A stretch of 64,000 bases of DNA from Candidatus Gottesmanbacteria bacterium GW2011_GWA2_43_14 (lineage in GTDB: Bacteria; Patescibacteriota; Microgenomatia; 2-02-FULL-39-11). Where the stretch lies: positions 13,429-77,428 of the forward strand of contig LCFP01000004.1 of assembly GCA_000999095.1 (NCBI GenBank), given 5' to 3'. The translations under genes and the position numbers were made by a program. Below are positions 1-64,000 of this stretch, one piece after another. How positions within the stretch are numbered: position 1 is the stretch's first letter; the number at the start of each line of letters is the position of its first letter. Under the pieces are notes generated by a model. That model was given only the letters and a program-made list of their open reading frames with translations, was not told the origin of the DNA and did no database searches.

Positions 1-142
1 CCAAACCATGTCCCAGGTATTCGTCTCCGACCCCTGCCTTACCGGAAAACTGATTTCCCTTACGCTCTTCTTACAATTTCTACTGAAATCCTTTCTTTAA
101 ATTGGGTAATATATTCATTCCTTAACAATTAAAAAATAACGC

Positions 143-1390
143 ATGTCGGAAAAAGAGTTAAAAGGGAAGATTAAAAACAAAACTGTTCTTGTAGGCATAG
201 TCGGTGTAGGTTATGTCGGAGAAGCACTCGCCTATGCCATTACCAATAAAGGTTTCCATACAGTCGGTTTCGAAATAGATCAATCGAGAATTACATTTTT
301 GAAGAATAAGCAAATCCCGCGTTTCACTATTACTTCGAATAAGAACTTGCTGAAGGACTGTCAGGTAATTCTGATCAGCATCCCTACACCATTGCTACCC
401 GATAAGTCTCCCGATCTGAGTTATTTAAAACAGGCAGTTTTGGAAGTATCCCAAAGGCTGTCGCCGGGAAAACTGGTTGTCATCGAATCTTCTGTTGCGC
501 CCGGTACAACCGCTGACATTCTTCAACCCATACTCGAATCTTCTCATTTAAAAGCTGAAAAAGATTTTTACCTGGCATATTCCCCTGAGCGGGTAGATCC
601 CGGCAACAGATCCTTTAATGTCAACAGTATTCCCAAAGTAGTCTCCGGAATAGGACCCCTTTCGTTGTCACTGGCCTCTGCCTTTTACCGCCAGATCGTC
701 GAGAAAGTTGTACCGGTATCAAATACGACGACGGCTGAAATGACTAAAGTTCTGGAAAATGTCTTCCGGCTGGTAAACATTTCTTTGGTTAATGAATTAG
801 TGGAATATGCAAAAGCACTCAAAATCAATATGTGGGAAGTCATAGATGCGGCCGCCACCAAACCCTTCGGTTTTCTCGCTCACTACCCCGGACCGGGTGC
901 CGGAGGATACTGCATACCTGTTCTTCCCATGTATCTTCTGGAGAGCGCCCGGAAAAAAAATATCCGTTTGCCTCTGGTTGAAACAGCTGAAGCTTTAAAC
1001 GATCACCAGCCGGAAAAAGTTGCCGGTATGGCACTCAATATCCTTAACGGGAAAAAAGAGGATAAAAATCATCCCCCGAAAGCACTTTTAATCGGCATCA
1101 GTTATAAAGCGGATTTAGCCGATACCAGAGAATCGGTTGCCCTGAAAATTTGGCGAAGACTGGAAGATGAAGGTGTGGAAGTTTACTACCATGACCCTTA
1201 CGTATCAAAATTAAACGGCTCAACTTCTGTAAACCTTGATCCGGGAATCATAAAAGACATGAATCTGATCATCATTACAACACCTCATAAAAATATACCT
1301 TATGAAACCCTTGTCTCCTCTGATAAACCGCTGTTTGATACTCAAAATGTCCTGAGTAATTTCCACAACGGAAATATCATCAGACTATAA
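143..1390 (+). CDS. UDP-glucose/GDP-mannose dehydrogenase family nucleotide-sugar dehydrogenase. Plausibly UDP-glucose 6-dehydrogenase feeding the adjacent UXS-like gene.
   Basis: N-terminal Rossmann motif VGIVGVGYVGEALA. Length and overall layout fit the UDP-sugar dehydrogenase family. Sits next to a UXS-like gene. Confidence 0.75.
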   Translation: MSEKELKGKIKNKTVLVGIVGVGYVGEALAYAITNKGFHTVGFEIDQSRITFLKNKQIPRFTITSNKNLLKDCQVILISIPTPLLPDKSPDLSYLKQAVLEVSQRLSPGKLVVIESSVAPGTTADILQPILESSHLKAEKDFYLAYSPERVDPGNRSFNVNSIPKVVSGIGPLSLSLASAFYRQIVEKVVPVSNTTTAEMTKVLENVFRLVNISLVNELVEYAKALKINMWEVIDAAATKPFGFLAHYPGPGAGGYCIPVLPMYLLESARKKNIRLPLVETAEALNDHQPEKVAGMALNILNGKKEDKNHPPKALLIGISYKADLADTRESVALKIWRRLEDEGVEVYYHDPYVSKLNGSTSVNLDPGIIKDMNLIIITTPHKNIPYETLVSSDKPLFDTQNVLSNFHNGNIIRL

Positions 1391-1402
1391 ACCATATACT
1401 GT

Positions 1403-2347
1403 ATGATAATCTTAATCACCGGCGGCGCCGGTTTCATTGGACTGAATTTGTCGGCACGCTTACTGCGGCTTGGTCATGAAGTTACGTCGCTGGATAACTA
1501 TATAACCTCTGATAAAAATAATATTTCTGCTTTGAAAAATGAACCGGGATTCAAATTCTTTGAAACTGACATCATCAATCCCTTACCCAATCATGTAGTT
1601 AAGGTAAAGTTTGACCGCATTTACCATTTAGCCTGTCCAACTGGGGTACCGAACCTGACTGTTCTTGACAGTGAAATGGCCTTGACCTGTTCTCTCGGTA
1701 CTTTAAACATCCTCGAACTTGCCAAAAAAAACGGCAGCCGGCTTCTCTTTACGAGCAGTTCCGAAATTTACGGTAATCCCCTTATTTCACCACAAACTGA
1801 AAATTATACAGGCAATGTTGATCCTGTCGGTATACGCGCGCCCTATGAAGAAGGCAAACGTTTTGCCGAAACTTTGGTTAAAATTTATTACCGCAAATAC
1901 AATTTGCAGGCAAAAATCGTCAGAATTTTCAATACTTACGGTCCTTACATGGCCGCCGGCGACACCAGAGTCATTCCTCTTTTTTTTACACGGTGTTTGA
2001 ACGGCATGAGCCTTCCGCTGCACGGTGACGGCAACCAGAAACGAACTTTTCTTTATATTGACGACCTGATTGAAGGACTTTTGACTGTCATGGAAAAAGG
2101 CGGCGCCGGAGAAGTCTATAATCTGGGCAACCATCATTCGGTCACTATTTTTCACCTGGCAGAAAAAATTCTTAAACTCACCGGAAACACCGCGGGGTTG
2201 GAAAAAACCGACAGGCCTCCGCATGACCACCAGACCAGAATGCCCGACCTAACCAGAATCAGCCGATTAGGCTGGCAGCCTTCCGTTTCACTTGACGAAG
2301 GATTACAAAAAACCTTCCTCTGGCTGCAAAAACAAGTGAAAACATGA
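1403..2347 (+). CDS. NAD-dependent epimerase/dehydratase, UDP-glucuronate decarboxylase (UDP-xylose synthase)-like
   Basis: ILITGGAGFIG Rossmann motif. YEEGKRFAE catalytic YxxxK motif as in UXS. About 314 aa. Confidence 0.75.
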   Translation: MIILITGGAGFIGLNLSARLLRLGHEVTSLDNYITSDKNNISALKNEPGFKFFETDIINPLPNHVVKVKFDRIYHLACPTGVPNLTVLDSEMALTCSLGTLNILELAKKNGSRLLFTSSSEIYGNPLISPQTENYTGNVDPVGIRAPYEEGKRFAETLVKIYYRKYNLQAKIVRIFNTYGPYMAAGDTRVIPLFFTRCLNGMSLPLHGDGNQKRTFLYIDDLIEGLLTVMEKGGAGEVYNLGNHHSVTIFHLAEKILKLTGNTAGLEKTDRPPHDHQTRMPDLTRISRLGWQPSVSLDEGLQKTFLWLQKQVKT

Positions 2348-3600
2348 AACCGATTTCACCGCTACCGTTAGGTATCAGCACCTCCTTTTGGTTTATTATC
2401 GGCTTTATCAGGGCAATCCATGAACAGCTGGTCAAATTAACTAACAGAAAAAAAACCAGGAATGTCTTTAAAAAACAGGATATCGCCGTTATTGTTCCGG
2501 CCCATAACGAAGAAAAAGTTATCGGAAAAAACCTCCGGGCTTTGAGTAGAATTCTTGATAAAAGACAGATTTTCGTTGCCTCGGACGGTTCAACGGATAA
2601 AACATATGAAATTGCCAAAAAAATGAAAGTCCACGCGGTTAATCTTTCACCAGGCCGGGGAAAAGCCAAAGCGCTTACCTACCTCATCAGTTGTTTTCGG
2701 TTGTTCAGCCGCTACCGTCTTATTTTTATAGTTGATGCCGACACGGAGATTGACCGTAATTATCTCAAAAACGCCCTGCCTTTTTTTAACGATGCTAAAA
2801 CTGCGGTCGTCTTCGGATCTGCACACGTCCATTGGCCGCGTCATATAATCCCCAAAGACAGGCTGCAATTTGTTTCATACAGGATCCGCTTAAATTTAAT
2901 GCTGGTCTATTTTATGATTTACGGCCAAACATGGAAATACTCAAATGTCAGTTATGTCGTTCCGGGTTTTGCCACTCTCTACCGGTCTGATGTTTTAAAA
3001 CAACTGGAGATTGATACTCCCGGACTCTTGATTGAAGACTTCAATCTGGCATTTCAACTGCACAAAAAAGGTTTGGGCAGAATTGCCTATCATCCTTCAA
3101 TTGTTGCCTGGGACCAGCATCCGGACAATCTTACGGATTATTGGAACCAGGTGAAACGCTGGAATATCGGATTTTTCCAAACAGTCAGACACCACGGTTT
3201 TTGGCCTTCTTTTTTTTATCTGTCCCTAATTATTTTTTCCCTGGAAGTATTTTTAAATTCGATACTGATGGTTGCTCTTCCGTTTTTGCTGATATATCTA
3301 ATTCTGCCATCGATTTGGCCCAATGACCTTCTGATCATGGATTATCAGTCACTCTACCTGGCTTTCGGACCTTTTAAAAATCTGACCCTTAATGATATTC
3401 TGGTTGCTCTATTCATCTGGGATTATCTGATGACGGTTTTTCTGGGTATCATTCATCGTAAGCCGCAATTTATTTTTTACGGAGTTTTTTTTGTATTTAT
3501 TCACTTTATTACCTCAGTAATTTTACTTATTTCGGTAATTCCCGGATTTCTGTCAGTTTCTGACGGGCGCTGGATATCACCAACCAGAAGAAAAGAATAA
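2344..3600 (+). CDS. Family 2 glycosyltransferase with a C-terminal multi-TM domain (membrane synthase-like)
   Basis: VIVPAHNEE...DGSTD...DAD motifs typical of GT2-A. The C-terminal third has several hydrophobic helices. The start overlaps the upstream stop (ATGA-type coupling). Confidence 0.65.
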   Translation: MKPISPLPLGISTSFWFIIGFIRAIHEQLVKLTNRKKTRNVFKKQDIAVIVPAHNEEKVIGKNLRALSRILDKRQIFVASDGSTDKTYEIAKKMKVHAVNLSPGRGKAKALTYLISCFRLFSRYRLIFIVDADTEIDRNYLKNALPFFNDAKTAVVFGSAHVHWPRHIIPKDRLQFVSYRIRLNLMLVYFMIYGQTWKYSNVSYVVPGFATLYRSDVLKQLEIDTPGLLIEDFNLAFQLHKKGLGRIAYHPSIVAWDQHPDNLTDYWNQVKRWNIGFFQTVRHHGFWPSFFYLSLIIFSLEVFLNSILMVALPFLLIYLILPSIWPNDLLIMDYQSLYLAFGPFKNLTLNDILVALFIWDYLMTVFLGIIHRKPQFIFYGVFFVFIHFITSVILLISVIPGFLSVSDGRWISPTRRKE

Positions 3601-3608
3601 AAATTGAT

Positions 3609-4718
3609 TTATTCCAAGCGGTAATTTTTCGACTTAATATCATTCCAGATTGCCGGATCCTCACCTCCCAAATGCCAAAAGTTAACACCTTTAAATCCGA
3701 ATTTACGGGCTAAAGTCATTTTAGACCGAATACTACGGGCATTTTCATACCAGACCACATGCTCTTCTTCTTCATCATCCGTATATTCAAAATAGGGAGA
3801 GGCAACCAAATTATCCCAATCTTCCTGAATACTTTTACTGCTCAATAATTCATAAATATCCCTATATGATAATCCTTCTGCACTCTGATCATCGTCGCGA
3901 TTCCAATCCAGTCCATACATAGGCAATCCTAAATAAAATTTATTAAGCGGCAAATTCAAGGAATCAGCATACATCAGAATTTCTTCCAGCCAGCCGATCG
4001 AAGCGATAGGACCTGCACGGCTTTGCTGCCAATGTTCTCCGTATCCCATGATGTACAGTTCATCCGCAGCTTTGGCTAAAGCCGTCCAGTCTTGGGAACG
4101 GGAACCGTTATTTTCACTTATTTTATTCTCGCCGCTTTTAGGATGAAGCGCGACTCCCAAAAACAGCTTTTCCCGGTATAGAGATTGCGCCAGCTCACTG
4201 ATAAAATCCGTGTACTCCTCCCTGAAATTCTCATCAACCTCTTCATAATCAATGGTGATTCCGTCAAACGGCAGACTTTTACCGATTTTGATTATCTCAC
4301 CAATATGTTTATCCCTGTCTTCTTTTGTTGAAATATTCCTTTCCACCAGATCAGAATCCCAACTCGTATTCTCATCTTCGGGAAGATTGGTAATAACTGC
4401 AGAAACTTTAATCCCTTTTTCATGGGCAAATTCAATAATCTTCTTATCTTCCGTGGCGTCGGCGTATTTTGCCAACTTTCCGTCATTATCAATGAAATAC
4501 CAAAATAGGCTGAGGGATGAGATTTGCTTATAATTTTCATTCAATGACTTTACCGCATCAGTCTGGACCCAATAAGGAATGGAAGCACGTATCGACAAGT
4601 CATCCGTTTTAATTTCAGGTTTTTGATCCTTAATGTTTTTATTGAGGTTAAAAAAATACCCTGCTGCTAATGCGACAGGCAGAAAAAACAGCGTCATCAG
4701 AATTTTAAATCTGAACAT
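3609..4718 (-). CDS. Glycoside hydrolase family 18-like secreted or membrane-anchored protein
   Basis: N-terminal hydrophobic signal/anchor. FDGITIDYEE resembles the GH18 DGxDxDxE catalytic motif, with the second Asp replaced by Thr. Confidence 0.5.
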   Translation of the reverse strand: MFRFKILMTLFFLPVALAAGYFFNLNKNIKDQKPEIKTDDLSIRASIPYWVQTDAVKSLNENYKQISSLSLFWYFIDNDGKLAKYADATEDKKIIEFAHEKGIKVSAVITNLPEDENTSWDSDLVERNISTKEDRDKHIGEIIKIGKSLPFDGITIDYEEVDENFREEYTDFISELAQSLYREKLFLGVALHPKSGENKISENNGSRSQDWTALAKAADELYIMGYGEHWQQSRAGPIASIGWLEEILMYADSLNLPLNKFYLGLPMYGLDWNRDDDQSAEGLSYRDIYELLSSKSIQEDWDNLVASPYFEYTDDEEEEHVVWYENARSIRSKMTLARKFGFKGVNFWHLGGEDPAIWNDIKSKNYRLE

Positions 4719-5530
4719 TAATGGGAATTTTTAAGGATTTTAACTGCATCTTCCGGTGATACATTCATGACAAGATCGATAATCGATAAGTTGGGAATAA
4801 ACTGCAGTTTGGGAAACAACTGGGGATATTCCCGGCAAACCCAATTCTGGACTTTGACTTTAATACCGTTTTCCTGGAAAATTTTCCTGTCCATATAGGC
4901 ATCATAGGCAGTTCCGCCGCAATAATCCTCATCGGCTCCCAGGAAGCGACAGAGTCTGACTATTTTTTCATTAGGGGAAAGTTTTTCCATTTTTTCTATT
5001 TCCTTTAATTCCGAACTTCTCTTAACGGACTTGAGCCGGAAAATTTTTTGTTTATTCAGCAGTTTATCCAATTTGTTGAAATCTTTATCCTGCCAGTAGT
5101 TTAAATTTTCACCGCTGATAAGGTAAGTCAGAGCCCAAACAATGGTGGCAATGTTCAAACTTGCCAGGTTGGGAAAACTGGTAGCCAGAATTGCCTGCAG
5201 AGAAGGAAATACGAGACTGAAATTTGGCGCTTTACCGTAGGAAATCTCCAATGTTTTCAGGTGTTTTCTGACCCAATCTAGTCCCCCGGTCAGTTCAGTT
5301 TCAGCAATCGGCCGGAAACGTTCTTTTACCGGAACAGACATCAGGAATCTGCCGAAAGTCTGTTTTATCGGAGTGTGGGATTGGTAAGACTTGTCATTGC
5401 GGCCGTCCGGGTATTTATGCTTCTTGACATACTGCACTTCATCGCGGATCAGGTATATATCCGTTTCCAGAATCCTGGCAAAATAATGTAACCTGGGAAA
5501 ATATTGGGGCTGGATTCCGCTATATCTCAT
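4718..5530 (-). CDS. WbqC-like family protein (polysaccharide biosynthesis associated)
   Basis: The N-terminus MRYSGIQPQYFPRLHYFARI matches the WbqC-like family signature (IMQPYFFPY...). Confidence 0.55.
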   Translation of the reverse strand: MRYSGIQPQYFPRLHYFARILETDIYLIRDEVQYVKKHKYPDGRNDKSYQSHTPIKQTFGRFLMSVPVKERFRPIAETELTGGLDWVRKHLKTLEISYGKAPNFSLVFPSLQAILATSFPNLASLNIATIVWALTYLISGENLNYWQDKDFNKLDKLLNKQKIFRLKSVKRSSELKEIEKMEKLSPNEKIVRLCRFLGADEDYCGGTAYDAYMDRKIFQENGIKVKVQNWVCREYPQLFPKLQFIPNLSIIDLVMNVSPEDAVKILKNSH

Positions 5531-6237
5531 AGGGAAATACGGTATATAACATAACTTTCTGCAAACTCAGTTCCGGACTGGCTGCCTCTGAGTATTGCCA
5601 GGGACCTGATAACCTCGGTTGACCGGGTATGGGGATACTCTCTTGCCTGAGATTCATAAAGTTCCATGGCCTCGATTTTCTTGCCGATATCCCTATCGTC
5701 TAAACCGACATAAAAGTTCGGCTGGGAAGGGTTTGAAATACCCCAACCGTTGGCGGCAAATTCATATCCTAAAACAACCGGCGTGTACGGTTTCATCTTC
5801 CGCGGAGAAGGCCGGACAGCGGCCATGACGGCCAATTGGCAAGCCCGGTGATCCTGGTTGTAATCGGTCAGTTGGCTGGTGGCGATGATGGTCGGACGTA
5901 TTTTATTAATGGATACGGCCGTTCCTGCTTCCAATGAATTAATAATGTTATGTAAAGGTAGCTTATCAAGCTGCAAATGGAACTCATTTCCCTTAAAACT
6001 TATGTCGTACCCGTCGAGTTCAAAAAAAGCCGCTGCCCTTTCGATTTCTTTTATTCTGTCAGCGGCAGTTGATTTGCCGGCTTTAGAATAATCGGCAGTC
6101 GTACCCACCGTCAGGTATAAAACGTAGACTTTGCCTCCGCTTTTTTTAATCCTGGACATTAAACCGGCACAACCCAGGACTTCATCATCGGGATGCGGGG
6201 CGATTACCAACAGTGACTCTTCGGATAGCTTGAACAT
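5527..6237 (-). CDS. PIG-L/LmbE family N-acetylglucosaminyl deacetylase
   Basis: VIAPHPDDEVLGCAG motif and a conserved HxxH region. Confidence 0.75.
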   Translation of the reverse strand: MFKLSEESLLVIAPHPDDEVLGCAGLMSRIKKSGGKVYVLYLTVGTTADYSKAGKSTAADRIKEIERAAAFFELDGYDISFKGNEFHLQLDKLPLHNIINSLEAGTAVSINKIRPTIIATSQLTDYNQDHRACQLAVMAAVRPSPRKMKPYTPVVLGYEFAANGWGISNPSQPNFYVGLDDRDIGKKIEAMELYESQAREYPHTRSTEVIRSLAILRGSQSGTEFAESYVIYRISL

Positions 6238-6363
6238 TATTGTTCTTCAACAACTGTGAAAGTAACACAATAATGTAAGATGAGCATGAAAAATGTAAAG
6301 CAAAAGAAGATCCGGCAAGAATTCTTACCGAATTATTACCGCTTTCTTACTTTATGACCAGCC

Positions 6364-6813
6364 TCACAAAGCGACTGTTACCTGTCCGGTATCTGCAGGG
6401 GATAGGTGGTTATGATAACCCCAAACTCCTTCAGCGTCGAAGGTAAATTTAAACGTGCCTCCCTGACCTACTTTGCTTTTTTGATCAAATTCCGGATAAA
6501 GACGGTGGGTCGGATGGTCGTCGGAAGCAATCCACATATCTTTGCCCGAGTTGTTGGTCCAGCTGACTGTCTCGCCTTTCTTTACGGAAATTTGTTCAGG
6601 AGTAAAACCCCCGGCAGTATATTCGACGGTTTTTTCTTCACCCGCGACCATGCCTTCTCCCGCTACGGCATCAATAATCTCCTGGGGAATGTCAGCTGCT
6701 GTTCCTTTTGTACCCAGGTTTTCGGTAGCAATTTCTGAATCCGTTGCAGTCTTGACCGCCGATCTGTTCCTGCCGGCGGAAATGACTGCCATGATTAAAA
6801 CGGCTATAAGCAA
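6364..6813 (-). CDS. Secreted small beta-sandwich (cupredoxin-like) protein. No Cys ligand is present.
   Basis: N-terminal TM/signal. The C-terminal domain has the pattern GGFTP..ISVKKGETVSWTN...HNH...GQVTV, which looks like a plastocyanin fold but has no cysteine. Confidence 0.3.
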   Translation of the reverse strand: MLIAVLIMAVISAGRNRSAVKTATDSEIATENLGTKGTAADIPQEIIDAVAGEGMVAGEEKTVEYTAGGFTPEQISVKKGETVSWTNNSGKDMWIASDDHPTHRLYPEFDQKSKVGQGGTFKFTFDAEGVWGYHNHLSPADTGQVTVAL

Positions 6814-6883
6814 AAGAGCTGCCAGTATATATTTTTTATTAATAGGAAATCACCTCCTTTAATTCTATTCTATGACAATTCCG

Positions 6884-7579
6884 TTATTTTCCGAAACGCC
6901 TTTTTCGGTTATGGTATTCTTTGACTGCTTTCCGGAATTGATCAGGTGTAAAATCCGGCCAATAAACTTTGGTGAAATAAAGTTCGCTGTATTCCGACTG
7001 CCACAGTAAAAAACCGGAGAGCCGCAATTCACCTCCGGTCCTGATGATCAAATCAGGATCAGGCTGCCCGGCAGTATCCAAATTTAAACCTAAGGTCTCA
7101 GGAGTCAGATCCTTTTTTTTACTTTTACCTGACGGGTCTGTTTTAAGCCATTTATTAACTGCCCTGATAATTTCATCTTTGCCGCCGTAGCTTAAGGCCA
7201 AATTTACCGTTATTGCGAGGTTATCTTTTGTTTTTTCCATCCATTTTCTGGTTTTGGCTTTCAAATCGTCTGAAAACCGCTCCAGATCGCCGATACAATT
7301 GATTTTGATTTTTTTGCGGTGGAAACTGTCCACTTTCCGGTCCAACACATGCCGGTAAAGGTTCATTAAAAAATCTATTTCTTTTTTCGGACGATGCCAA
7401 TTTTCCGTGGAAAAAGCCCAAAAGGTCAGATATTTGATCCCCAATTTGATGGCCTCATCAACAATCGGTTCAATTTTCTCTTCCCCCCTCTTATGACCTT
7501 CAAAAATTGGCCTGTTATGTTCTTTCGCCCATCGGCGGTTGCCGTCCATAATTATGGCTACATGCTGCAAATTGACCAT
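6884..7579 (-). CDS. uppS: Undecaprenyl diphosphate synthase (cis-prenyltransferase)
   Basis: HVAIIMDGNRRWAKE and the C-terminal RFG motif, classic for UPPS. Confidence 0.9.
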   Translation of the reverse strand: MVNLQHVAIIMDGNRRWAKEHNRPIFEGHKRGEEKIEPIVDEAIKLGIKYLTFWAFSTENWHRPKKEIDFLMNLYRHVLDRKVDSFHRKKIKINCIGDLERFSDDLKAKTRKWMEKTKDNLAITVNLALSYGGKDEIIRAVNKWLKTDPSGKSKKKDLTPETLGLNLDTAGQPDPDLIIRTGGELRLSGFLLWQSEYSELYFTKVYWPDFTPDQFRKAVKEYHNRKRRFGK

Positions 7580-7583
7580 AAAA

Positions 7584-8561
7584 TTAGAATAAGTGGCGGT
7601 CGGTTAATCTGGTTGCTGGTCCGGGACGGTTAATAATAATATCTTTTATACCTTCTTTTCTTAACAATTGATAGACTTTTGATTGATCAACCTCTCTGCT
7701 TAGCAGATGGAGATTATGCCCGGTATTCAAGCTGAAATAAACTTCCAGACCGGATTTCCGCCAGCTTCTGACTTTGGTCATCAGTTGTATTGTTTCAGGA
7801 TAAAGAAATATATATGATGGTTTACCCGTCATCATGATAGCATGCAGTTCAAATGCTTCAGCTTCCACTAAATTACCGAATTGTTCAAAATCCCTATTTC
7901 TTATGGACTCCTTTATCATTTTTAATTTTTCCGGCAAGAGAATCAGTCTTTCCCGGAAAAAGGGGCTTGTGTCGGCAGATGTCATTGCCAGCGAAGTCGC
8001 TACGGTTTTTTTCCGATTGCTTACAACCGCCACCAAATCAACAATATCCCAATAGTCGGCAGGAAAAACCGATTCGGCAAATGAAGTATGGTGATTCTTG
8101 CCTTTATGCCACTGGACAAACCCTGCGGGGATCGATCGGCAGGATGAACCCGAGGCTAACCTTGAAATAGAAGTCATAACTTTTTCTTCCAATTGAAGCT
8201 CCATTGAGGTAATTCCGGCCAAGGTAAAGGCTGCGAATCCTGAAGCTGAAGACGATAAGCCGGTTCCGACGGGGAAATTATTCTTTGAGACAATTCTGGC
8301 ACGGGTTTTAACTCCTTTTAATGACCTTATGCGTTCCAAATGTTGAATGATGCGCATTTTGGGTCTGCCGGAAGCTTTTTGACCGTCTATTTCCACCTGA
8401 TCAACCGTATAGACTGAAGAAAAATCTACAGTTGTCGTTGTTCTCAAATTATCCAAATTAACGGACAAACTGTCATTTACCGGCAGCCGTAAATTCTCAT
8501 CTTGCAAACCCCAGTATTTGATTAAGGCTAAATTGGAACAGGCCACGGCTGTTTTTTTCAT
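7584..8561 (-). CDS. Diphosphomevalonate decarboxylase family (MVD, or a phosphomevalonate decarboxylase)
   Basis: ACSNLALIKYWG N-terminal motif and GLSSSASG GHMP motif. Confidence 0.8.
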   Translation of the reverse strand: MKKTAVACSNLALIKYWGLQDENLRLPVNDSLSVNLDNLRTTTTVDFSSVYTVDQVEIDGQKASGRPKMRIIQHLERIRSLKGVKTRARIVSKNNFPVGTGLSSSASGFAAFTLAGITSMELQLEEKVMTSISRLASGSSCRSIPAGFVQWHKGKNHHTSFAESVFPADYWDIVDLVAVVSNRKKTVATSLAMTSADTSPFFRERLILLPEKLKMIKESIRNRDFEQFGNLVEAEAFELHAIMMTGKPSYIFLYPETIQLMTKVRSWRKSGLEVYFSLNTGHNLHLLSREVDQSKVYQLLRKEGIKDIIINRPGPATRLTDRHLF

Positions 8562-9535
8562 AAAATCGTTTCTTTCACTCCCTCTAATGTGATTTTGGCC
8601 GGGATAATTTCCCCCCCTGCTGAAAACAAGGCTTTTTTTACAGCTTCCCGATTCTGTTTATCCACCAAGGCAATCAGACAATCCCCTCCCCCGGCGCCGG
8701 AAATTTTAGCCCCGTATGCCCCTGCTTTTCTGGCAGAACCTATTAATTTATTTAATTTGGGTGTTGAGACTCCCAAATCTTCAAGAAAATCCTGATTTAA
8801 ATTCATAAGCTTTCCCGCTTCCGGAAGATCATTCATCATAAGTGATTGCCTGGCATTGATAACCAGCTGGCTTATTTTCTGAAAAATTTTTATCACAGCT
8901 TTTCTATCCTTCTTCATTTTTAGAGACACTTGCCGGATCATGGCTGTGGTATCTGCCTTTCTGCCGGAATAACAAATTACCAGTTCCGGCCGTGCTGTTA
9001 ATTTTTCCGTTAATGATCCTTTTTTATAGTAAATTATACCCCCATTTATAACTGCAGCCAGATCAAAACCGGAAGCTAACCCGTCCACGGATTTTATTGA
9101 CTCAAAAGACATGTCAAACAGCTCCCCTTTGGTTAAATGCAGCTGATACAAGCGCGCTAAAGCTGAAATTGAGGCTGCCGTGGCGGCAGCTGATGATCCG
9201 AGTCCGTAATTAGCGGAAAAAGTAGACTTAATGTCCAAATTGAAACCGGATTTGACTGGAAGTAAGGGGGTTATGGTTTTTATAGCCGATGCCAAATACG
9301 CTGACTGCTTAATCAACATACTGCTGTTAATTTCACTGATGCCGTCTATAATAATTTCCTTAAATAAATCACTCCGGATGACGATTTTAATGTCTTTCCT
9401 CAATTTTACAGTTACCACGAATTTAGTATCGATGGCAGCTGCCAAACAGGGGTAACCGTAAACGGCAGCATGCTCACCTAAGAGCATTAATTTACCGGGT
9501 GAGATGACCGAAATTTTTCTTGGTTTATCAAGCAC
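8558..9535 (-). CDS. GHMP kinase, mevalonate-kinase-like (copy 2). May be mevalonate kinase or phosphomevalonate kinase.
   Basis: LLGEHAAVYG N-terminal motif and GLGSSAAATAA phosphate-binding motif. Overlaps its neighbours as in an operon. Confidence 0.7.
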   Translation of the reverse strand: MLDKPRKISVISPGKLMLLGEHAAVYGYPCLAAAIDTKFVVTVKLRKDIKIVIRSDLFKEIIIDGISEINSSMLIKQSAYLASAIKTITPLLPVKSGFNLDIKSTFSANYGLGSSAAATAASISALARLYQLHLTKGELFDMSFESIKSVDGLASGFDLAAVINGGIIYYKKGSLTEKLTARPELVICYSGRKADTTAMIRQVSLKMKKDRKAVIKIFQKISQLVINARQSLMMNDLPEAGKLMNLNQDFLEDLGVSTPKLNKLIGSARKAGAYGAKISGAGGGDCLIALVDKQNREAVKKALFSAGGEIIPAKITLEGVKETIL

Positions 9536-9541
9536 CTTACT

Positions 9542-10486
9542 TTATCCTTTCTCCAATCTGATACCCTCTTCGCCCAAAATGGCGTTTTCACAAGTTATTT
9601 TTCTTTGCCCGGTAAAGTGATTTATTATTTTTACATCCCTGTGGTAAGCTAAAAGATAACCCGCAGCACCCTTTTTCCCGCCTCCGCCCAGGATCTTGGC
9701 CGCGCCACCGATCTTTTCAATCTGTTTTATGAGAACGGAAACCCGTGTGCTGACTACTCCCATTTTTTCCAAAGTCCGACTGCCTGCTTTAATTGCCCCC
9801 ATAAACTCTGTTTCATCACCTTTTTTTAATGCTTCCGCCAGTTTTTTAGTCTCAAACTCATTCCGGTTGAATAATCGTTCATAAATCCCGGGCTGATTTT
9901 CGCGTCCTTCTCCAACAGCTGCCACCAGATCTTTGGTTGTTTCCTCGGGCTTTCCGGTATCCAAGAGATAAAAATTTCTTAATAGCTTCGTCCTTCTTAC
10001 CGGCAATTGCCAGATGCTCTTAAGATAAGTTAACTCCTTGCGAAACCAGATAATTCCTCCGAAGACAACCGCAGTATTATCAGCTCCGGATGGATTACCG
10101 TGAATAACTTTCTCCGATTCAAAGGCTAACCGGTTGGTGAGTTCCGGGTTCCAAATTTTTTTCAGAAAATAGAGGCACCCGGCAATTACCGCGGCGGCGG
10201 TAGCTGCCGAAGAACCAAGATGGTATCCCTTTTTTAATTGTGAAGTCACTTTTACGGAGAGGGGCGGTATAGATTCAGTCTTTAAATGTTGACTGACCAA
10301 ACTGAGAATGTTCGCGACAAATTGTTTATCCTCAGCTTCAATATGGTGCTCCGAAGACCGGGCCTCTGATACAGTCGCATAAACACGTTTGTTAATCGCC
10401 GCCAGAAGTGCCGGTTTACCGTAAACAACAGCGTGTTCACCCAAAAGGTATATTTTGCCGGGAACTGAAACTGTTATGGAAGCCAT
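9542..10486 (-). CDS. GHMP kinase, mevalonate-kinase-like (copy 1)
   Basis: YLLGEHAVVYGKPAL and HLGSSAATAAAV motifs. Confidence 0.7.
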   Translation of the reverse strand: MASITVSVPGKIYLLGEHAVVYGKPALLAAINKRVYATVSEARSSEHHIEAEDKQFVANILSLVSQHLKTESIPPLSVKVTSQLKKGYHLGSSAATAAAVIAGCLYFLKKIWNPELTNRLAFESEKVIHGNPSGADNTAVVFGGIIWFRKELTYLKSIWQLPVRRTKLLRNFYLLDTGKPEETTKDLVAAVGEGRENQPGIYERLFNRNEFETKKLAEALKKGDETEFMGAIKAGSRTLEKMGVVSTRVSVLIKQIEKIGGAAKILGGGGKKGAAGYLLAYHRDVKIINHFTGQRKITCENAILGEEGIRLEKG

Positions 10487-10489
10487 AAA

Positions 10490-10792
10490 TCAGATTAGTG
10501 GTTTGAATTTAATACCATATGGAATTATGCCTTCATCGCCGGCACTGCGGGTCCTGCGAAGTACTGTCACAACCTTTTGGCCGACGCGCAAGTTTTTTTT
10601 ATCATAATCAACCAGTTGTGCAGTATAACGGCGGCCGCTTTCCAATTTTACGATGGCAACCACGTATGGCGCCTGGCTTTCAAATCCCTGAGGCGGCACA
10701 AAAACCTGGGTGAAACTCACAATGTTGCCGTTTTGGTTGAGAATTTCCCTGATTTTCTTCTGATTGCGCCAAATTTTAACGGGTGAAATCAT
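10490..10792 (-). CDS. DUF35 OB-fold/zinc-ribbon protein, the partner of archaeal-type thiolase and HMG-CoA synthase
   Basis: About 100 aa with an OB-fold pattern, located directly downstream of thiolase and HMGS. This is the conserved archaeal trio arrangement. Confidence 0.55.
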   Translation of the reverse strand: MISPVKIWRNQKKIREILNQNGNIVSFTQVFVPPQGFESQAPYVVAIVKLESGRRYTAQLVDYDKKNLRVGQKVVTVLRRTRSAGDEGIIPYGIKFKPLI

Positions 10793-10797
10793 CCTGC

Positions 10798-11934
10798 TTA
10801 TTTTTTCAGAATATGAATAACTGCTGTTGCTCCGCTGCCCCCGATATTATGGGTTAAACCTAAATCAGCCCCCGGTACCTGTTTTTTGCCTGAAATACCT
10901 TTCAGTTGCTGGTAAACTTCCACCAGCTGTTTAACGCCGGTGGCACCAACCGGGTGACCGGCTGCTTTTAGTCCGCCTGACGTATTGACGACTAGCCTGT
11001 TATTTCCCAGTTGAGTCTTACCCTTTTCTATGGCGCTGGCTGCCTCACCTTTCGGAAAAAAACCAAGATCTTCCATGGCTATGATTTCGGCAATGGAAAA
11101 ACAATCATGGACCTCAGCCACCTTGATATCTTCAGGTTTTACTCCCGCCTCCTGATATGCTTTATTTGAAGCTGAAACAGCAGCTTTCAGCGTGGTTAAG
11201 TCGAGTCTTTGGGCCAAGCCCAGGCTGTCGGTGGCAGCTTGGGAAGCGCTGATTATTATCCCTTTTTTAAGCGGTTTAGATGACAGTATAAGAGCTGCAG
11301 CTCCGTCAGTAATCGGAGAGCAATCCAAAATTTTTAAAGGACTGGCCACCACCGGGCTTTCCATGACCATCTGCCGGGTAATCCTGTTTGTAAACTGGGC
11401 ATGCGAGTTGAGTGAGGCGTGAAAATGATTTTTTACCGAAACCTCGGCCATGGCTGCCTCGGTTGTTCCGTATTTAAGCATATGGGCGCGGGCAATAAGA
11501 GCATAAAGTGCCGGAAAGGTTGCACCTGCCTCACGTTCTCCTTCTGAACCGGCCCCCATAAGAGCCGCTGCCACAGCTTCCGGTTTGTGATCGGTCATTT
11601 TCTCAACTCCCACAACCAGCACGTTTTTATATTGCCCGGATTTAATTGCCAGGTAAGCCAAATGTGCGGCCATCCCCCCGGAAGCACAAGCAGCCTCGAT
11701 TTTTACCGCCGGTACACTTAAACCCAATTCTTCACTGAAAAAAGCCCCGAGATGATCCTGACCGCCTAAAGACGATGAAAGCATATTGCCGACAAAAACG
11801 GCCTCGATTTTATCCAATGCAAACCCGGCTTCATCAGCTGCAGCCAAGGCCACCTCTTTTACTAAATTTCTTGGGGAAACATCCCACAATTCACCGAATT
11901 TGGAAGTAACTCCTGACAATATCGTTACAGGCAT
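10798..11934 (-). CDS. Thiolase (acetyl-CoA C-acetyltransferase), archaeal type
   Basis: Thiolase-fold regions with active-site Cys and His. The protein ends in GGSGATAV, as thiolases do. Confidence 0.8.
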   Translation of the reverse strand: MPVTILSGVTSKFGELWDVSPRNLVKEVALAAADEAGFALDKIEAVFVGNMLSSSLGGQDHLGAFFSEELGLSVPAVKIEAACASGGMAAHLAYLAIKSGQYKNVLVVGVEKMTDHKPEAVAAALMGAGSEGEREAGATFPALYALIARAHMLKYGTTEAAMAEVSVKNHFHASLNSHAQFTNRITRQMVMESPVVASPLKILDCSPITDGAAALILSSKPLKKGIIISASQAATDSLGLAQRLDLTTLKAAVSASNKAYQEAGVKPEDIKVAEVHDCFSIAEIIAMEDLGFFPKGEAASAIEKGKTQLGNNRLVVNTSGGLKAAGHPVGATGVKQLVEVYQQLKGISGKKQVPGADLGLTHNIGGSGATAVIHILKK

Positions 11935-12968
11935 TAAATTTTTCCCCTGAATTTTAAGTAGTCAAGATAACTGATATATTTTTTTCTGTATTGGCGTTCT
12001 TGATAATTTGCTCCATTCCGCTTTTTTCCTGCATTTTTTGTCATGCGTAAAACCAAACCGTCAGAACCGGCGCCCGATCCGTAGGAAACCAGGAAAATCA
12101 AATCGTTTTGCTGCGCCTGGTCCAATGCCGCAGCAAGACCGATCAGCGAAGATGCCGTGTAAGGATTACCTATATCTTTTACTATTAGAGACGCGGCCGT
12201 CTGTTCTTCGGTAAAACCCAGTCTTTTTGCCGCTTCTTTGGGAAACTTGCCGTTGGGCATATGGAAAACGGCAAAACGGAAATCACGGGCTGTAAGTTTG
12301 CTTTTTTCAAAAAGCTGCCTGCCGCAATTTTCCACATGCGAAAAATAAGCTGGTTCACCGGTAAACCTGCCTCCATGACTGGGAAATCGGACGCCGTCCC
12401 TGCGCCAGAAATCAGGAGTGTCGGAAGAATATGAAGTAATTGCCACTATGTCAGCTATAGCTTTATGTTTTGTTCCTAATATAAAAGCTGCCGCTCCTGA
12501 AGCTGCCGTATATTCCAAAATATCGTGGGGTTTGGCCTGAGCGCAATCACTGCCAACAGCCATGGCGGTCGAAAAAGTACCTGATGAAATCATGGCAGCC
12601 AACGAAATCAAAGCCGTCGTGCCGGCTTTACAGGCAAATTCAAGATCAGTAGCCAGGTATGAATGACCAATTCCCAAAAATTCGCCTAAAATAGTCGATG
12701 TAGGATTGACGGCATAGGGATGGCTTTCAGAACCAACCATCAACGCTTCGATTTTGCCGGGATTTATTCCGGCATCAAGTAATGCGTCAAGAGAAGCCTG
12801 GTAAGCCATCGTCACAGCATCTTCATCCATGGCTGCGACCGACTTTTGGCTTATGCCGAGGGATCTCTCAATATCTGAAGCCAGTTTACCCCAAACCGGG
12901 GCAATTTCCGCTGTTTTGATTCTGTAATAAGGTAAATATAGACCGTATCCTAATATGCCTGCATCCAT
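11934..12968 (-). CDS. Hydroxymethylglutaryl-CoA synthase, archaeal type
   Basis: Condensing-enzyme fold with the catalytic Cys in the GxxxCxAG context, and an HMGS-like C-terminus. Lies in the mevalonate operon. Confidence 0.8.
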   Translation of the reverse strand: MDAGILGYGLYLPYYRIKTAEIAPVWGKLASDIERSLGISQKSVAAMDEDAVTMAYQASLDALLDAGINPGKIEALMVGSESHPYAVNPTSTILGEFLGIGHSYLATDLEFACKAGTTALISLAAMISSGTFSTAMAVGSDCAQAKPHDILEYTAASGAAAFILGTKHKAIADIVAITSYSSDTPDFWRRDGVRFPSHGGRFTGEPAYFSHVENCGRQLFEKSKLTARDFRFAVFHMPNGKFPKEAAKRLGFTEEQTAASLIVKDIGNPYTASSLIGLAAALDQAQQNDLIFLVSYGSGAGSDGLVLRMTKNAGKKRNGANYQERQYRKKYISYLDYLKFRGKI

Positions 12969-12987
12969 CTTGCTGATTTAAATATTT

Positions 12988-14136
12988 TTACTTGCCTCCT
13001 CTGGCAAGCAATCGGTGTGCCTTACCCAAACTTCCTGCGGCTATAGCTGACAATAAAGAAATTTCCCCGGCTAAAACAGCACCTCCAATAATTTCCGCAA
13101 ACTGTTGCGCTCTTTTGCCGGAGTCCCCTCCGGCTGATCCCAAAAGTAACAAGCTGGCCTTTTGTGAAGGCAGATATGTGCCTCCGCCAATCGTACCTAC
13201 GGGAAGATCCGGTAGATAAATACTGACCAATAGCTTTCCGTTTACGAATTTGGTCGAGGTTATACCCAAGCTTCCTTCGCTGACATGGGCGATATCCTGT
13301 CCGGTAGCCAGAAAAATAGCCGCGATAATATTGGCAAAATGTGCGTTAAATCCCAGAGAAGCGCTTATCATCGAACCCTTCAGATTTTTTTCCAGATTTA
13401 CCTCATGAATAAGCTCGGGAGTCGTTTTCAATATATGCCTGACTGTTTGCTTATCCAATAGTGTTTCTGCCCAAACCTCACGGCCGCGGCCAAGAAGAAA
13501 ATTTAAAAAAGAAGGCTTCTTATCGGTATCGAAATTAGCCGCCACAGCCAAACACTTAAAACCTGTATCGTTCTCAACCATGCGGATAATAGCTTCAGTT
13601 GCGAAAGTCACCATGTTCATACCCATCGCATCTTCCGTATCATAGCTGAATCTGATATACACATTAGTACCGAAATACTTGATAAACGTCCCGTTTAACC
13701 GCAAATGACCGGAGGTTTGTTCAGCTACAGCTTGCATCTTTGTAAAATTTTTACCCAACCACTCCTTAAGTTTCCTGCTTTCAATAATTCCTCCTGTTAT
13801 AAAAAGTGAGCCTCTGGTAATACCGGTATTTTCACTAGTCACCCGGACGCCCCCGGCTCTAGTTATTGCTTTACAGCCACGATTTACCGAAGCCACCAAA
13901 GCTCCTTCTGTTGTTGCCAGCGGCAGATAATACTCACTCATACCGTTGTCTCTGATAATTTTTAAAGGCCCGGCAATCCCTATTGGGACTTGGACCGCAC
14001 CGACCATATTTTCACAGTTCTTTTCTTCTGCCTGAGAAAAGCCAGGCGGATAAAAAGCATAATCAACCAGGGAAAGACCTGTTTTTTTCTCTAAATACTG
14101 GCGTCTTTTTTCTATTGTTTTTATCTTTCTTAGCAT
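12988..14136 (-). CDS. HMG-CoA reductase, class I
   Basis: DAMGMNMV catalytic motif, GTIGGGT and ENxIG-like motifs. About 382 aa. Confidence 0.85.
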   Translation of the reverse strand: MLRKIKTIEKRRQYLEKKTGLSLVDYAFYPPGFSQAEEKNCENMVGAVQVPIGIAGPLKIIRDNGMSEYYLPLATTEGALVASVNRGCKAITRAGGVRVTSENTGITRGSLFITGGIIESRKLKEWLGKNFTKMQAVAEQTSGHLRLNGTFIKYFGTNVYIRFSYDTEDAMGMNMVTFATEAIIRMVENDTGFKCLAVAANFDTDKKPSFLNFLLGRGREVWAETLLDKQTVRHILKTTPELIHEVNLEKNLKGSMISASLGFNAHFANIIAAIFLATGQDIAHVSEGSLGITSTKFVNGKLLVSIYLPDLPVGTIGGGTYLPSQKASLLLLGSAGGDSGKRAQQFAEIIGGAVLAGEISLLSAIAAGSLGKAHRLLARGGK

Positions 14137-14138
14137 AA

Positions 14139-14759
14139 TTAAATAAAGGGTATCCGGAAAATTCCTGATTTATATAAAATGAAGCTGTAAATAAAGACTA
14201 CCGGTACTATCAAAAGTTGTGTTAGGCAAATCCTGGCCAGGTCAAGTTTCAACCCGAAACGGAGTGTTAAATAATACAGAATAAGTTTCCAGGACAATAA
14301 AGTCAACGAATAGGTTATAAAAATTATACTCAGGATACCTCCCGGGACTGACCAGGTCCTTGGGGGAGGAATAAGTCGGTACAATAAAGCAGTTGCTATA
14401 AACCAAAGAAGTGTCGGCCATAAACTATAACTCCAAAGAACAGTAAGACGTAAAAGGCTGAAATTGCCCACTTGCCAAAGCTTGCCGGTCAGATAAAACA
14501 AAAAAAGCATCAGGATAATGCCTCCGGCCGTCCCGAACAGCAATAGGTTAAACCTGACTGTAAGCAGGTAGGGGTTTTCCATGCCCAATCTGATTATCGA
14601 GCTTGATAAAAAGAAAAAGATTACAAGCAGATAAATATAAATTGTTTGCTGGGTGAAAATTTTATCCCCGTGCGCCAGGTGACGGTAGGTATGGTAGGGC
14701 TCCTTGATTATACCGAAGCTGTTGCGCAGGAAAAAAACAAATGATGTAATCGGCCTCAT
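14139..14759 (-). CDS. Polytopic membrane protein, unknown function
   Basis: Several hydrophobic helices. Co-directional and overlapping with the sigma/anti-sigma pair. Confidence 0.4.
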   Translation of the reverse strand: MRPITSFVFFLRNSFGIIKEPYHTYRHLAHGDKIFTQQTIYIYLLVIFFFLSSSIIRLGMENPYLLTVRFNLLLFGTAGGIILMLFLFYLTGKLWQVGNFSLLRLTVLWSYSLWPTLLWFIATALLYRLIPPPRTWSVPGGILSIIFITYSLTLLSWKLILYYLTLRFGLKLDLARICLTQLLIVPVVFIYSFILYKSGIFRIPFI

Positions 14760-14998
14760 GGATAAAAAGCTCCCAGCTGGAGAATGGAGGCCAGTCTGAT
14801 GAGATAGGAGCCAAAAACAATAAAAGCGATAAAAGTCGCTGCCAGAGATAGAAAAACAAGACTTTTTAACGGGTATTCCTTGAAAACGGGTACGATCCTT
14901 TTATAAAGAGGAGTAAAAAGACCCATTTGCTGAGGCGGCACAAAAGCAATTTCCTGCATTTTGGCTACCATCATACGATACAGTTTGTCATTCTCCAT
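14756..14998 (-). CDS. Putative single-pass anti-sigma factor. Start chosen at MENDK; the ORF track extends it to 15109.
   Basis: Small protein with a cytoplasmic N-terminus and one TM helix, immediately downstream of the sigma factor and overlapping its stop by about 11 nt. Confidence 0.3.
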   Translation of the reverse strand: MENDKLYRMMVAKMQEIAFVPPQQMGLFTPLYKRIVPVFKEYPLKSLVFLSLAATFIAFIVFGSYLIRLASILQLGAFYP

Positions 14999-15551
14999 AA
15001 GCGTAATATGAGGCAAAGGCCTTCCTGGCCCGGAAAAGCTGGCTTTCCGCACTTTTAAAGGTAATTGAAAGTTTTTCAGCAATTTCTTCAACTGAATAGC
15101 CGTAAACATATTTCAGCTTTAAAATTACCTGATAGGTAGGCGTCAATTTCCTGAAAGTCTGTTTAATCCTTTGCTTCAGGATTTCTTCATCCAGTATTTC
15201 CTCGGGACCGAAAATGGTAGAAAGTAATGGTTCGAAGCCTTCAAATTTCGAAAAAACGATTTTTTGAATTTTTTTCCTGCGGTAAAAATCAATGATTTTA
15301 TGGTTGGCAATTGAACAAACAAATGTAAACAGGGAGCATTTAAAGGAAAAGTCCCTCAAAGCCTCAATCGTTGCCAAAAGCGAATCCTGGAGGATTTCCT
15401 CGATGTCTTCTTTTGTGTTAATTTTTTTACTGATATAAGTATAAAGCGAAGGGTGATATTTCTTATAAAAACTGGTCAGGGCAGCCTCATCACCCCTGAG
15501 GATTTGATATACAATCTTTCTTTCAGTTTTAAGGTCGGGGCTTCTTTTCAT
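14988..15551 (-). CDS. RNA polymerase sigma-70 family (ECF-type) sigma factor
   Basis: Region 2 (HPSLYTYISKK...DIEEILQDSLL) and a region 4 helix-turn-helix (YGYSVEEIAEKLSITFKSAESQLFRARK). Confidence 0.75.
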   Translation of the reverse strand: MKRSPDLKTERKIVYQILRGDEAALTSFYKKYHPSLYTYISKKINTKEDIEEILQDSLLATIEALRDFSFKCSLFTFVCSIANHKIIDFYRRKKIQKIVFSKFEGFEPLLSTIFGPEEILDEEILKQRIKQTFRKLTPTYQVILKLKYVYGYSVEEIAEKLSITFKSAESQLFRARKAFASYYAYGE

Positions 15552-15594
15552 ATAAACTTAGTCGCAATCATCATCAGTAATCCTTTATCCGCAT

Positions 15595-15623
15595 ATTATA
15601 ATTCCTGACAGGCTATTTGACAA
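15595..15623 (-). promoter_or_regulatory. Sigma-70-like promoter for the ECF sigma gene: TTGTCA, 17-nt spacer, TATAAT
   Basis: On the minus strand, -35 TTGTCA lies at 15618-15623 and a perfect -10 TATAAT at 15595-15600, about 44 nt upstream of the start. Confidence 0.4.
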
Positions 15624-15652
15624 AAGACTCTTCACCTCTTTACACTTAAGTT

Positions 15653-15961
15653 ATGCAGCTGGCCCAGGTTTCAATTGCAGAAAAATATCCACCGGCGAAA
15701 AACTTCCCCACACTCGCCTCTATCATTTCCTCATTCTTACCGAATCTGTTGATCATTGCCGGGGTTATATTTTTCATTCTGACGATTGTCGCGGGCTTCG
15801 TGGTCATCTCTACTGCCGGCCAGGGCGATCCCCACGGTGCGGAACGGGCAAAGTCTTTTCTTACTTATTCCGTTATCGGACTTTTCCTGATTTTTGCTTC
15901 ATACTGGATTTTACAGATAATTAATTACATTTCATTCGGTTCCATGAAAGGATTATTCTGA
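15653..15961 (+). CDS. Small two-helix membrane protein, pilin-like paralog 1 (VirB2/TrbC-like)
   Basis: Layout is TM helix, then AGQGDP, then a second TM helix. It shares the GGD(P/K) core with the three downstream paralogs. Confidence 0.5.
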   Translation: MQLAQVSIAEKYPPAKNFPTLASIISSFLPNLLIIAGVIFFILTIVAGFVVISTAGQGDPHGAERAKSFLTYSVIGLFLIFASYWILQIINYISFGSMKGLF

Positions 15962-16311
15962 TGGCTCTTCCGGCAGATGTGATTGGCAAAATTTCTCCCC
16001 TACCCGGCATGCCGGTCGGCATAAACCCCACCACGGGTGAACTGACGGGCCTCGTCACCATGATGAATGTCATCCTCCGGCTTCTTCTGATCGTGGGGGG
16101 GATTTGGGCATTGTTCAACATCGTCTTAGCCGGCATGGGTTTTATAGGTGCCGGCGGAGATCCGAAAAAAGTGGCTTCCTCCTGGGCTAAAATCTATTGG
16201 TCCTTTATCGGCTTGCTTATCATGGTTTCCGCCTTTCTCCTGGCAGCCATAATCGGTATCATGCTCTTCGGCAACCCGACAGCCATTTTATCTCCCAAAC
16301 TGACAAAATGA
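15961..16311 (+). CDS. Pilin-like paralog 2 (VirB2/TrbC-like)
   Basis: FIGAGGDPKKVASSWAKIYWSFIGLLIMV flanked by hydrophobic helices. Start and stop overlap with the neighbouring paralogs. Confidence 0.55.
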   Translation: MALPADVIGKISPLPGMPVGINPTTGELTGLVTMMNVILRLLLIVGGIWALFNIVLAGMGFIGAGGDPKKVASSWAKIYWSFIGLLIMVSAFLLAAIIGIMLFGNPTAILSPKLTK

Positions 16312-16742
16312 TATTGATATTTTTGTTCATTTCAATTCTTCTTTTTCAATCCCCTCCCTCTGTTTATGCTGCTCCCAGCAATTGTCTGGGGGGCGGTGAA
16401 GGGTTGGGACCGTTTGCCAAATTCCTTTGCGGAGGCGTAGGAGTGACGACTGATGCCGTCGGCAACAGACTCAACTCTGTCATCAGCGCTATCCTGGGCT
16501 TATTAACTGTTATAGCCGGTTTATGGTTTCTGATCCAGTTTATTCTCGCCGGTTTTAATTGGATCAATGCCGGAGGAGACAAGAATAATGCCCAGGCGGC
16601 CTGGCAGAAAATGACCAATGCCGTTGTCGGACTCATTATAGTCGTTTTTGCCTGGGTATTTGTGGCTTTGATCGGTAAACTGCTCAATATAAATATCCTT
16701 GATCCCGGAGATATGTTAAAAAATTTAAAAATAACAGGCTAA
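16308..16742 (+). CDS. Pilin-like paralog 3, carrying a cleavable signal peptide and a Cys pair. Start chosen at MILIFLF.
   Basis: The signal peptide ends VYA-AP. Then CLGGGEG..FLCGG, a TM helix, NWINAGGDKNNAQAAWQKM, and a second TM helix. ATGA overlap with paralog 2. Confidence 0.55.
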   Translation: MILIFLFISILLFQSPPSVYAAPSNCLGGGEGLGPFAKFLCGGVGVTTDAVGNRLNSVISAILGLLTVIAGLWFLIQFILAGFNWINAGGDKNNAQAAWQKMTNAVVGLIIVVFAWVFVALIGKLLNINILDPGDMLKNLKITG

Positions 16743-17093
16743 ATGGAAAAAGTATTGCTGGCACAAATTAAAAATCCGGTTGTACCGAGCTTAAAAAATC
16801 CCAATAATGCTCCGCAAATTATCGGCAAATTTTTTGCCGGGTTTGTGGCATTACTGCTGATTGTCGCTACCCTCTGGTCTTTTTTTAATCTGATTTTGGG
16901 AGCATTTAACTGGATTTCCTCAGGAGGGGACAAGGGCAAACTGGAAACCGCCCAACAGAAGATGCTGCAGGCGGTAATCGGGTTAATCCTGGTTTTTGCT
17001 TCATGGGCAATTTTTATCGTGCTACTCCAGTTTTTGGGATTGTCTCAGGGTCTGGGAGGTAAAATCGAGTTTAAACTACCTACGCTTCTTTAA
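16743..17093 (+). CDS. Pilin-like paralog 4 (VirB2/TrbC-like)
   Basis: NWISSGGDKGKLETAQQKMLQAVIGLILVFASW between two hydrophobic helices. It begins immediately after the stop of paralog 3. Confidence 0.55.
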   Translation: MEKVLLAQIKNPVVPSLKNPNNAPQIIGKFFAGFVALLLIVATLWSFFNLILGAFNWISSGGDKGKLETAQQKMLQAVIGLILVFASWAIFIVLLQFLGLSQGLGGKIEFKLPTLL

Positions 17094-17925
17094 CGCTTCC
17101 CCACTCCTTAATGGCTTTTTCGTATGATTTCGGCGTCCCGATATCCGTAAAGCGTCCGCTGAAGGGAAAAGCGGCCAATTGCCTGAGTTTGGCTAAGGTG
17201 GTAAATATGTCTTCCAGCTGCGCCGGTCCTTTTTTGGGCAAATATGAGAAAATGCCTTTCTCCAAAATATATAAACCGCAGCTGATGAGTTGTGATTTTT
17301 GCATGCCCTTTTCAGGTTTTTCTATAAATTGGGTGATTTTAGTGCCATTCATGACCACCTCCCCGTAGCTTGAAGGGTCAAGAACAGTGGTGACGGCGAT
17401 CGTGCCTAAAACATCGTTATTTTTATGGAAGGCGATCATGTCGCTGAGGTTTATATCGATCAGGATGTCACCGTGAACCACAAAAAAGGAGTCGTCGTTC
17501 AAATATTTTTTAACCAAAATCAAAGCACCGCCGGTTCCGGCTGATTCTTTTTCCCTGATATAGTCTATTTTGACTCCGAATTTCCTGCCGTCTCCGAAGT
17601 ATTCCTGGATTTTCTCACCCAGGTGTCCGATCGAAAAAAGCAGATGTCTGACTTCATATTCACGGAGCAGTTCAATCACTTTTTCCAGAATCGGTTTGCC
17701 TCCGACCGGAAACAGTCCTTTGGGCATTTCGAAAGTAAATGGCCGCATATTGACGCCGCTGCCGCCAGCTAAAATAACCGCCTGGTTGACAGTCGGAGTC
17801 AGGCTTCGGGATATTAGTGTTTCTATGGCATGGGAACGGTTCCTGAGATCGGTTCCGTCGATTAAAGCATCCACTTTGCTTAAAATCGATTTTTTGAGCG
17901 TTATCGTCAGTCTTTCCCTGTCCAT
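17080..17925 (-). CDS. Sugar-phosphate nucleotidyltransferase with an N-terminal ribbon-helix-helix extension
   Basis: ILAGGSGVNMRP G-loop of the NTP_transferase family. The preceding 45 aa (LTITLKKSILSKVDALID...) looks like a CopG/Arc RHH. Confidence 0.65.
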   Translation of the reverse strand: MDRERLTITLKKSILSKVDALIDGTDLRNRSHAIETLISRSLTPTVNQAVILAGGSGVNMRPFTFEMPKGLFPVGGKPILEKVIELLREYEVRHLLFSIGHLGEKIQEYFGDGRKFGVKIDYIREKESAGTGGALILVKKYLNDDSFFVVHGDILIDINLSDMIAFHKNNDVLGTIAVTTVLDPSSYGEVVMNGTKITQFIEKPEKGMQKSQLISCGLYILEKGIFSYLPKKGPAQLEDIFTTLAKLRQLAAFPFSGRFTDIGTPKSYEKAIKEWGSVKEA

Positions 17926-17964
17926 CTTTACTTTAATTTTAATTTTTCAAGAGCTGATATTCAA

Positions 17965-18468
17965 TCAGGTATGTCTGTCGGCTACTTTGGAAGCACCGTA
18001 GGAATACGGCTTTGTTTTTACGGAATAACCGCTGCTTCGGATCATACCGACAACCTCACTGATCATTTCCTTGGTTTTGCCGACAGAGCCTATATCCACA
18101 TGGATTTCTATATCATATTTGGTAAAACCGTCGTTACTTAGGACCGTCAGAATTTCCTCGGCGCATATCAGAGATAAAGCTGCCTCCTGGAAAATTCTGG
18201 TTTTTAAAAAGTATTTTTTTTCATCAATTATTCTTTTCCAAAAGTAAATGCCCCCGAAACCAACACGATGGATGACAATAGCCGTGATAAAATCGACTCC
18301 GTGACCGTTTTTTGGTTGTGAATCAGTACCGATTATCAGACGGTATTCAGCGCCGGAACCCTTTTCCATAAAAGCCAAAGCCCTGCGGCGTAAAAGGGGT
18401 AAAGTCAGTAAACCATAGGAAGGACTGTAGTAATTATTCAAGTTGTTACCAAACCCGTTTGTTTTCAT
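17965..18468 (-). CDS. Hypothetical protein, possibly RNase H-like fold
   Basis: LIIGTDSQ...VDFITAIVIHR pattern only, so the assignment is weak. Confidence 0.3.
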   Translation of the reverse strand: MKTNGFGNNLNNYYSPSYGLLTLPLLRRRALAFMEKGSGAEYRLIIGTDSQPKNGHGVDFITAIVIHRVGFGGIYFWKRIIDEKKYFLKTRIFQEAALSLICAEEILTVLSNDGFTKYDIEIHVDIGSVGKTKEMISEVVGMIRSSGYSVKTKPYSYGASKVADRHT

Positions 18469-18520
18469 TTTTCTGCTTCGGATTGTACCACAGAAATGTT
18501 TTTTTTATAAGCTTCCTCCC

Positions 18521-18550
18521 TTGACAAACAGGTTTAAAGTACGATATTAT
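18521..18550 (+). promoter_or_regulatory. Near-consensus sigma-70 promoter: TTGACA, 18-nt spacer, TATTAT
   Basis: -35 TTGACA at 18521-18526 and a -10 hexamer at 18545-18550, 11 nt upstream of the ATG at 18562. Confidence 0.4.
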
Positions 18551-18561
18551 GGGCCGCTCAG

Positions 18562-18903
18562 ATGACCTCAACAAGATTAATCCTGGCATTTCTTGGAATC
18601 ATTCTCTTAGTTACGGTTATCCTCAGCCGCGGCAGGCTTATAGAATCAATTAAAAATAGGGTCAGCAGCATCCTGCCTAATTCCGGAGAAACCCAGGAAG
18701 AGGCCGCTCTCACTATAACTCCCACAGAAACACCGCTGGCAAAAAATTTAGCACCAACCAGTGAACCTGTTGGGGAGGACGGCTCAGAAAGTACGCCACG
18801 AGGTGAAATTCCTTCAACAGGTCCGCAAACGACAGTTTATCTTCTCAGTGGATTGGGACTGGCCGGCGGAATTTACTTAAAAAATCGGTCAAGAAAAAAA
18901 TAA
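18562..18903 (+). CDS. Small secreted protein with a C-terminal sortase-type sorting signal (IPSTG, hydrophobic stretch, KNRSRKK)
   Basis: N-terminal signal or anchor. The C-terminus reads EIPSTGPQ, then a 20-aa hydrophobic segment, then a basic tail. Confidence 0.4.
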   Translation: MTSTRLILAFLGIILLVTVILSRGRLIESIKNRVSSILPNSGETQEEAALTITPTETPLAKNLAPTSEPVGEDGSESTPRGEIPSTGPQTTVYLLSGLGLAGGIYLKNRSRKK

Positions 18904-18905
18904 AT

Positions 18906-19460
18906 TCAGAGAGTGCCAAGTTCCGTATCTAACTCACCTGCGGCTTCCTGTAAATACGAGGTATCGGTTTGGTTCAAGTCTGCTTCAATATCCTCAGGGA
19001 TATCATTATCCTTTTGTTGATCATAAAAATTGACGCCTTCATCCGCCCCCGTCGGAATGACAGTAGGCAGGGGTATTGTCGGCCTAATTGCCTCTGTTGG
19101 TATAACATTTTCAGAAACTGCACCTTCCCTCCTGTTTTTTCCGATAATCGTCATAACCAACAATGCTGTCACCGTGACAAAAATTATTATAACCAGAACA
19201 AAAAAGATGTAAAACCATTTTGGAATAGCTTCACTTTTCCCCGGAATTACTACTTTGGCATTACCTTCACTTTGCGGACTTTCCGGGTTTAAACCCGAGG
19301 GCGGAACAGGATTAACGGGAGGGGTTGGGGGAACAGGAACAGCCGGGGGCGAAGAACCGGGGTCAGGATTGGCCGTCGGAACCTGCGGTTGGACAGGAGC
19401 ATTATTTTCCGGCTGCGGCTGATTATTTGAAGGTATTGGATTATTTTTCTGATTATCCAT
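18906..19460 (-). CDS. Proline-rich single-pass membrane protein
   Basis: N-terminal PxP-rich 70 aa, a central TM helix, and an acidic C-terminus. Confidence 0.4.
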   Translation of the reverse strand: MDNQKNNPIPSNNQPQPENNAPVQPQVPTANPDPGSSPPAVPVPPTPPVNPVPPSGLNPESPQSEGNAKVVIPGKSEAIPKWFYIFFVLVIIIFVTVTALLVMTIIGKNRREGAVSENVIPTEAIRPTIPLPTVIPTGADEGVNFYDQQKDNDIPEDIEADLNQTDTSYLQEAAGELDTELGTL

Positions 19461-19461
19461 G

Positions 19462-19989
19462 TTATCTGGTTTCTGAAGGACCGACTTTCCCTTCCTGGAC
19501 TATTTTTAATTTATACCTGTTTATCTGTCTCAACAGATTTTTTTCTTCTGCTATGACATCATTTATTTCCCTTATTAAATCCTGGATATCTGTTTTTATT
19601 AAAGCATATTTTTCCTTTTCAGGTGCAGATGAATATGCCTGCCATTGTTCTTTAAGAGTATCAAGAGATATTTTAAGTTCAATAATTTTCCGGTTTAAAC
19701 CGGCAATTTGATCTTCATATCTGGCGATATTCGCCTGTGTCGTATCTGCCCTGGCCAGTAAGCGACTGATTCTGTTATTCATCTTATCCAGCCTTTTAAT
19801 CATGGCTTCAATTCTTCTTTCCAGTATCTTAAAAATCAGATTAGCTTTGGAGTCGGCTGTCAGAAGTTGCAATTGATTGCGTTTTACGCTGGGAGAATCA
19901 CTGGCCTTGTCAGTCTGTTCAATTCTTTGAGCCTGAACCGGCAGTACTATAGTAAAAAAAATAAGACTAATCAGTAAGATTCTTTGCAT
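19462..19989 (-). CDS. Secreted coiled-coil protein
   Basis: Signal peptide ending VQA-QR, then heptad-rich sequence. Confidence 0.4.
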   Translation of the reverse strand: MQRILLISLIFFTIVLPVQAQRIEQTDKASDSPSVKRNQLQLLTADSKANLIFKILERRIEAMIKRLDKMNNRISRLLARADTTQANIARYEDQIAGLNRKIIELKISLDTLKEQWQAYSSAPEKEKYALIKTDIQDLIREINDVIAEEKNLLRQINRYKLKIVQEGKVGPSETR

Positions 19990-20094
19990 CGGGCAGAAAT
20001 CCTTTTATCTTTATTTTGCGGCAAAAACAGACCGGAGTCAAGATTTGACTTATTGTCAATTTGATGTTTTTTTATTAACCTGAAGAATGACGTT

Positions 20095-20631
20095 ATGGTT
20101 ATTTTGAAACCTTTTCCGGTCAAATTCCCGCAGATTTCCCGAATATTTCCCTCATCTATCAGTTTGAAGCTGGCTAAGGGGATTCTGTGGTTGAATATCC
20201 TGCTTTTCTTCATCTTAAATTTGTTTAATGAAATTATGCCTGTCGATGATATTGTAGCCAACCGGAGATCACTTTTGAAAAAACCTTTCCAACCTGCCTA
20301 TCATGCTATGATGGCCGAATCTTTAACCTTTTCTAATATGGAACAATCGAGATTGGAGATGATTCTGGCCCAAGATTATTCAGGTTATAAATTCGAAATC
20401 AACCAACTGGGTCTGCAGGATGTTGACCGCAGTCTTTTAAGCAATACCGGAGAAGACATTATTCATGAAAAGGAAATTAATTACTGGCGAGCGATTGCCG
20501 AAGATTTTGAAGGTTATGATTTCGCTTATGCCAAGCTTTCCTCGCTCTATTTTTTCAGCGGCAATCATGAACTGGCAGAGAAATACCGCAATTTAATCCC
20601 CATAGAGAAATCAAAAAAGCTGGAGAAATAG
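20095..20631 (+). CDS. Hypothetical membrane-associated protein
   Basis: ORF with one hydrophobic segment and no recognisable motif. The true start may be internal. Confidence 0.3.
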   Translation: MVILKPFPVKFPQISRIFPSSISLKLAKGILWLNILLFFILNLFNEIMPVDDIVANRRSLLKKPFQPAYHAMMAESLTFSNMEQSRLEMILAQDYSGYKFEINQLGLQDVDRSLLSNTGEDIIHEKEINYWRAIAEDFEGYDFAYAKLSSLYFFSGNHELAEKYRNLIPIEKSKKLEK

Positions 20632-21333
20632 TCAGCCTTGCTTTTCCTTTTTTTCCTGAGGAGCTGGTTGTCCTTGGTCTTCAGCAGTTTTTCCTTCGGC
20701 TGCTACGCCCTCAACCTGAGCTTCCGCTGCTTCACCCTCTGCAGGAATAACCACTGGGGGCTCTTCAATTTTTTCTTTGACAGTCAAAGGTCCTATTTTA
20801 ACAACCTCCAGTTCGGTATCCGTCAGGATTTTTATCTTGTCGCTGACTTTTAAATCCGTAACTTTGACGGCATCGTCTATTTTAACCAGTCCTGAAATAT
20901 CAACTTCAATGCGGTCCGGCAAATCCTGGGGCAAAGCCTCAACCTGCAGTTCATCCAGATTGGTCAAAAGGACTCCGGTTTTATCTTTAACGGCTGGTGC
21001 TTCCCCGGTAACTGCCAAAGGCACGTTTGCGGTAACTTTTTCTTTCAAGTCAACCTGGTAGAAATCGGCGTGGATAATCTGATTGGTAATCGGGTGGTAA
21101 GACACATTGTGAATCAGGACCGGCAACTTTTTTCCCTCAAGCATCAGATCAACTAAGCCAGTTTCCCCGGCTGTTGCAAAAACTCCCCTGAAGACCTTCT
21201 CATCCACGGAAACGGCCTGTGATTTTACTTTCTTGCCGTAAATATTACCGGGCAATAAACCCTGGATTCTTAATTTTTTAACTTTCCTGCCTACAACTGT
21301 TCTCGATTTGGCTGTCAAGCTTATCTTATCCAT
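20632..21333 (-). CDS. rplY: 50S ribosomal protein L25, general stress protein Ctc form
   Basis: N-terminal L25 signature (R...GK...RK..LR..G.LP..IYG) and a long acidic C-terminal extension. Confidence 0.85.
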   Translation of the reverse strand: MDKISLTAKSRTVVGRKVKKLRIQGLLPGNIYGKKVKSQAVSVDEKVFRGVFATAGETGLVDLMLEGKKLPVLIHNVSYHPITNQIIHADFYQVDLKEKVTANVPLAVTGEAPAVKDKTGVLLTNLDELQVEALPQDLPDRIEVDISGLVKIDDAVKVTDLKVSDKIKILTDTELEVVKIGPLTVKEKIEEPPVVIPAEGEAAEAQVEGVAAEGKTAEDQGQPAPQEKKEKQG

Positions 21334-21408
21334 AATTGTCGTATTGTAAGGTCAACTACCTCAGAAGTCAATTGTAAATCGGGAAAATACATGCCTATAA
21401 TGATTTAA

Positions 21409-22584
21409 ATGGGTAAATCATTTTACTTTTTCTGGTCTGCAATTCTTTTTATCAACCTGCTGTTTCTGACCACTTTGTTTGCCGGCAGTCAAAGACCGGC
21501 AGTCTTATTAAATCCGGTAACTGTCAAAGCTTCAGCTTTCGCTGAAGAGCAAACGCCGGAACCAGAAACAGGCGAAACTAGCCAAAGGGAGTATCATATC
21601 CTGCTTTTAGGGCTTGATGGCCGCAAAGGCGATGTTAAACCCCGCTGTGATGCCATCCATATTTTCAGTTTTTCACCCCGGCATAGTTATCTACTGATTA
21701 CTTCCCTCCCTAGAGGTACGAAATTAAATCCTCAAGCTGAAGACTCCATGTATCTGGCAAACAGCTGCAGCATCAACGGCATTGATTTTACTGTCAATGA
21801 AATTGAGAGAATTACCCAACTCAAAATTGACGCCGTAGTTAAAGTCGGCTTTTCCCAGGTTTTGGGCATATTGAGAACTCTAAATATGCCGACTACTTCT
21901 ACACTGCAATTTTTAAGAAGCCGGCGATATACCATCGGTGACAATCAAAGGAGCCGTAACCAGGCAATGTTTTTTAAGGACGTGATTATCAACCATTTCG
22001 AAGATTATTATAATTTGCCGGCAGGTTTAAAATCCTGGTTATTTAAGACCGTCGAAGCAGATATTACCTACGATCAGGCTGAGTATCTTCTGGAAAGTAT
22101 TTATAAAAATAAAGTCTACCAGCAACCTGAAAACATTATTCTTATTTCCCTGCCTTACGAAAATCACTACCTTCGGGAAATTCATCTGCCGGACAACGCG
22201 GAAGGATCTTCTCAGGATAATGAATTTATTGAATACCAGGCAAACCTATCTGCTTACCTGAAGAAACTGATTGCCCAATCAGATAAACTTACTAAAACGG
22301 GAAATATTCAGTCTGCTGAGAAATTATTGACTGTCCCTTACCATCAGAAGTTGTGGTTGCAGCTGGAAAATGATTTTTTACGCCGGGAGATTTATTTTCA
22401 TATGATGAAGACTTATGCAGACGCTGTCTCCGACCGTATGTTAAAAAAAGAAATTATCTCCGATTATCTGGAAGAAATGTCAGTTTTCGGTGATGAAGAA
22501 TATTTATCAAAGGGTAAAGCCGTCTTAACATCATTCTTTCCCGACTCAGTGAGTGACGGAGAAGGTGAAAATCCTGTCAACTGA
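21409..22584 (+). CDS. LytR-CpsA-Psr (LCP) family cell-wall polymer transferase-like protein
   Basis: N-terminal TM. ILLLGLDGR...RCDAIHIFSF...SLPRGT matches the LCP core pattern. Confidence 0.5.
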   Translation: MGKSFYFFWSAILFINLLFLTTLFAGSQRPAVLLNPVTVKASAFAEEQTPEPETGETSQREYHILLLGLDGRKGDVKPRCDAIHIFSFSPRHSYLLITSLPRGTKLNPQAEDSMYLANSCSINGIDFTVNEIERITQLKIDAVVKVGFSQVLGILRTLNMPTTSTLQFLRSRRYTIGDNQRSRNQAMFFKDVIINHFEDYYNLPAGLKSWLFKTVEADITYDQAEYLLESIYKNKVYQQPENIILISLPYENHYLREIHLPDNAEGSSQDNEFIEYQANLSAYLKKLIAQSDKLTKTGNIQSAEKLLTVPYHQKLWLQLENDFLRREIYFHMMKTYADAVSDRMLKKEIISDYLEEMSVFGDEEYLSKGKAVLTSFFPDSVSDGEGENPVN

Positions 22585-24900
22585 TGTATCCGAAGCGTAA
22601 ACAATTCCCTCCTTTGAGGCCGAAGTAAAATTCTTGGCAGCCAGAATCATTTTCGACGAGACCACAGACAAATTAAAGCTGTATGCTTTATCCCCGGGTT
22701 GCTTTTGAAAATAAAACTGGTATTCCCCGGTTTCAGGATTTATCTGATCCGAATGAAGGAAACTTAGCGAAAGCTGGCTTTTTGTCAGCTCCGGTATTTT
22801 GATAAGCATCCCGTAGTAAGTCTTATCATTTTGGTAATCCCCGCTGTCAATCCTGGTGCTTTCAATCTCTTTACCGGCTAAACTTGCCGAAATGAGCCTG
22901 CTTCCTTTGGGCACGATCAGACGCAGGTAATTGGTATAAATGCCGCCGGCCAGATACGCCGCCGATCCCTGGTTTTCAAAATTAATCTCTAAATCGGTAA
23001 TGATTTGCCCGTTAACATTGATTTTTTTGTTTATTAGGGCTGACTTCTTTATAAAATAGTTTGCTTTGTTAACTCCCAGATTGGCGTCAACCAGAAATAA
23101 ATAATCTGCTAAACAAGACTTTTGCCTGCTTTGGCAGCTGACCTGGAAAATTCTGCCTCCCCAACCCATCCGTTCGATTTGCTGTTGGCTGGATTCGTCA
23201 TTTAAATAAATCAGGATATTCTTCTCATCAAGAGAGTTTTTGATAATTTGGGTAAGTTTTATAAGAGATATGTTTTCCCCGGCAATTTTATTCTGCAGGC
23301 CTTGTGAAAGAGCCGTCAGAAAATCCTTTTTTTTGGTGGATCCTTCGAAAAAATCAGTTTGGATGTGCAGCTGGCTTTTAACGAACAGATTGTCCGCGGT
23401 GACAATTTCATTGTTAAAATCGGCTAATGTGACAGGCCCTGAAGTTTCAAGAAGTTTTTGGGCGAAAAAAAGATTGACTCCGATAACACCGTCAATTTTC
23501 TGGTTAAGTATTTTTTGAACGAACCATTCTGCCTGCAATGCAGTTTCGGCAAAATCAGGATTGAAATTGCTGTCCCGGAGAAACCAATTCGGCTGATTTA
23601 AATGCAGACGAATAGCTTCAGGCGGTTCAACATGCCCTTTCAGCTGACCGTCCAAAGTATAGACATCCATAATTTTAAATTCCTCGATTCTTCCGGAGGT
23701 TACAGTCAAAAAACCTACTGAACCGATAAATCCTCCTGTGGGGCGAAGTTCCATATTGTTTTGGAAAAGTATCAGGTAAGTCCTGCTTTCGTTAACCAAA
23801 AAAATATGATCCAAAACAGGCACCAATTCCTTGACCGCAGTTAAATTTTGCCTCGCTTCGGAAATGGCCGGCAGCAGATTTTCTTTCGGAATAAAAGGCA
23901 GTTCGCTGCTGATTATTTTTTCCTGCAAATCCTGTGCGGCATAATCCAGGCCATTGACAGACTCGACCAGTTTGGAAAAATTACTTTTAGAAAAAGTGAA
24001 TCCGGTCAAAGTATAACTGTGGTTGGCTGCTTTCAGTTCTTCTGCCAGACTCATGGTACCGCCAATCACCGTCAGCATCCTGTCGGTAGATTCAATAAGC
24101 TGGCCTAAATCTGTCATAAACGAAAAATTTTTCAGGGGAAACAGCACTATGCTTGAAGTTTTATACATAGTTTTGGCAATTTTTATCTTTTCCTTCGCCT
24201 GGGACACATCCCTGGCTACATCAGTCAGACTCCCCTGTTTAAGATGATCGGATAAATTTCCGAAAATATGCCTCAGGGTAAAGATATACCAGCCGCAGGT
24301 TGCGGTAGTTATAACTGCCGCCGATATAAAAAAAATTAAAAACGCCAGTAATGGGGAACTGATTCTTCTGGTGACTTTCACCTGGCTTAATGCCTGCACT
24401 TCTGATTTTTTTCTGACCAGATTTTTAAGATTATCTTTAAAGCCGGCTTTTTTCTTCATCGGTTCGGAATTTGCTGAATTTCTGCTTTTTATGTTGAAAT
24501 AATTGTTTACAGAGTGGGTTAAACTTATTTTCAACAGAATATTTGAGAGTTCCACGCCATCCCAAATTTCCGGATCATCCATCTTTACTATTTTGATATT
24601 GTCCAAGTTCTTCAGCCTTCCAATGTCCTGACTCCCATCCCGGATGATGAGCAATAGACGGCCGTTTTTTTTTAACAGTTTCAAATATGCATCGTATGCA
24701 TCTTTTACTGTTCCGAACAGATAAAGATAGTCAAATTTCCCGCTTTTGGGCAGTTCATCAGTAATAACTACTTCACAGTTACCTTTATTTAATTTTTCCG
24801 CCAAAATATTTGCCTGGCTCCAACTCCCGCTGATCAATGCCAATGGCGAAGGGACTTTTTCAATGATTTCTCTTTGGTGATTTTTGAAATGATTATCCAT
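22546..24900 (-). CDS. Large membrane-anchored extracytoplasmic protein, DUF4012-like
   Basis: One TM helix near residue 190. YLILFQNNMELRPTGGFIGS resembles the DUF4012 signature. It is co-located with the LCP gene, as DUF4012 often is. Confidence 0.4.
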   Translation of the reverse strand: MDNHFKNHQREIIEKVPSPLALISGSWSQANILAEKLNKGNCEVVITDELPKSGKFDYLYLFGTVKDAYDAYLKLLKKNGRLLLIIRDGSQDIGRLKNLDNIKIVKMDDPEIWDGVELSNILLKISLTHSVNNYFNIKSRNSANSEPMKKKAGFKDNLKNLVRKKSEVQALSQVKVTRRISSPLLAFLIFFISAAVITTATCGWYIFTLRHIFGNLSDHLKQGSLTDVARDVSQAKEKIKIAKTMYKTSSIVLFPLKNFSFMTDLGQLIESTDRMLTVIGGTMSLAEELKAANHSYTLTGFTFSKSNFSKLVESVNGLDYAAQDLQEKIISSELPFIPKENLLPAISEARQNLTAVKELVPVLDHIFLVNESRTYLILFQNNMELRPTGGFIGSVGFLTVTSGRIEEFKIMDVYTLDGQLKGHVEPPEAIRLHLNQPNWFLRDSNFNPDFAETALQAEWFVQKILNQKIDGVIGVNLFFAQKLLETSGPVTLADFNNEIVTADNLFVKSQLHIQTDFFEGSTKKKDFLTALSQGLQNKIAGENISLIKLTQIIKNSLDEKNILIYLNDESSQQQIERMGWGGRIFQVSCQSRQKSCLADYLFLVDANLGVNKANYFIKKSALINKKINVNGQIITDLEINFENQGSAAYLAGGIYTNYLRLIVPKGSRLISASLAGKEIESTRIDSGDYQNDKTYYGMLIKIPELTKSQLSLSFLHSDQINPETGEYQFYFQKQPGDKAYSFNLSVVSSKMILAAKNFTSASKEGIVYASDTSVDRIFTFSVTH

Positions 24901-25396
24901 CTAAGGCAAGGTTGACGAGTCTGTCCGCTTCCCAATTTTTTTCCCTGGGAATGGCATGATAATAAATATCGGTTTTTATCTCTTTTTCCAAATATCTGAT
25001 TTTCAAAATATATTCCTTAAAAAGAGGCTGCTTTATTTTAAATAATCCTTTTATCTGGTTTACAATCAAAGTCGAATCAGAATAAAAATTTATTACTGTC
25101 TTCTCATTTATGCCCAATTTATTTTTTGAGTCTTTTAAAAAAGTCAACGCAGCCAATACTGCCTGGTACTCTGCATCATTATTGGTAGTTAAGCCTATTT
25201 TTTGAGAAATCCTATAGGTCTTGTTTACAGGTTCGGTTTTTATTACGGCTCCGATGGCCGCCGGACCGGGATTTCCCCTGGCTCCCCCGTCGGTATAAAC
25301 ATTAATTGAATACATAGATTGAAGCAAATACGAATATATCAGCCGCTTCAGATCGGATGATATATCTATCTTAACGGGAAATGAATGGAAGAACAA
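24893..25396 (-). CDS. rnhA: Ribonuclease HI
   Basis: VYTDGGARGNPGPAAIG plus DSTLIVNQ and DEAD-type catalytic residues. Confidence 0.85.
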   Translation of the reverse strand: MFFHSFPVKIDISSDLKRLIYSYLLQSMYSINVYTDGGARGNPGPAAIGAVIKTEPVNKTYRISQKIGLTTNNDAEYQAVLAALTFLKDSKNKLGINEKTVINFYSDSTLIVNQIKGLFKIKQPLFKEYILKIRYLEKEIKTDIYYHAIPREKNWEADRLVNLALDG

Positions 25397-25422
25397 TTCC
25401 TGTTTTCCGGAAGGCCGGTATC

Positions 25423-25707
25423 TTAAGATTTATTTTTTTTTACGGAGTATACTTCAAGGGATTTTCTGACTTCATCAAGCGATTCCTTCGACTCCGTCTC
25501 AGACAGTTTTTGCATCAGTTCATGAATCAGGCGGGTTTTCACTTCTTCAATGTCATTGGCATTGTATTTTCTTTTCCCAGCTTTCACTTCATCCAGAATG
25601 TGAATTTTTTCCAATGCTAGTTGAGCATGATATTTTTCAGTAATAAATGACCAGGCTTTTTGTGATAACTCAAGCTTGTCCCCCTCACTGACATAATCAA
25701 TATTTTC
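25423..25707 (-). CDS. Small hypothetical protein. Start shortened to avoid an 80-nt overlap.
   Basis: ORF only; charged helical sequence. Confidence 0.25.
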   Translation of the reverse strand, partial: ENIDYVSEGDKLELSQKAWSFITEKYHAQLALEKIHILDEVKAGKRKYNANDIEEVKTRLIHELMQKLSETESKESLDEVRKSLEVYSVKKNKS

Positions 25708-28700
25708 CATGAGCTGTTTGATTTGCTCTCCCGGAAAATTGGCTACTTTTAACAATACCGGTAATGATATGGCCATAATGTTGTGTAGGTGATATTTTTA
25801 AAATATCGGCAAATCCCGAACTGAGGCGGCCCCTGACTGGGTCAACAAAATAAACATTTAGCTCACCGTTATCAAACTTAACCTCAAATCCGTCCTGGTT
25901 AAAATCAGTAAATTTGTTCTGCAAGTGCCTTATTCTATCTGACACGTTCATCATGCTGATCCCCTGAGCGACCTCGAACAAGAAATTTCTCGTCAGATTT
26001 CTTGTTGAATCAACATGATTAAACAGATTTACCAATTGATTTAGATCCGCTATTTGAGTGGGGTCTCTCTTGAAAATTATGTTTTGTATTTCCGAGGGAT
26101 CTTTTCTGGTACCGTCAGCTTTATAAATCAGTTCCAATACGCCGGGAGGATAGCCTCCGGCGGCTGTTGCAGCAGCCCGGTCAACAGCAAGGGATGAAAT
26201 AAAATTATTGATTTCAACTACCGTCCTTCTCTTATCGGCGGTCAATTCATAAAAGAGCGCCTGCAGTTCTGGACTGGCTCCGATAAAACTTTCCCTTTCA
26301 TAGGGTAATACCGCCGGATTGAATGCCCCCAAACCGGTAATTATATCGGCTAAATCTTTCTTGCCGTCGGCAGTATTAGGACCATATATAATATTTATTA
26401 ATTCAGGTGGTAAACCAGCGTTTTCTGCCGACTCTCTATTTGTGTACGTTATACTGTCAAGAACAGCCTGGTCAAAATCAGCCGGATTGGTCGCAGCTTT
26501 TCTCCTGAATTCGTTTCCATAAGCTAAATAAACTAACTCATCCGGTATATTTGGCTGAAGATCGCTGGGTAATAAATTAATAGTAGACTGTTCTTTCCTC
26601 AGGTTCAAAGTTAAATTTAACCCGCCAATAGGCTCCGTATTGTCAATACCGAGATTTACCGATATCCCGGAATTGCCGATATTTTCCTCAATAATAGGAC
26701 CCCGTTCTATCAGAGCTCCTGTCCGTTCATTTTTATTCATTTCAGTTATGCTGATCGGACCGTGATCAGTAGTAAATGTTTCCGTCTTCGGACCGGCGGT
26801 GGAAACAGTCAGAAGTTCATTAAAAGGATTGCCTTTAATGGCATCCTTAGAAATCTCAATAAGGGTTTTACTTATTACCTGTGCTGTGGAGACTCTGTCC
26901 TGGGCTAAAAGGGATGCCAGCCTGGTATCATAGAGAATCGAAAGTGAATCATTTAATTCTATCTGTATGTTGTTAAGCTGCCGGCGCAAATCTCTTACCT
27001 GGTCTTCCCATCCGTCTGCTTTACCTTTTTCAATATTGGATACTTGCTCTGTAAGTCCAGCGATTTCCTGCTTGATTGATTGACTGTCCTGGTAGGCCTG
27101 CAATCCTGCCGAGTCTCCGGCAAAGAAGGCGTTCGGAGTTGCCCTGTTTTCCAGATTCCAGACACTCATAATTGCTTCTGCCAGTCTGCCTTTGCTTAAT
27201 ATTCTCGAAGTCAAATTATAATTACCGTTTACCCCCTGACTTAAAGCATCTATGCCGAATATTCTTTTTAAAAGAAGACTATAACCTTCATCGCTTAATG
27301 TTTTTGCTAAATCTTCGATCTTAATATTGCCGCTGATAATATCATTGATTAATTCATTAAATTTGTCCGAATTAAAAATTTCACTCTCGACGAGTTTTTG
27401 TAAGCCCCGTTCAGTTTCCTTATCTTCATCACTGACAACCAGAGCTTCACCTGCTTCTTTTCTCTCTCTTAATTTTTTCAGTTCCGCTTCTAATTTAGTT
27501 ACTTTATCGGCAGTTTCTTTGGCGATATCTCCTATTTTCTCTGTAGAAGGCGCGGTAAATCCTGGAATAGTTACATCAAATCCGAAAACCTCCTGTAATA
27601 ATTGATTTCTTTTACGGATTAATGCGTCCAATTTATCTTTTTCACTCTTATATTCTAATCTGGCTGTTTCAATCTCGTTTTTCTTTGTTTCAATTTGATC
27701 TCTCAAGTTATCTAATGTTCCTCCGCTTTTCTCAAAAATAGCTATTTCCTGTTTTACATTATTTATTTCATTTCCAAGCGAGTTATAACTTTCTTCTAAA
27801 GATTCTCTTCTTTCGGTTAATGGAGTTAGTGCATTCTCAGCAGCTTTGGCACCCCTTGGGTCGACATCACTATCTAAAATAGCAATTTTATCAATTATCT
27901 CTTGTTTTCTAGAATCGGTATCAGGTATCAAATCAAGGGGAATAAGCTTTAATCGCTGTAATTCTTCAGACCGCTCAGCCAGTATTTTTTCCGTTCCAGC
28001 TTCTATCTTTTTGGCCGCCTTTAATTCACCACCGATTTGTTTCTGGTCACCAATAATACCCGTATATAAACCGGTTGCCTGTTTTTCTCCAAGATGACTT
28101 TTTAAGAAGGTGATTCTATCTTCTGCTGTTTTTATTTTAGCTTCAATTGTTCCTATTTCGCCTGTAGCTTTTTTAGCTCCTGCTGATTGTTTTCCTTTTG
28201 TCGTTTTGGCAGAATCCCAAGCATCTTTTTTGGAAGTTGCAGTACTTTCTTGAGTTGTAATATCTGTTAGTAATTGGGTATAGCTTTCCTTGGAAGTGGT
28301 TTGTCTCTCGCGGCGGGCTGTTTCAGTTGAAAGTTCATGTTCCTTATTTTCAAGCGTAATCGGGGATTCTTTGGGGTGAAGTACCCGAGCGCCTGATAAT
28401 ATATCTTTTGCTAATTTTTCAAGTTGGCTAGTAATTCCCTCTTCCAATGGTTCTCCTCTGGCTCGGGCGATCATGACTTTTTTGATAATCGGCGCCAGAG
28501 TTTCACCGCCCTCGACCTGGGAAATGGTATCGAAAGCCTTAGTCACCACTTTTACCCTGTCTTCCAGTTCCAATTCTCCCAATTCTTTGTGTCCCCCTGC
28601 TTCTCTTTTATATTCCTGCTCCAAAATCTGCTGGATTTTTTTGGCAAGTCTGATTCGGTGGCGCATTTCCGTCCCCTGAGCCGCTTCTCCCAACACCCTG

Positions 28701-30028
28701 TCGCTCAAATCCATCCAGCCGGCCAGAGTTTCAGGAGAATGGAAATAAAACCCGTTTGCTAGATCCGACCTAAAATCTTCGCACTTTTGCAGAAAAAGTC
28801 CGGCTTCATCACCTTTACCTTGAAAAAGTTGCCTGATAGGATTTTCCGTATCACCAATATCCCGCAGAGCCGGATCGTGAAGATTACCTGGATTAAATGA
28901 CAGAGTAAATCTTGTCGCTCTTTCGGGCTGGCCGCCTTCAGGAATTTTAAACCACCAGCTTCTGATTCTCCTTGTTGTAGCTCGATAAACAAAAGTTGCC
29001 AATAATCCGCCGCCTGCTCCAATCAGCGTATCTAACCTGCCCGCGATTGAAGGATCAACCATACTGCCTAATATACTGTTAGAGTATATATCGTTAAATG
29101 CACCGACATAGGCTCCTCCTCCAGTCATGATCGCAATTCCTGCCCAATCCCAAAAATCATCCCAGTTATTCAAGGCAACCCTTCTACCAATATCCTTATA
29201 TGCTGCAATTTTTCTCGGATCGGTCTCTTTTTCAACAAGTTTACTAATTTGTTGATCGGACATATCTATAGTTATATCCCTGGTACCACCAGTAGTAAGA
29301 TCATAGCCTAACTGATAGGAAATGCTTTTTTCCGCCTGTTCGGCAAACTGATAGACATACATGAGTTCATCGACAGTTTCGAAAATATGCTGGTCTTCTT
29401 TGTTTACATATGCCTGAAGCCTTTTCTCGATATCTTCATTGCTGACGCCATACCATTTATACTGCTGACGGATTTCCTGTATTAATGCTAACTTTTTATT
29501 ATTATCAGCCTCCGGTAATGATAAAACTGAACTGATTCTCTCTTTTCTTTTTTTAATGTCTTTCTCCAATCCTGGACTTCCTGTCCTCTTATACCTTATA
29601 AACTGTCTCTTCTTCTGATCTACTAATGCCTCCCAAGCCCCCGCCCAGTCTCCTTTTAATTCCTCCAGGAGCTTTAAATCATCCTGGTCCATTTTCAAAA
29701 GAATCAGATCCTGCGCTCTTTTATCCCAATAAGGAAATCTTTCCTTGATAACTTCGGCCATCTGACTTAAATCCTTGCCGGTATGTGGATTTTCCAGGAC
29801 TCCGTACAATGTTTCGAGCACATTGTAAGCGTTGTATTCCTGCGAAAGATTCAGCCTGGCTTTAGTATGGCCTGTTATTCCCAATTCCGGCTTGTTGGCA
29901 AGAGGATTAACACCACCGATTTCCCATTTACCATAAACTGAACTGCGAAGCTGTTTATCCTGACTTCCAGAATTATTAACTCTTTGTGCCGGTCCTGTTG
30001 GAGTGATGTCCGGAGCGGTATCTGACAT
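25697..30028 (-). CDS. Giant protein (1443 aa), coiled-coil rich with a glycine-rich hydrophobic segment. No recognisable enzymatic motif.
   Basis: Uninterrupted 4.3-kb ORF. The central part is heptad-like. A hydrophobic Gly-rich stretch lies at about residues 300-350. Confidence 0.55.
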   Translation of the reverse strand: MSDTAPDITPTGPAQRVNNSGSQDKQLRSSVYGKWEIGGVNPLANKPELGITGHTKARLNLSQEYNAYNVLETLYGVLENPHTGKDLSQMAEVIKERFPYWDKRAQDLILLKMDQDDLKLLEELKGDWAGAWEALVDQKKRQFIRYKRTGSPGLEKDIKKRKERISSVLSLPEADNNKKLALIQEIRQQYKWYGVSNEDIEKRLQAYVNKEDQHIFETVDELMYVYQFAEQAEKSISYQLGYDLTTGGTRDITIDMSDQQISKLVEKETDPRKIAAYKDIGRRVALNNWDDFWDWAGIAIMTGGGAYVGAFNDIYSNSILGSMVDPSIAGRLDTLIGAGGGLLATFVYRATTRRIRSWWFKIPEGGQPERATRFTLSFNPGNLHDPALRDIGDTENPIRQLFQGKGDEAGLFLQKCEDFRSDLANGFYFHSPETLAGWMDLSDRVLGEAAQGTEMRHRIRLAKKIQQILEQEYKREAGGHKELGELELEDRVKVVTKAFDTISQVEGGETLAPIIKKVMIARARGEPLEEGITSQLEKLAKDILSGARVLHPKESPITLENKEHELSTETARRERQTTSKESYTQLLTDITTQESTATSKKDAWDSAKTTKGKQSAGAKKATGEIGTIEAKIKTAEDRITFLKSHLGEKQATGLYTGIIGDQKQIGGELKAAKKIEAGTEKILAERSEELQRLKLIPLDLIPDTDSRKQEIIDKIAILDSDVDPRGAKAAENALTPLTERRESLEESYNSLGNEINNVKQEIAIFEKSGGTLDNLRDQIETKKNEIETARLEYKSEKDKLDALIRKRNQLLQEVFGFDVTIPGFTAPSTEKIGDIAKETADKVTKLEAELKKLRERKEAGEALVVSDEDKETERGLQKLVESEIFNSDKFNELINDIISGNIKIEDLAKTLSDEGYSLLLKRIFGIDALSQGVNGNYNLTSRILSKGRLAEAIMSVWNLENRATPNAFFAGDSAGLQAYQDSQSIKQEIAGLTEQVSNIEKGKADGWEDQVRDLRRQLNNIQIELNDSLSILYDTRLASLLAQDRVSTAQVISKTLIEISKDAIKGNPFNELLTVSTAGPKTETFTTDHGPISITEMNKNERTGALIERGPIIEENIGNSGISVNLGIDNTEPIGGLNLTLNLRKEQSTINLLPSDLQPNIPDELVYLAYGNEFRRKAATNPADFDQAVLDSITYTNRESAENAGLPPELINIIYGPNTADGKKDLADIITGLGAFNPAVLPYERESFIGASPELQALFYELTADKRRTVVEINNFISSLAVDRAAATAAGGYPPGVLELIYKADGTRKDPSEIQNIIFKRDPTQIADLNQLVNLFNHVDSTRNLTRNFLFEVAQGISMMNVSDRIRHLQNKFTDFNQDGFEVKFDNGELNVYFVDPVRGRLSSGFADILKISPTQHYGHIITGIVKSSQFSGRANQTAHGKY

Positions 30029-30105
30029 AATTATTAAGCTAATCTCACTTTAGCACACCGGCAAATTTTCTTGCAACAGAAGATTCTATATGTCATAAAG
30101 AAAGT

Positions 30106-31962
30106 ATGGCCGGAGAACAACCAGCGCCGTCACAGGCAGAAATCGTTTCAAGAGGTAAACCTCCTAAACTAGTACCGACAGAAACGCCATTTGCATCTGA
30201 AGCTATCGGGGAAAATGGAAAAGTGACAGCAAAAAAGGAAGCTAAAGATACTGCTGTCATAAAAGCTCCAAAGCTGATTTCCCCTAACCCGGAAATACTT
30301 CAAGAAATTAGATCAAAAATCGGGGATATTCCGGAAGATGCGACCGTTGATAGTCTCATGGAAATTTTAACTAAAGAACATGGATGGGACAAGGATTCCG
30401 CCCCATTAGTCGAAGCGGCGTTTGAAGCTTTAAAACTGGAAAATAAGGGACAAAATCAAACGGAAACTCAAGAGGGAGACGACCAAACAGGGGGCAGTAC
30501 CTCAGCGCAAACTGCCGATGAAGATATAATTCAGGATGAAAAAGAACCGGGAGAAGGTAAAGAGTCTGAAAAGCCCCAGACCCAAAAAGTAAGCGATGTA
30601 GAATCCGACACGGAACAAAATCAACCTACAACAGAAGAGGAACAGCCTGAAGTGTCGGAAATACCATTGTCACAAAAAGTACATGAAGCCTGGCAAGGAG
30701 AAGATGGTGCAGTAATGCTTGTTACAAAAGCTATAGAAGAAGGAAAATTCGCATTAAAAGATTTGGAAGATGATTCTAGAAAGAAAATTACAGACGACTT
30801 GGGAATAATCGATACAACTGATTTAAGAGTTTATGAGGAATTCGAATTCCGAGAAAAACTCCAAAAGGCGATAAGTGAAGTCAATCTTGCTTATACAAAA
30901 GGAAAACAAAGAGAAGATAAAAACTATGAAGTTATTGGTGATGACGGGAGTACTAGAATAATCATTATTCAAGATCATATAGGGCCGATCATAGAAGCAA
31001 CCAGACAACTTGCCAACGAAACTGAAAAAAATGCAGAGAATCAAACAGTGCCCACTGAAAGAGCCAAAAAGGCTCAAGAAGATTTGGACGTACTTGAACC
31101 GATACTAAAACCGGATCCGAACGGCGGTTATTATTTTGATATACAAGAAGAAATAAAAGAGCCTCAGGAACCGCCGGAAATAACACTGCTTCGCCTGCAA
31201 AAAATGGTCGATGATGCCTTAAGATTTTTAGCTTTACCGGATCATATGGACAATGATAATAAAGTGATTGTTGCAGCGGCTATGGATGCATACGGACAAT
31301 TAGTACTTGTCTCTCAAACTGAAGCAGTGAAAGGAGGACTCGAACCGATATCAAATGCACCGCCCGAAGTCAGAATTCCGTTGGCCAGAATGGCATTAAA
31401 CACGTATCAGGAATTCAGGAGAAAAGTCACTACAAAAGGCAAAAAGGCCGAAGACAGCTATAGTGACTGGCAGGAAGTTCAAAAAGAAATTGAGATGCAA
31501 AAGGAAGGCAATGATGAGATAAAAAAATATTTTCGCCAATTTGTTGAAGATAAGGGCAGTTATTATGATGAACGTATTGATAAATTAATTGAAGAAGGAC
31601 ATTTTGTAGAAACGATGTCAGCTGTATTTACAGCTTCATATTTTGGAAAAATTAAAGACCGGTATAGAGCGCTAAAAGCTTCCCAGGTTTTGAAAAAATC
31701 AGGGCTAGCGAAAAAATTCAGTGAACAAAATAGTCCGTGGATTTCTCACTTTATGGAGGCTTTTTTTGGAAATTTAACCCGTCAGGAGGAAAAGAAAAAG
31801 TTGCTTAAGGATATCTTTGACAGATTGCCGATCAACAAATGGAGAGAGGCGGCCGGAACGGTCGGAGGCATGTTTATCATTACCGCGATAGGCAAATTTG
31901 ATGAATTAATGAATTTTGGTACCGAAACAGCTTCCGGTTCACGGAGCCCTCAAGCAGGTTAA
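30106..31962 (+). CDS. Acidic hypothetical protein (618 aa)
   Basis: Long ORF transcribed divergently from the giant protein. The N-terminal half is very acidic and low-complexity. Confidence 0.5.
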   Translation: MAGEQPAPSQAEIVSRGKPPKLVPTETPFASEAIGENGKVTAKKEAKDTAVIKAPKLISPNPEILQEIRSKIGDIPEDATVDSLMEILTKEHGWDKDSAPLVEAAFEALKLENKGQNQTETQEGDDQTGGSTSAQTADEDIIQDEKEPGEGKESEKPQTQKVSDVESDTEQNQPTTEEEQPEVSEIPLSQKVHEAWQGEDGAVMLVTKAIEEGKFALKDLEDDSRKKITDDLGIIDTTDLRVYEEFEFREKLQKAISEVNLAYTKGKQREDKNYEVIGDDGSTRIIIIQDHIGPIIEATRQLANETEKNAENQTVPTERAKKAQEDLDVLEPILKPDPNGGYYFDIQEEIKEPQEPPEITLLRLQKMVDDALRFLALPDHMDNDNKVIVAAAMDAYGQLVLVSQTEAVKGGLEPISNAPPEVRIPLARMALNTYQEFRRKVTTKGKKAEDSYSDWQEVQKEIEMQKEGNDEIKKYFRQFVEDKGSYYDERIDKLIEEGHFVETMSAVFTASYFGKIKDRYRALKASQVLKKSGLAKKFSEQNSPWISHFMEAFFGNLTRQEEKKKLLKDIFDRLPINKWREAAGTVGGMFIITAIGKFDELMNFGTETASGSRSPQAG

Positions 31963-31966
31963 AACC

Positions 31967-32656
31967 ATGTTGCAACAGTTGTTATTTTTCACAGTTTTAT
32001 TTTTCCTGATTTTTTTTATCTCCAAGTCAAACCTGAGCCAATTTCACCGACTGATTATAAAAATCATAGGCCATAAACATATCTCCGTCTGGATTCTTGC
32101 ATTAATATTTCTGCCGGGCACGGTCATTCATGAACTGTCACACTTTGTTGCAGCTACCATCCTGCATGTTCCGACAGGAAAAATGTCGATTTTCCCGACA
32201 ATTGAAAAAAACGGGGAGGCCCGGGCAGGTCACATCATGGTAGCCCGGACAGACCCCTTCCGCCTAAGCCTGATCGGTTTGGCACCGATGATGATCGGTC
32301 TGACTGTTGTCTATTTAACCGGACTATTCCTGATAGGGGATTGGCCGGGTATGCTGGCCGGGGGAAACCGGGTTAAATTTATAAGCGGTTTATTTTTATT
32401 GTTCCAGACAACCTCCGGCATGTTCTCGAGCAAAAGCGACCTTAAAAGTTTCCTCCTGGTTCTGCCTGTTATTCTGCTTTTTCTCCTAACCGGTTATTTT
32501 TCCGGCCTTTCAATCCAGGCAAACCAATCATTTATGGAAACCGTAACCGGTTTATTGACCCGGCTTAATTTTTATCTTCTAATAGCTAGCATTACCGATT
32601 ACTTTTTTTATTTATTCTTTCTGGCAGTAAATTCAGTTTTTGGAAACAGGCGTTAA
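31967..32656 (+). CDS. Polytopic membrane protein with an HExxH motif (putative zinc metalloprotease)
   Basis: HELSHFVAA sits within or next to a TM helix, and there are several further helices. Start chosen at MLQQLLF to avoid overlap. Confidence 0.4.
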
Positions 32657-34512
32657 ACACCCGTCTGTGTGGAAGTAGGGGACTCGGAGGGAGCAGGAGC
32701 AGTCGGCTGGTTGCCGTCAGGTTCCGAAGACTGGTTGAAATAATTTACTAAAGGGCTTTGGTCGCCGGCAGGCGGTACGGGCGGGGAAACCGCGGGTACG
32801 ATAGGTTGCGGGGGAGCGGGAACTACACCTGTTGGCTGTGGAATTATTCCGGGAACAGGTTCGACTGGCTTGTAAGCAGGAACGGGAGCCATAGGCTGTG
32901 ACGGAGCAGCCGGGGAGATGGACGTGCCGAGACATTTCGGACAGGTAGAAATTTGTGTGCCATGCGGCACTTGCCAGCTGTGACTGCAGGTTTGACAGAC
33001 ATAGCTGTCCATTTGCTGATTTGTTTTATCCTCGGGCTTAATCTGGTTGTCGGGATGTTCTGCTACAGCTTCTTCTTTATCAGCGGTTTTGACAGCTTCC
33101 TTGCGGGGCATCATTTTCTTTATGTCAAAAATGAGTTGCTTATTGTTGTAATCAACGCTGATAGTGTCACCAGCAGTTAAATCACCCTTGATAAGATATG
33201 AGGAAACCGGATTTTCAATCACTCTCTGGATGGTTCTTCTCAAAGGCCTGGCACCGTATATAGGGTCAAAACCGATTTCCGCCAGATAGAGTTTGGCATT
33301 AGGAGAAATGGACAGCCCAATACCCTGTTCTTCCAGGATTTTGGTCAGGGTATGCATTTGCAGATCAACGATTTCCAGCATGTGTTCCGGTCCCAGCGGC
33401 CTGAAAATGGTAACCTCATCAAAACGGTTCAATAGTTCCGGACGGAAGAATTTACGGAGTTCCACCATCAGCTTTTTGGAAAGTTTTTCAAATTGCTCTT
33501 CTTCCTTGGCATCCTTCTTGACCTCCGCTGACTTGACCGGCAAAAGCTCATCACTGGCTTCTATCGCCAGCGTAGTGAAGAGCTTCTCGATAGTTCCAGT
33601 CTGCCAGGTATGTTGAGTTGAGTCTTTCCTAATGTAATATTTGCCTTCAGCAATCACGACTTCCTCACCTGTCGGCTTGAAAAAATGCATCTCCCATTTC
33701 TTTATGGGAAATATTTCCTTCCTGCTTTGCCTCTGTTGCATCAAATTGGCATTTGAATCTTTCGTTTGTTTGGCAGACTGCGTTAAAGGTTGTTCTTCTA
33801 CAAGACTGTTGGCGAAAAATTCTTCCAGGGTACCGGTTGTCCAGTCTTTCACCTGTAGGTTTTGCCTGGTCCAAAAACGGTCTCCCAATGTGATAAATTC
33901 TTCATTTTTGAGATTAACGGCATGAGTATCCAGTTTGGCTGTCGGCAGCTGTTCTTTGGGATTGTCGGGTTTGGCATTATAGACAATATGGTCTTTCAGG
34001 TTTTCCAGAAGCTTCGAAGTATGCCATTCTTTGGCAATGGTTGAAGTCCTGAACCAGACAAAGTCATCACGGGTGATAGTTTCACTGCCATCAGCTCCGA
34101 TAACATGCGTATCAATATAGTTTTCCGGAAAACTGCCCGTGGGGGCATCGACTAGTTGACTGCCGGCAAAGTAATCCTTAAGCTGTGTTTTTTTCCACAA
34201 AGTGCCATCTTTATCTTTCTGCCAGACATTACTATCCAATGTGATTATCTCCCTGCCTGTCGGAGAGACAACATAGGTTTTGATCATTTTCGGTTTTTCG
34301 ACAATAGGCGATGAAGGTAAGTTTTTCTTTTCCCAATTAATCATTTCCTCCTGTATGATGCCGCTGCCGAGATTAGAGGTGCAGATCATGATCGTATTTT
34401 TAAAAGAAATGGTATGTCCTTTGTTATCTGTAAGCCGTCCGTCATCAAGAAGCTGGATCAGAATATTAAAGACGTCAGGATGTGCTTTTTCGATCTCATC
34501 GAGAAGTACCAC
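32653..34512 (-). CDS. ClpC-like AAA+ chaperone, C-terminal portion. It covers D2 from Walker B onward, a roughly 290-aa repeat insertion, a zinc ribbon and a Pro-rich tail. It is frameshifted relative to the upstream part.
   Basis: [29 protein letters not shown] (Walker B and sensor region), ...TSN, ...ELLNRFDE, ...GARPLRR. Four roughly 33-aa repeats (G.E.IT....W...K.WxTGTLE.F) are inserted between them. CxxC...CxxC lies near the C-terminus. Confidence 0.6.
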
Positions 34513-36557
34513 CCCTCGCTGCCGAAAAGAATCTCCGCCAAAGATTTGGCCAGCTCGGTTTTACCGACACCGGTTGGCCCCATGAAAATAAAGGAGCCTA
34601 TCGGCCTTTTATTGGACTTTAAGCCCGCCCTTCCGCGTCTGACAGCTTCAGAGACAGCGGAGACTGCTTCTTCCTGATCGATAAGTCTTTTATGAATTGT
34701 CTTTTCCAGTTCCATGAGCTTAAAGGCTTCGTTTTCAGTCAGCCGGGATACGGGAATATTGGTCCAGCGGGCAACAATCTCAGCAATAACTTCTTTATTG
34801 ACCGAGTTGGTGGTGGTGGATTTTTTTATCTGGTACTGTTCTTTCAGCAGATTCAGGTTCTGGACGGTATCCTCGGACTCTTTCTTCAGACTTTCCAGCC
34901 TGATTGTGTCTCCTATCTTTTCCGCTTCTTCTTTCTCGTGCTCCAGTTTCTTCAATTTTGCTTCACTGCTTTTTATTTCCTCAGGTAAAGATATCGCCGG
35001 CAGTCTGACGGCGGCTGCTGCTTCATCAATTAAATCAACAGCCTTATCCGGCAGAAACCTGTCGGCAATATATCTTTGGGAAAGCCTGACAGCTTCTTCG
35101 ATTGTGTCATCCGGAATTTTGACCCGGTGGAAAGCCTCATATTTGTCCCTGATGGCCAAAAGCATCTCAACGGCTGTTTCGGCTGTCGGTTCAGCAACCA
35201 TTATTGGCTGGAACCTTCTTTCCAAAGCCGGATCTTTCTCAATATATTTACGGTATTCCGTAACAGTGGTTGTACCCACCACCTGCAGTTCGCCCCGCGC
35301 TAAGGAAGGTTTAAGGATATTGGAAGCATCCATGGTACCTTCGCCCCCTGAGCCCGCCCCGACCATGTTGTGCAATTCGTCAATAAAAAGAATAACTGAT
35401 CCTGAAGCGGCCTTTACTTCCTTAATCAAATTCTTCAGTCTTTCCTCAAATTCACCTCTGTGCCTGGCTCCGGCGATCAAAGACATCAGATCAAGCTGCA
35501 GTATCTTTTTATTCAAAAGCGTCTCAGGCACGTCACTTCTGGCTATTCTTTGCGCCATGCCTTCGACAATGGCTGTCTTGCCGACTCCGGCGTCACCGAT
35601 TAGAACAGGATTATTTTTAGTTCTGCGTGACAGAATATGGATAACCCTCTCAATTTCCCAGCTCCGGCCGACAACAGGATCAAGTTCTCCCCGGGCAGCC
35701 TTGGCTGTCAGATCTTCAGTAAACTGTTCCAACGTAGTCTGTTTCTTGTCTTCTTTTTTCTTCTCCAGTTCTTTCTTGCCGGTAATTTTCTGGTTCAAAA
35801 CCTCCTGGGTCAGGTGGTTCTTGTTCAAAATTTGGGCAGCCATGCCTTCTCCTTCGTGAGACAAGGCCAAAAGGATGTGCTCAGGCGAGATAAATTCGTA
35901 ACCCAAGGACTTGGCTGTAGACAGGGACAGCTCAAGCACTCTTTTGATTCTGGGTGAAAATTGCGGTGTTCCGGGAAAATTACCTTTTTTGAAGCTTTTT
36001 TCCAAAGCCTGCTGCAAATCAGAGGGTACGGCTTTGCAATCGGAAATCAATTGGTAAATGGATGAATCGGAAAGAAGCGCCCAAAGAACATGCTCCGTAT
36101 CAATATGCTGGACTTTCAGCTCTTTAACTTTAGCAACTGCCTTCATCAGCACATCATTTGCCCTTTGGGTCATCCTGGATAAAACATCCATGCCTACCCT
36201 TTTACCCATATCAATTGAGGCGGCTGTTGTTTGCTGACTGTCGCTCTGATTGACAGGTGCAGGTGAAGCAGCCGGCGCTGTTGTTTGGGTGGAGACGGCT
36301 ACTGATGCAGATGATGGCGTTGCAGCCGGGGGATTGCCGATGCCTGAATAGGCTTGCCCCGATTGGATCGGGGCTTGTTGTCCGGCAGGCGGATTGCCGA
36401 TGCCTGAATAAGCCTGAGGTTGTTCGTTTTGTACTGTTTGGGAAGTATAGGAAACCGAAGCAGATTCCTCCTGCGTATTGGGGGAAACATCAGTCGGTTC
36501 ATTCTTATACTGGTCTTTTTTAAAGTATTTGGTAAACTTAAAGAGTTGACCTGGCAT
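34458..36557 (-). CDS. ClpC-like AAA+ chaperone, N-terminal portion. It covers the low-complexity extension, the Clp_N repeats, D1, a short M-domain and the D2 Walker A, then terminates after the frameshift.
   Basis: HVLWALLSD and HILLAL Clp_N repeats, [18 protein letters not shown] (D1 Walker A), [22 protein letters not shown] (D2 Walker A). The frame is lost just after this. About 45 aa expected between Walker A and Walker B of D2 are missing. Confidence 0.6.
36327..36416. repeat. Two-copy direct repeat (about 30-nt core, 60-nt period) inside the ClpC-like N-terminal extension
   Basis: GGATTGCCGATGCCTGAATA(G/A)GC occurs at 36331 and again at 36391. It encodes the duplicated peptide [11 protein letters not shown]. 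Confidence 0.7.
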
Positions 36558-36717
36558 TACCTCCTAGTAAACCATTTTTTCAAGGATGCTGTCAATCCCA
36601 ATTCTGACTTTCATATTGTTACTGTTTTCACAAAATTTAATCCAGTTTAGTAGTATTTTGAGCATTAATGCATTAGTTGCAAGGTAATTTTTCACATTTT
36701 AACCTAGATTTAGCCCT

Positions 36718-37998
36718 ATGGAACAACACTCTGTACCGCGTAATATTTCCAGCTTCCAATTTCACCTTATCGGTGACATGACGGTCCGCCAATTTGCTTA
36801 TCTTCTCGGAGGCTGCCTTATCGGTTTCGTCCTGTATAAACTGCTGCCTCTGCCGGGATTTTTAGCCATTCCTGCCGCCGGAGCGGCGGTTTTAACCGGT
36901 TTTGCTTTTGCCTTTGTCCCAATTCAGGAAAGGCCGCTGGACAAATGGATTGTCGCATTCATAAAAAGCATAACTTCTCCGACTCAATATCTCTGGCAAA
37001 AACAGGAAGAGATGCCGGACATTTTAGCTTATGCATACAACCGGCCTGTTAAAAGTTTGCCGCAAAACCATCTGGAGGCTCATGCGGATGCTAAAAAAAA
37101 ACTGGATAATTATTTGAACTCTTTGCCTAACCAACCCCACCAGCAAATAAATATCAGGGAAAAACATTATGTAGACAGTACTCTCAAACTCTTCAATACT
37201 ACAAACAGTTTTATTCCGGCAGCAGCTCCTTCATTTACCGCTCCGTCTTCCATACCGCCTGTTTCTGTTTCTGCGCTTCCGTTTACAACGGTGCTTCCGA
37301 TAACCCCTGTCGTCAAACCCGTACAGTCCCCTCCGCCCCCGGTAAAAGCGGATGTCCTCCATCCGCCTTTATCCGCAGCAGTTGCCCCGGTGAATCCTAA
37401 ACCGCTCCCTCCGGCAATACAAAAACCAATTGAAGTCAAAAAAGCGGCGCCCCCACAGCTTCAGCAAATACCGGTTGATCATTCGGAATTAACGGAGATA
37501 CGCCGGGAAAAAGAAAAACTGGAAAAAGAACTGGAAAGACTTAAAGCGGAGATAAGTAAATCTTCCAAAATAACCATCAAACCTGTTGAAGAAAAAGAGC
37601 CGGTCAAACCAACCATCAAGACGGTTACTCCCAAAAGCGCTGTCAATGAAATAGGCATTCCCAAACTTCCCCAGGCTCCAAATATCATTATGGGAGTCAT
37701 CAAAGACAGTAATAAGAGGCTCTTGCCCAATATTATTCTGACCATCAAGGATATCAAAGACAATCCGCACCGGGCTTTGAAAACCAACCGCTTGGGTCAA
37801 TTCTCAACCGCTACCCCCCTGCAAAACGGAACATATTTTGTCGAAGCTGAAGACCCGATGAAAAGATATACTTTTGACATTGCCGAGATCAATTTGTCCG
37901 GCAAGATCTTTCTGCCTATTGAAATTACGGCCAAGGGAGAAAAAGAAAAAATGCGTGAGCAGCTAAACAAAGAACTGTTCAGCAATCCGGGGATATAA
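36718..37998 (+). CDS. Membrane protein with N-terminal TM helices, a Pro-rich linker, a coiled coil and a C-terminal carboxypeptidase-regulatory-like beta-sandwich domain. Candidate T4SS-associated component.
   Basis: Two N-terminal hydrophobic helices. A PxP-rich stretch at about residues 170-250. EKEKLEKELERLKAEI coiled coil. The C-terminal IIMGVIKDSNKRLLPNIILTIKD...NGTYFVEA matches the CarboxypepD_reg pattern. It lies immediately upstream of the VirB4-like ORFs. Confidence 0.5.
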   Translation: MEQHSVPRNISSFQFHLIGDMTVRQFAYLLGGCLIGFVLYKLLPLPGFLAIPAAGAAVLTGFAFAFVPIQERPLDKWIVAFIKSITSPTQYLWQKQEEMPDILAYAYNRPVKSLPQNHLEAHADAKKKLDNYLNSLPNQPHQQINIREKHYVDSTLKLFNTTNSFIPAAAPSFTAPSSIPPVSVSALPFTTVLPITPVVKPVQSPPPPVKADVLHPPLSAAVAPVNPKPLPPAIQKPIEVKKAAPPQLQQIPVDHSELTEIRREKEKLEKELERLKAEISKSSKITIKPVEEKEPVKPTIKTVTPKSAVNEIGIPKLPQAPNIIMGVIKDSNKRLLPNIILTIKDIKDNPHRALKTNRLGQFSTATPLQNGTYFVEAEDPMKRYTFDIAEINLSGKIFLPIEITAKGEKEKMREQLNKELFSNPGI

Positions 37999-38022
37999 TC
38001 ATTTATAATAATCTATAGTATT

Positions 38023-38694
38023 ATGCAGCCGACTTCAGCACCGATCAGGGCGACTACCCAGGAATTTCTGGATATCGAGGACATCATCGATGATATTTTA
38101 ATCCTGAGAAGCGGCGGAGCGGCGGTTTTAATTGAAACAACTGCCGTCAATTTCGGCCTTTTGTCAGAAGAAGAGCAGGATGCCCTAATTTACGCTTATG
38201 CTTCGTTTTTAAATTCCCTGTCCTTTCCCCTTCAGGTGGTTATCCTGTCAAAGCGCATGGACATTTCTTCTTATATTGAATTCATTCTTCAGGAAGAAAC
38301 CAAACAGCCTAATCCTGTTATTAAAGACAGAATCAGAAATTACCGTGAATTCATACTTTCTACAATCAAAGAAAACCGTGTCCTGGAAAAAAAATTCTAT
38401 TTAGTCGTCCCTTTTTCTCCGTTGGAGTTGGGGATTAAAGAAGCATTTTCCGTATCCAACAAAAAGAAAAAGCTGCCTTTTACTAAAGACTACATCCTTT
38501 CCAGATCAAAAACATCACTTTTTCCCAAAAGAGACCACATCCTGAGACAGCTGGGCCGCATAGGACTTAAAGGCAGGCAGCTATCAACCCAGGAACTGGT
38601 GGAGCTTTTCTACAACCTATACAACCCGACCTTTACCGGTGAAAAACTGGGAGAAACAATAGGTTATACTAAACCGTTAGTTGAAGGGGTTTAA
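38023..38694 (+). CDS. VirB4/TcpF-type conjugative ATPase, N-terminal domain, present as a separate ORF
   Basis: TQEFLDIEDIIDDILILRSGGAAVLIETTAVNFGLLSEEEQDALIYAYASFLNSL resembles the N-terminus of Gram-positive VirB4 homologs. The ORF ends with tandem TAA TAA stops, 6 nt before the next ATG and in the same frame. Confidence 0.55.
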   Translation: MQPTSAPIRATTQEFLDIEDIIDDILILRSGGAAVLIETTAVNFGLLSEEEQDALIYAYASFLNSLSFPLQVVILSKRMDISSYIEFILQEETKQPNPVIKDRIRNYREFILSTIKENRVLEKKFYLVVPFSPLELGIKEAFSVSNKKKKLPFTKDYILSRSKTSLFPKRDHILRQLGRIGLKGRQLSTQELVELFYNLYNPTFTGEKLGETIGYTKPLVEGV

Positions 38695-38700
38695 TAACTT

Positions 38701-40644
38701 ATGCTGTCTTTTTTATCTAAAAAGAAAACTGTCAACATCAATCCAGTCCAGACACCGGTATCTCCGGTCCCACCCGCTCTACAGCCGGCAGGACAAACAC
38801 CCGGTGCATCTGCCGCTCAGCCTGTCCCGGTTCAAACTAACACCGCTTCTAAAGCTGCAGAAATAGCCAAAAACACCCAGCTTCAGGCAGCCAAAGAGAA
38901 AATAACCAAAGGCCTGGTCAATATAAAAGACATTATCGCTCCGTCTTTGGTTGAAGTTGATTTTGACCACATTAGAATCAACAACGTCTTTTACAGGACT
39001 TTGTTCGTGGCCGGTTATCCCCGTTATGTAGCTGCAAATTGGCTGCATCCGCTGCTTTCTTTCGACAAATCCCTTTTTATCTCGATGTATATTTATCCGA
39101 CGGAATCAAAAGTCATCCTGGAAGACCTCAAGAGAAAAATTGCCGAGATGGAAGCGACCATTCAGGTAGATATGAAAAGAGGCAAAGTCATTGACCCGTC
39201 AGTCCAGGTTTCGCTTGATGACGCCTTGGCCCTTCAGGCGCAATTGGCAAAAGGAGCCGAAAGATTTTATCAATTTTCCCTCTACATCACAATTCCTTCC
39301 GAAACAATTGAGGATTTAAACAGGTTTGCTAAAGAGGTTGAATCTACCTTGGGTTCACTTTTGATTATCCCCAAACATGCCACTTTATCACAGGAAGAAG
39401 GATTTAAATCAACCCTGCCGATGTCCATTGACAAGCTTGACGTCACCAGAAATATGGACACTACCTCCCTGGCGACTACCTTTCCCTTTACCACCGCTTC
39501 CTTATCCGCCAACGAAGGCATCCTCTATGGAATCAATGAACATGACGGCAGTCTGGTTATTTTCAACCGTTTCAGTCTGGAAAACAGCAATAGCGTTATC
39601 TTCGGAAAATCCGGTGCCGGCAAATCTTTTCTGGTCAAATTGGAAGTCATGCGTACCCTGATGTTCGGGGCTGATGTTTTTGTCATTGATCCGGAAGGGG
39701 AATACAAGGACATAACCAGGGCTTTGGGTGGTGATCTTCTTGACTTCTCATTCAATTCACCCATCAAAATCAATCCTTTCGACCTGTCAGGCATCGTCAC
39801 TGAAGGTGAAAATGAACTCGGCTTAAAAATCCTCTCCATTCACGGACTGATGAGAGTTATCATGGGTGAACTTTCTCCGACTGAAGACGCCCTGCTGGAT
39901 AAAGCATTGGTCCTTACATATAAACAGAAAGGGATAACGCCGGACCCGGAAACCCAGAAAAAAGAACCGCCTTTGATGGAAGATTTGTACAAGGTGCTTT
40001 TGGGAATGGAAGAGGAAAATGCCCGACACCTGGCAGAACGGCTGGAGAAATTTGTTAAAGGATCACTGGCGGGCATCTTTAATCAGCAGTCAAATGTCTC
40101 CCTGAAAAACCAGCTGACGGTTTTCAACATCAAGGAACTGGAGGCGGAACTGCGCCCGATGGCCATATTTTCCATCCTGGATTTTATCTGGACAAAAATC
40201 AAAAGGGATGTCAAAAAAAGATTGCTGATTGTAGATGAAGCATGGTACCTGATGAAACATCCGGATTCCGCCACCTTCCTCTACGGCATAGCCAAAAGAG
40301 CCCGGAAGTATTATCTCGGCGTAACCACCATCACCCAGGATGTCGAAGACTTCCTCTCAACCGACCACGGCAAAGCCATTATTACCAATTCGAGCCTGCA
40401 GATTCTCCTCAAACAATCAACGGCAGCCATCGATAAGCTGGCAGAGGTTTTTTATCTTTCAAGCGGCGAAAAGCACTTCCTGCTCTCGGCCGGGGTAGGG
40501 GAAGGACTGTTCTTTGCCGGAGCTTCACACGCTGCCGTCCAATTTATTGCATCTTCTCAGGAATATCAGCTGGCGACCAGCAAACCTCAGGAAGTAAGGC
40601 AGGATCCCTCCTTTCCCAACGTGCCTAAAATTCCCAGTGTATAA
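38701..40644 (+). CDS. VirB4/TraE/TrsE-type type IV secretion ATPase, C-terminal ATPase portion
   Basis: Walker A FGKSGAGKSF, Walker B RLLIVDEAWYL, and the conserved KYYLGVTTITQDVEDF region. Confidence 0.75.
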   Translation: MLSFLSKKKTVNINPVQTPVSPVPPALQPAGQTPGASAAQPVPVQTNTASKAAEIAKNTQLQAAKEKITKGLVNIKDIIAPSLVEVDFDHIRINNVFYRTLFVAGYPRYVAANWLHPLLSFDKSLFISMYIYPTESKVILEDLKRKIAEMEATIQVDMKRGKVIDPSVQVSLDDALALQAQLAKGAERFYQFSLYITIPSETIEDLNRFAKEVESTLGSLLIIPKHATLSQEEGFKSTLPMSIDKLDVTRNMDTTSLATTFPFTTASLSANEGILYGINEHDGSLVIFNRFSLENSNSVIFGKSGAGKSFLVKLEVMRTLMFGADVFVIDPEGEYKDITRALGGDLLDFSFNSPIKINPFDLSGIVTEGENELGLKILSIHGLMRVIMGELSPTEDALLDKALVLTYKQKGITPDPETQKKEPPLMEDLYKVLLGMEEENARHLAERLEKFVKGSLAGIFNQQSNVSLKNQLTVFNIKELEAELRPMAIFSILDFIWTKIKRDVKKRLLIVDEAWYLMKHPDSATFLYGIAKRARKYYLGVTTITQDVEDFLSTDHGKAIITNSSLQILLKQSTAAIDKLAEVFYLSSGEKHFLLSAGVGEGLFFAGASHAAVQFIASSQEYQLATSKPQEVRQDPSFPNVPKIPSV

Positions 40645-40653
40645 TAAAAAGGT

Positions 40654-42087
40654 ATGTCCCAAAAACCAGCTCCTTCCCGAGAAATAGAGGCAGAAGGAGA
40701 ACAACAGGGATTTGACCTCGACCAGCAGGATACCGCTACCTGGGCATCACTGGTTCAGCTGACCGGAGCCATCGGTGCCGGAGGATTTCAGTACGTTGAC
40801 GAAACAAGAAAAGCCTTTAATACCGTTAATGATGAGAATATCCATAATAAATTATTAAACCTTGAAAACCCTCAAAAACTCCAAAAAGTCATTTATGACT
40901 ATCAGCTTATCGGGCGTAGGCTGAAAACTCCGGAAAAAGAAAGCACAAAATTTGCCTTCTATAATTTCAAAGGAGAAGTCACCAGAGACAGGTTCGATCG
41001 GGTTGGCCAGGCAATCATAGTTGCCAGACAAATCCATCAATATACCAATAAAGTTGAGACATCGATAAGATTTGATAAAACAATTAAAGCTTATGGTTTC
41101 AGTGAAGAGACTGTCCAACAATTACGCAAAAACCTGACTGAATGGCAGGAAAAAAATCCGGGAGCGGAAATAGATAATATTCTTTCCAACCAATCAAAGA
41201 AACTATACGGGGAACAATGCGCAAAAGATGGAAAAAAAGCTGATAAAAATATTGAAACCGCATTAAAAAAAGACTTAACAACAGCCAGGAAAGAAGCGTT
41301 AATTAAGGTAGATGAATTGGGGGTAAGAGATAGAGCTGAAAGCGTCATCAAAAACGACTTTTTAAATAATCAAAATGCTCCATTAAAAGAAGAACAAATT
41401 AAAACCAGGCTGGAGTATGTTTTTGAAGGAAAAATCCCTGAAGAAAAATTGGCAGGAGTCGTGGAAAAAACGGTTGAATCTGCCAGGACTTTTCAGGAAC
41501 CCGCAAGCAAACCCTTACCCCAGGTAGGAAAATCTCCTTTGCCCCGGTCTTTTTCTTTTCCGCAAATCAGACTTTCGACGATAAAAATTTCCATCAGGTT
41601 ACCGAATTTGGTCGGATTGGGAAATTTGGGCGGGTCCTTACTCAGACAGGGAGCGACAAAACTGGCCGGGAAGTTGGCCGGAAAAGCCGTAGCACAAACA
41701 GCCTTGGGAGCGGCAACGGGAGGAGTGTATAACGCCATCAGTCTCCTAGCTTCATTTTTCGGTATTAATTTGGATGACATAGCTATAAAGGTTGCCTTAT
41801 GGGCCGGAATCCTGGCAGTTGGGGTCCCGGCAGCTATAGTCGTCTTTTTTATCTTTAGCAGCAGTAATTCATCCCGCTTGTTTGATCCCCAAGCTGTAAC
41901 GCAGGAAGAGGTTTTTTACCAAAATTCCAGACATTTTGCCTGGAAAAGGTTTGAGGAGAAAAATCTCAAGATTTTAGATACTTCTGCTTCCTGGATTGCT
42001 TTTGAAAAAGAGCGTCTGGATTTGGACAACCGGCTGGTCGAACGACTATCCCTGGACCCGGACCGGCATAATGATGTGGAGAAATGA
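40654..42087 (+). CDS. Hypothetical protein with a C-terminal TM cluster, possibly a T4SS-associated membrane component
   Basis: 477-aa ORF starting 10 nt after the VirB4 stop. Hydrophobic helices lie at about residues 370-420. Its 3' end overlaps dnaN by 42 nt. Confidence 0.4.
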   Translation: MSQKPAPSREIEAEGEQQGFDLDQQDTATWASLVQLTGAIGAGGFQYVDETRKAFNTVNDENIHNKLLNLENPQKLQKVIYDYQLIGRRLKTPEKESTKFAFYNFKGEVTRDRFDRVGQAIIVARQIHQYTNKVETSIRFDKTIKAYGFSEETVQQLRKNLTEWQEKNPGAEIDNILSNQSKKLYGEQCAKDGKKADKNIETALKKDLTTARKEALIKVDELGVRDRAESVIKNDFLNNQNAPLKEEQIKTRLEYVFEGKIPEEKLAGVVEKTVESARTFQEPASKPLPQVGKSPLPRSFSFPQIRLSTIKISIRLPNLVGLGNLGGSLLRQGATKLAGKLAGKAVAQTALGAATGGVYNAISLLASFFGINLDDIAIKVALWAGILAVGVPAAIVVFFIFSSSNSSRLFDPQAVTQEEVFYQNSRHFAWKRFEEKNLKILDTSASWIAFEKERLDLDNRLVERLSLDPDRHNDVEK

Positions 42088-43155
42088 GATTTTATCGCTT
42101 TTGGGTTTAAAAACTCCCGGTGATAAGGGGCCCGACGATTCAAAAACCAGTTCTTTTTCCGGAAAATTACTTAGAAGATCCAGAAGGAAACGGAAATTAA
42201 ACGCCACTTCGCTTTCTTCCCCTTCGACCTTGGCTTCTACATAATCGCTTTCTTCGCCCACCTGAGGAGTGTTGGCCGACAACCTAAGTCCTTCCTTCTC
42301 AATTTTCATCTTAATGATATTGGCGGCACCGCGGGCAAAGATGGAAGTAGTTTTAACTGCCTGGGTAAATAATTCCTTATCCAGTATCACTCTGGTTTTA
42401 AAACTGTCGGGTATTATTTTTTCAACATTAGGGAATTCTCCGTCAATCAGACGGCTGTAAATTTTAGTATCAGGCATTGAAAATACCACCTGATTTTTAT
42501 TTTCAATGATTGAGATATCCAAATCCGCAGCTTTTAATTCCTGGGCTATTCTGACAACTTCAAAAAGTGATGATGCGGGCAAAACAACATCGAGAAGCTC
42601 GTTCTTTGAAGGAATCGCCACTTCTTCTTTGGACAACCTGTAACCGTCGGTGGCCGACATGGACAATATGCCGTCGTCAATTTTTGTTCTGACTCCGGTT
42701 AAAATCGGCCTTCCTTCATCAATGGAAGCGGCAAAAGCCGTCCTAATGATTGAATCCTTGACTTTGGCAAATGGCAGTTTTCGGTCAAATGATAAAGGCT
42801 GCGGGAAAGTAGGGAAGTCGGCAGGATTACCGATGGCAAAAGAAGCCCTGGTGGTATCGGTTTTGACTTCCAGGTTTTTGTCGGTTGCCGTTATCTCCAG
42901 CTTATCCGCTCCAAGTGAGTTTATAAATTCCGTAAGCAATTTTCCCGGTATGGCCACCTCTCCTTCTTTTTCTATTTTGGCTGAGGTTTGGTAAATGATC
43001 CCGAGTTCCAGATTGGTAGAAAGAAACTCCAATTGGTTTTTAGCACCCCGAAGTAAAATATGGGAAAGAATCGGCAGCTGCGGTCTTAGGGAAATTCCTT
43101 TTCCGACAATTGATAAAGCTCTTACAATATTCTCTTTTAAAATTAATATTTTCAT
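42046..43155 (-). CDS. dnaN: DNA polymerase III beta sliding clamp
   Basis: The N-terminus MKILILKENIVRALSIVGKGISLRPQLPILSHILL is typical DnaN. Three-domain length of 369 aa, downstream of dnaA. Confidence 0.85.
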   Translation of the reverse strand: MKILILKENIVRALSIVGKGISLRPQLPILSHILLRGAKNQLEFLSTNLELGIIYQTSAKIEKEGEVAIPGKLLTEFINSLGADKLEITATDKNLEVKTDTTRASFAIGNPADFPTFPQPLSFDRKLPFAKVKDSIIRTAFAASIDEGRPILTGVRTKIDDGILSMSATDGYRLSKEEVAIPSKNELLDVVLPASSLFEVVRIAQELKAADLDISIIENKNQVVFSMPDTKIYSRLIDGEFPNVEKIIPDSFKTRVILDKELFTQAVKTTSIFARGAANIIKMKIEKEGLRLSANTPQVGEESDYVEAKVEGEESEVAFNFRFLLDLLSNFPEKELVFESSGPLSPGVFKPKSDKISFLHIIMPVRVQG

Positions 43156-43354
43156 GTTCTTTTTACCTATTTCTTATATATTTCTTACAGTAATAGTAGT
43201 ATTAGAAAGCGTTGATAAGTGTAGTGAATTTAACTCTTACAGTCAAGAAGCTCCAAATTGTTAATTTTTCCCTGTGTATATCAGGGTAATAACAGTGTGA
43301 ATTCTTATGTGGATAGCTGTTCATTTTATGTGGATAAGTTGTTATCTTTTTGTT
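43156..43354. promoter_or_regulatory. Candidate oriC: an AT-rich dnaA-dnaN intergenic region carrying DnaA boxes
   Basis: A perfect TGTGGATAA (reverse complement of TTATCCACA) at 43329-43337. One-mismatch boxes at 43308-43316 and 43365-43373. The surrounding sequence is AT-rich. Confidence 0.45.
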
Positions 43355-44695
43355 TTATCCAGAAAACCGGTTTTTTATCCCCAAGATATCACCACGGATT
43401 TTTTCGTCCTGACCAATAAGGTCGCTGATTTTGCGGACTCCGTGAAGTATGGTTGTATGGTCCCGCCCGCCCAAAAGATCACCGATTTGTTCAAGACCTA
43501 TGCCGATTTCCGTTCTTAATAAATAATAAAGAATTTGTCTGGGCAAGCTATAAATTTTATCCCTTTTAGAACTTTTTAATTGGGAAACTTTCAACTGATA
43601 GAAAGCGGCTACAATTTTAACTACTTCTTCCGGTTGCATATTTTTTTCCAGAACGGGAATTCTCAGGGTTTTTCCCAATACATTTTTTACCAGCTCGGCA
43701 TCAAGCGGAATATCTTTGGTTTGCGCCTCACTGATAATCCTGATAAGGAGACCCTCGAGTTTTCTCGTGTTTTCAACGTTGGCTGAAAGTAGCTTGGCGG
43801 CATCCATCGGCAAATCTACCTGCCGCTGTTTAGCTTTTATCAGTAAAATGGCTGTTCTAAGTTCAAAATCAGGGTTGCCGATATCGATGGTCAGACCGCC
43901 CTCAAAACGGGACCTGAGCCTTTCTTCCAACTTGTCAATTTCCTCCGGTTGCCTGTCGCTGGTTATGATAATCTGTTTTTTTGCCTGGTATACAGCGTTG
44001 AACGTATGAAAAAATTCTTCCTGGATGGAATATTTACCGGCGATAAACTGGACGTCATCGATCAGCAGGATATCGGTCTGGCGGTATTTTTTTTTGAAAG
44101 AGGTGGTAGTTTTATTGGAGATAGCCTCGATTATTTCGTTGGTGAATTCTTCACCGGTACAGAAAATAATTTTAATTTTAGGATTTTTGGAAAGTACTGA
44201 ATGTCCGATGGCCTGCATCAGATGGGTTTTGCCCACTCCAGTGCCGCCGTAGAGAAAGAGGGGATTATAGGAAAAACCCGGATTTTTGGAAACGGCGGTG
44301 GCTGCCGCATATGCCATTTGATTGGTTGAGGAAACGGCAAAATTGGCGAAAGTATAGTCTTTGTTCAGTCTGCCCAACTCCGGCAGGAAATTGGCCGGAG
44401 TAACTCTCATGGAAAATAGAGGTCCGTCGATGTGGTCGCCGTTGGTCTTTTTTTTGGCGGCTTTGAAAGACAAAGTTAAATCTTTCTGGGTGTATTGTTT
44501 TAAGGTGTCCCTGATTAAGACCTGGTAGCGTTTCTCGATCAGGTTTATCAACATCGGGTTATTGCAATTAATAACTGCTTCTTTATCATTGAGGGCTTCC
44601 AAAGAGGTTTGGGAGATCAGGGTTTGGAATACTACTTTGCTGACTTGAAGCTGAAGGTCAGCTAAAATAGTTTGCCAAAGACTAACGTTGTCCAT
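43355..44695 (-). CDS. dnaA: Chromosomal replication initiator protein DnaA. Start chosen at MDNVSLWQ.
   Basis: AAA+ Walker A GGTGVGKTHL, Walker B LLIDDVQF, and a C-terminal DNA-binding helix-turn-helix (DHTTILHGVRKI). A perfect DnaA box TTATCCACA lies at 44719-44727, just upstream. Confidence 0.9.
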   Translation of the reverse strand: MDNVSLWQTILADLQLQVSKVVFQTLISQTSLEALNDKEAVINCNNPMLINLIEKRYQVLIRDTLKQYTQKDLTLSFKAAKKKTNGDHIDGPLFSMRVTPANFLPELGRLNKDYTFANFAVSSTNQMAYAAATAVSKNPGFSYNPLFLYGGTGVGKTHLMQAIGHSVLSKNPKIKIIFCTGEEFTNEIIEAISNKTTTSFKKKYRQTDILLIDDVQFIAGKYSIQEEFFHTFNAVYQAKKQIIITSDRQPEEIDKLEERLRSRFEGGLTIDIGNPDFELRTAILLIKAKQRQVDLPMDAAKLLSANVENTRKLEGLLIRIISEAQTKDIPLDAELVKNVLGKTLRIPVLEKNMQPEEVVKIVAAFYQLKVSQLKSSKRDKIYSLPRQILYYLLRTEIGIGLEQIGDLLGGRDHTTILHGVRKISDLIGQDEKIRGDILGIKNRFSG

Positions 44696-44781
44696 AGGAT
44701 TTCCACATCGTAAGAAAGTTATCCACAATTGTCAACGAGCTAGAAATGATATTTTCTATTATTTGTGATATCATTTACAAA

Positions 44782-44919
44782 ATGCCGAAACGCACATTTC
44801 AACCGAAAAAAGGCAGAAGAATAAAAAGACACGGCTATCGTACCAGGTCTAAAACAAGCGGCGGGAGACGAGTCCTGAAAAGGCGGCTTCTCAAAGGCCG
44901 CAATAAACTGACGGTTTAA
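44782..44919 (+). CDS. rpmH: 50S ribosomal protein L34. Not in the supplied ORF track; 45 aa.
   Basis: Translation [45 protein letters not shown] is a near-canonical L34. Conserved position between dnaA and rnpA. Confidence 0.9.
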
Positions 44920-44932
44920 GATAAAAGGCGTC

Positions 44933-45280
44933 ATGTTGCCCCAAAAACTCCGGCTTACTTTCCAGGAATTCAGAAATAGTCAATTAACTCAAAAAAAGAT
45001 CATGACAGACAATTTTATGGTGTTGGTTAAAAGACAACCCGGGAAAGGCAACCGTTTTTTTATTACCGTTCCGAAAAGCCTGGACAAAAGATCAGTAAAA
45101 CGCCATCAGACAAGGAGAGCAATAGAAGGCATTATTCTGAAACAAAAAAACAGATTGACTCTGACGGGTCAAATTATGATCAGGCCCAGAAAAATATACC
45201 ATGAGAAAGAAAAAACTGTCTGGCGGCAGGACCTGGAGCAAATTTTACAGCATGAAAAGAACCCAACAAACTCTGCTTAA
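44933..45280 (+). CDS. rnpA: Ribonuclease P protein component
   Basis: Basic 115-aa protein immediately after rpmH, with a [11 protein letters not shown]-type RNase P motif. Confidence 0.75.
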
Positions 45281-45476
45281 ATTAATTAAGGGTTACCAGG
45301 TGGCAAAGAAATTCCTGCCTTTTATGGAATCAAGCTGCCGCTTTACACCTAGTTGCTCAGCTTATACTTACCAGGCAATTGGAAGATATGGTACAATCAA
45401 GGGATTATTTTTAGGGTTGAGAAGAATACTGCGCTGTCACCCCTTCTCAAGAGGAGGCTTCGATCCTGTAAAATAG
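45252..45476 (+). CDS. yidD: Membrane protein insertion efficiency factor YidD. Start chosen at the internal Met.
   Basis: [19 protein letters not shown]...[18 protein letters not shown] is the YidD signature. Confidence 0.85.
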
Positions 45477-45499
45477 AATATACTTGAAAATAAGCGTTC

Positions 45500-46309
45500 A
45501 TGTTTGACCCGAATAACATTTTTCATTCATTTTTAATAATCCCCATTCTGAACATACTTCTGGGGATCTATAATTTTCTGCAGCTGCTGCATATTCCTTC
45601 CCCTTTGGGATTTTCACTGATATTGCTAACGGTTTTAATCCGTCTAGTATTGCATCCATTGACCGCCTCACAGCTTAAAAGCGCCCAGAAGCTGGCAAAG
45701 CTCAAACCGGAAATCGACAGGATTAACCGGGAATTCAAAGGGGACAAAACAAGACTTCAGCAGGAACAGTTGAAGTTGTACCAGCAGGCAGGCATAAACC
45801 CGGCTGGCGGGTGTCTTCCGCTTCTGGTACAAATGCCGATTCTGATCGCTTTGTATAATCTTTTCTTTCAGTTATTGAATGCCGATAAGGCACAGGTGGT
45901 GGCCGAGATAAATAAGGTAGCCTATTTACCCTTTCTGAAAATCACTTCGCTGGATTTAAATTTTCTGGGAACCAGTCTGGCTTTTAAGCCGTCCGACTGG
46001 CAGTCAAAAGGCTATTGGCTTCTGGCTATTCCCATTATAACGGGTCTCTTGCAATACCTGCAGACAAGAATGATGATGCCCGCACAGGTAAGCGATAAAA
46101 GTAAGCAAATCGTCAAGGACAATAAAAAAGAGGATAAAAAGGGGTCTGAGGATATGGCTTCTGCCATGCAAAAACAGATGTCTCTGATGATGCCGGTCAT
46201 GATCGGTTTCTTTGCCTATTCCTTCCCGTTGGGACTTTCCCTTTATTGGAACACCTTCACTGTTTTTGGTATAATTCAGCAGTATCAAATCCAAAAAAAG
46301 AGCCGATAA
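45500..46309 (+). CDS. yidC: YidC/Oxa1-family membrane protein insertase (short form)
   Basis: KLKPEIDRINREFKGDK...QQAGINPAGGCLPLLVQMPILIALY is the conserved YidC core. Five TM helices. Confidence 0.85.
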   Translation: MFDPNNIFHSFLIIPILNILLGIYNFLQLLHIPSPLGFSLILLTVLIRLVLHPLTASQLKSAQKLAKLKPEIDRINREFKGDKTRLQQEQLKLYQQAGINPAGGCLPLLVQMPILIALYNLFFQLLNADKAQVVAEINKVAYLPFLKITSLDLNFLGTSLAFKPSDWQSKGYWLLAIPIITGLLQYLQTRMMMPAQVSDKSKQIVKDNKKEDKKGSEDMASAMQKQMSLMMPVMIGFFAYSFPLGLSLYWNTFTVFGIIQQYQIQKKSR

Positions 46310-46310
46310 A

Positions 46311-46784
46311 ATGAAGAAAAAAAAGGCAAATCACAGCAAATTAATCAAACAGTCAGTCGAAGAGCTTCTGCTTAAACTTAAGGTTGAAGGCAAAGTTGAG
46401 GTAGAAGAAGTCGAGGCCGGGGAAAATAGTCATTACCAGATAAATATAGAATCGCCGGAAACAGGACTCCTTATCGGCTACCATGGTGAAACAATCAACA
46501 GCCTACAGCTTCTTCTGGGGGTTATTCTATATAAAAAACTGGGTGAATGGGTGAGAGTGGTTATGGATGTCGGCGAGTACCGCAAAATGAGGGAAGAATC
46601 CATCAAGGAAATGGTCGACAGGATTATTGCTGAAGTGGAAAGGACCGGTGAATCGGTCGAAATGCCCTATTTGTCGCCTCTGGAAAGACGCATCGTCCAT
46701 ATGATTTTAACCGAGCACAAAACTTTGACTTCGCAATCCCACGGAGAAGGAAGAGACAGGCGGGTGACTATAAAGCCCCGCTGA
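46311..46784 (+). CDS. Jag/KhpB-like RNA-binding protein (KH and R3H domains)
   Basis: Position after yidC. A KH-like GxxG region (LIGYHGETINSLQ) and a C-terminal R3H-like region (LSPLERRIVHMIL). Confidence 0.7.
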   Translation: MKKKKANHSKLIKQSVEELLLKLKVEGKVEVEEVEAGENSHYQINIESPETGLLIGYHGETINSLQLLLGVILYKKLGEWVRVVMDVGEYRKMREESIKEMVDRIIAEVERTGESVEMPYLSPLERRIVHMILTEHKTLTSQSHGEGRDRRVTIKPR

Positions 46785-46799
46785 TTTCCGCTTCTAAAA

Positions 46800-48053
46800 A
46801 TGCCGAAACCGCGGAAAGAAAACCGTTTGGCTTTCTTTTTATACTATCTTCTGGTGGCAGTTCTGCCTCTGCAGATTGCCCGGCACTTTCCCGCTTATTT
46901 TTCCCGGATTGCCGGCATTAACAGTGATTATCTTACCCCGACTCTTTATTTTACCGATATTTTAGTTTGGTTTTTTATTGCCGCAGTTGCCATTTTCCAT
47001 CCCCGGTTAAAATTCCGCATCAGGAATACCCTGCCGGCAGGGTTATTTTTTCTCTGGCTTTTGTTTTCAGTCTTTTTTGTGGCAATAAACAAAGAGGCGG
47101 CATTTTATTATTTGTGGAAAATTACGGAATTTACCCTACTATTTCGGGCGATAACCATAATTAAACCTTCTTTTTACAAAACCGTGTTGTTTTTATCGCT
47201 GCCGGTTGTATATTCATCGCTAATTGTCCTGCTGCAATTCATTTCACAACGGTCCCTCGGCGGATATTTTTGGTACCTCGGTGAGCGTTCCTTCTACGCG
47301 TCGACACCGGGAATTGCCGCCGTTTCTTTTCAGGGAAGGCTGCTGCTTCGGCCTTACGCAACTTTCCCGCATCCGAATGTTTTCGGCGGATTTCTGGCAA
47401 TAGTCCTGCCGCTGATGATTTTTTATCTTTTTAAAGGCCAATTGCAAATCATTAAGGATAAGAAATATTTTATGGCAGCTGTCTTTTGCGGCATACCGGC
47501 TTTAATTTTAAGCTTTTCCCGAAGCGCCTGGATAGTTTTTGCAGCCGGGCTGGCGGCGGTTTTGCTTGTGGCCTTTAAAAAAATCCGCTGGCCGCAGGCC
47601 AAATCGGCAGCCGTTCTTTTCAGTTTGTTTTTCTTATTATCCTTGACCTTGCCTTTTATGGTTAAAAGCCGAAATCAAAGCCTCGGCGAAAGAAGAGAGC
47701 TTCTGCAAAGCTTTTGGCATAATTTTAGAGACAGTCCTTTGACCGGAGCGGGACTAAACAATTCCATTCTTCTGCAATTTAAAGGAACAAGAGTCAGAGA
47801 CGGTCTTTTTCTGATGCAGCCGGTCCATAATATCTATCTGTTTACCGCCGGTGAATTGGGAATTGTCGGTTTTGCCGGTTTTATCGCTCTTCTTTACTTT
47901 TTATATTTAAAATTCCGGCGGCAGCCTTCCTACAGGTTTATCCCTTTCTGCCTAATCCTATTGCTGGGATTTTTTGATCACTATCCGTTAACGCTGCAGC
48001 AAGGGCAGCTTTTATTTGTTATCTTCAGTGCTTTTGCCCTGACAACTGATTAA
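46800..48053 (+). CDS. O-antigen ligase/polymerase-like (Wzy_C) polytopic membrane protein
   Basis: At least ten hydrophobic helices. HNIYLFTAGELGIVGF matches the O-antigen-ligase family motif. Confidence 0.6.
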   Translation: MPKPRKENRLAFFLYYLLVAVLPLQIARHFPAYFSRIAGINSDYLTPTLYFTDILVWFFIAAVAIFHPRLKFRIRNTLPAGLFFLWLLFSVFFVAINKEAAFYYLWKITEFTLLFRAITIIKPSFYKTVLFLSLPVVYSSLIVLLQFISQRSLGGYFWYLGERSFYASTPGIAAVSFQGRLLLRPYATFPHPNVFGGFLAIVLPLMIFYLFKGQLQIIKDKKYFMAAVFCGIPALILSFSRSAWIVFAAGLAAVLLVAFKKIRWPQAKSAAVLFSLFFLLSLTLPFMVKSRNQSLGERRELLQSFWHNFRDSPLTGAGLNNSILLQFKGTRVRDGLFLMQPVHNIYLFTAGELGIVGFAGFIALLYFLYLKFRRQPSYRFIPFCLILLLGFFDHYPLTLQQGQLLFVIFSAFALTTD

Positions 48054-48389
48054 CTTGTAATTATCCTGGTTAGTATTTAAACTGGGGAATATGCGTAAGC
48101 TGAGGAAATTACTATTGTTTCTATTTGTCCTGCCGATGACTATTTTTCTGGATTTTATACTTTTTTCCCTCTCCCGGAATTGCCCCAGCTGCGGCAGTTT
48201 CCAGGCCTGGCTGGCGAGTGAGGCTGCCTTGTCTTTTCCACTTATCGTCAGTTTGGGAGACTGGTTTAACCGCTTATTGATTGATTTAAAGATCGTTTCC
48301 CATTCGAGTGGAAACAATAAACACCTGGGAGGTGGCAGGCTGGATCATAGCGGAAACAATGACTCCTCGCAGGCGAAACACTTCGGAAT

Positions 48390-48950
48390 ATGAATATTGC
48401 AATTCTTGGCGGACGATTCGATCCGCCCCACATCTGGCATTTTTGGATAGCCGAGCAGGTCCTGGAGAATGTTAAAGGCATAGACCAGGTATGGTACATG
48501 CCGGATTTTCAAAACGCATTCAAGCCGATTGTTGCCGTCCCGCATCAGCGCGCCGAAATGCTGCATTATCTGGAAACTGGCAGGATCAAACTTTCGACTA
48601 TTGCATTATCCAAGGAAACGGTCACCTATACGGTTTCCGTGGTCGGTGATCTGATTAAAGATCGGGCCAACCGCTATTTTTGGATTGTCGGATCAGATAT
48701 TACCAATGAGTTTTCCCGCTGGAGGGATTACCATAAACTGTCTCGGATGATAACTTTTTTGGTGATTCCCCGGAAAGATTATCCGATCAAGAATTTGCCC
48801 TCCGGATTTCAAAGGGTCGAGGGCAACCTGATGCTTTCAAATGTTTCCTCAACTATCATCAGGGACAGGATAAAACAGGGGAAAACCGTCAGCGGCCTGG
48901 TCTTTCCCGAGGTGGAAAATTATATCAGGAAAAACAATTTATACCGATAA
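48390..48950 (+). CDS. nadD: Nicotinate-nucleotide adenylyltransferase
   Basis: IAILGGRFDPPHIWH (HxGH-type) and a C-terminal ISST-like motif (SSTIIRDR). Confidence 0.8.
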   Translation: MNIAILGGRFDPPHIWHFWIAEQVLENVKGIDQVWYMPDFQNAFKPIVAVPHQRAEMLHYLETGRIKLSTIALSKETVTYTVSVVGDLIKDRANRYFWIVGSDITNEFSRWRDYHKLSRMITFLVIPRKDYPIKNLPSGFQRVEGNLMLSNVSSTIIRDRIKQGKTVSGLVFPEVENYIRKNNLYR

Positions 48951-48951
48951 G

Positions 48952-49740
48952 ATGGTTGATTTATCAATTAATTCCGAAAAAGCAGGCTCGCAAATAATTG
49001 AATTTCTTAAAAAAACCTTTAAAGAAGCGGGTTTTACCAAAGCCGTCCTGGGAGTTTCCGGGGGTGTTGATTCGGCGCTAGTTTTGTTTCTGGCAGCCAG
49101 AGCTTTGGGAGAGAAGAATGTCCTACCCGTGATGCTGTCTTATGCCGGTTTAAACTCAAAAGGTTTTAAAAATGCGGAATTGGCGATACGGAAAGCCGGA
49201 ATTGCCCAGGAAAACGCCAAGATTATTGATATTAAAGAAGCCGTTGAGGCTGTTGTCAAAACAGACCTCCGGATGGATGAACTGAGGAAAGGCAATATCA
49301 TGGTCAGACTGCGCATGATACATCTTTATGATCTGGCCAAAAAGCACCGCGCCCTGGTATTGGGCACGGAAAACCGCACGGAATATTTGCTGGGCTATTT
49401 TACCCGATTTGGCGACGAGGCTTCGGATGTAGAACCGATCCGGCATTTATATAAGACCCAGGTAAAACAGCTGGCAGAGTATTTGGGAGTTCCAAAGGAA
49501 ATAGTAAACCAGGAGCCTACAGCCGGTATGTGGCCCGGTCAGACAGACGAAGGCGAGTTCGGTTTCAGCTATTCGGACGCTGATAAGATTTTATTACTTT
49601 ATGCAGATCAGGAAAAGACTAAAAAAGAGATTTCGGCATTAGGTTTTAATAATCATACCGTTGATAAAGTCATTGCCCGACTGACTGGCAATTCCTTTAA
49701 ACATAGATTGCCTTATATTTTTAGAGAAAAACGATTATAA
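48952..49740 (+). CDS. nadE: NH3-dependent NAD+ synthetase
   Basis: LGVSGGVDSALV PP-loop (SGGxDS) and the conserved NadE body. Confidence 0.8.
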   Translation: MVDLSINSEKAGSQIIEFLKKTFKEAGFTKAVLGVSGGVDSALVLFLAARALGEKNVLPVMLSYAGLNSKGFKNAELAIRKAGIAQENAKIIDIKEAVEAVVKTDLRMDELRKGNIMVRLRMIHLYDLAKKHRALVLGTENRTEYLLGYFTRFGDEASDVEPIRHLYKTQVKQLAEYLGVPKEIVNQEPTAGMWPGQTDEGEFGFSYSDADKILLLYADQEKTKKEISALGFNNHTVDKVIARLTGNSFKHRLPYIFREKRL

Positions 49741-49747
49741 TCATATT

Positions 49748-51136
49748 ATGGCAGTACAATTGAATTATATTGCTCCTCCCGGCTGGCAGCCTCCCAATCC
49801 CGATCAGGATTATCTCCTTATCCAATTCAAAATCGAGCTGGCTGATTTTGTTGACAAAAAAATGTTTCCGGATGCAACCGCCTCGGTGGCCGCGGAATCC
49901 TCAACCGGTACCTGGACCAAAGTCGATGAGGGACCGGAGTCGGGGATCAAAATGGCCGATGAAATGAAAGCCATTGTCTATGAGATAGATGAAGCCAACA
50001 TGATGTTCCGGGTGGCCTATAAAACGGATCTGTTTGAAACTGACAATATGTCCGGTTTCCTGGCAGGACCGGCGGGCAATATCGGCGGCATGAAAATGGT
50101 CAAAGGCCTGAGAATGTTTGATATCCGTTTCCCGGAAAAAATGGTCAAAGCTTTCCCCGGGCCGAGGTACGGCATTGAAGGAGTCAGGGATTTATTGGAT
50201 CAGGATGAAGCGCAAAGAAAATTACCGATTATAGGTACCGTGCCCAAGCCGAAAGTCGGCAGGACTGCCCAGGAGCAGGCAGTTCTGGCCAGAAGACTAT
50301 GGACGGCTGGCGACGGCAGCTACGATTTTATCAAAGATGATGAAAATCTGACCAGTCTGTTTTTCAATAAATTTGAGGACAGGGCCAGACTCGTCCACCA
50401 AGTGCAAAAGGAACTGGAGGAAAAGGGAGGCAAAAAGAAACTATATTTATGCAATCTCAGCCATTCCAATATCGATACTATGCTTAAACGAGCTGACCTG
50501 ATCAAAGAGACAGGCGGCCGCTGCATGATGATCGACGTGATCGCTACCGGTTTTGCCGCCGTGCATTCAATGAGGCTTAAAAATCCGGAGCTTATCATCC
50601 ATGCCCACCGGGCTATGCATGCCTTTATCACCCGGGAGTCTGGAAGCGGCATCACCGGAAAAGGACCGTTAAACGGTTTTTCCGTATCCATGCTGACACT
50701 GGCCAAGATCTTCCGGTTATTAGGGGTCGATTCCCTACATACCGGCTCGCCTAAAGCCAAAATGGAAGATTACGGAGAAAGCGAAGAGATTATGCGGAAT
50801 CTGACTCAGGACGAGGTTTCTCCAAGCGAAAAATTCCACACTTTAGGCCAGAAATGGTTCGGTACCAAAAAAGTCTGGCCGGTTGCTTCCGGTGGTTTGC
50901 ATCCGGGAGTCATGGACACGGTCGTCAGTAAGATGGGCCATGACTGTTATGTACAGATGGGCGGAGGGGTTTTAGGCCATCCACAGGGTGTGGAAAGGGG
51001 TGTGGAAGCTGCCCTTGAAGCAAGAAGAGCTATTATAAACGGGCAAACAGTTCAAGAGTATGTGGAGCAGAACCCCGATTCCGCTTTAGCCGCCGCCGTC
51101 GGCCTCTGGGGCACCGAACCCAAGCTTGTTTATTGA
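49748..51136 (+). CDS. Ribulose-1,5-bisphosphate carboxylase large-subunit homolog, form III or II/III-like
   Basis: GTVPKPKVG (catalytic Lys region), DGSYDFIKDDENL (carbamylated Lys in KDDE), GGGVLGHPQG, and a length of 462 aa. No small subunit gene is adjacent. Confidence 0.8.
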   Translation: MAVQLNYIAPPGWQPPNPDQDYLLIQFKIELADFVDKKMFPDATASVAAESSTGTWTKVDEGPESGIKMADEMKAIVYEIDEANMMFRVAYKTDLFETDNMSGFLAGPAGNIGGMKMVKGLRMFDIRFPEKMVKAFPGPRYGIEGVRDLLDQDEAQRKLPIIGTVPKPKVGRTAQEQAVLARRLWTAGDGSYDFIKDDENLTSLFFNKFEDRARLVHQVQKELEEKGGKKKLYLCNLSHSNIDTMLKRADLIKETGGRCMMIDVIATGFAAVHSMRLKNPELIIHAHRAMHAFITRESGSGITGKGPLNGFSVSMLTLAKIFRLLGVDSLHTGSPKAKMEDYGESEEIMRNLTQDEVSPSEKFHTLGQKWFGTKKVWPVASGGLHPGVMDTVVSKMGHDCYVQMGGGVLGHPQGVERGVEAALEARRAIINGQTVQEYVEQNPDSALAAAVGLWGTEPKLVY

Positions 51137-51171
51137 CAGCCTCCTCTTAAGAAAATACAACAGTTGTTATA

Positions 51172-51987
51172 ATGTTACCCATGGATAATAAAGAGAAGCT
51201 TGTTAAAAAAGCCCGAAATTACTTACTGGATCTTCTACCAAGCGCAGGACAAATTGCCAGAAGATATCTCCACGCGGAAGAGTTGCCCAGCAAGAAAAAA
51301 GGAGAGCATGATTTTGTGACTGCTGCTGATCTGGCGGTTGACGATTTTCTGCAGAAGCATTTAAAAAAAGATTTTCCTGAAATTCCGATTTTAACGGAGG
51401 AAACGGTAGACCGTGATTTGTCTGAATATTACGATGAAGAATATTTATTTATAATTGACCCTTTAGACGGGACCTCGAATTTCGCCAGGGGAGATGATAA
51501 TTTCTCAATCAGTGTCGCTCTTGTAGAAAGGGGAGAGCCTCTGCTGGGTGTCATATTTTCACCCATATCAAGCCGACTTTTTTGGACCACTTACCGTGAC
51601 AGGAAAGCTTTTTGGAACGGCAGGAGTATAAGTGTTTCGGATATCAGGGTATTGGATAAAGCGGTTGTCTGTACAGACTGGTCCCATTTACTGGAAACCA
51701 GGGACCGGACAACCCATTTTTTAAGGAAAGTGTATGGCCATGTCAGACAAATTAAGATTTTGGGCAGCGCGGCCACAGATATAACCCTTTTGGCCAGAGG
51801 GGGAGTGGATATTTATCATCATGTCCGGTTGTTTCCCTGGGATGTAGCTGCTGCCGGACTTATTGCCCAAAAAGCCGGAGCCAAAGTAACGGATATAAAG
51901 GGAAACACATGGAATGTTTTTTCAGAAGGAATAATTGCCGCTAATCCCAATTTATTTGATAAGCTATTTGAGTTGATTAAAGATTAG
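51172..51987 (+). CDS. Inositol monophosphatase / FBPase family phosphatase
   Basis: IIDPLDGTSNF metal-binding motif and a WDVAAAG C-terminal motif. Confidence 0.7.
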   Translation: MLPMDNKEKLVKKARNYLLDLLPSAGQIARRYLHAEELPSKKKGEHDFVTAADLAVDDFLQKHLKKDFPEIPILTEETVDRDLSEYYDEEYLFIIDPLDGTSNFARGDDNFSISVALVERGEPLLGVIFSPISSRLFWTTYRDRKAFWNGRSISVSDIRVLDKAVVCTDWSHLLETRDRTTHFLRKVYGHVRQIKILGSAATDITLLARGGVDIYHHVRLFPWDVAAAGLIAQKAGAKVTDIKGNTWNVFSEGIIAANPNLFDKLFELIKD

Positions 51988-51994
51988 GAGAAGT

Positions 51995-52870
51995 TTATTT
52001 TCTGGCTCCGGGACTTCCGTCTTCTAACGGTTGATAGCCGTTTGAACCGATCATTTCCTGGCCCGGCATGACAAATCCTTCCGGATGGTGTCCATTTCTG
52101 TTAAATTGATGATGTATTTCTGACCAACCATCCGTTGCGACCATTCTCGCACCATGATCAAATAGTTTTTGAATAGTGTGAGGGGTGCAATCTACCGGCA
52201 CGCCCCAAACAAATGCTCCAGCTTTATGAGCCGATTCGACTCCGACGGGAGAATCTTCGAATACTACAGTATCGGTGGGTCGAATACCAATCGCTTCAGC
52301 TGTTAATTCATATATAAAAGGATCAGGCTTTGGTTTATCACCGGCTCTTTCTCTTAAGACAATCAAATGACCGCTATGATCGTTAAAAAAAGGCCATAAT
52401 TTTGATCTTTCCAATATCTCTCGCGCTTCTTCAAAATCAGTATTAGAAGCGATTGCAATAGGAATTTTATGACCTTTAAGAGTTTCCAAAAATGGTACCA
52501 AATATTCCCGCGGTTGAAGATCGGCATTAGCGACTAGCTGGCGATATATTAATGTGTCCAAGTCCATCATTTTTTTGGGGGTCATCCTTCCATTCCCTCG
52601 GTAGGCCAACTGTTCCATGATAGCCTTGCCTGGTCCTCCATAAAAATTGGGAGAAATTTCAGATACAGATTGGGGATCAGATAAATCCAGCCTCACGCCG
52701 ACTTGTGCGGCGACCTGTCGATGGGCCTCATGTCTTACCGGATCAGTGTCAACGCCGGTTCCCTCCAAGTCAAAAATAAAAGCACCAAAATCTCTAGATC
52801 CGATTCTAGCGCTACCTTCGCGTAAAGTAAACTCTGGTGTATAGTTGTTATGTTGATATAACGGTGTCAT
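51995..52870 (-). CDS. HAD-IA family hydrolase (beta-phosphoglucomutase/phosphatase-like)
   Basis: Motif I FIFDLEGTGVDTD and the terminal motif FEDSPVGVESAHKAGA. Confidence 0.6.
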   Translation of the reverse strand: MTPLYQHNNYTPEFTLREGSARIGSRDFGAFIFDLEGTGVDTDPVRHEAHRQVAAQVGVRLDLSDPQSVSEISPNFYGGPGKAIMEQLAYRGNGRMTPKKMMDLDTLIYRQLVANADLQPREYLVPFLETLKGHKIPIAIASNTDFEEAREILERSKLWPFFNDHSGHLIVLRERAGDKPKPDPFIYELTAEAIGIRPTDTVVFEDSPVGVESAHKAGAFVWGVPVDCTPHTIQKLFDHGARMVATDGWSEIHHQFNRNGHHPEGFVMPGQEMIGSNGYQPLEDGSPGARK

Positions 52871-52980
52871 ATAATTTCATACTCTTTAAAAATCATACTA
52901 TATCATACAAAGATTAGTTGTCAAATATGAAAAAAAGACTGATATGATTTAAAGTAAAAGTGAAGTAAAAAAGTTTTGTG

Positions 52981-53940
52981 TCAATCCATTATTAACGCGG
53001 CAGCACCGACAACCCCGACATTTTCACGGAATTTTGCCGGTACAACCTCCAGCGTTTGGTCCATGGCTCTGGCTTTGACTACTTTCCTGACTGTGGTAAA
53101 CATCAGGTCGCCTGCATGACTGAGTCCTCCTCCCAGGACTACCCGACCCGGATTAAGGATATTGGCAGCTGAGGCAATGCCTATTCCTAACCAGGTCATG
53201 GCTTCGTTCCAAATGGATTTCGCTAACAGATCACCTTTTTGAGCGGCATCTGCAACGGTTTTTGATGTCAATTCTTCCATGGGCAGGTCATTTAAAATAC
53301 TGATTTTATACTCTGAAGGTTTTGGTTTAGGTATTGGCTGTTTCAGTCTTTCACGTGCAGTTCTGGCGATTGACAGTCCTGAGGAAAGTGCTTCCAGGCA
53401 TCCGCGACGGCCGCAGGGACACAAAGGACCGTCAGGCTTAAGTGTCATATGGCCGACCTCACCGGCCCAGGAATGTTCACCGCGGTGGAGTTTGCCGTTA
53501 ATGATCACTCCGCCGCCTATGCCTGTGGAGACAGTGAAATAAAGCATGTTTTTAACTCCCTGACCGGCCCCGAAACGATATTCACCAAGAGCAGCTGCAT
53601 CTGCATCATGCCCGATTCGAGTCGGGAATTTAAATGTTTTTTCAATTGTTTCAGCCAGGGGAAAGCCTTCCCAGCCGGAAACATGCATGGAAAAACGGGG
53701 GACGCGCCCGTTAGCTTCAACCGGACCGTCAAAACTGACTCCGATGCCTTTTAATGATCTGTTTTGGTAAGTTTTTACAAGATCAGATGCCATAGAGAGC
53801 ATAGCTTTAAGGCTTTTGTCAGCCATTCTTTCGTTCGGGGTGTCGCAGCGTAAAGACCGAAGAATCCGGCCGTCTTGCGGATCGACCAGACCGGCTGCTA
53901 ATTTAGTCCCGCCAAAATCAAGACCTAATACAGGCTTCAT
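52981..53940 (-). CDS. ROK family sugar kinase (glucokinase-like)
   Basis: VLGLDFGGTKLAAGLVD N-terminal ATP motif and the CPCGRRGCLE zinc motif. Confidence 0.8.
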   Translation of the reverse strand: MKPVLGLDFGGTKLAAGLVDPQDGRILRSLRCDTPNERMADKSLKAMLSMASDLVKTYQNRSLKGIGVSFDGPVEANGRVPRFSMHVSGWEGFPLAETIEKTFKFPTRIGHDADAAALGEYRFGAGQGVKNMLYFTVSTGIGGGVIINGKLHRGEHSWAGEVGHMTLKPDGPLCPCGRRGCLEALSSGLSIARTARERLKQPIPKPKPSEYKISILNDLPMEELTSKTVADAAQKGDLLAKSIWNEAMTWLGIGIASAANILNPGRVVLGGGLSHAGDLMFTTVRKVVKARAMDQTLEVVPAKFRENVGVVGAAALIMD

Positions 53941-53943
53941 GAC

Positions 53944-55248
53944 TTAACCTGACTTACTTGACTTTTTAACTCTGCGTCTGAATTCTTCAAGGAGAGCATG
54001 CATCCAAAAATCAATATAGACGCCATTTTCAGGATCTGCTAACAAACCTTTTTCTTTCCCAGGATTTTTTATCACTATATCAGCTTTGTTAATCAAACCC
54101 GTTTCTCCTGATGTAAAACCCAACACTTTTGTTCCATGTCTTTTGGCTTCATCAACGACATTGAGTATTTGCGGGGAGTTGCCATTGGCTGAATAGATAA
54201 AAATAATATCATTATCTCCGGGTTTATAAGTGCGAAACCTATCTGAGTAAATTTCTCGAGCGCCATTATTTAGACGCATGGTCATTGCCGGAATACTGTC
54301 GGTCAGCGAAAAAGCTTTTGATGGCTTTGCACCTTCAATTTCAACGGTTGGCCGTTTACCAGCATCGGCGCCGTAATGATTGCTTAAAGCGGAACTGCTC
54401 TCATCTCCCACAAACATAACACGTCCACCGCTACTGTATGCATTCATATACAATTGAGTAATATGCGCCAATGCGCGGATAAATTTTTCATTTTTCAGCA
54501 TTTCCTCAATCGTGTTTTTAATGGCGATCAGAGTCGGTATGGCTATAGAAAGTTTAAGATCAAGTGAAGCATCAGTCTCAGGCGGTTTTATCAGGTTTTG
54601 CCGGGTTTGTTTGGTCAGGGAAAACATTAATGCGCTGGCTATCGCCTCATACTCTCCCATATGGGGGCCTTGAATATCTTTCTGAGATGTGGCTTCTTCT
54701 TCTGGTATCAATGCACGCAAATCATCCCCGGGAATTGTCAGGATCACATTTGCTTCTTCGGCTAAGCCTTTATCCCCGAATGTCATGCCGATGACATTCG
54801 CCCCCTTTTCCCTGGCGTATTTAACCGCTTTAACAATATTTGGCGAAGTTCCGCTGCCTGAAAAAGCGATTACCGAATCATTTCCGTTTAGATCCAACAA
54901 TAACATTTGATTATAAAATGTATTCTCGTACCCGTCATCATTTCCAACCATGGTAATGGTTGATGGGTTGTACATTCCCATTGATTGAGGCCCGTCGACG
55001 TTTTCAATTCCCTCGGTCAGCCATTTTGGCAAACCAGCACCGTATTGTTCAGCCACTGCCGCACTGCCGCCATTGCCAATAAGGATAAATCTGCCTCCCT
55101 TATTAGCCGTATTGGTCATATAATTTGCAGCCTCTGCCAATTGTTCCGGTTGAACGTCAATCATACGGCTGAGTGTTTTGGTTGTAGCATCCAAAGTTGA
55201 AATGGCGAGCGCAGGATGAAAATCCTGATGGAGAGTTTCCTGTCTCAT
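53944..55248 (-). CDS. Tandem SIS-domain sugar-phosphate isomerase (PGI/PMI-like, or a GlmS-isomerase-like domain)
   Basis: Two SIS cores: FILIGNGGSAAVA...VIAFSGSGTSPNI and VMFVGDESS...IIFIYSANGNSPQI. Confidence 0.45.
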   Translation of the reverse strand: MRQETLHQDFHPALAISTLDATTKTLSRMIDVQPEQLAEAANYMTNTANKGGRFILIGNGGSAAVAEQYGAGLPKWLTEGIENVDGPQSMGMYNPSTITMVGNDDGYENTFYNQMLLLDLNGNDSVIAFSGSGTSPNIVKAVKYAREKGANVIGMTFGDKGLAEEANVILTIPGDDLRALIPEEEATSQKDIQGPHMGEYEAIASALMFSLTKQTRQNLIKPPETDASLDLKLSIAIPTLIAIKNTIEEMLKNEKFIRALAHITQLYMNAYSSGGRVMFVGDESSSALSNHYGADAGKRPTVEIEGAKPSKAFSLTDSIPAMTMRLNNGAREIYSDRFRTYKPGDNDIIFIYSANGNSPQILNVVDEAKRHGTKVLGFTSGETGLINKADIVIKNPGKEKGLLADPENGVYIDFWMHALLEEFRRRVKKSSKSG

Positions 55249-55318
55249 AAGAATTGTATGATATTATCATACGGAAGGAGAAAATTCAAGTAGGAATGAT
55301 AGATTGTCATAAATCTAT

Positions 55319-56161
55319 TTAGCCTGTTGTAACGATCTCGGTTATTTCCTGAAAGCGCTCCTTTACAGTTATTGAAAAAAATTCCGGCCATTTATCTTGA
55401 GGCCGATCAATAAAGTCCTGCCAGAGAGAACGACCGGCCAAGAAACCGGAAGCACCATGAGTAACCGCATTGCGCAGGAAGATTTTAAATGTTTGGAAAT
55501 CAACTCCTTTGGTCAATAATATCCAAGGTGTACCCGACAAAAGATCGGTGATACTTTGACAGGCTTCAGGATTACCGGGATATTCAAGTTTGAAAACGTC
55601 AGGTTTAATGTCATTTTCCAAAAAGACAGTCACAGAATCGATAATGCTGGCAGCTAAATCAAAACCATGACTGTTTAAGGGATAAGTCAATATTTCCAAA
55701 AAAAGCGGCAGGGAATTTTGCCGGCATTCTTCTAATAATTTCTTAGTCAATCGCAATTGTAATCCAGCAGTCGCGGCTTGGGGATGGAAATATAAAAGAA
55801 TTTTTACTCCTTTGGCTCCCTGTTTTTTTAAAAATTCAACACTATATTCCAGTTCGGTAACCCGACCTCCATTTTCTTTCCTGTAACCTGATTTCTCGAT
55901 GGCCAAAAGATAAGGTTTGGCCAAAATACCTGAATTTCTTTCGGCGGCTTCTTGATAGGCAGGCAAGCCGAACTTAGAATCAAGAAGAATACCGCTGTAT
56001 AATCGATTTAAAGATTCTATCAGTAACCGTTTGATGGTGATGATCTGGTTTTCATTTCCGGCTATATTGCCGGTTTTTAATAATTTTTCAAAACTGCCCC
56101 GATGGTCCAGAGCAAGCATAAGCAGTTTCTTCTGTGATGAAAAAGCGCTGATTTTATTCAT
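55319..56161 (-). CDS. DeoC/LacD-family class I aldolase (fructose/tagatose-bisphosphate aldolase-like)
   Basis: LMLALDHRGSF resembles the LacD/FbaB motif. 280 aa with a TIM-barrel layout. Confidence 0.45.
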   Translation of the reverse strand: MNKISAFSSQKKLLMLALDHRGSFEKLLKTGNIAGNENQIITIKRLLIESLNRLYSGILLDSKFGLPAYQEAAERNSGILAKPYLLAIEKSGYRKENGGRVTELEYSVEFLKKQGAKGVKILLYFHPQAATAGLQLRLTKKLLEECRQNSLPLFLEILTYPLNSHGFDLAASIIDSVTVFLENDIKPDVFKLEYPGNPEACQSITDLLSGTPWILLTKGVDFQTFKIFLRNAVTHGASGFLAGRSLWQDFIDRPQDKWPEFFSITVKERFQEITEIVTTG

Positions 56162-56247
56162 GTCTGTTATTATATCTTACCGCTTAATGACGGATAAATC
56201 ATAAATTTTGCTATAATTCATTTTATCTCCAGTTCCGAAAATTAATT

Positions 56248-57141
56248 ATGGTTTACGGATGCGGCTCAGTTGTATTGGATGCTTTAATGCTTTCTAATAA
56301 AGGCATACATCTCAATCAGAAAAATTCGGTCAAGCGGCAAAAAATCCAAATCGGGGGTGTCATCCCTTCGGCTTTAATGACTTTATCCAGATTAGGCATA
56401 AAGACCTCGCTTATAGCTTCTGTGGGGAATGATCTGTTCGGTGATGCAGTTGTCAAGTTATTGAAAAAGGAAAAAGTCGATCTCAGATATCTGCTTAAAA
56501 CGGAAGATCATCCGACACCTTTGGCCTTTGTCACTTTAAATGAAATGACAGGAGAAAGAACCAGTTTTTACACGACCGGTGTTTTTTCCGAATTGAGGGA
56601 AGAAGAAATTAAACTTCATCTGGATAATAAGACTAAACTTTTACTGATTGACGGACATAACCTAAATTTGTCGTTGAACCTGGCCAGACAGGCGCAGGGT
56701 GTCAAAGCGAAAGTACTGCTTGACCTCGGCAGTCCGAAAAAGGGGATTGAGGCTTTAATCAGCGCTGCTGATGTAGTGATGGTGCCCAGAGTTTACATTG
56801 AAAGGAGCGGGGGGGGCTTAAAGGATGAAGAAGTAGTCAAAAAATTCTCTTCATTGAAATCAAAAATCGTGGTTTTGACAATGGAAGAAAAAGGCAGTCT
56901 GGTAATTAACGGATCTGAAATATTTTCCCAGCCGGCCTTCAAAGTTAAAGCTGTCGATACCAACGGGGCGGGAGACATTTTTTTCGGAAGTTTCGCTTTC
57001 GGTATGTTAAATAATTGGGATTTGCGCAGTACTACCCGTTTTGCTACAGGGGCGGCTGCTTTAAGCTGCACTAAATTTGGCAAGGAGTTTCCTACCATTG
57101 GAGAAATTGAGGAATTTTTGAATTCGGCCAACGAAGTTTAA
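56248..57141 (+). CDS. PfkB-family carbohydrate kinase (ribokinase/phosphofructokinase-like)
   Basis: VDTNGAGDIFFGSFAFG (DTxGAGD ATP motif) and an N-terminal GG sugar-binding motif. Confidence 0.7.
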   Translation: MVYGCGSVVLDALMLSNKGIHLNQKNSVKRQKIQIGGVIPSALMTLSRLGIKTSLIASVGNDLFGDAVVKLLKKEKVDLRYLLKTEDHPTPLAFVTLNEMTGERTSFYTTGVFSELREEEIKLHLDNKTKLLLIDGHNLNLSLNLARQAQGVKAKVLLDLGSPKKGIEALISAADVVMVPRVYIERSGGGLKDEEVVKKFSSLKSKIVVLTMEEKGSLVINGSEIFSQPAFKVKAVDTNGAGDIFFGSFAFGMLNNWDLRSTTRFATGAAALSCTKFGKEFPTIGEIEEFLNSANEV

Positions 57142-57154
57142 GGAAGTTATTTTC

Positions 57155-58384
57155 ATGCCTGATCCAGAATCATTTAACGGTAAATTAAATAAACTCCTTC
57201 CGCTTCTTAATCAAAACGATCTTCTGAAAGCAGCACGTCTCTTTAAAATTGACCTGATTGCCGCTTTGTCAAATCAACAATCTTCGCTGCCGACTATACT
57301 AAATCCCGTCAATAAAATTTATCCCCGTAAGGGATCAGGTATCGCTATCTCCGTAGGGGGTACTTACGGTTATGTTTCTTATTTCAATATCACCCAGAAG
57401 GGCATAATCAGATTTTTTAACAGAAAAAAATTCGATATCCCGTTAATGCTGACAAAAAAAGAATTGTTTGATTTGTTGGCAAAAGAGCTGTTTTTTGTGG
57501 CAAAAAACAAGACGGAAATAGGACCGGTCGGCATATCCTTTGCCTATGCTTTGCAACCGCTGTTACATCAGGGTGTATTGGACGGGAAACTATTGGAAAT
57601 GTCGAAAGACAGAAATATCAAAGGATTGGTTGGCGAGATGGTCGGTTGGGAATTCCGGCAATTTTTACGGTCAAAATATAATATTAAAACGAAGGTTTCC
57701 GTGGCTAATGATGCTATTTCACTTTTAATTGGCGGTGGAGGGATTGAAGTGGCCGGAGTGATAGGGACCGGTCTCAATTTTGTGTACTGGGAAAAAAGAT
57801 CGGCGATAGCGCCCATGAAGTTAAACTGTCTGTTCGGATTCAGTCAGAATGAGGTTGCCGTTAATATCGAAGCAAGTAATTTTAACAAAATTCCTGCGAC
57901 AACTCTTAGAGAAAAGGTTGATAAAAAGAGTATTGATTCCGGGAGTGCGTTAGCAGAAAAGGAAGTATCGGGAGCCTATTTATACAAAATCTTTAATGCC
58001 GGAAAAGATGAACTGTTGGGTAAAAACTTTCCTACATTAAACTCGACTGATCAATTAGACAGCATCCGGACCGGCTCATATGATTTTTCCGGAGAAAATA
58101 AAAATTCAGCGGGTGATGCTGCCAATTTTGCCGACAGAATTTTCCAGCGTAGCGCCCAAATCGTCGCCATTGAGTTATGCGGAATTTTTTTGAAGCTGAA
58201 AAAATCAAAAGGTTTGATACCCGTGATTATTGACGGCGGTCTATTTTGGAATGTTAAAAATTATCCGGCCCTGGTTAATTTATACGTTAATATGATAATG
58301 CCAGAGGCAATTCCATCTTTCACCAGACTGTTCGGTTCGAGCCGTAGAGGGATAGCAATTCTTGCTGTAAATCAAAACTTCTGA
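57155..58384 (+). CDS. Hexokinase-family (actin-fold) sugar kinase-like protein
   Basis: ISVGGTYGYV (phosphate-1-like), LIGGGGIEVAGVIGTGLNF, LAEKEVSGAYLYKIF (compare hexokinase EKMISGMYLGE), and IIDGGLFWNVKNYP (adenosine motif). This is weak-to-moderate similarity. Confidence 0.4.
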   Translation: MPDPESFNGKLNKLLPLLNQNDLLKAARLFKIDLIAALSNQQSSLPTILNPVNKIYPRKGSGIAISVGGTYGYVSYFNITQKGIIRFFNRKKFDIPLMLTKKELFDLLAKELFFVAKNKTEIGPVGISFAYALQPLLHQGVLDGKLLEMSKDRNIKGLVGEMVGWEFRQFLRSKYNIKTKVSVANDAISLLIGGGGIEVAGVIGTGLNFVYWEKRSAIAPMKLNCLFGFSQNEVAVNIEASNFNKIPATTLREKVDKKSIDSGSALAEKEVSGAYLYKIFNAGKDELLGKNFPTLNSTDQLDSIRTGSYDFSGENKNSAGDAANFADRIFQRSAQIVAIELCGIFLKLKKSKGLIPVIIDGGLFWNVKNYPALVNLYVNMIMPEAIPSFTRLFGSSRRGIAILAVNQNF

Positions 58385-58411
58385 TTTTTGCAATAAGGCC
58401 CTTAGATTCGA

Positions 58412-61400
58412 TTGACGATTAAAACTACTTCCACTTATGATAGATACATGGCAATAGAACAGGGCCCTTACGGTAACAAGGCCAATTTTGTGGCTAAACT
58501 TATAGAAGCAATAAACAGAGCCCTCAGGGCAAAAAAAAACGATGGACACTTATTGCACGCAGCTTCTGAAGCCAAAAAGAAAATGGAGGAAGAGGAAACG
58601 CTTAAAAAGAGAATTGAAGCAGAAAATAAAAAAAAGGAAGAAGATGCTAATCGTCAGTATCATGAGAGAAGATCAGCACAGACCAGAGTCCAGACTAATG
58701 ACATTGATGAAGCCAGAAGACAAATCCATCAATCCAAAGCCGTTGATATAAAGACCCAAGTTAATACTGTTATTGAACAGCCGGCTCCGGACGAGAGCGA
58801 AATAACCACCGGTTACGAGTCAGCTTCATATTTACTGGTTGCCTATAGGGATGACCTGACTTTACGTCACGGTTTACATAATCTGATTGATTCAAACAGT
58901 AAATTCGCTTTAATTATCGACGAATTAACCCGAAAAGCAAACGATGTCCATATCAAACCAGCAGAACTTTTGAGGTTGGGCAAAGTATTATATTCCATCA
59001 CGCCGTCAGATCAAAAGCATATCATTCAGCCATTGATGTCAGGTCTCAACAGGAGAATTAAAGACTTGATTGATAGAATGTCTGACCGGGCAGTGGAAAA
59101 TGCCATGGAACGGGGAATGCATGTACCGGCGAAAGAAGAATTTACCAAAAGAATCATCAAGGATATCGCCAAGAAAATTGAGGCTTATATTTCGGAAGAG
59201 GAGTCTGAATCTTTAAAAAACATAGATCAGTATGAGGCAGCTGTTGATAGGATATTATCCACAGTCCAACCTCAGGTAGGGGAAACGCATGAGTTTGAGA
59301 ACGAAGTCGAAAAAAATACACTTCCGAGAAAAGCTATTGAAAAAATCGACAATGTCTGGGAAAAAGTCGATATGGCAGACAGGTCCGGCAAGACACTCAC
59401 GGTCGATGAACTTAGGGAGCTGGAAAGGGAAATATATGCAAATGAATCTGCATCTTATCCTACAGATGTCATACCCGGCAGCAAATCGTATTTAACCGAA
59501 GTTAATGCCATACACGGATATACTGAAAAAAGACTGGACAATTTAGCCGAAAGGTTACGGCTCCAGTTACAGCGGGAAAGTCCCGATATAAAAGAGGGCA
59601 TAACTGATCCGAAGGAATTTTTGAAATCTATAGAGCAGCCAGGATACCTCGTCCGTCTTTTAGACAGTAGTCCTGAGATGAAAAAACTATTTTTAAGTAC
59701 CGACGAGAAAGGCTATAAGTTCAGAAATAAAATCTTTTTGAAAATTCACGCGCAAATTTTAACCCAAAAAAGGGAATCCTCAAATGATAATTTCGGGCTT
59801 TATGAAAGGGCTGATTTTACTTCATTTATCAACCTTTTAAGAAGCGGTATGGGAGATATAAAAGTACCTTCATACGGAAAATCCCTAGGTCTGACTTGGG
59901 GGGAATGGTATACCAATTTAAGCAATACGATCAGACATTCCAGAGATATTGATTTCTGGGCATCGCAACCTGCTGCATCTATGGATAACTTCAATAAATC
60001 CCTGGCTATGTTCCAGAACGAATACACTGCACAAGCTTTATCAATTCCTGCGGTAGATCAGGCATACCGGGCTTATGAAACAACTCTTAATATTATCAGG
60101 GACACAAACGACGGTTATATCCCGCCGGCGCTGGTCGAGTTTGATCCTGTTAAAAACACCAATTTTTGGGATGATGAAGCCCAAAATATCCTGACCAAAA
60201 TGATATCCCAGGGGGTAGTCTATGATGCCAAACGGGATTACAGGCGATTTGGCGGTTTGCCGGTTGTATCCGAAGACGGTGCCAGTTTTGAGTTGGGAGA
60301 AAAAATAACGGCTGAGGATGTAGCAGAAGATGAGGAAAACCTGGAACAGCAAATGTATATGACACTAGCTAAAGGATTCGGCATGGCTTCAATGAGATTT
60401 CTCGAAATAATTTCTAATTCCAAAGTACCGGGAAGCAATATTAACGGGGAAGATGTGCCCGGATTTCACAGTAATGTGTATGAAGGTATCACTACCGCTT
60501 TAAACTATTGGAATGTCTTTATGAAAAAATGGAAAGTCCATTCATACAAACATTTTTACTTATTCAATACCGTTTTGCCCATGGATAAAAAGTTACCGGT
60601 GGACGCACGGGGAGCTGAAAAAGCTTACCGAGCCTGGTTGGATGGTACTTTTGAAGATAAGTACGGCAGCGAAGCGAAGAGGATGATTGATACCATGAAT
60701 TTTTCCAGGACACACTCAGCTCTCGGGCCGACTACACCCTGGCGTTTGCTTGATGACACAATAGGTTGGACTGACAAACAGCGGGAATTGATGGGATCTT
60801 CGATCAGAATTCTTTTAGCACACAGGCTGACGGGAGAAAAAGTAAAAGAATTTTTAGTCATTCGGAAATATAAAGAAATGTTCAGGAAGGCCAAAAAAGA
60901 CGCCGGCGAGCCCCATGTAGGTTCAGCCTTTGAAGCACTCTGGCAAAGTGAAGGAACGGCAATTTACGGGACAAATATTGATAGCGAATGGGGAGAGTTG
61001 CAGCATCATCATGCTGCGGAAATTAAAAAACTGTCGGCCAATTTTATAAATATATATAAAGCCAGGATGTGGGTAGAAATGGCAATGAGAAATCCATTGG
61101 CTATTGCCCACAATGCTGAGATCAATGTTCCGGTTGCCGGATACAAAGGTTCGACGAAAAGAAGAAAACTGAACAGCTATATCATTGAAGAAGTCTTAGG
61201 CATAAAACCTGAAGACCTGGATACCGGTACAGTCGTTGACGGAGAAGGAATTTATCAGATAAGTGCAGCTAAATATTCTTCACCAACACTTAAACAGATC
61301 ACTAATACGCAGGAAGTGCTTGATCTTGAGGGAGATTTGATAGCTGTCAGGGAAATAGCTTTAAAGGAAAACAGAGAACTAAAAGCTGCTGATTTTAATA

Positions 61401-62350
61401 TTATCCAAAATGATAAAAGAAAGCAGGATGCCTTAAAATACTGGCAAATTGTCAGGGAGTACACATTAGGCACAGCGGATGAAAATGCCTTTAATGATAT
61501 ATATAACGATTTGGGCATAACTTATCGTCTTGACCCAGCCACCGGTAAAGAGATGGAATACTACGACATTGATTGGCATAAAATTAAAAACGCCGACAAA
61601 TTTTTCGGCCATCTGGATGAGTCATATAAAAGCAAGCCTTTAATTTTAAAGGACGGGCAAGATGTAATTGTCGGAACGCCCATTGCTTTTAATGAAAAGT
61701 GGTTGGATAAAGACTGGGGCTGGATTTTTTCGACAGATGATGCTGCCTTCCGTAAAATGGCCTTTTTAAATCTTGGCGGCAGGCAATGGGTGAGAAGAGG
61801 AGGGGATGTGGCCGCTCATCACGCCGGGGGTTTAGAAGTAGCCAAATATATGGATGTCAATTTAACCCCAAACCCGGAGATTCGTGATTTAGCAGAACAA
61901 TTGATGAAGATCAGACAGGGATATCAATCGGATGATTTGACAGTTGGATGGAGAGTAGTCGGGCAGATTGCCCATCTGACCAGCAAATTGTATGAAATGG
62001 ACTATAAGAAATTAGGGTTATCAAGTGCCCAAAAGGATTTGTGGAAAACCAGAAGAAATGTCGCCTCCTGGAATGCCAATAGAAGAAGGGAATTCTGGGA
62101 TGCTTTGGAGCATATTGATTTACTGCCTCCGCACGATCAATTTGATCATTTTGGCTGGGAAACATTCAAAGATGATCCATACATGAATATCCATAAATTA
62201 AGAAAATTAAATCATGCTGATAACACTGACGTCTGGACGGAAATTATTACTTTAGGACTGATGCTGGCCATTGCCATAACCCTCTGGCGAGCGTTTACCG
62301 CTCCCAGCGAAGAAGAGGGTGCAAGTGGAGGCGGCGGGGGACACCGCTAA
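58412..62350 (+). CDS. Giant protein (1312 aa) with a single C-terminal TM anchor and a Gly-rich tail. No recognisable catalytic motif.
   Basis: Uninterrupted 3.9-kb ORF. The N-terminal 100 aa are Lys/Glu-rich. The C-terminus reads ITLGLMLAIAITLWRAF followed by GGGGGHR. Confidence 0.55.
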   Translation: MTIKTTSTYDRYMAIEQGPYGNKANFVAKLIEAINRALRAKKNDGHLLHAASEAKKKMEEEETLKKRIEAENKKKEEDANRQYHERRSAQTRVQTNDIDEARRQIHQSKAVDIKTQVNTVIEQPAPDESEITTGYESASYLLVAYRDDLTLRHGLHNLIDSNSKFALIIDELTRKANDVHIKPAELLRLGKVLYSITPSDQKHIIQPLMSGLNRRIKDLIDRMSDRAVENAMERGMHVPAKEEFTKRIIKDIAKKIEAYISEEESESLKNIDQYEAAVDRILSTVQPQVGETHEFENEVEKNTLPRKAIEKIDNVWEKVDMADRSGKTLTVDELRELEREIYANESASYPTDVIPGSKSYLTEVNAIHGYTEKRLDNLAERLRLQLQRESPDIKEGITDPKEFLKSIEQPGYLVRLLDSSPEMKKLFLSTDEKGYKFRNKIFLKIHAQILTQKRESSNDNFGLYERADFTSFINLLRSGMGDIKVPSYGKSLGLTWGEWYTNLSNTIRHSRDIDFWASQPAASMDNFNKSLAMFQNEYTAQALSIPAVDQAYRAYETTLNIIRDTNDGYIPPALVEFDPVKNTNFWDDEAQNILTKMISQGVVYDAKRDYRRFGGLPVVSEDGASFELGEKITAEDVAEDEENLEQQMYMTLAKGFGMASMRFLEIISNSKVPGSNINGEDVPGFHSNVYEGITTALNYWNVFMKKWKVHSYKHFYLFNTVLPMDKKLPVDARGAEKAYRAWLDGTFEDKYGSEAKRMIDTMNFSRTHSALGPTTPWRLLDDTIGWTDKQRELMGSSIRILLAHRLTGEKVKEFLVIRKYKEMFRKAKKDAGEPHVGSAFEALWQSEGTAIYGTNIDSEWGELQHHHAAEIKKLSANFINIYKARMWVEMAMRNPLAIAHNAEINVPVAGYKGSTKRRKLNSYIIEEVLGIKPEDLDTGTVVDGEGIYQISAAKYSSPTLKQITNTQEVLDLEGDLIAVREIALKENRELKAADFNIIQNDKRKQDALKYWQIVREYTLGTADENAFNDIYNDLGITYRLDPATGKEMEYYDIDWHKIKNADKFFGHLDESYKSKPLILKDGQDVIVGTPIAFNEKWLDKDWGWIFSTDDAAFRKMAFLNLGGRQWVRRGGDVAAHHAGGLEVAKYMDVNLTPNPEIRDLAEQLMKIRQGYQSDDLTVGWRVVGQIAHLTSKLYEMDYKKLGLSSAQKDLWKTRRNVASWNANRRREFWDALEHIDLLPPHDQFDHFGWETFKDDPYMNIHKLRKLNHADNTDVWTEIITLGLMLAIAITLWRAFTAPSEEEGASGGGGGHR

Positions 62351-62355
62351 CCGAA

Positions 62356-63810
62356 TCAACGGTTTTCTTTTTTACCCCCCAGTAAATTGCTTATAATTGG
62401 CATTTGCTTCATATAGTAGAATTGGCTGGCAGCGCCCATCGATGTTTGCGCAGCTCCTGTTAACGGGGCAAAAGCTGTTCCGGCTGATATTGGCAGAATC
62501 GGCTTGGGTTTGAACAATTTCTTGATTTGGGCAATCAAACTTGGTGCCAGAAAAAGAACTCCCAAGCCCAGGAAAGCCGGAAAAGACCCTTTTCCGGGTA
62601 CACCAATTAAAGGCGGTGAAAATAGGTCGCCGGTATCGGTGTTAATAGTTGTCAGAAACTCGGCAAACATGAGAACAGCCACGGTTGTGGGAAAAACAAC
62701 CAAATTGGCAATGACATTCATGATCCAGTCCGAAAAAGCAGTCCGGCCGGGAACCGCTTCCAAAAGCAACTGTATCGGACCAAGAACAATAGAAATTATC
62801 AGTTGGATATAGGAATTTAACAACAGCATAAAGATTCTGATAAAAGTAAAAAGAAGACCTAAGAATACCAACAGTATTCCGAGTAATCCGATTAAACTTA
62901 TACCCAGCGCCACACCACCGAAGCCGAGCAGACCTCCAAGAACTCTTAATGCAATCGTCACTCCGGCACCGCCGACACTGTAGGCGGCAAGATTCTTAAG
63001 CAGAAAATCGTCCAAAGAGCTGAATCCTCCTCCCATGACGTGCTTAAAGAGATCGCCAAAATCCGCTGTCAGGAAATAGGTTTGGATTTCGGCAGCACGG
63101 CTGGCATGACCCATCCCTTCGGACAGGATGCTGATAAGTATGGCCATAGTGACATACATGAAGTCAACCAGGAAACCTACGATGGCATAGGAAAGCGTGA
63201 TTAAAAGAAGCGACAAAACAATCCTGGGCAGAGCTGCCTGGACGCTGATGACGGTTTTCGGATCAATTTTCATCCGGAAAATCACCATAAAGCCGATGGC
63301 GACCATGACGATGATGATGACTGTATAGGCAATATTGCGGGTGACTTTCCAGAGGGGAAGGATAGGAGCCAGTCCGGCAAAGCCGATTCCCTGGGCATAG
63401 ACCGGTTTTGCCAGCAAACCGGCATTCTGCATCAGATCTTGGGCATAATAGATGCCGGAAGCCGGCGGCAGGGCAAACAGGGAGGCTGTCAGGATCGATA
63501 CTCCGTTCAAAGCGGTATTTTTATTGCATTTTTCCGGGTCACGGCGGGTACAGCCTAAATTGCTGGCCAAAGCGTTTAATGTTGCTTCGAACTGAAATTC
63601 GTTTACATGCAGTCCGTCTACACAAGGCTTACCGCTTGCTTCGGCGCATTCATCTGAGGCATCCTTTTGCAGGTGGTAATTTTCCGGATCGGAAAGATCA
63701 TAAACATCATTGGGATTTTGCGCTTGTGAGGATGACGGTAATAAAAGGCTGAAAGCCACCAGCAGAATGCTGATTACCATAAGCCAATATCTTCCGGATA
63801 GGTATTTCAT
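62356..63810 (-). CDS. Cys-rich polytopic membrane protein, candidate VirB6/TrbL-like T4SS channel component
   Basis: Signal peptide, then a Cys-containing exoplasmic segment, then at least eight hydrophobic helices. It lies immediately downstream of a pilin-like paralog. Confidence 0.35.
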   Translation of the reverse strand: MKYLSGRYWLMVISILLVAFSLLLPSSSQAQNPNDVYDLSDPENYHLQKDASDECAEASGKPCVDGLHVNEFQFEATLNALASNLGCTRRDPEKCNKNTALNGVSILTASLFALPPASGIYYAQDLMQNAGLLAKPVYAQGIGFAGLAPILPLWKVTRNIAYTVIIIVMVAIGFMVIFRMKIDPKTVISVQAALPRIVLSLLLITLSYAIVGFLVDFMYVTMAILISILSEGMGHASRAAEIQTYFLTADFGDLFKHVMGGGFSSLDDFLLKNLAAYSVGGAGVTIALRVLGGLLGFGGVALGISLIGLLGILLVFLGLLFTFIRIFMLLLNSYIQLIISIVLGPIQLLLEAVPGRTAFSDWIMNVIANLVVFPTTVAVLMFAEFLTTINTDTGDLFSPPLIGVPGKGSFPAFLGLGVLFLAPSLIAQIKKLFKPKPILPISAGTAFAPLTGAAQTSMGAASQFYYMKQMPIISNLLGGKKENR

Positions 63811-63844
63811 CTATTTCTATTATTGGTTAGAGGCAACGAGAGTG

Positions 63845-64000
63845 TCAAGGCGCTTGGGGTATTTCAAAAACCGTAATGGTCACACCGGTATAGACTTCGA
63901 TAAGGCGGAATATCAGAAAGGCAATCACCATCAGGAAAAGACCGGCAACAGCATAAGTCATTGTTTGTTTGGCCGAAGCAGTAGCTTTGGGATCACCGCC
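63845..64000 (-). CDS. Pilin-like paralog 5 (VirB2/TrbC-like). It is 5' truncated by the window edge.
   Basis: Translation of the minus strand gives GGDPKATASAKQTMTYAVAGLFLMVIAFLIFRLIEVYTGVTITVFEIPQAP*. This carries the same GGDP core and following helix as the 15.6-17.1 kb paralogs. Confidence 0.5.
   Translation of the reverse strand, partial: GGDPKATASAKQTMTYAVAGLFLMVIAFLIFRLIEVYTGVTITVFEIPQAP

Follow-up and report, generated by a model that had tools for sequence, protein, structure and literature searches.

A trsD-like gene and a virB4 gene adjoining dnaN/dnaA on a Gottesmanbacteria-like chromosome

Genes and features of the locus

The window (the whole stretch of DNA analysed, 64,000 nucleotides) carries on its forward strand a cluster of four genes that all start in frame 1, followed on the reverse strand by dnaN and dnaA. 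Homologue searches place the closest relatives of the locus among Candidatus Gottesmanbacteria. The following features are referred to below.

36718..37998, forward: 426-aa PrgI/VirB3-like membrane protein bearing a long C-terminal extension (Pfam PF12666, PrgI); opens the cluster
38023..38694, forward: ORF1, TrsD-like protein of 223 aa, putative detached first N-terminal subdomain of VirB4
38683..38689, forward: Shine-Dalgarno-like GAAGGGG within the 3' end of ORF1, 11 nt 5' of the ORF2 ATG; function putative
38692..38697, forward: tandem TAA TAA terminating ORF1
38701..38934, forward: first 78 residues of ORF2, with a conserved start (MLSFLSKKK) and then a P/Q/A-rich, weakly conserved, linker-like segment
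38701..40644, forward: ORF2, VirB4-family ATPase of 647 aa without the first N-terminal subdomain
39604..39627, forward: Walker A motif GKSGAGKS, ORF2 residues 302-309
40222..40239, forward: Walker B motif LLIVDE, ORF2 residues 508-513
40654..42087, forward: 477-aa ORF with a hydrophobic C-terminal segment, in the frame of ORF2 and 9 nt 3' of it
42046-43155, reverse: DnaN
43355-44728, reverse: DnaA

A preliminary description of this DNA had reported ORF1 and ORF2 as lying in one frame and separated by TAA TAA CTT, as the sequence confirms: the junction at 38689-38703 reads GTT TAA TAA CTT ATG, leaving a spacer of 6 nt between the two ORFs. ORF2 is encoded next to a VirB3 homologue, the upstream PrgI-family ORF whose match to PF12666 covers residues 6-90 of the 426-aa protein (E 6.9e-10). 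A PrgI-like gene likewise lies 5' of the VirB4 gene in the related loci L082 and L083, and in pSK41 a trsC-like ORF is found there. The 477-aa ORF matched no Pfam or NCBIfam family, and its position alone places it in the cluster; it is possibly a further component of the secretion system, its place being taken in L082 by different genes (M23 peptidase). The neighbouring ORFs of 477 aa, 618 aa and 1443 aa gave no match in the Pfam scan. Proximity to dnaN/dnaA has been reported for type IV secretion system (T4SS) loci of Patescibacteria, as has the scarcity of VirB6 in Microgenomatia (Quinonero-Coronel et al. 2025, Microb Genom; PMC12102498). Also near the locus is a ClpB homologue that is truly damaged: set against its relatives it lacks 136 nt (at about 34500-34530), a gap for which an assembly artefact might account.

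Complementarity of the ORF1 and ORF2 products

ORF2 is a VirB4-family ATPase. It exceeds the cutoff of the NCBIfam family conju_CD1110 (NF045971; 401 bits against 325) over model positions 170-730 of 752, matches VirB4_plasma over positions 279-876 of 894, and shows Pfam matches to P-loop_TraG (E 1.6e-26), AAA_10 and DUF87. Residues 267-626 match the VirB4 C-terminal domain of PDB 4AG5 (E 5.9e-45), which together with the Walker A and Walker B motifs upholds the ATPase signatures ascribed to this ORF in the preliminary description. All family matches begin well inside the models, at position 170 of 752 (CD1110), 279 of 894 (VirB4_plasma) and 238 of 792 (TIGR00929), indicative of an incomplete N-terminal domain, the missing part of which is supplied by ORF1.

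ORF1 indeed matches VirB4_plasma at positions 130-277 of 894 (E 4.4e-9) and the CD1110-type VirB4 at positions 25-119 of 752, in agreement with the resemblance to the VirB4 N-terminus noted earlier. The two ORFs thus tile the VirB4 models without overlap, ORF1 corresponding to the first subdomain and ORF2 to the remaining N-terminal domain followed by the Walker A/B ATPase. An hhalign comparison of the ORF1 profile with ORF2 found no resemblance (probability 0.04%), and ORF1 is therefore no duplicate of a domain that ORF2 has kept. An AF2 model of ORF1 was of moderate confidence (pLDDT 68), and its best PDB matches, weak as they are (Foldseek E 3e-3), were all R388 TrwK/VirB4 chains. Sequence searches with ORF1 returned only chance matches in the PDB (glutathione S-transferase, E 0.055), and a local Pfam scan yielded nothing meaningful (KIAA0319, E 0.06) and did not find PF26593 ("TraC-like domain"), the family precomputed for all of its best 120 homologues.

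These homologues number 1,408 and are stand-alone proteins of about 225 aa (219-240 aa for every one of the best 120 of the 1,408), one of which is labelled "TraC-like domain-containing protein" in UniRef. The size and place of ORF1, in the order PrgI, ORF1, ORF2, fit the pattern of TrsD, which has about 200-230 aa and whose gene lies between those for a VirB3-like protein and a VirB4-like ATPase. Sequence similarity to the TrsD family itself is slight: the match to NCBIfam TrsD/TraD (NF041427) spans positions 14-115 with an E value of 7.5e-7 and a score of 29 bits, far under the cutoff of 200, and hhalign aligned ORF1 over its full length with pSK41 TrsD at 20% identity, a weak match (E 1e-3, probability 19.5%). 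ORF2 matches pSK41 TrsE at 28% identity over 590 aa (E 3e-48).

TrsD was described as remotely homologous to the N-terminus of VirB4 and as having no assigned function (PMC12102498). The main text of Guglielmini et al. 2014 (PMC4027160), where we sought the origin of that statement, does not contain the name TrsD, so that the homology rests on PMC12102498 and on the tests presented here. TrsD-VirB4 fusions are not mentioned in PMC12102498, and a FEMS 2025 review of T4SS (PMC12857230) mentions neither TrsD nor a split VirB4.

Such fusions do occur. P0161, a natural TrsD-VirB4 protein of 787 aa found on three contigs from two sources with the same PrgI...DnaN synteny, aligns through residues 6-199 with ORF1 residues 8-201 (49% identity) and through residues 213-767 with ORF2 residues 79-632 (66% identity). 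This collinearity, along with the tiling of the models, bears out the earlier proposal that the ORFs are complementary parts of a VirB4 of normal length. Fusions make up 43 of the best 120 clusters; the fused clusters are Amesbacteria-like, and neighbours with an 80-88% identical VirB4 body are split. Modelled with AF2 (pLDDT 76), a natural fusion can be aligned from one end to the other with R388 TrwK/VirB4 (8rtd_O; 842 columns, TMq 0.65/TMt 0.64, E 5e-28). Given the natural fusions and the end-to-end match of the fusion model to TrwK, the two chains most likely reassemble as one VirB4.

The segment in which fused and split proteins differ is a linker. The N-terminal segment of ORF2 falls, when aligned with fused proteins, within their variable linker; its start, M-L-S-F-L-x-K-K, is conserved among Gottesmanbacteria, and in distant relatives tblastn matches to ORF2 start only at residues 45-68. 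In this window the linker stays on VirB4 (ORF2); in some other lineages it remains with the TrsD homologue, forming a tail that can reach 490 aa and has a conserved LPPIAEI or HPFVVEEL motif at its end. On balance we lean towards viewing TrsD as a first VirB4 subdomain that can be detached, the break falling in a hypervariable, disordered linker and close Microgenomates switching between split and fused states. With the break at such a place, either state may be tolerated without loss of function.

Alternatively, ORF1 may have common ancestry with the VirB4 N-terminus but act on its own, as an accessory or regulatory protein that takes no part in rebuilding the VirB4 protomer, ORF2 then being a naturally short VirB4 comparable to archaeal or HerA-like relatives of about 600 aa. 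In many ORF1 homologues a long disordered tail with conserved motifs at its C-terminus suggests other partners, and homologues of TrsD in Gracilibacteria were reported not to be adjacent to virB4 (PMC12102498), which would allow a role of its own. In the fused model, moreover, the TrsD part and the next subdomain are similar in the order of their secondary-structure elements, and a VirB4 with one such subdomain may thus be viable. We nonetheless consider this explanation unlikely in view of the repeated natural fusions in canonical order, one of which matches TrwK in fold from end to end, the strict adjacency and tight coupling of the two genes in 80 of 80 Microgenomates loci, and the finding that TrsD, like VirB4, is essential in Southlakia epibionticum ML1 (PMC12102498).

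The junction in related genomes

The preliminary description had suggested comparing orthologous loci for a fused or a split arrangement. In a comparison set of 80 species-representative relatives (Gottesman-, Roizman- and Shapirobacteria and other Microgenomates), two separate genes were found in every locus. The second gene lies in frame 0, +1 or +2 relative to the first in 20, 21 and 39 of the 80 relatives, respectively, and the spacing at the junction ranges from -4 nt (an ATGA overlap) to about +200 nt. The closest relatives (L001, L002 and L012) share the position of the first TAA of ORF1, at the homologous codon, and have GAAGGAG or GAAGGT where GAAGGGG stands here. The distance of 11 nt between this Shine-Dalgarno-like motif and the ATG of ORF2 is long, and many distant relatives have no obvious Shine-Dalgarno sequence. 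A second in-frame stop directly after the first is present in only 6 of the 80 and is not conserved; ORF2 itself ends in TAA TAA (40642-40647). Since relatives differ freely in both the frame and the spacing of the junction, the in-frame TAA TAA, taken earlier as a telling sign, is uninformative: the shared frame (a one-in-three prior, met in 20 of 80 relatives) and the double stop are incidental and not above chance.

ORF1 is under purifying selection, with pN/pS of 0.08-0.19 (pS 0.75-0.87, pN 0.06-0.16); raw pN and pS are given as NG86 dN/dS was undefined, synonymous sites being saturated (dS = -1). Taken with the conserved split, this speaks against a recent nonsense pseudogenisation, in which a stop codon would have disabled a single-chain virB4 in this genome. 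That possibility could draw on the shared frame of two ORFs 6 nt apart, on the single-chain TrsD-VirB4 proteins of related lineages and on the disabling deletion borne by the nearby ClpB-like gene. It is made highly improbable by a stop at the homologous codon in three independent relatives, by the conserved ORF2 start and by the absence of further lesions from either ORF. Of the two outcomes left open in the preliminary description, a genuine two-polypeptide VirB4 is therefore retained, and the recent pseudogene is set aside in view of the 80 split loci, the selection on ORF1 and its more than 1,400 stand-alone homologues.

Equally improbable is a programmed readthrough or recoding of the stops that would yield some full-length VirB4 of 870 aa besides the separate chains. 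The in-frame junction is only three codons long and relatives evidently make working fused proteins, but two successive TAA codons constitute the strongest possible termination signal, and 60 of the 80 relatives have the two genes in different frames or overlapping at ATGA, so that the mechanism cannot be conserved. The tandem stop and the frame common to the four cluster genes were also considered as a recoding signal, a candidate rejected as neither is conserved in relatives. Finally, a sense codon miscalled as a stop, conceivable in what is apparently a metagenome-type genome with a possibly artefactual 136-nt gap in ClpB, can be practically discarded, since two neighbouring codons would both need miscalling and the same stop position recurs across many independently assembled genomes.

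A two-gene VirB4 and its known counterparts

We consider it very probable that ORF1 and ORF2 are adjacent, separately translated cistrons of one T4SS ATPase, whose chains associate into a full VirB4 protomer on VirB3/PrgI. The pair, situated 3' of the VirB3 homologue PrgI and adjoining dnaN/dnaA on the chromosome of a Gottesmanbacteria-like Patescibacterium, would comprise a TrsD-like gene for the first VirB4 N-terminal subdomain and a virB4 gene for the remaining N-terminal domain and the RecA-like ATPase domain. A single transcript would give rise to two separate polypeptides, ORF2 presumably starting from its own conserved ATG with the aid of the GAAGGGG at the end of ORF1. The 6-nt spacer and the ATGA overlaps in relatives make it probable that this initiation is translationally coupled. 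Both chains would then bind non-covalently to form a complete protomer, the N-terminal part of which may dock on VirB3/PrgI at the membrane.

In terms of annotation, the locus holds two genes, trsD-like and virB4, and calls for no pseudogene flag. That close relatives have either one chain or two provides a "Rosetta stone" argument suggestive of TrsD being part of the VirB4 motor, an idea of possible use in directing structural studies of the machine on which these epibiotic bacteria depend for life on their hosts. If the reading of TrsD as a detachable subdomain is true, the T4SS component that is most abundant in Patescibacteria (PMC12102498) would acquire a structural function, and the role of the VirB4 N-terminus could be probed in a natural system.

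Compared with single-chain VirB4 proteins (R388 TrwK, Agrobacterium VirB4, and the CD1110-type and Mbov_0397-type proteins of Firmicutes and Mollicutes), ORF1 and ORF2 together cover the same HMM positions and have the C-terminal domain and both Walker motifs in common with them, and the overall fold of the fused homologue agrees with theirs; the difference is that the first subdomain of about 200 residues is a separate polypeptide here. The VirB3-VirB4 fusions of some conjugative systems are evidence of evolutionary plasticity at the boundaries that separate VirB3, the VirB4 N-terminus and the VirB4 body, and the order PrgI, TrsD, VirB4 is collinear with these fusions. They represent the opposite direction, fusion as against fission, and none occurs here or is reported in Patescibacteria (PMC12102498).

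Closer counterparts are the trsD-trsE (traD-traE) genes of the staphylococcal plasmids pGO1 and pSK41, of the MPF_FATA subclass, which have the same order and, in pSK41, near-identical sizes (a VirB3-like protein, a TrsD of 227 aa and the VirB4-like ATPase TrsE of 672 aa). pSK41 differs in being a plasmid conjugation system, whereas the locus described here is chromosomal and apparently essential in Patescibacteria; the similarity between ORF1 and TrsD is very weak, and ORF2 carries the additional P/Q/A-rich N-terminal segment. The preliminary description had considered a split VirB4 unusual, a view not sustained by this plasmid pair or by the Patescibacteria themselves, in which the TrsD and VirB4 pair is the norm: 1,664 of 2,272 TrsD copies are encoded next to virB4, and the pair was reported as the commonest of T4SS components (PMC12102498). 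The two-gene layout is thus ordinary and already known, the normal, published trsD-like and virB4 arrangement of Patescibacteria T4SS and not a broken gene. With the same trsD-like gene directly 5' of virB4, a PrgI/VirB3 gene nearby, dnaN/dnaA adjoining near the origin and a Microgenomates-type host, the locus does not differ in kind from that pair and is an instance of the pattern.

ORF1, ORF2 and the VirB4 protomer

The preliminary description of a virB4 gene divided into two in-frame ORFs was accurate as to the sequence itself, and the coordinates, the shared frame, the TAA TAA CTT ATG junction and the placement of both Walker motifs in ORF2 were all recovered:

38023..38694, + strand: ORF1, TrsD-like, 223 aa, frame 1
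38701..40644, + strand: ORF2, VirB4-family ATPase, 647 aa, frame 1
38689-38703, + strand: junction GTT TAA TAA CTT ATG
38683-38689, + strand: SD-like GAAGGGG, 11 nt before the ORF2 ATG
ORF2 residues 302-309: Walker A, GKSGAGKS
ORF2 residues 508-513: Walker B, LLIVDE

ORF2 scores 401 bits against the CD1110-type VirB4 model of NCBIfam (cutoff 325) with a match that begins only at position 170 of 752; the match begins at 279 of 894 in the Mbov_0397-type VirB4 model (NCBIfam) and at 238 of 792 in TIGR00929. P-loop_TraG, AAA_10 and DUF87 are matched in Pfam, and the solved VirB4 C-terminal domain 4AG5 aligns with ORF2 residues 267-626 (E 5.9e-45). Positions without ORF2 coverage are filled by ORF1 (CD1110 25-119; VirB4_plasma 130-277, E 4.4e-9; NCBIfam), which bears out the VirB4-type N-terminal region proposed earlier for this protein. 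The nine best PDB matches of the ORF1 AlphaFold2 model (pLDDT 68) are R388 TrwK/VirB4 chains (probability 0.92-1.0, E from 3e-3). The TrsD/TraD family of NCBIfam matches ORF1 weakly (E 7.5e-7, 29 bits vs a cutoff of 200), and one homologue is named 'TraC-like domain-containing protein' in UniRef. Comparison of the ORF1-homologue profile with ORF2 by hhalign found no similarity (probability 0.04%), which means that ORF1 does not duplicate anything that ORF2 retains.

Searching 1.84 billion cluster representatives with ORF1 returned 2,274 matches, among them a natural TrsD-VirB4 fusion of 787 aa (cluster P0161), residues 6-199 of which are 49% identical to ORF1 residues 8-201 and residues 213-767 of which are 66% identical to ORF2 residues 79-632, the two parts being joined by a 13-residue link only. 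Three contigs, derived from two independent sources, encode this protein in the gene order PrgI, fusion, ..., DnaN, and fusion-encoding genes lie at 4001-6364 and 877-3240 of the relatives' loci L082 and L083, respectively. When P0161 was itself the query, 43 of the 120 best clusters were TrsD-VirB4 fusions (783-897 aa, 56-94% identical; examples are P0274-P0296, P0313 and P0317), Candidatus Amesbacteria included; the other 77 were VirB4-only, some of them 80-88% identical to the VirB4 part of the fusion. When fused and split forms are aligned, the segment that separates the TrsD domain from the VirB4 body proves variable, from a few to ~100 residues, and the stop and start codons of the window fall within it. 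The AlphaFold2 model of P0161 (pLDDT 76, pTM 0.62) superposes over its whole length on R388 TrwK/VirB4 chain 8rtd_O (842 columns, TMq 0.65, TMt 0.64, E 5e-28). Structurally, the R388 VirB4 protomer contacts VirB3 through its N-terminal portion.

The simplest and most likely reading is that ORF1 and ORF2 would be synthesised as separate polypeptides and that the two chains would reassemble into a single VirB4 protomer. Separate synthesis is suggested, at the level of sequence, by the SD-like motif, by the spacer of 6 nt and by junctions that in relatives are tight or overlap; association of the chains and translational coupling are what we infer. Fusions together with a break in a variable linker make a structural role for TrsD plausible, and neither the fusions in close relatives nor the location of the break seems to appear in the 2025 paper on Patescibacteria T4SS (PMC12102498). 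The only serious rival remaining, in which TrsD has a role apart from the VirB4 protomer, strikes us as improbable: it draws on the unlinking of TrsD from virB4 in Gracilibacteria (PMC12102498), on the disordered tails of many homologues (up to 490 aa, ending LPPIAEI or HPFVVEEL) and on the similar secondary-structure order of the TrsD part and the next subdomain in the fused model, but the recurrence of fusions in canonical order argues against it.

In TrsD-like proteins of other Patescibacteria (P0124-P0273), the ~220-aa domain is followed by a disordered tail of 0-490 aa, rich in Q/P/N/S/T, which in many of them terminates in a short conserved motif, LPP[IL][AP]EI or HPFVVEEL.D.YG, that may serve in docking. 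Residues 16-200 and 218-360 of the P0161 model share the order three strands, helix, strand, two long helices, strand, helix, strand, which may point to an ancient duplication within the N-terminal domain of VirB4; sequence similarity of this kind was not detected by hhalign between the ORF1 profile and ORF2.

The junction among relatives

Orthologous loci were compared for a fused or split state in 80 loci, one per species, from Gottesman-, Roizman- and Shapirobacteria and other Microgenomates, and in all 80 the ORF1 homologue stops and a separate VirB4 ORF follows. The virB4 frame relative to the TrsD-like gene is 0 in 20 loci, +1 in 21 and +2 in 39, junctions range from ATGA overlaps and 0-30-nt spacers to gaps of up to ~200 nt, and an immediate second stop is found in six. 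Given this variability readthrough is not a conserved feature, so that a programmed event is excluded as a conserved mechanism; in the window, two consecutive TAA codons would block it. The double in-frame stop thus loses the significance first attached to it, as ORF2 likewise closes with TAA TAA (40642-40647). Among the window's 52 long ORFs, no others have a second in-frame stop directly after the first, and frame 1 is shared by the four genes of the cluster (starts 36718, 38023, 38701 and 40654); the double stops and the common frame, neither of them kept in relatives, are probably coincidence.

Four concordant lines of sequence comparison indicate that the split is not a lesion. Stand-alone homologues abound (1,408 in a collection of 5.8 billion proteins, the best 120 being stand-alone proteins of 219-240 aa, 70-89% identical, from Candidatus Gottesmanbacteria); all 80 loci are split; the ORF1 stop occupies a homologous codon in the closest relatives (after ...EGA in L001 and L012, ...EGI in L002 and ...EGV in the window); and ORF1 compared with six Gottesmanbacteria orthologues gives a pN/pS of 0.08-0.19 (pN 0.06-0.16; pS 0.75-0.87, saturated). 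The ORF2 start, M-L-S-F/L-x-K-K, is also kept among Gottesmanbacteria. These same lines exclude pseudogenisation of a single-chain virB4, which had been entertained as a recent nonsense event. A stop created by sequencing error is excluded by its homologous position in L001, L002 and L012 and by the 80 split loci.

Neighbouring genes and other VirB4 homologues

Two genes upstream of ORF1 deserve description:

32653-36557, - strand: ClpB/ClpC-like gene, broken, junction ~34510-34515
36718-37998, + strand: PrgI (VirB3-like) ORF, by Pfam

The former consists of a 699-aa and a 619-aa ORF overlapping by 55 nt, and a single intact frame is found in eight relatives (L002, L004, L005, L006, L009, L011, L012 and L013). 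Relatives have 46-47 codons between FGSE and [11 protein letters not shown]; the codons missing from the window, [46 protein letters not shown], include the NBD2 pore loop GYVGY, and two bases, GG, stand in their place (~34513-34514). The resulting deletion of ~136 nt and frameshift split the gene, through either genuine pseudogenisation or misassembly. Between AAA_2 and ClpB_D2-small, a stretch of ~310 residues (60-372) in the 619-aa ORF (32656-34512, - strand) has no Pfam match; beyond ...[10 protein letters not shown] the ClpB of relatives is likewise non-canonical, and the stretch may represent an insertion specific to the lineage. At 426 aa (273 aa in L082), the PrgI/VirB3-like protein is unusually long; its middle is rich in proline, and it also has a coiled-coil-like stretch and, at the C-terminus, a weak CarboxypepD_reg-like domain. 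Beside the cluster, a 1443-aa ORF (25697-30028, - strand) and a 618-aa ORF (30106-31962, + strand) have no match in Pfam at E <= 0.001. Patescibacteria also have intein-containing VirB4 genes: nine clusters of VirB4 homologues, 1158-1215 aa long (P0311, P0312, P0315, P0321, P0322, P0363, P0365, P0374 and P0390), bear the Pfam domains PF14890 and PF14528, which belong to inteins and homing endonucleases.

Counterparts in Patescibacteria and on pSK41

Quinonero-Coronel et al. 2025 (PMC12102498) counted 2,272 TrsD homologues in Patescibacteria, more than for any other T4SS component, and found 1,664 in association with VirB4; they list no assigned function for the protein, confine it elsewhere to the pGO1 subclass of MPF_FATA and give it as essential in strain ML1 of Southlakia epibionticum. 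Microgenomatia T4SS loci lie near dnaN and dnaA (PMC12102498), and DnaN and DnaA are encoded directly downstream of the present cluster on the opposite strand. Plasmid pSK41 (NC_005024) carries a trsC-like ORF, trsD (227 aa) and a 672-aa DUF87/VirB4-like gene in the order and sizes seen in the window; its ATPase is 28% identical to ORF2 over 590 residues (E 3e-48), and its TrsD aligns full-length but weakly with the ORF1 profile. The window locus is therefore an ordinary member of the described pattern. What had appeared to be an unusual split motor is an ordinary layout, found in 80 of 80 relatives; the feature is real, known in kind from Patescibacteria and pSK41, and typical of its lineage.

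Follow-up and report, generated by a model that had tools for sequence, protein, structure and literature searches.

What is encoded at the far end of the stretch of DNA analyzed here (the window, 64,000 nucleotides from a genome of Candidatus Gottesmanbacteria [Microgenomatia, Patescibacteria] of groundwater origin), where a minus-strand open reading frame (ORF) is cut off at position 64000 and is followed by the gene for a 484-amino-acid (aa) membrane protein that we call M484? The question has some weight, in that Patescibacteria depend on host cells and a T4SS with its pilin array is essential in the one species that is genetically tractable; VirB6 is the platform for pilin assembly, and a published survey failed to find it in most Microgenomatia. 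We read the region, with a probability of about 0.75, as the 3′ end of the pilin-plus-platform module of a chromosomal, monoderm-type (MPF_FATA-like) T4SS that has six pilins, an M484 of VirB6 fold, and an array split by an inversion. The two genes are:

62356..63810, minus strand: M484, a 484-aa polytopic membrane protein, VirB6-like, with a signal peptide (aa 1-31), an exoplasmic helical domain (~aa 32-145), and a helical membrane core (~aa 148-432)
63845..64000, minus strand: last 51 codons and stop of the gene for pilin paralogue 6, VirB2-like T4SS_pilin, from its translation

Both ORFs lie as a sequence-only reading of the window had described them, M484 starting 34 bp downstream of the small ORF and running in the same direction. 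The small ORF translates as GGDPKATASAKQTMTYAVAGLFLMVIAFLIFRLIEVYTGVTITVFEIPQAP, with its stop at 63845. Extending the contig past 64000, as that reading had advised, recovered the complete gene (112 aa; positions 9628-9966 of the source contig, L001; start at ~64183 in window numbering) and, just past the window's end, a neighboring pilin gene (120 aa; L001 9261-9623). The Pfam gathering threshold for PF18895 T4SS_pilin is 26.6 bits; the full-length product exceeds it at 34.0 bits (E=3.2e-8), whereas the fragment inside the window, at 18.7 bits (E=0.0019), falls short. Read from its sequence, the protein comprises a helix, ILQISIALALFALMVMLVIGGF, a short polar loop, KFLTSGGDPKATASAKQT, and another helix, MTYAVAGLFLMVIAFLIF. 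The same two-helix hairpin with a GGD loop is found in four genes 46.8 kb away:

15653..15961, plus strand: pilin paralogue 1, 102 aa; PF18895 E=2.9e-8; ortholog of array position 1
15961..16311, plus strand: pilin paralogue 2, 116 aa; PF18895 E=3.4e-6; ortholog of array position 2
16308..16742, plus strand: pilin paralogue 3, 144 aa, taking as start the ATG overlapping the paralogue 2 stop codon (a TTG at 16197 opens the mechanical ORF); PF18895 E=3.4e-9; TrbC/VirB2 E=0.0042; NCBIfam Mbov_0395 pilin-like E=4.4e-6; ortholog of array position 3
16743..17093, plus strand: pilin paralogue 4, 116 aa; PF18895 E=2.6e-4, under the Pfam threshold; custom HMM E=3e-32; ortholog of array position 4; last gene ahead of the putative inversion breakpoint (see below)

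Family match and shared hairpin bear out the proposal that the edge ORF has the core of this array, ~47 kb off, and they support, at the level of sequence, its product being a VirB2-like T4SS_pilin paralogue. It is, however, the sixth paralogue, not the fifth as had been counted; the fifth is the 120-aa gene beyond the window.

That T4SS parts occupy three sites in the window was likewise anticipated: pilins 1 to 4 (15653-17093), the PrgI/VirB3-like and VirB4-like genes (36718-40644), and pilin 6 with M484 (62356-64000). What did not stand is the idea of a "second" pilin locus, which is probably the 3′ part of a single ancestral array that became detached, rather than an independent locus. The six pilins of the window and L001 map one-to-one, and in order, onto the six-gene arrays of seven of the eight relatives tested (L004, L010, L011, L013, L016, L019, and L021), with pilin 6 the ortholog of array position 6 in these seven; in the eighth (L012), array positions 5 and 6 are swapped. 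Orthologs share 43 to 67% identity and paralogues 25 to 45%, which means that no paralogue is a recent copy. In L003 and L004, the pilin array, M484, and the gene for a 1312-aa protein (BIG, described below) are contiguous and accompanied by a flank of ECF-sigma, Yip1, and HMG-CoA-reductase genes; in the window, that flank adjoins pilin 1, and BIG and hexokinase lie on the other outer side. With dnaA at 43.4-44.7 kb and the minimum of the cumulative GC skew at 40-44 kb, beside dnaN/dnaA, pilins 4 and 5 lie ~28 kb and ~20 kb, respectively, to either side of the origin, and each has kept its orientation relative to the origin. Most likely, an origin-centered inversion cut an ancestral, contiguous six-gene array between pilins 4 and 5. 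Two sets of pilins 47 kb apart and on opposite strands would also suit a second locus that was independently duplicated or acquired, with no rearrangement of one array, but we hold this to be extremely unlikely and reject it: the one-to-one positional orthology with contiguous six-gene arrays and the conserved outer flanks (ECF sigma/Yip1/HMG-CoA reductase on one side, BIG/hexokinase on the other) indicate one split array, the geometry about the origin fits a symmetric inversion, and the divergence of the paralogues speaks against recent copying.

That the six pilins are strictly one-to-one orthologous points to a separate structural role for each and away from antigenic variation by recent amplification; as part of the joint reading, six ancient, non-interchangeable VirB2-like paralogues offer the best explanation. 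A pilus has so far been shown for no Patescibacterial T4SS (PMC12857230).

M484 opens with a signal-peptide-like segment that ends in SSQAQ (Ala30 is conserved in 92 of 96 homologues), and its four cysteines (residues 55, 63, 87, and 95) all fall in the exoplasmic N-terminal part, in agreement with the original description of a signal peptide and a Cys-containing exoplasmic segment. "Cys-rich" was an overstatement for four cysteines in 484 residues, only two of which are widely kept (C87 in 26 and C95 in 20 of 31 close homologues). The protein is polytopic, as claimed, taking at least five helices as the mark of that class; the "at least eight" transmembrane helices became 7 to 8 hydrophobic segments when those after the signal peptide were counted. 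Its predicted model consists of long helices (pLDDT 85-97). Conserved elements include the motifs PPASG and YAQGIGF and, in a short inter-helix loop, W362, which is present in 31/31 close homologues and in 70/96 sequences of the broad alignment and is thus invariant only within the Gottesmanbacteria-type subfamily. The family amounts to 3,457 clusters at 50% identity and has no Pfam or NCBIfam model.

By sequence profile, M484 stands apart from known families: scans against Pfam and NCBIfam gave no match, and the TrbL/VirB6 models (PF04610 and PF19590 TrbL_3) matched neither M484 nor any of 25 other family members scanned at E<=1, in a Pfam test in which the positive control, TrwI, scored E=4.9e-50. 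Among these 25, the most distant included, Pfam returned only noise (DUF6358, DUF3671, TraG_N at E=0.17, and CreD at E=3.8e-4, all under cutoffs); four distant members of the family carry a faint precomputed PF19590 TrbL_3 mark. PDB sequences searched with the family profile A1 yielded one chance match (E=6.1). Aligned by hhalign, A1 and the TrwI family gave a nonsignificant probability of 0.07%, and broader profiles paired M484 311-431 with TrwI 149-269 over 115 columns (E=0.039; probability 1.3%, again not significant), with a VirB6 profile that is shallow, built from TrwI relatives of >50% identity. This nonsignificant alignment is suggestive in that it is collinear with the TrbL core and places M484 G344-P345 against TrwI G180-P181 and W362 against W199; a conserved Trp in the central loop is a hallmark of the VirB6 family (PMC7648143).

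In the fold comparison, the top eight Foldseek matches of the M484 model are all R388 TrwI/VirB6 chains (probability 1.00-0.87, with the next at <=0.23), and VirB6-type proteins rank first by two methods and with two models, covering ~80% of the resolved TrwI chain; transporters rank poorly. These structural alignments show ~10-16% identity, and they set a predicted M484 monomer against VirB6 conformations solved inside the assembled machine. As modeled, M484 has the three-dimensional fold of VirB6. A transporter or permease identity, named at the outset as the result that would count against a VirB6-like protein, was looked for and rejected, having neither family nor fold support. The VirB6-like reading is supported by fold and by context (pilin arrays and VirB3/VirB4 linkage), and it does not extend to membership of TrbL/VirB6 by sequence profile.

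Context was drawn from relatives, where pilin genes lie upstream of the M484 homologue, on the same strand, in 28 of the 30 loci with upstream sequence (<=200 bp away in 20). Loci L027 and L029-L034 share the order pilin array, M484, PrgI-like gene (Pfam-confirmed in L030), VirB4, with 5.3-6.2 kb between M484 and VirB4 in the six that have a detected VirB4 (L027, L029-L031, L033, and L034). Beside dnaN/dnaA, the homologue lies upstream of a VirB3-like gene in L037 (WWE3) and of a VirB4 gene in L038, at distances of 0.8-2 kb across the two loci. VirB4 is in the same cluster as the pilins in these six loci and in L037 and L038. The M484 gene is thereby linked to virB2, virB3, and virB4 in distant Patescibacteria, with VirB3-like and/or VirB4 genes within 0.8-6.2 kb; in this genome, ~22 kb separate it from VirB4, whose cluster reads:

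36718..37998, plus strand: PrgI/VirB3-like bitopic protein, 426 aa; PF12666 PrgI E=6.9e-10; two adjacent hydrophobic segments
38023..38694, plus strand: soluble protein of 223 aa, flanked by the VirB3-like and VirB4-like genes; no Pfam match
38701..40644, plus strand: VirB4-like ATPase, 647 aa; PF19044 P-loop_TraG E=1.6e-26; PF12846 AAA_10 E=5.5e-16
40654..42087, plus strand: 477-aa protein downstream of VirB4; no Pfam match; one hydrophobic region near the C terminus by hydrophobicity profile

Positional equivalents of the 223-aa protein in L037 and L038 are marked PF26593 TraC-like, and the VirB4-like ATPase has a weak phmmer match to R388 TrwK. The 477-aa protein was considered as VirB6 and ruled out: with its single hydrophobic region it is not polytopic and is therefore not an alternative candidate, and the window's VirB4 cluster encodes no other polytopic protein. 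VirB5, VirB7, VirB9, and VirB10 partners were not detected here. Inspection of the window, which was not systematic in this respect, showed no relaxase.

How firmly these data tie M484 to VirB6, and the locus to a T4SS, depends on two further explanations. M484 could be part of the pilin/T4SS module and yet no VirB6 homologue, but a lineage-specific insertase, chaperone, or anchor with a helical bundle convergent with that of VirB6, as might be argued from the absent TrbL/VirB6 HMM match, the nonsignificant hhalign results, and a cleavable signal peptide and exoplasmic domain of ~115 residues, both atypical of a minimal VirB6. We regard this as unlikely, since some VirB6 proteins are extended, having additional domains and predicted signal peptides (PMC7648143), VirB6-type proteins top both fold methods with both models over most of the TrwI chain, the hhalign alignment, although not significant, pairs the conserved GP and W positions along the TrbL core, and no further VirB6 candidate was found around VirB4 in the window or in L037 and L038. 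Very unlikely, in our estimate, is a locus outside the T4SS altogether, with the small proteins being Sec-dependent membrane or surface proteins and M484 an unrelated, syntenic permease or transporter. The separation from VirB4 in this genome fits such a locus, as do the normal lack of pilins in Gram-positive-type T4SSs (PMC12102498, PMC12857230) and the fact that a pilus has never been seen in these organisms; it is countered by the lack of any transporter or permease match and the poor fold ranking of transporters, by the occurrence of pilins, M484, VirB3-like gene, and VirB4 as one cluster in distant lineages, and by the essentiality of the pilin array in the T4SS cluster of Southlakia epibionticum (PMC10633639).

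On the favored reading, in which M484 is a VirB6-like platform for the six pilins, and by analogy with R388 VirB6 and Legionella DotA, the pilins would be inserted in the cytoplasmic membrane as two-helix hairpins, and M484 would form oligomers in the membrane, probably pentamers, above the complex of VirB3-like protein and VirB4 ATPase (36.7-40.6 kb), its N-terminal helical domain facing outward after cleavage of the signal peptide. It would then recruit pilin subunits and act as the base for their extraction from the membrane and their polymerization into a pilus-like conduit directed at the host cell. The VirB6 pentamer is the recruitment and assembly site for VirB2 (PMC9259494).

Among known systems, TrwI/VirB6 of plasmid R388 (PDB 7O3V, 8RT9, and 8RTD; PF04610 TrbL) resembles M484 as a polytopic helical membrane protein encoded with VirB2-type pilins and VirB3/VirB4, and the two possibly have a GP...P-x4-F-x2-W motif in common. 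M484 differs in lacking significant sequence or profile similarity to TrwI, in having 140 more residues, in its cleavable signal peptide and its exoplasmic helical domain with a probable disulfide, and in its monoderm host, where the VirB5/VirB7/VirB9/VirB10 partners were not detected. DotA of the Legionella Dot/Icm type IVB system (PDB 9NGY) ranks 11th in Foldseek at 11% identity; it has 857+ residues and, unlike M484, has IcmX as a partner in the effector-translocating machine of a diderm. PrgH of pCF10 and its relatives and CDS16 of a Mycoplasma ICE are polytopic monoderm T4SS proteins whose VirB6-like status is based chiefly on topology and position (PMC12857230), and we liken M484 to them by description only; pilin 3 (16308-16742) weakly matches the NCBIfam Mycoplasma ICE pilin-like and pLS20_p028 models. 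In contrast to the present locus, these systems are generally without VirB2-type pilins. Closest in kind are the Patescibacterial T4SSs already described (S. epibionticum SEML1_0006-0019; Quinonero-Coronel et al. 2025), which, as here, combine a chromosomal MPF_FATA-like VirB4 and a PrgI/VirB3-like partner beside dnaN/dnaA (PMC12102498, PMC10633639, PMC12857230) with arrays of divergent VirB2-like pilins (six in S. epibionticum, six here). One difference is that, in this genome, the module is spread over three sites around the origin. Patescibacterial T4SSs lie near dnaA; their VirB2 arrays, of 2-11 genes, abound in Microgenomatia, where VirB6 is reported to be scarce, "suggesting extreme sequence divergence" (PMC12102498). 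The 2025 survey found VirB6 mainly by the MPF_T VirB6 profile, whereas here the role is given to a family without a matching profile in the libraries tested.

Given that Patescibacterial T4SSs and their pilin arrays are published, the present work is a refinement, and its modest novelty is that the large M484 family, for which no profile model exists, makes a good candidate for the VirB6 that has been reported to be scarce among Microgenomatia. As a VirB6, M484 would complete the parts list of Microgenomatia genomes, give annotators a new profile to build, and supply defined partners (six ordered pilins and VirB6-like, VirB3-like, and VirB4 proteins) for multimer modeling of a possible monoderm pilus. 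A broader proposal, which we advance tentatively and at rather less than even odds, is that the family is a general, unrecognized VirB6 equivalent of much of the Patescibacteria, whose secreted N-terminal helical domain replaces the missing VirB5 cap and which, with six fixed and non-redundant pilins, builds a heteromeric pilus-like conduit in a monoderm. This would explain why profile surveys find VirB6 scarce in Microgenomatia and absent in Gracilibacteria and would provide a concrete structural model for the epibiont-host connection.

Two features immediately adjoin M484:

58412..62350, plus strand: BIG, 1312 aa, with one transmembrane helix, at the C terminus (aa 1274-1292); converges on M484, with 5 bp between the stop codons
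63819..63848, minus strand: sigma-70-like promoter match, TTGACA-18-AATAAT (11/12), from a consensus scan of L001 9963-9992; pattern match only

Searches of BIG against Pfam, NCBIfam, and PDB returned no match, and the protein lacks a Walker A motif. In 19 of 25 loci, a homologue lies downstream of M484 in convergent orientation (<=100 bp away in 15 of these), and the loci with one are exclusively Gottesmanbacteria-type; because the BIG profile misses the convergent 608-941-aa genes at the same position in distant loci, we do not assign BIG to the T4SS and treat it as a conserved neighbor that is only possibly part of the system. The promoter match sits in the 34-bp spacer between pilin 6 and M484, ending 8 nt before the M484 ATG.

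The 484-aa polytopic membrane protein at the window edge (M484) is a good candidate for the missing VirB6 component of the Microgenomatia T4SS. Patescibacterial T4SSs have already been published, with an MPF_FATA-like VirB4 near dnaA and a relaxase usually absent; a survey reports few VirB6 homologues in Microgenomatia and none in Gracilibacteria, "suggesting extreme sequence divergence" (PMC12102498). The finding thus concerns a divergent form of a T4SS component that is already known, and the surroundings of M484 are as follows:

64000-63848, minus strand: 3′ end (last 51 codons) of the VirB2-like pilin gene pil6, stop codon at 63847-63845; the window ends inside this ORF
63810-62356, minus strand: M484, 484 aa, 34 bases downstream of pil6 and co-directional with it
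58412-62350, plus strand: BIG, a 1312-aa neighbor convergent with M484, the two stop codons 5 bp apart

M484 matches no family in either Pfam or NCBIfam at E ≤ 1 and nothing among PDB sequences, and none of 25 other family members scanned against Pfam was assigned a family. A family profile search covering 1.84 billion cluster representatives returned 3,457 clusters at E ≤ 0.001 (2,317 at E ≤ 1e-30) from Gottesmanbacteria, Microgenomates, WWE3, and other Patescibacteria, the named ones all "hypothetical protein"; precomputed annotation faintly marks four distant members as TrbL_3 (PF19590). With hhalign, comparison to the family of TrwI (VirB6 of plasmid R388) gave a probability of 0.07% for narrow profiles, and broader profiles aligned M484 residues 311-431 with TrwI 149-269 (E = 0.039), pairing G344-P345 with G180-P181 and W362 with W199 at an alignment probability of 1.3%. 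VirB6 proteins are described as characteristically carrying a conserved central-loop Trp (PMC7648143); W362 is kept in all 31 close homologues but in only 70 of the 96 broad-family sequences. When M484 was searched by Foldseek against 350,542 PDB chains, the best eight matches were all TrwI/VirB6 chains (E from 3.8e-3 to 0.39, probability 1.00 to 0.87), and subsequent matches had probabilities of ≤0.23. In its modeled fold, M484 matches TrbL/VirB6, yet it fails HMM-defined membership. The sequence-only reading, which had called the protein Cys-rich and a VirB6-like candidate, is supported by fold and gene context and not by TrbL/VirB6 HMM membership; the "Cys-rich" label does not hold.

The neighboring genes link M484 to the T4SS. 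Of 30 loci whose upstream sequence extends 1.5 kb or more (some of them duplicates of one genome), 28 have same-strand pilin genes upstream, in 20 cases within 200 bp. The most distant Microgenomatia-type loci (L027 and L029 to L034) hold pilins, M484, and VirB4-like genes in one cluster, ordered as a pilin array, one extra gene (in most), M484, a convergent gene of 600 to 940 aa, one or more further genes (one of those in L030 is PrgI/VirB3-like, as confirmed by Pfam), and a VirB4-like ATPase; the M484-to-VirB4 spacing is 5.3 to 6.2 kb in the six where VirB4 was detected. In L037 (WWE3), 750 bp separate the M484 homologue from PrgI-like, TraC-like, and VirB4 genes downstream of it, next to dnaN/dnaA, and in L038 a VirB4 fusion protein gene lies 2 kb downstream. 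WWE3-type loci (L037, 7110-9329; L036, 673-2955) also carry a divergent Peptidase_M23 gene of ~750 aa directly upstream of the homologue, which could encode the T4SS cell-wall hydrolase (VirB1 analogue); no counterpart was seen adjoining M484 in the window.

The window has its own VirB3-like/VirB4 cluster, which abuts dnaN, as reported for Patescibacteria:

36718-37998: PrgI-like gene (Pfam, E = 6.9e-10)
38023-38694: 223-aa protein, no Pfam match
38701-40644: VirB4-like gene (P-loop_TraG, E = 1.6e-26)
40654-42087: 477-aa protein, no Pfam match
42046-43155: dnaN, at the GC-skew minimum
43355-44728: dnaA, at the GC-skew minimum

None of the first four genes encodes a polytopic protein, so this cluster offers no rival VirB6 candidate. 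T4SS parts do occur at three sites, as proposed earlier: pil1 to pil4 (15653-17093), the PrgI-like and VirB4-like genes (36718-40644), and pil6 plus M484 at the window edge.

The complete pil6 gene beyond position 64000 (112 aa) was recovered from L001, the source contig of this DNA, 113 kb long, from a groundwater metagenome (ENA ERZ978281) and found by exact match to M484 (window position = 73811 − L001 position). Upstream of it lie a further pilin-type gene of 120 aa (pil5) and then a divergent DivIC gene. Against the T4SS_pilin family (PF18895; cut-off, 26.6 bits), the in-window fragment of pil6 scores a subthreshold 18.7 bits, and full-length pil6 and pil5 score 34.0 and 35.1 bits; pil1, pil2, and pil3 also pass, and pil4 falls under the threshold (E = 2.6e-4). 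pil3 also gives weak matches to TrbC/VirB2 (E = 0.0042) and, in NCBIfam, to a model for pilin-like conjugal transfer proteins. All six share a hairpin of two hydrophobic helices joined by a GGD/GGDP loop; the small ORFs are VirB2-like pilins, six in total. The edge ORF is accordingly the pilin it had been taken for, and because pil5 precedes it, the sixth paralogue rather than the fifth.

Nor is the edge an independent "second pilin-like locus": its position is separate, and positional orthology and shared flanks mark it as the detached end of a single array. The pilin array, M484, and BIG homologues stand together at one locus in more distant Gottesmanbacteria (L003 [GCA_016186845.1] and L004). 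There, a divergently oriented flank (genes for an ECF sigma factor, a small ORF, a Yip1-like protein, and HMG-CoA reductase) is followed by six to eight pilin genes, the M484 homologue, and the convergent BIG homologue. The same left flank adjoins pil1 in the window (12988-15551), and the right flank of contiguous arrays (BIG, then hexokinase) adjoins M484. By best-hit mapping, pil1 to pil4 correspond to positions 1 to 4, and the L001 pair to positions 5 and 6, in seven of the eight six-gene arrays tested, the exception (L012) having positions 5 and 6 swapped; orthologues share 43 to 67% identity, and paralogues within this genome share 25 to 45%. The closest relatives (L002, L006, L007, L009, L014, and L024) share the split arrangement, in which just two pilin genes precede M484. 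The cumulative GC-skew minimum falls at 40 to 44 kb, beside dnaN and dnaA (42046-44728); the window is centered on the replication origin (40000-45000). pil4 and pil5 lie ~28 and ~20 kb from the origin, on opposite sides, each keeping its orientation relative to it, as expected from an origin-symmetric inversion. We infer that such an inversion, breaking at one end between pil4 and pil5, split one ancestral array. A tRNA-like sequence, recognized by eye only, occurs near the inferred breakpoint, just past DivIC and upstream of pil5 (L001 8770-8845, outside the window at ~65.0 kb in its numbering). At the other end, the ECF-type sigma factor (14988-15551), overlapping small ORF, and Yip1-like membrane protein (together 14139-15551, minus strand, divergent from pil1) form a trio that, also flanking the array in L003 and L004, may be its dedicated regulator.

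Arrays of 2 to 11 divergent VirB2-like pilin genes are known, chiefly from Microgenomatia and Saccharimonadia (PMC12102498), and the T4SS, six-pilin array included, is essential in Southlakia epibionticum (PMC10633639, PMC12857230). The VirB6 of R388 is a pentamer, with a TM helix proposed to recruit VirB2 and an upper surface proposed to nucleate the pilus (PMC9259494), and DotA is an analogous pentameric protochannel (PMC12857230). By analogy, M484 would likewise form a pentamer, recruit VirB2, and nucleate the pilus. The assignment can be used for annotation and modeling.

BIG has a single C-terminal TM helix, lacks a Walker A motif, and has no match in Pfam, NCBIfam, or the PDB. Of 25 loci, 19 have a BIG homologue in the corresponding position, in Gottesmanbacteria-type genomes only, and BIG could be an accessory protein or a substrate of the T4SS that is specific to this lineage. 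Two 11/12 matches to the sigma-70 consensus, pattern matches only, lie upstream of pil5 (L001 9213-9242) and in the 34-bp spacer before M484 (63819-63848, minus strand), where the match ends 8 nt before the ATG; a transcript from this putative promoter would be nearly leaderless. The DNA from the pilin array to the VirB4 cluster includes large uncharacterized envelope-type genes: a 1443-aa ORF without significant Pfam match (25697-30028, minus strand) adjoins a 784-aa DUF4012 protein (22546-24900, minus strand) and an RNase H-like gene. ClpB is encoded in two overlapping minus-strand ORFs (32653-34512 and 34458-36557), broken within the second AAA domain (one ORF ends with positions 1 to 31 of the AAA_2 profile; the other starts at about position 79), whether by frameshift, by assembly error, or as a truly split gene.
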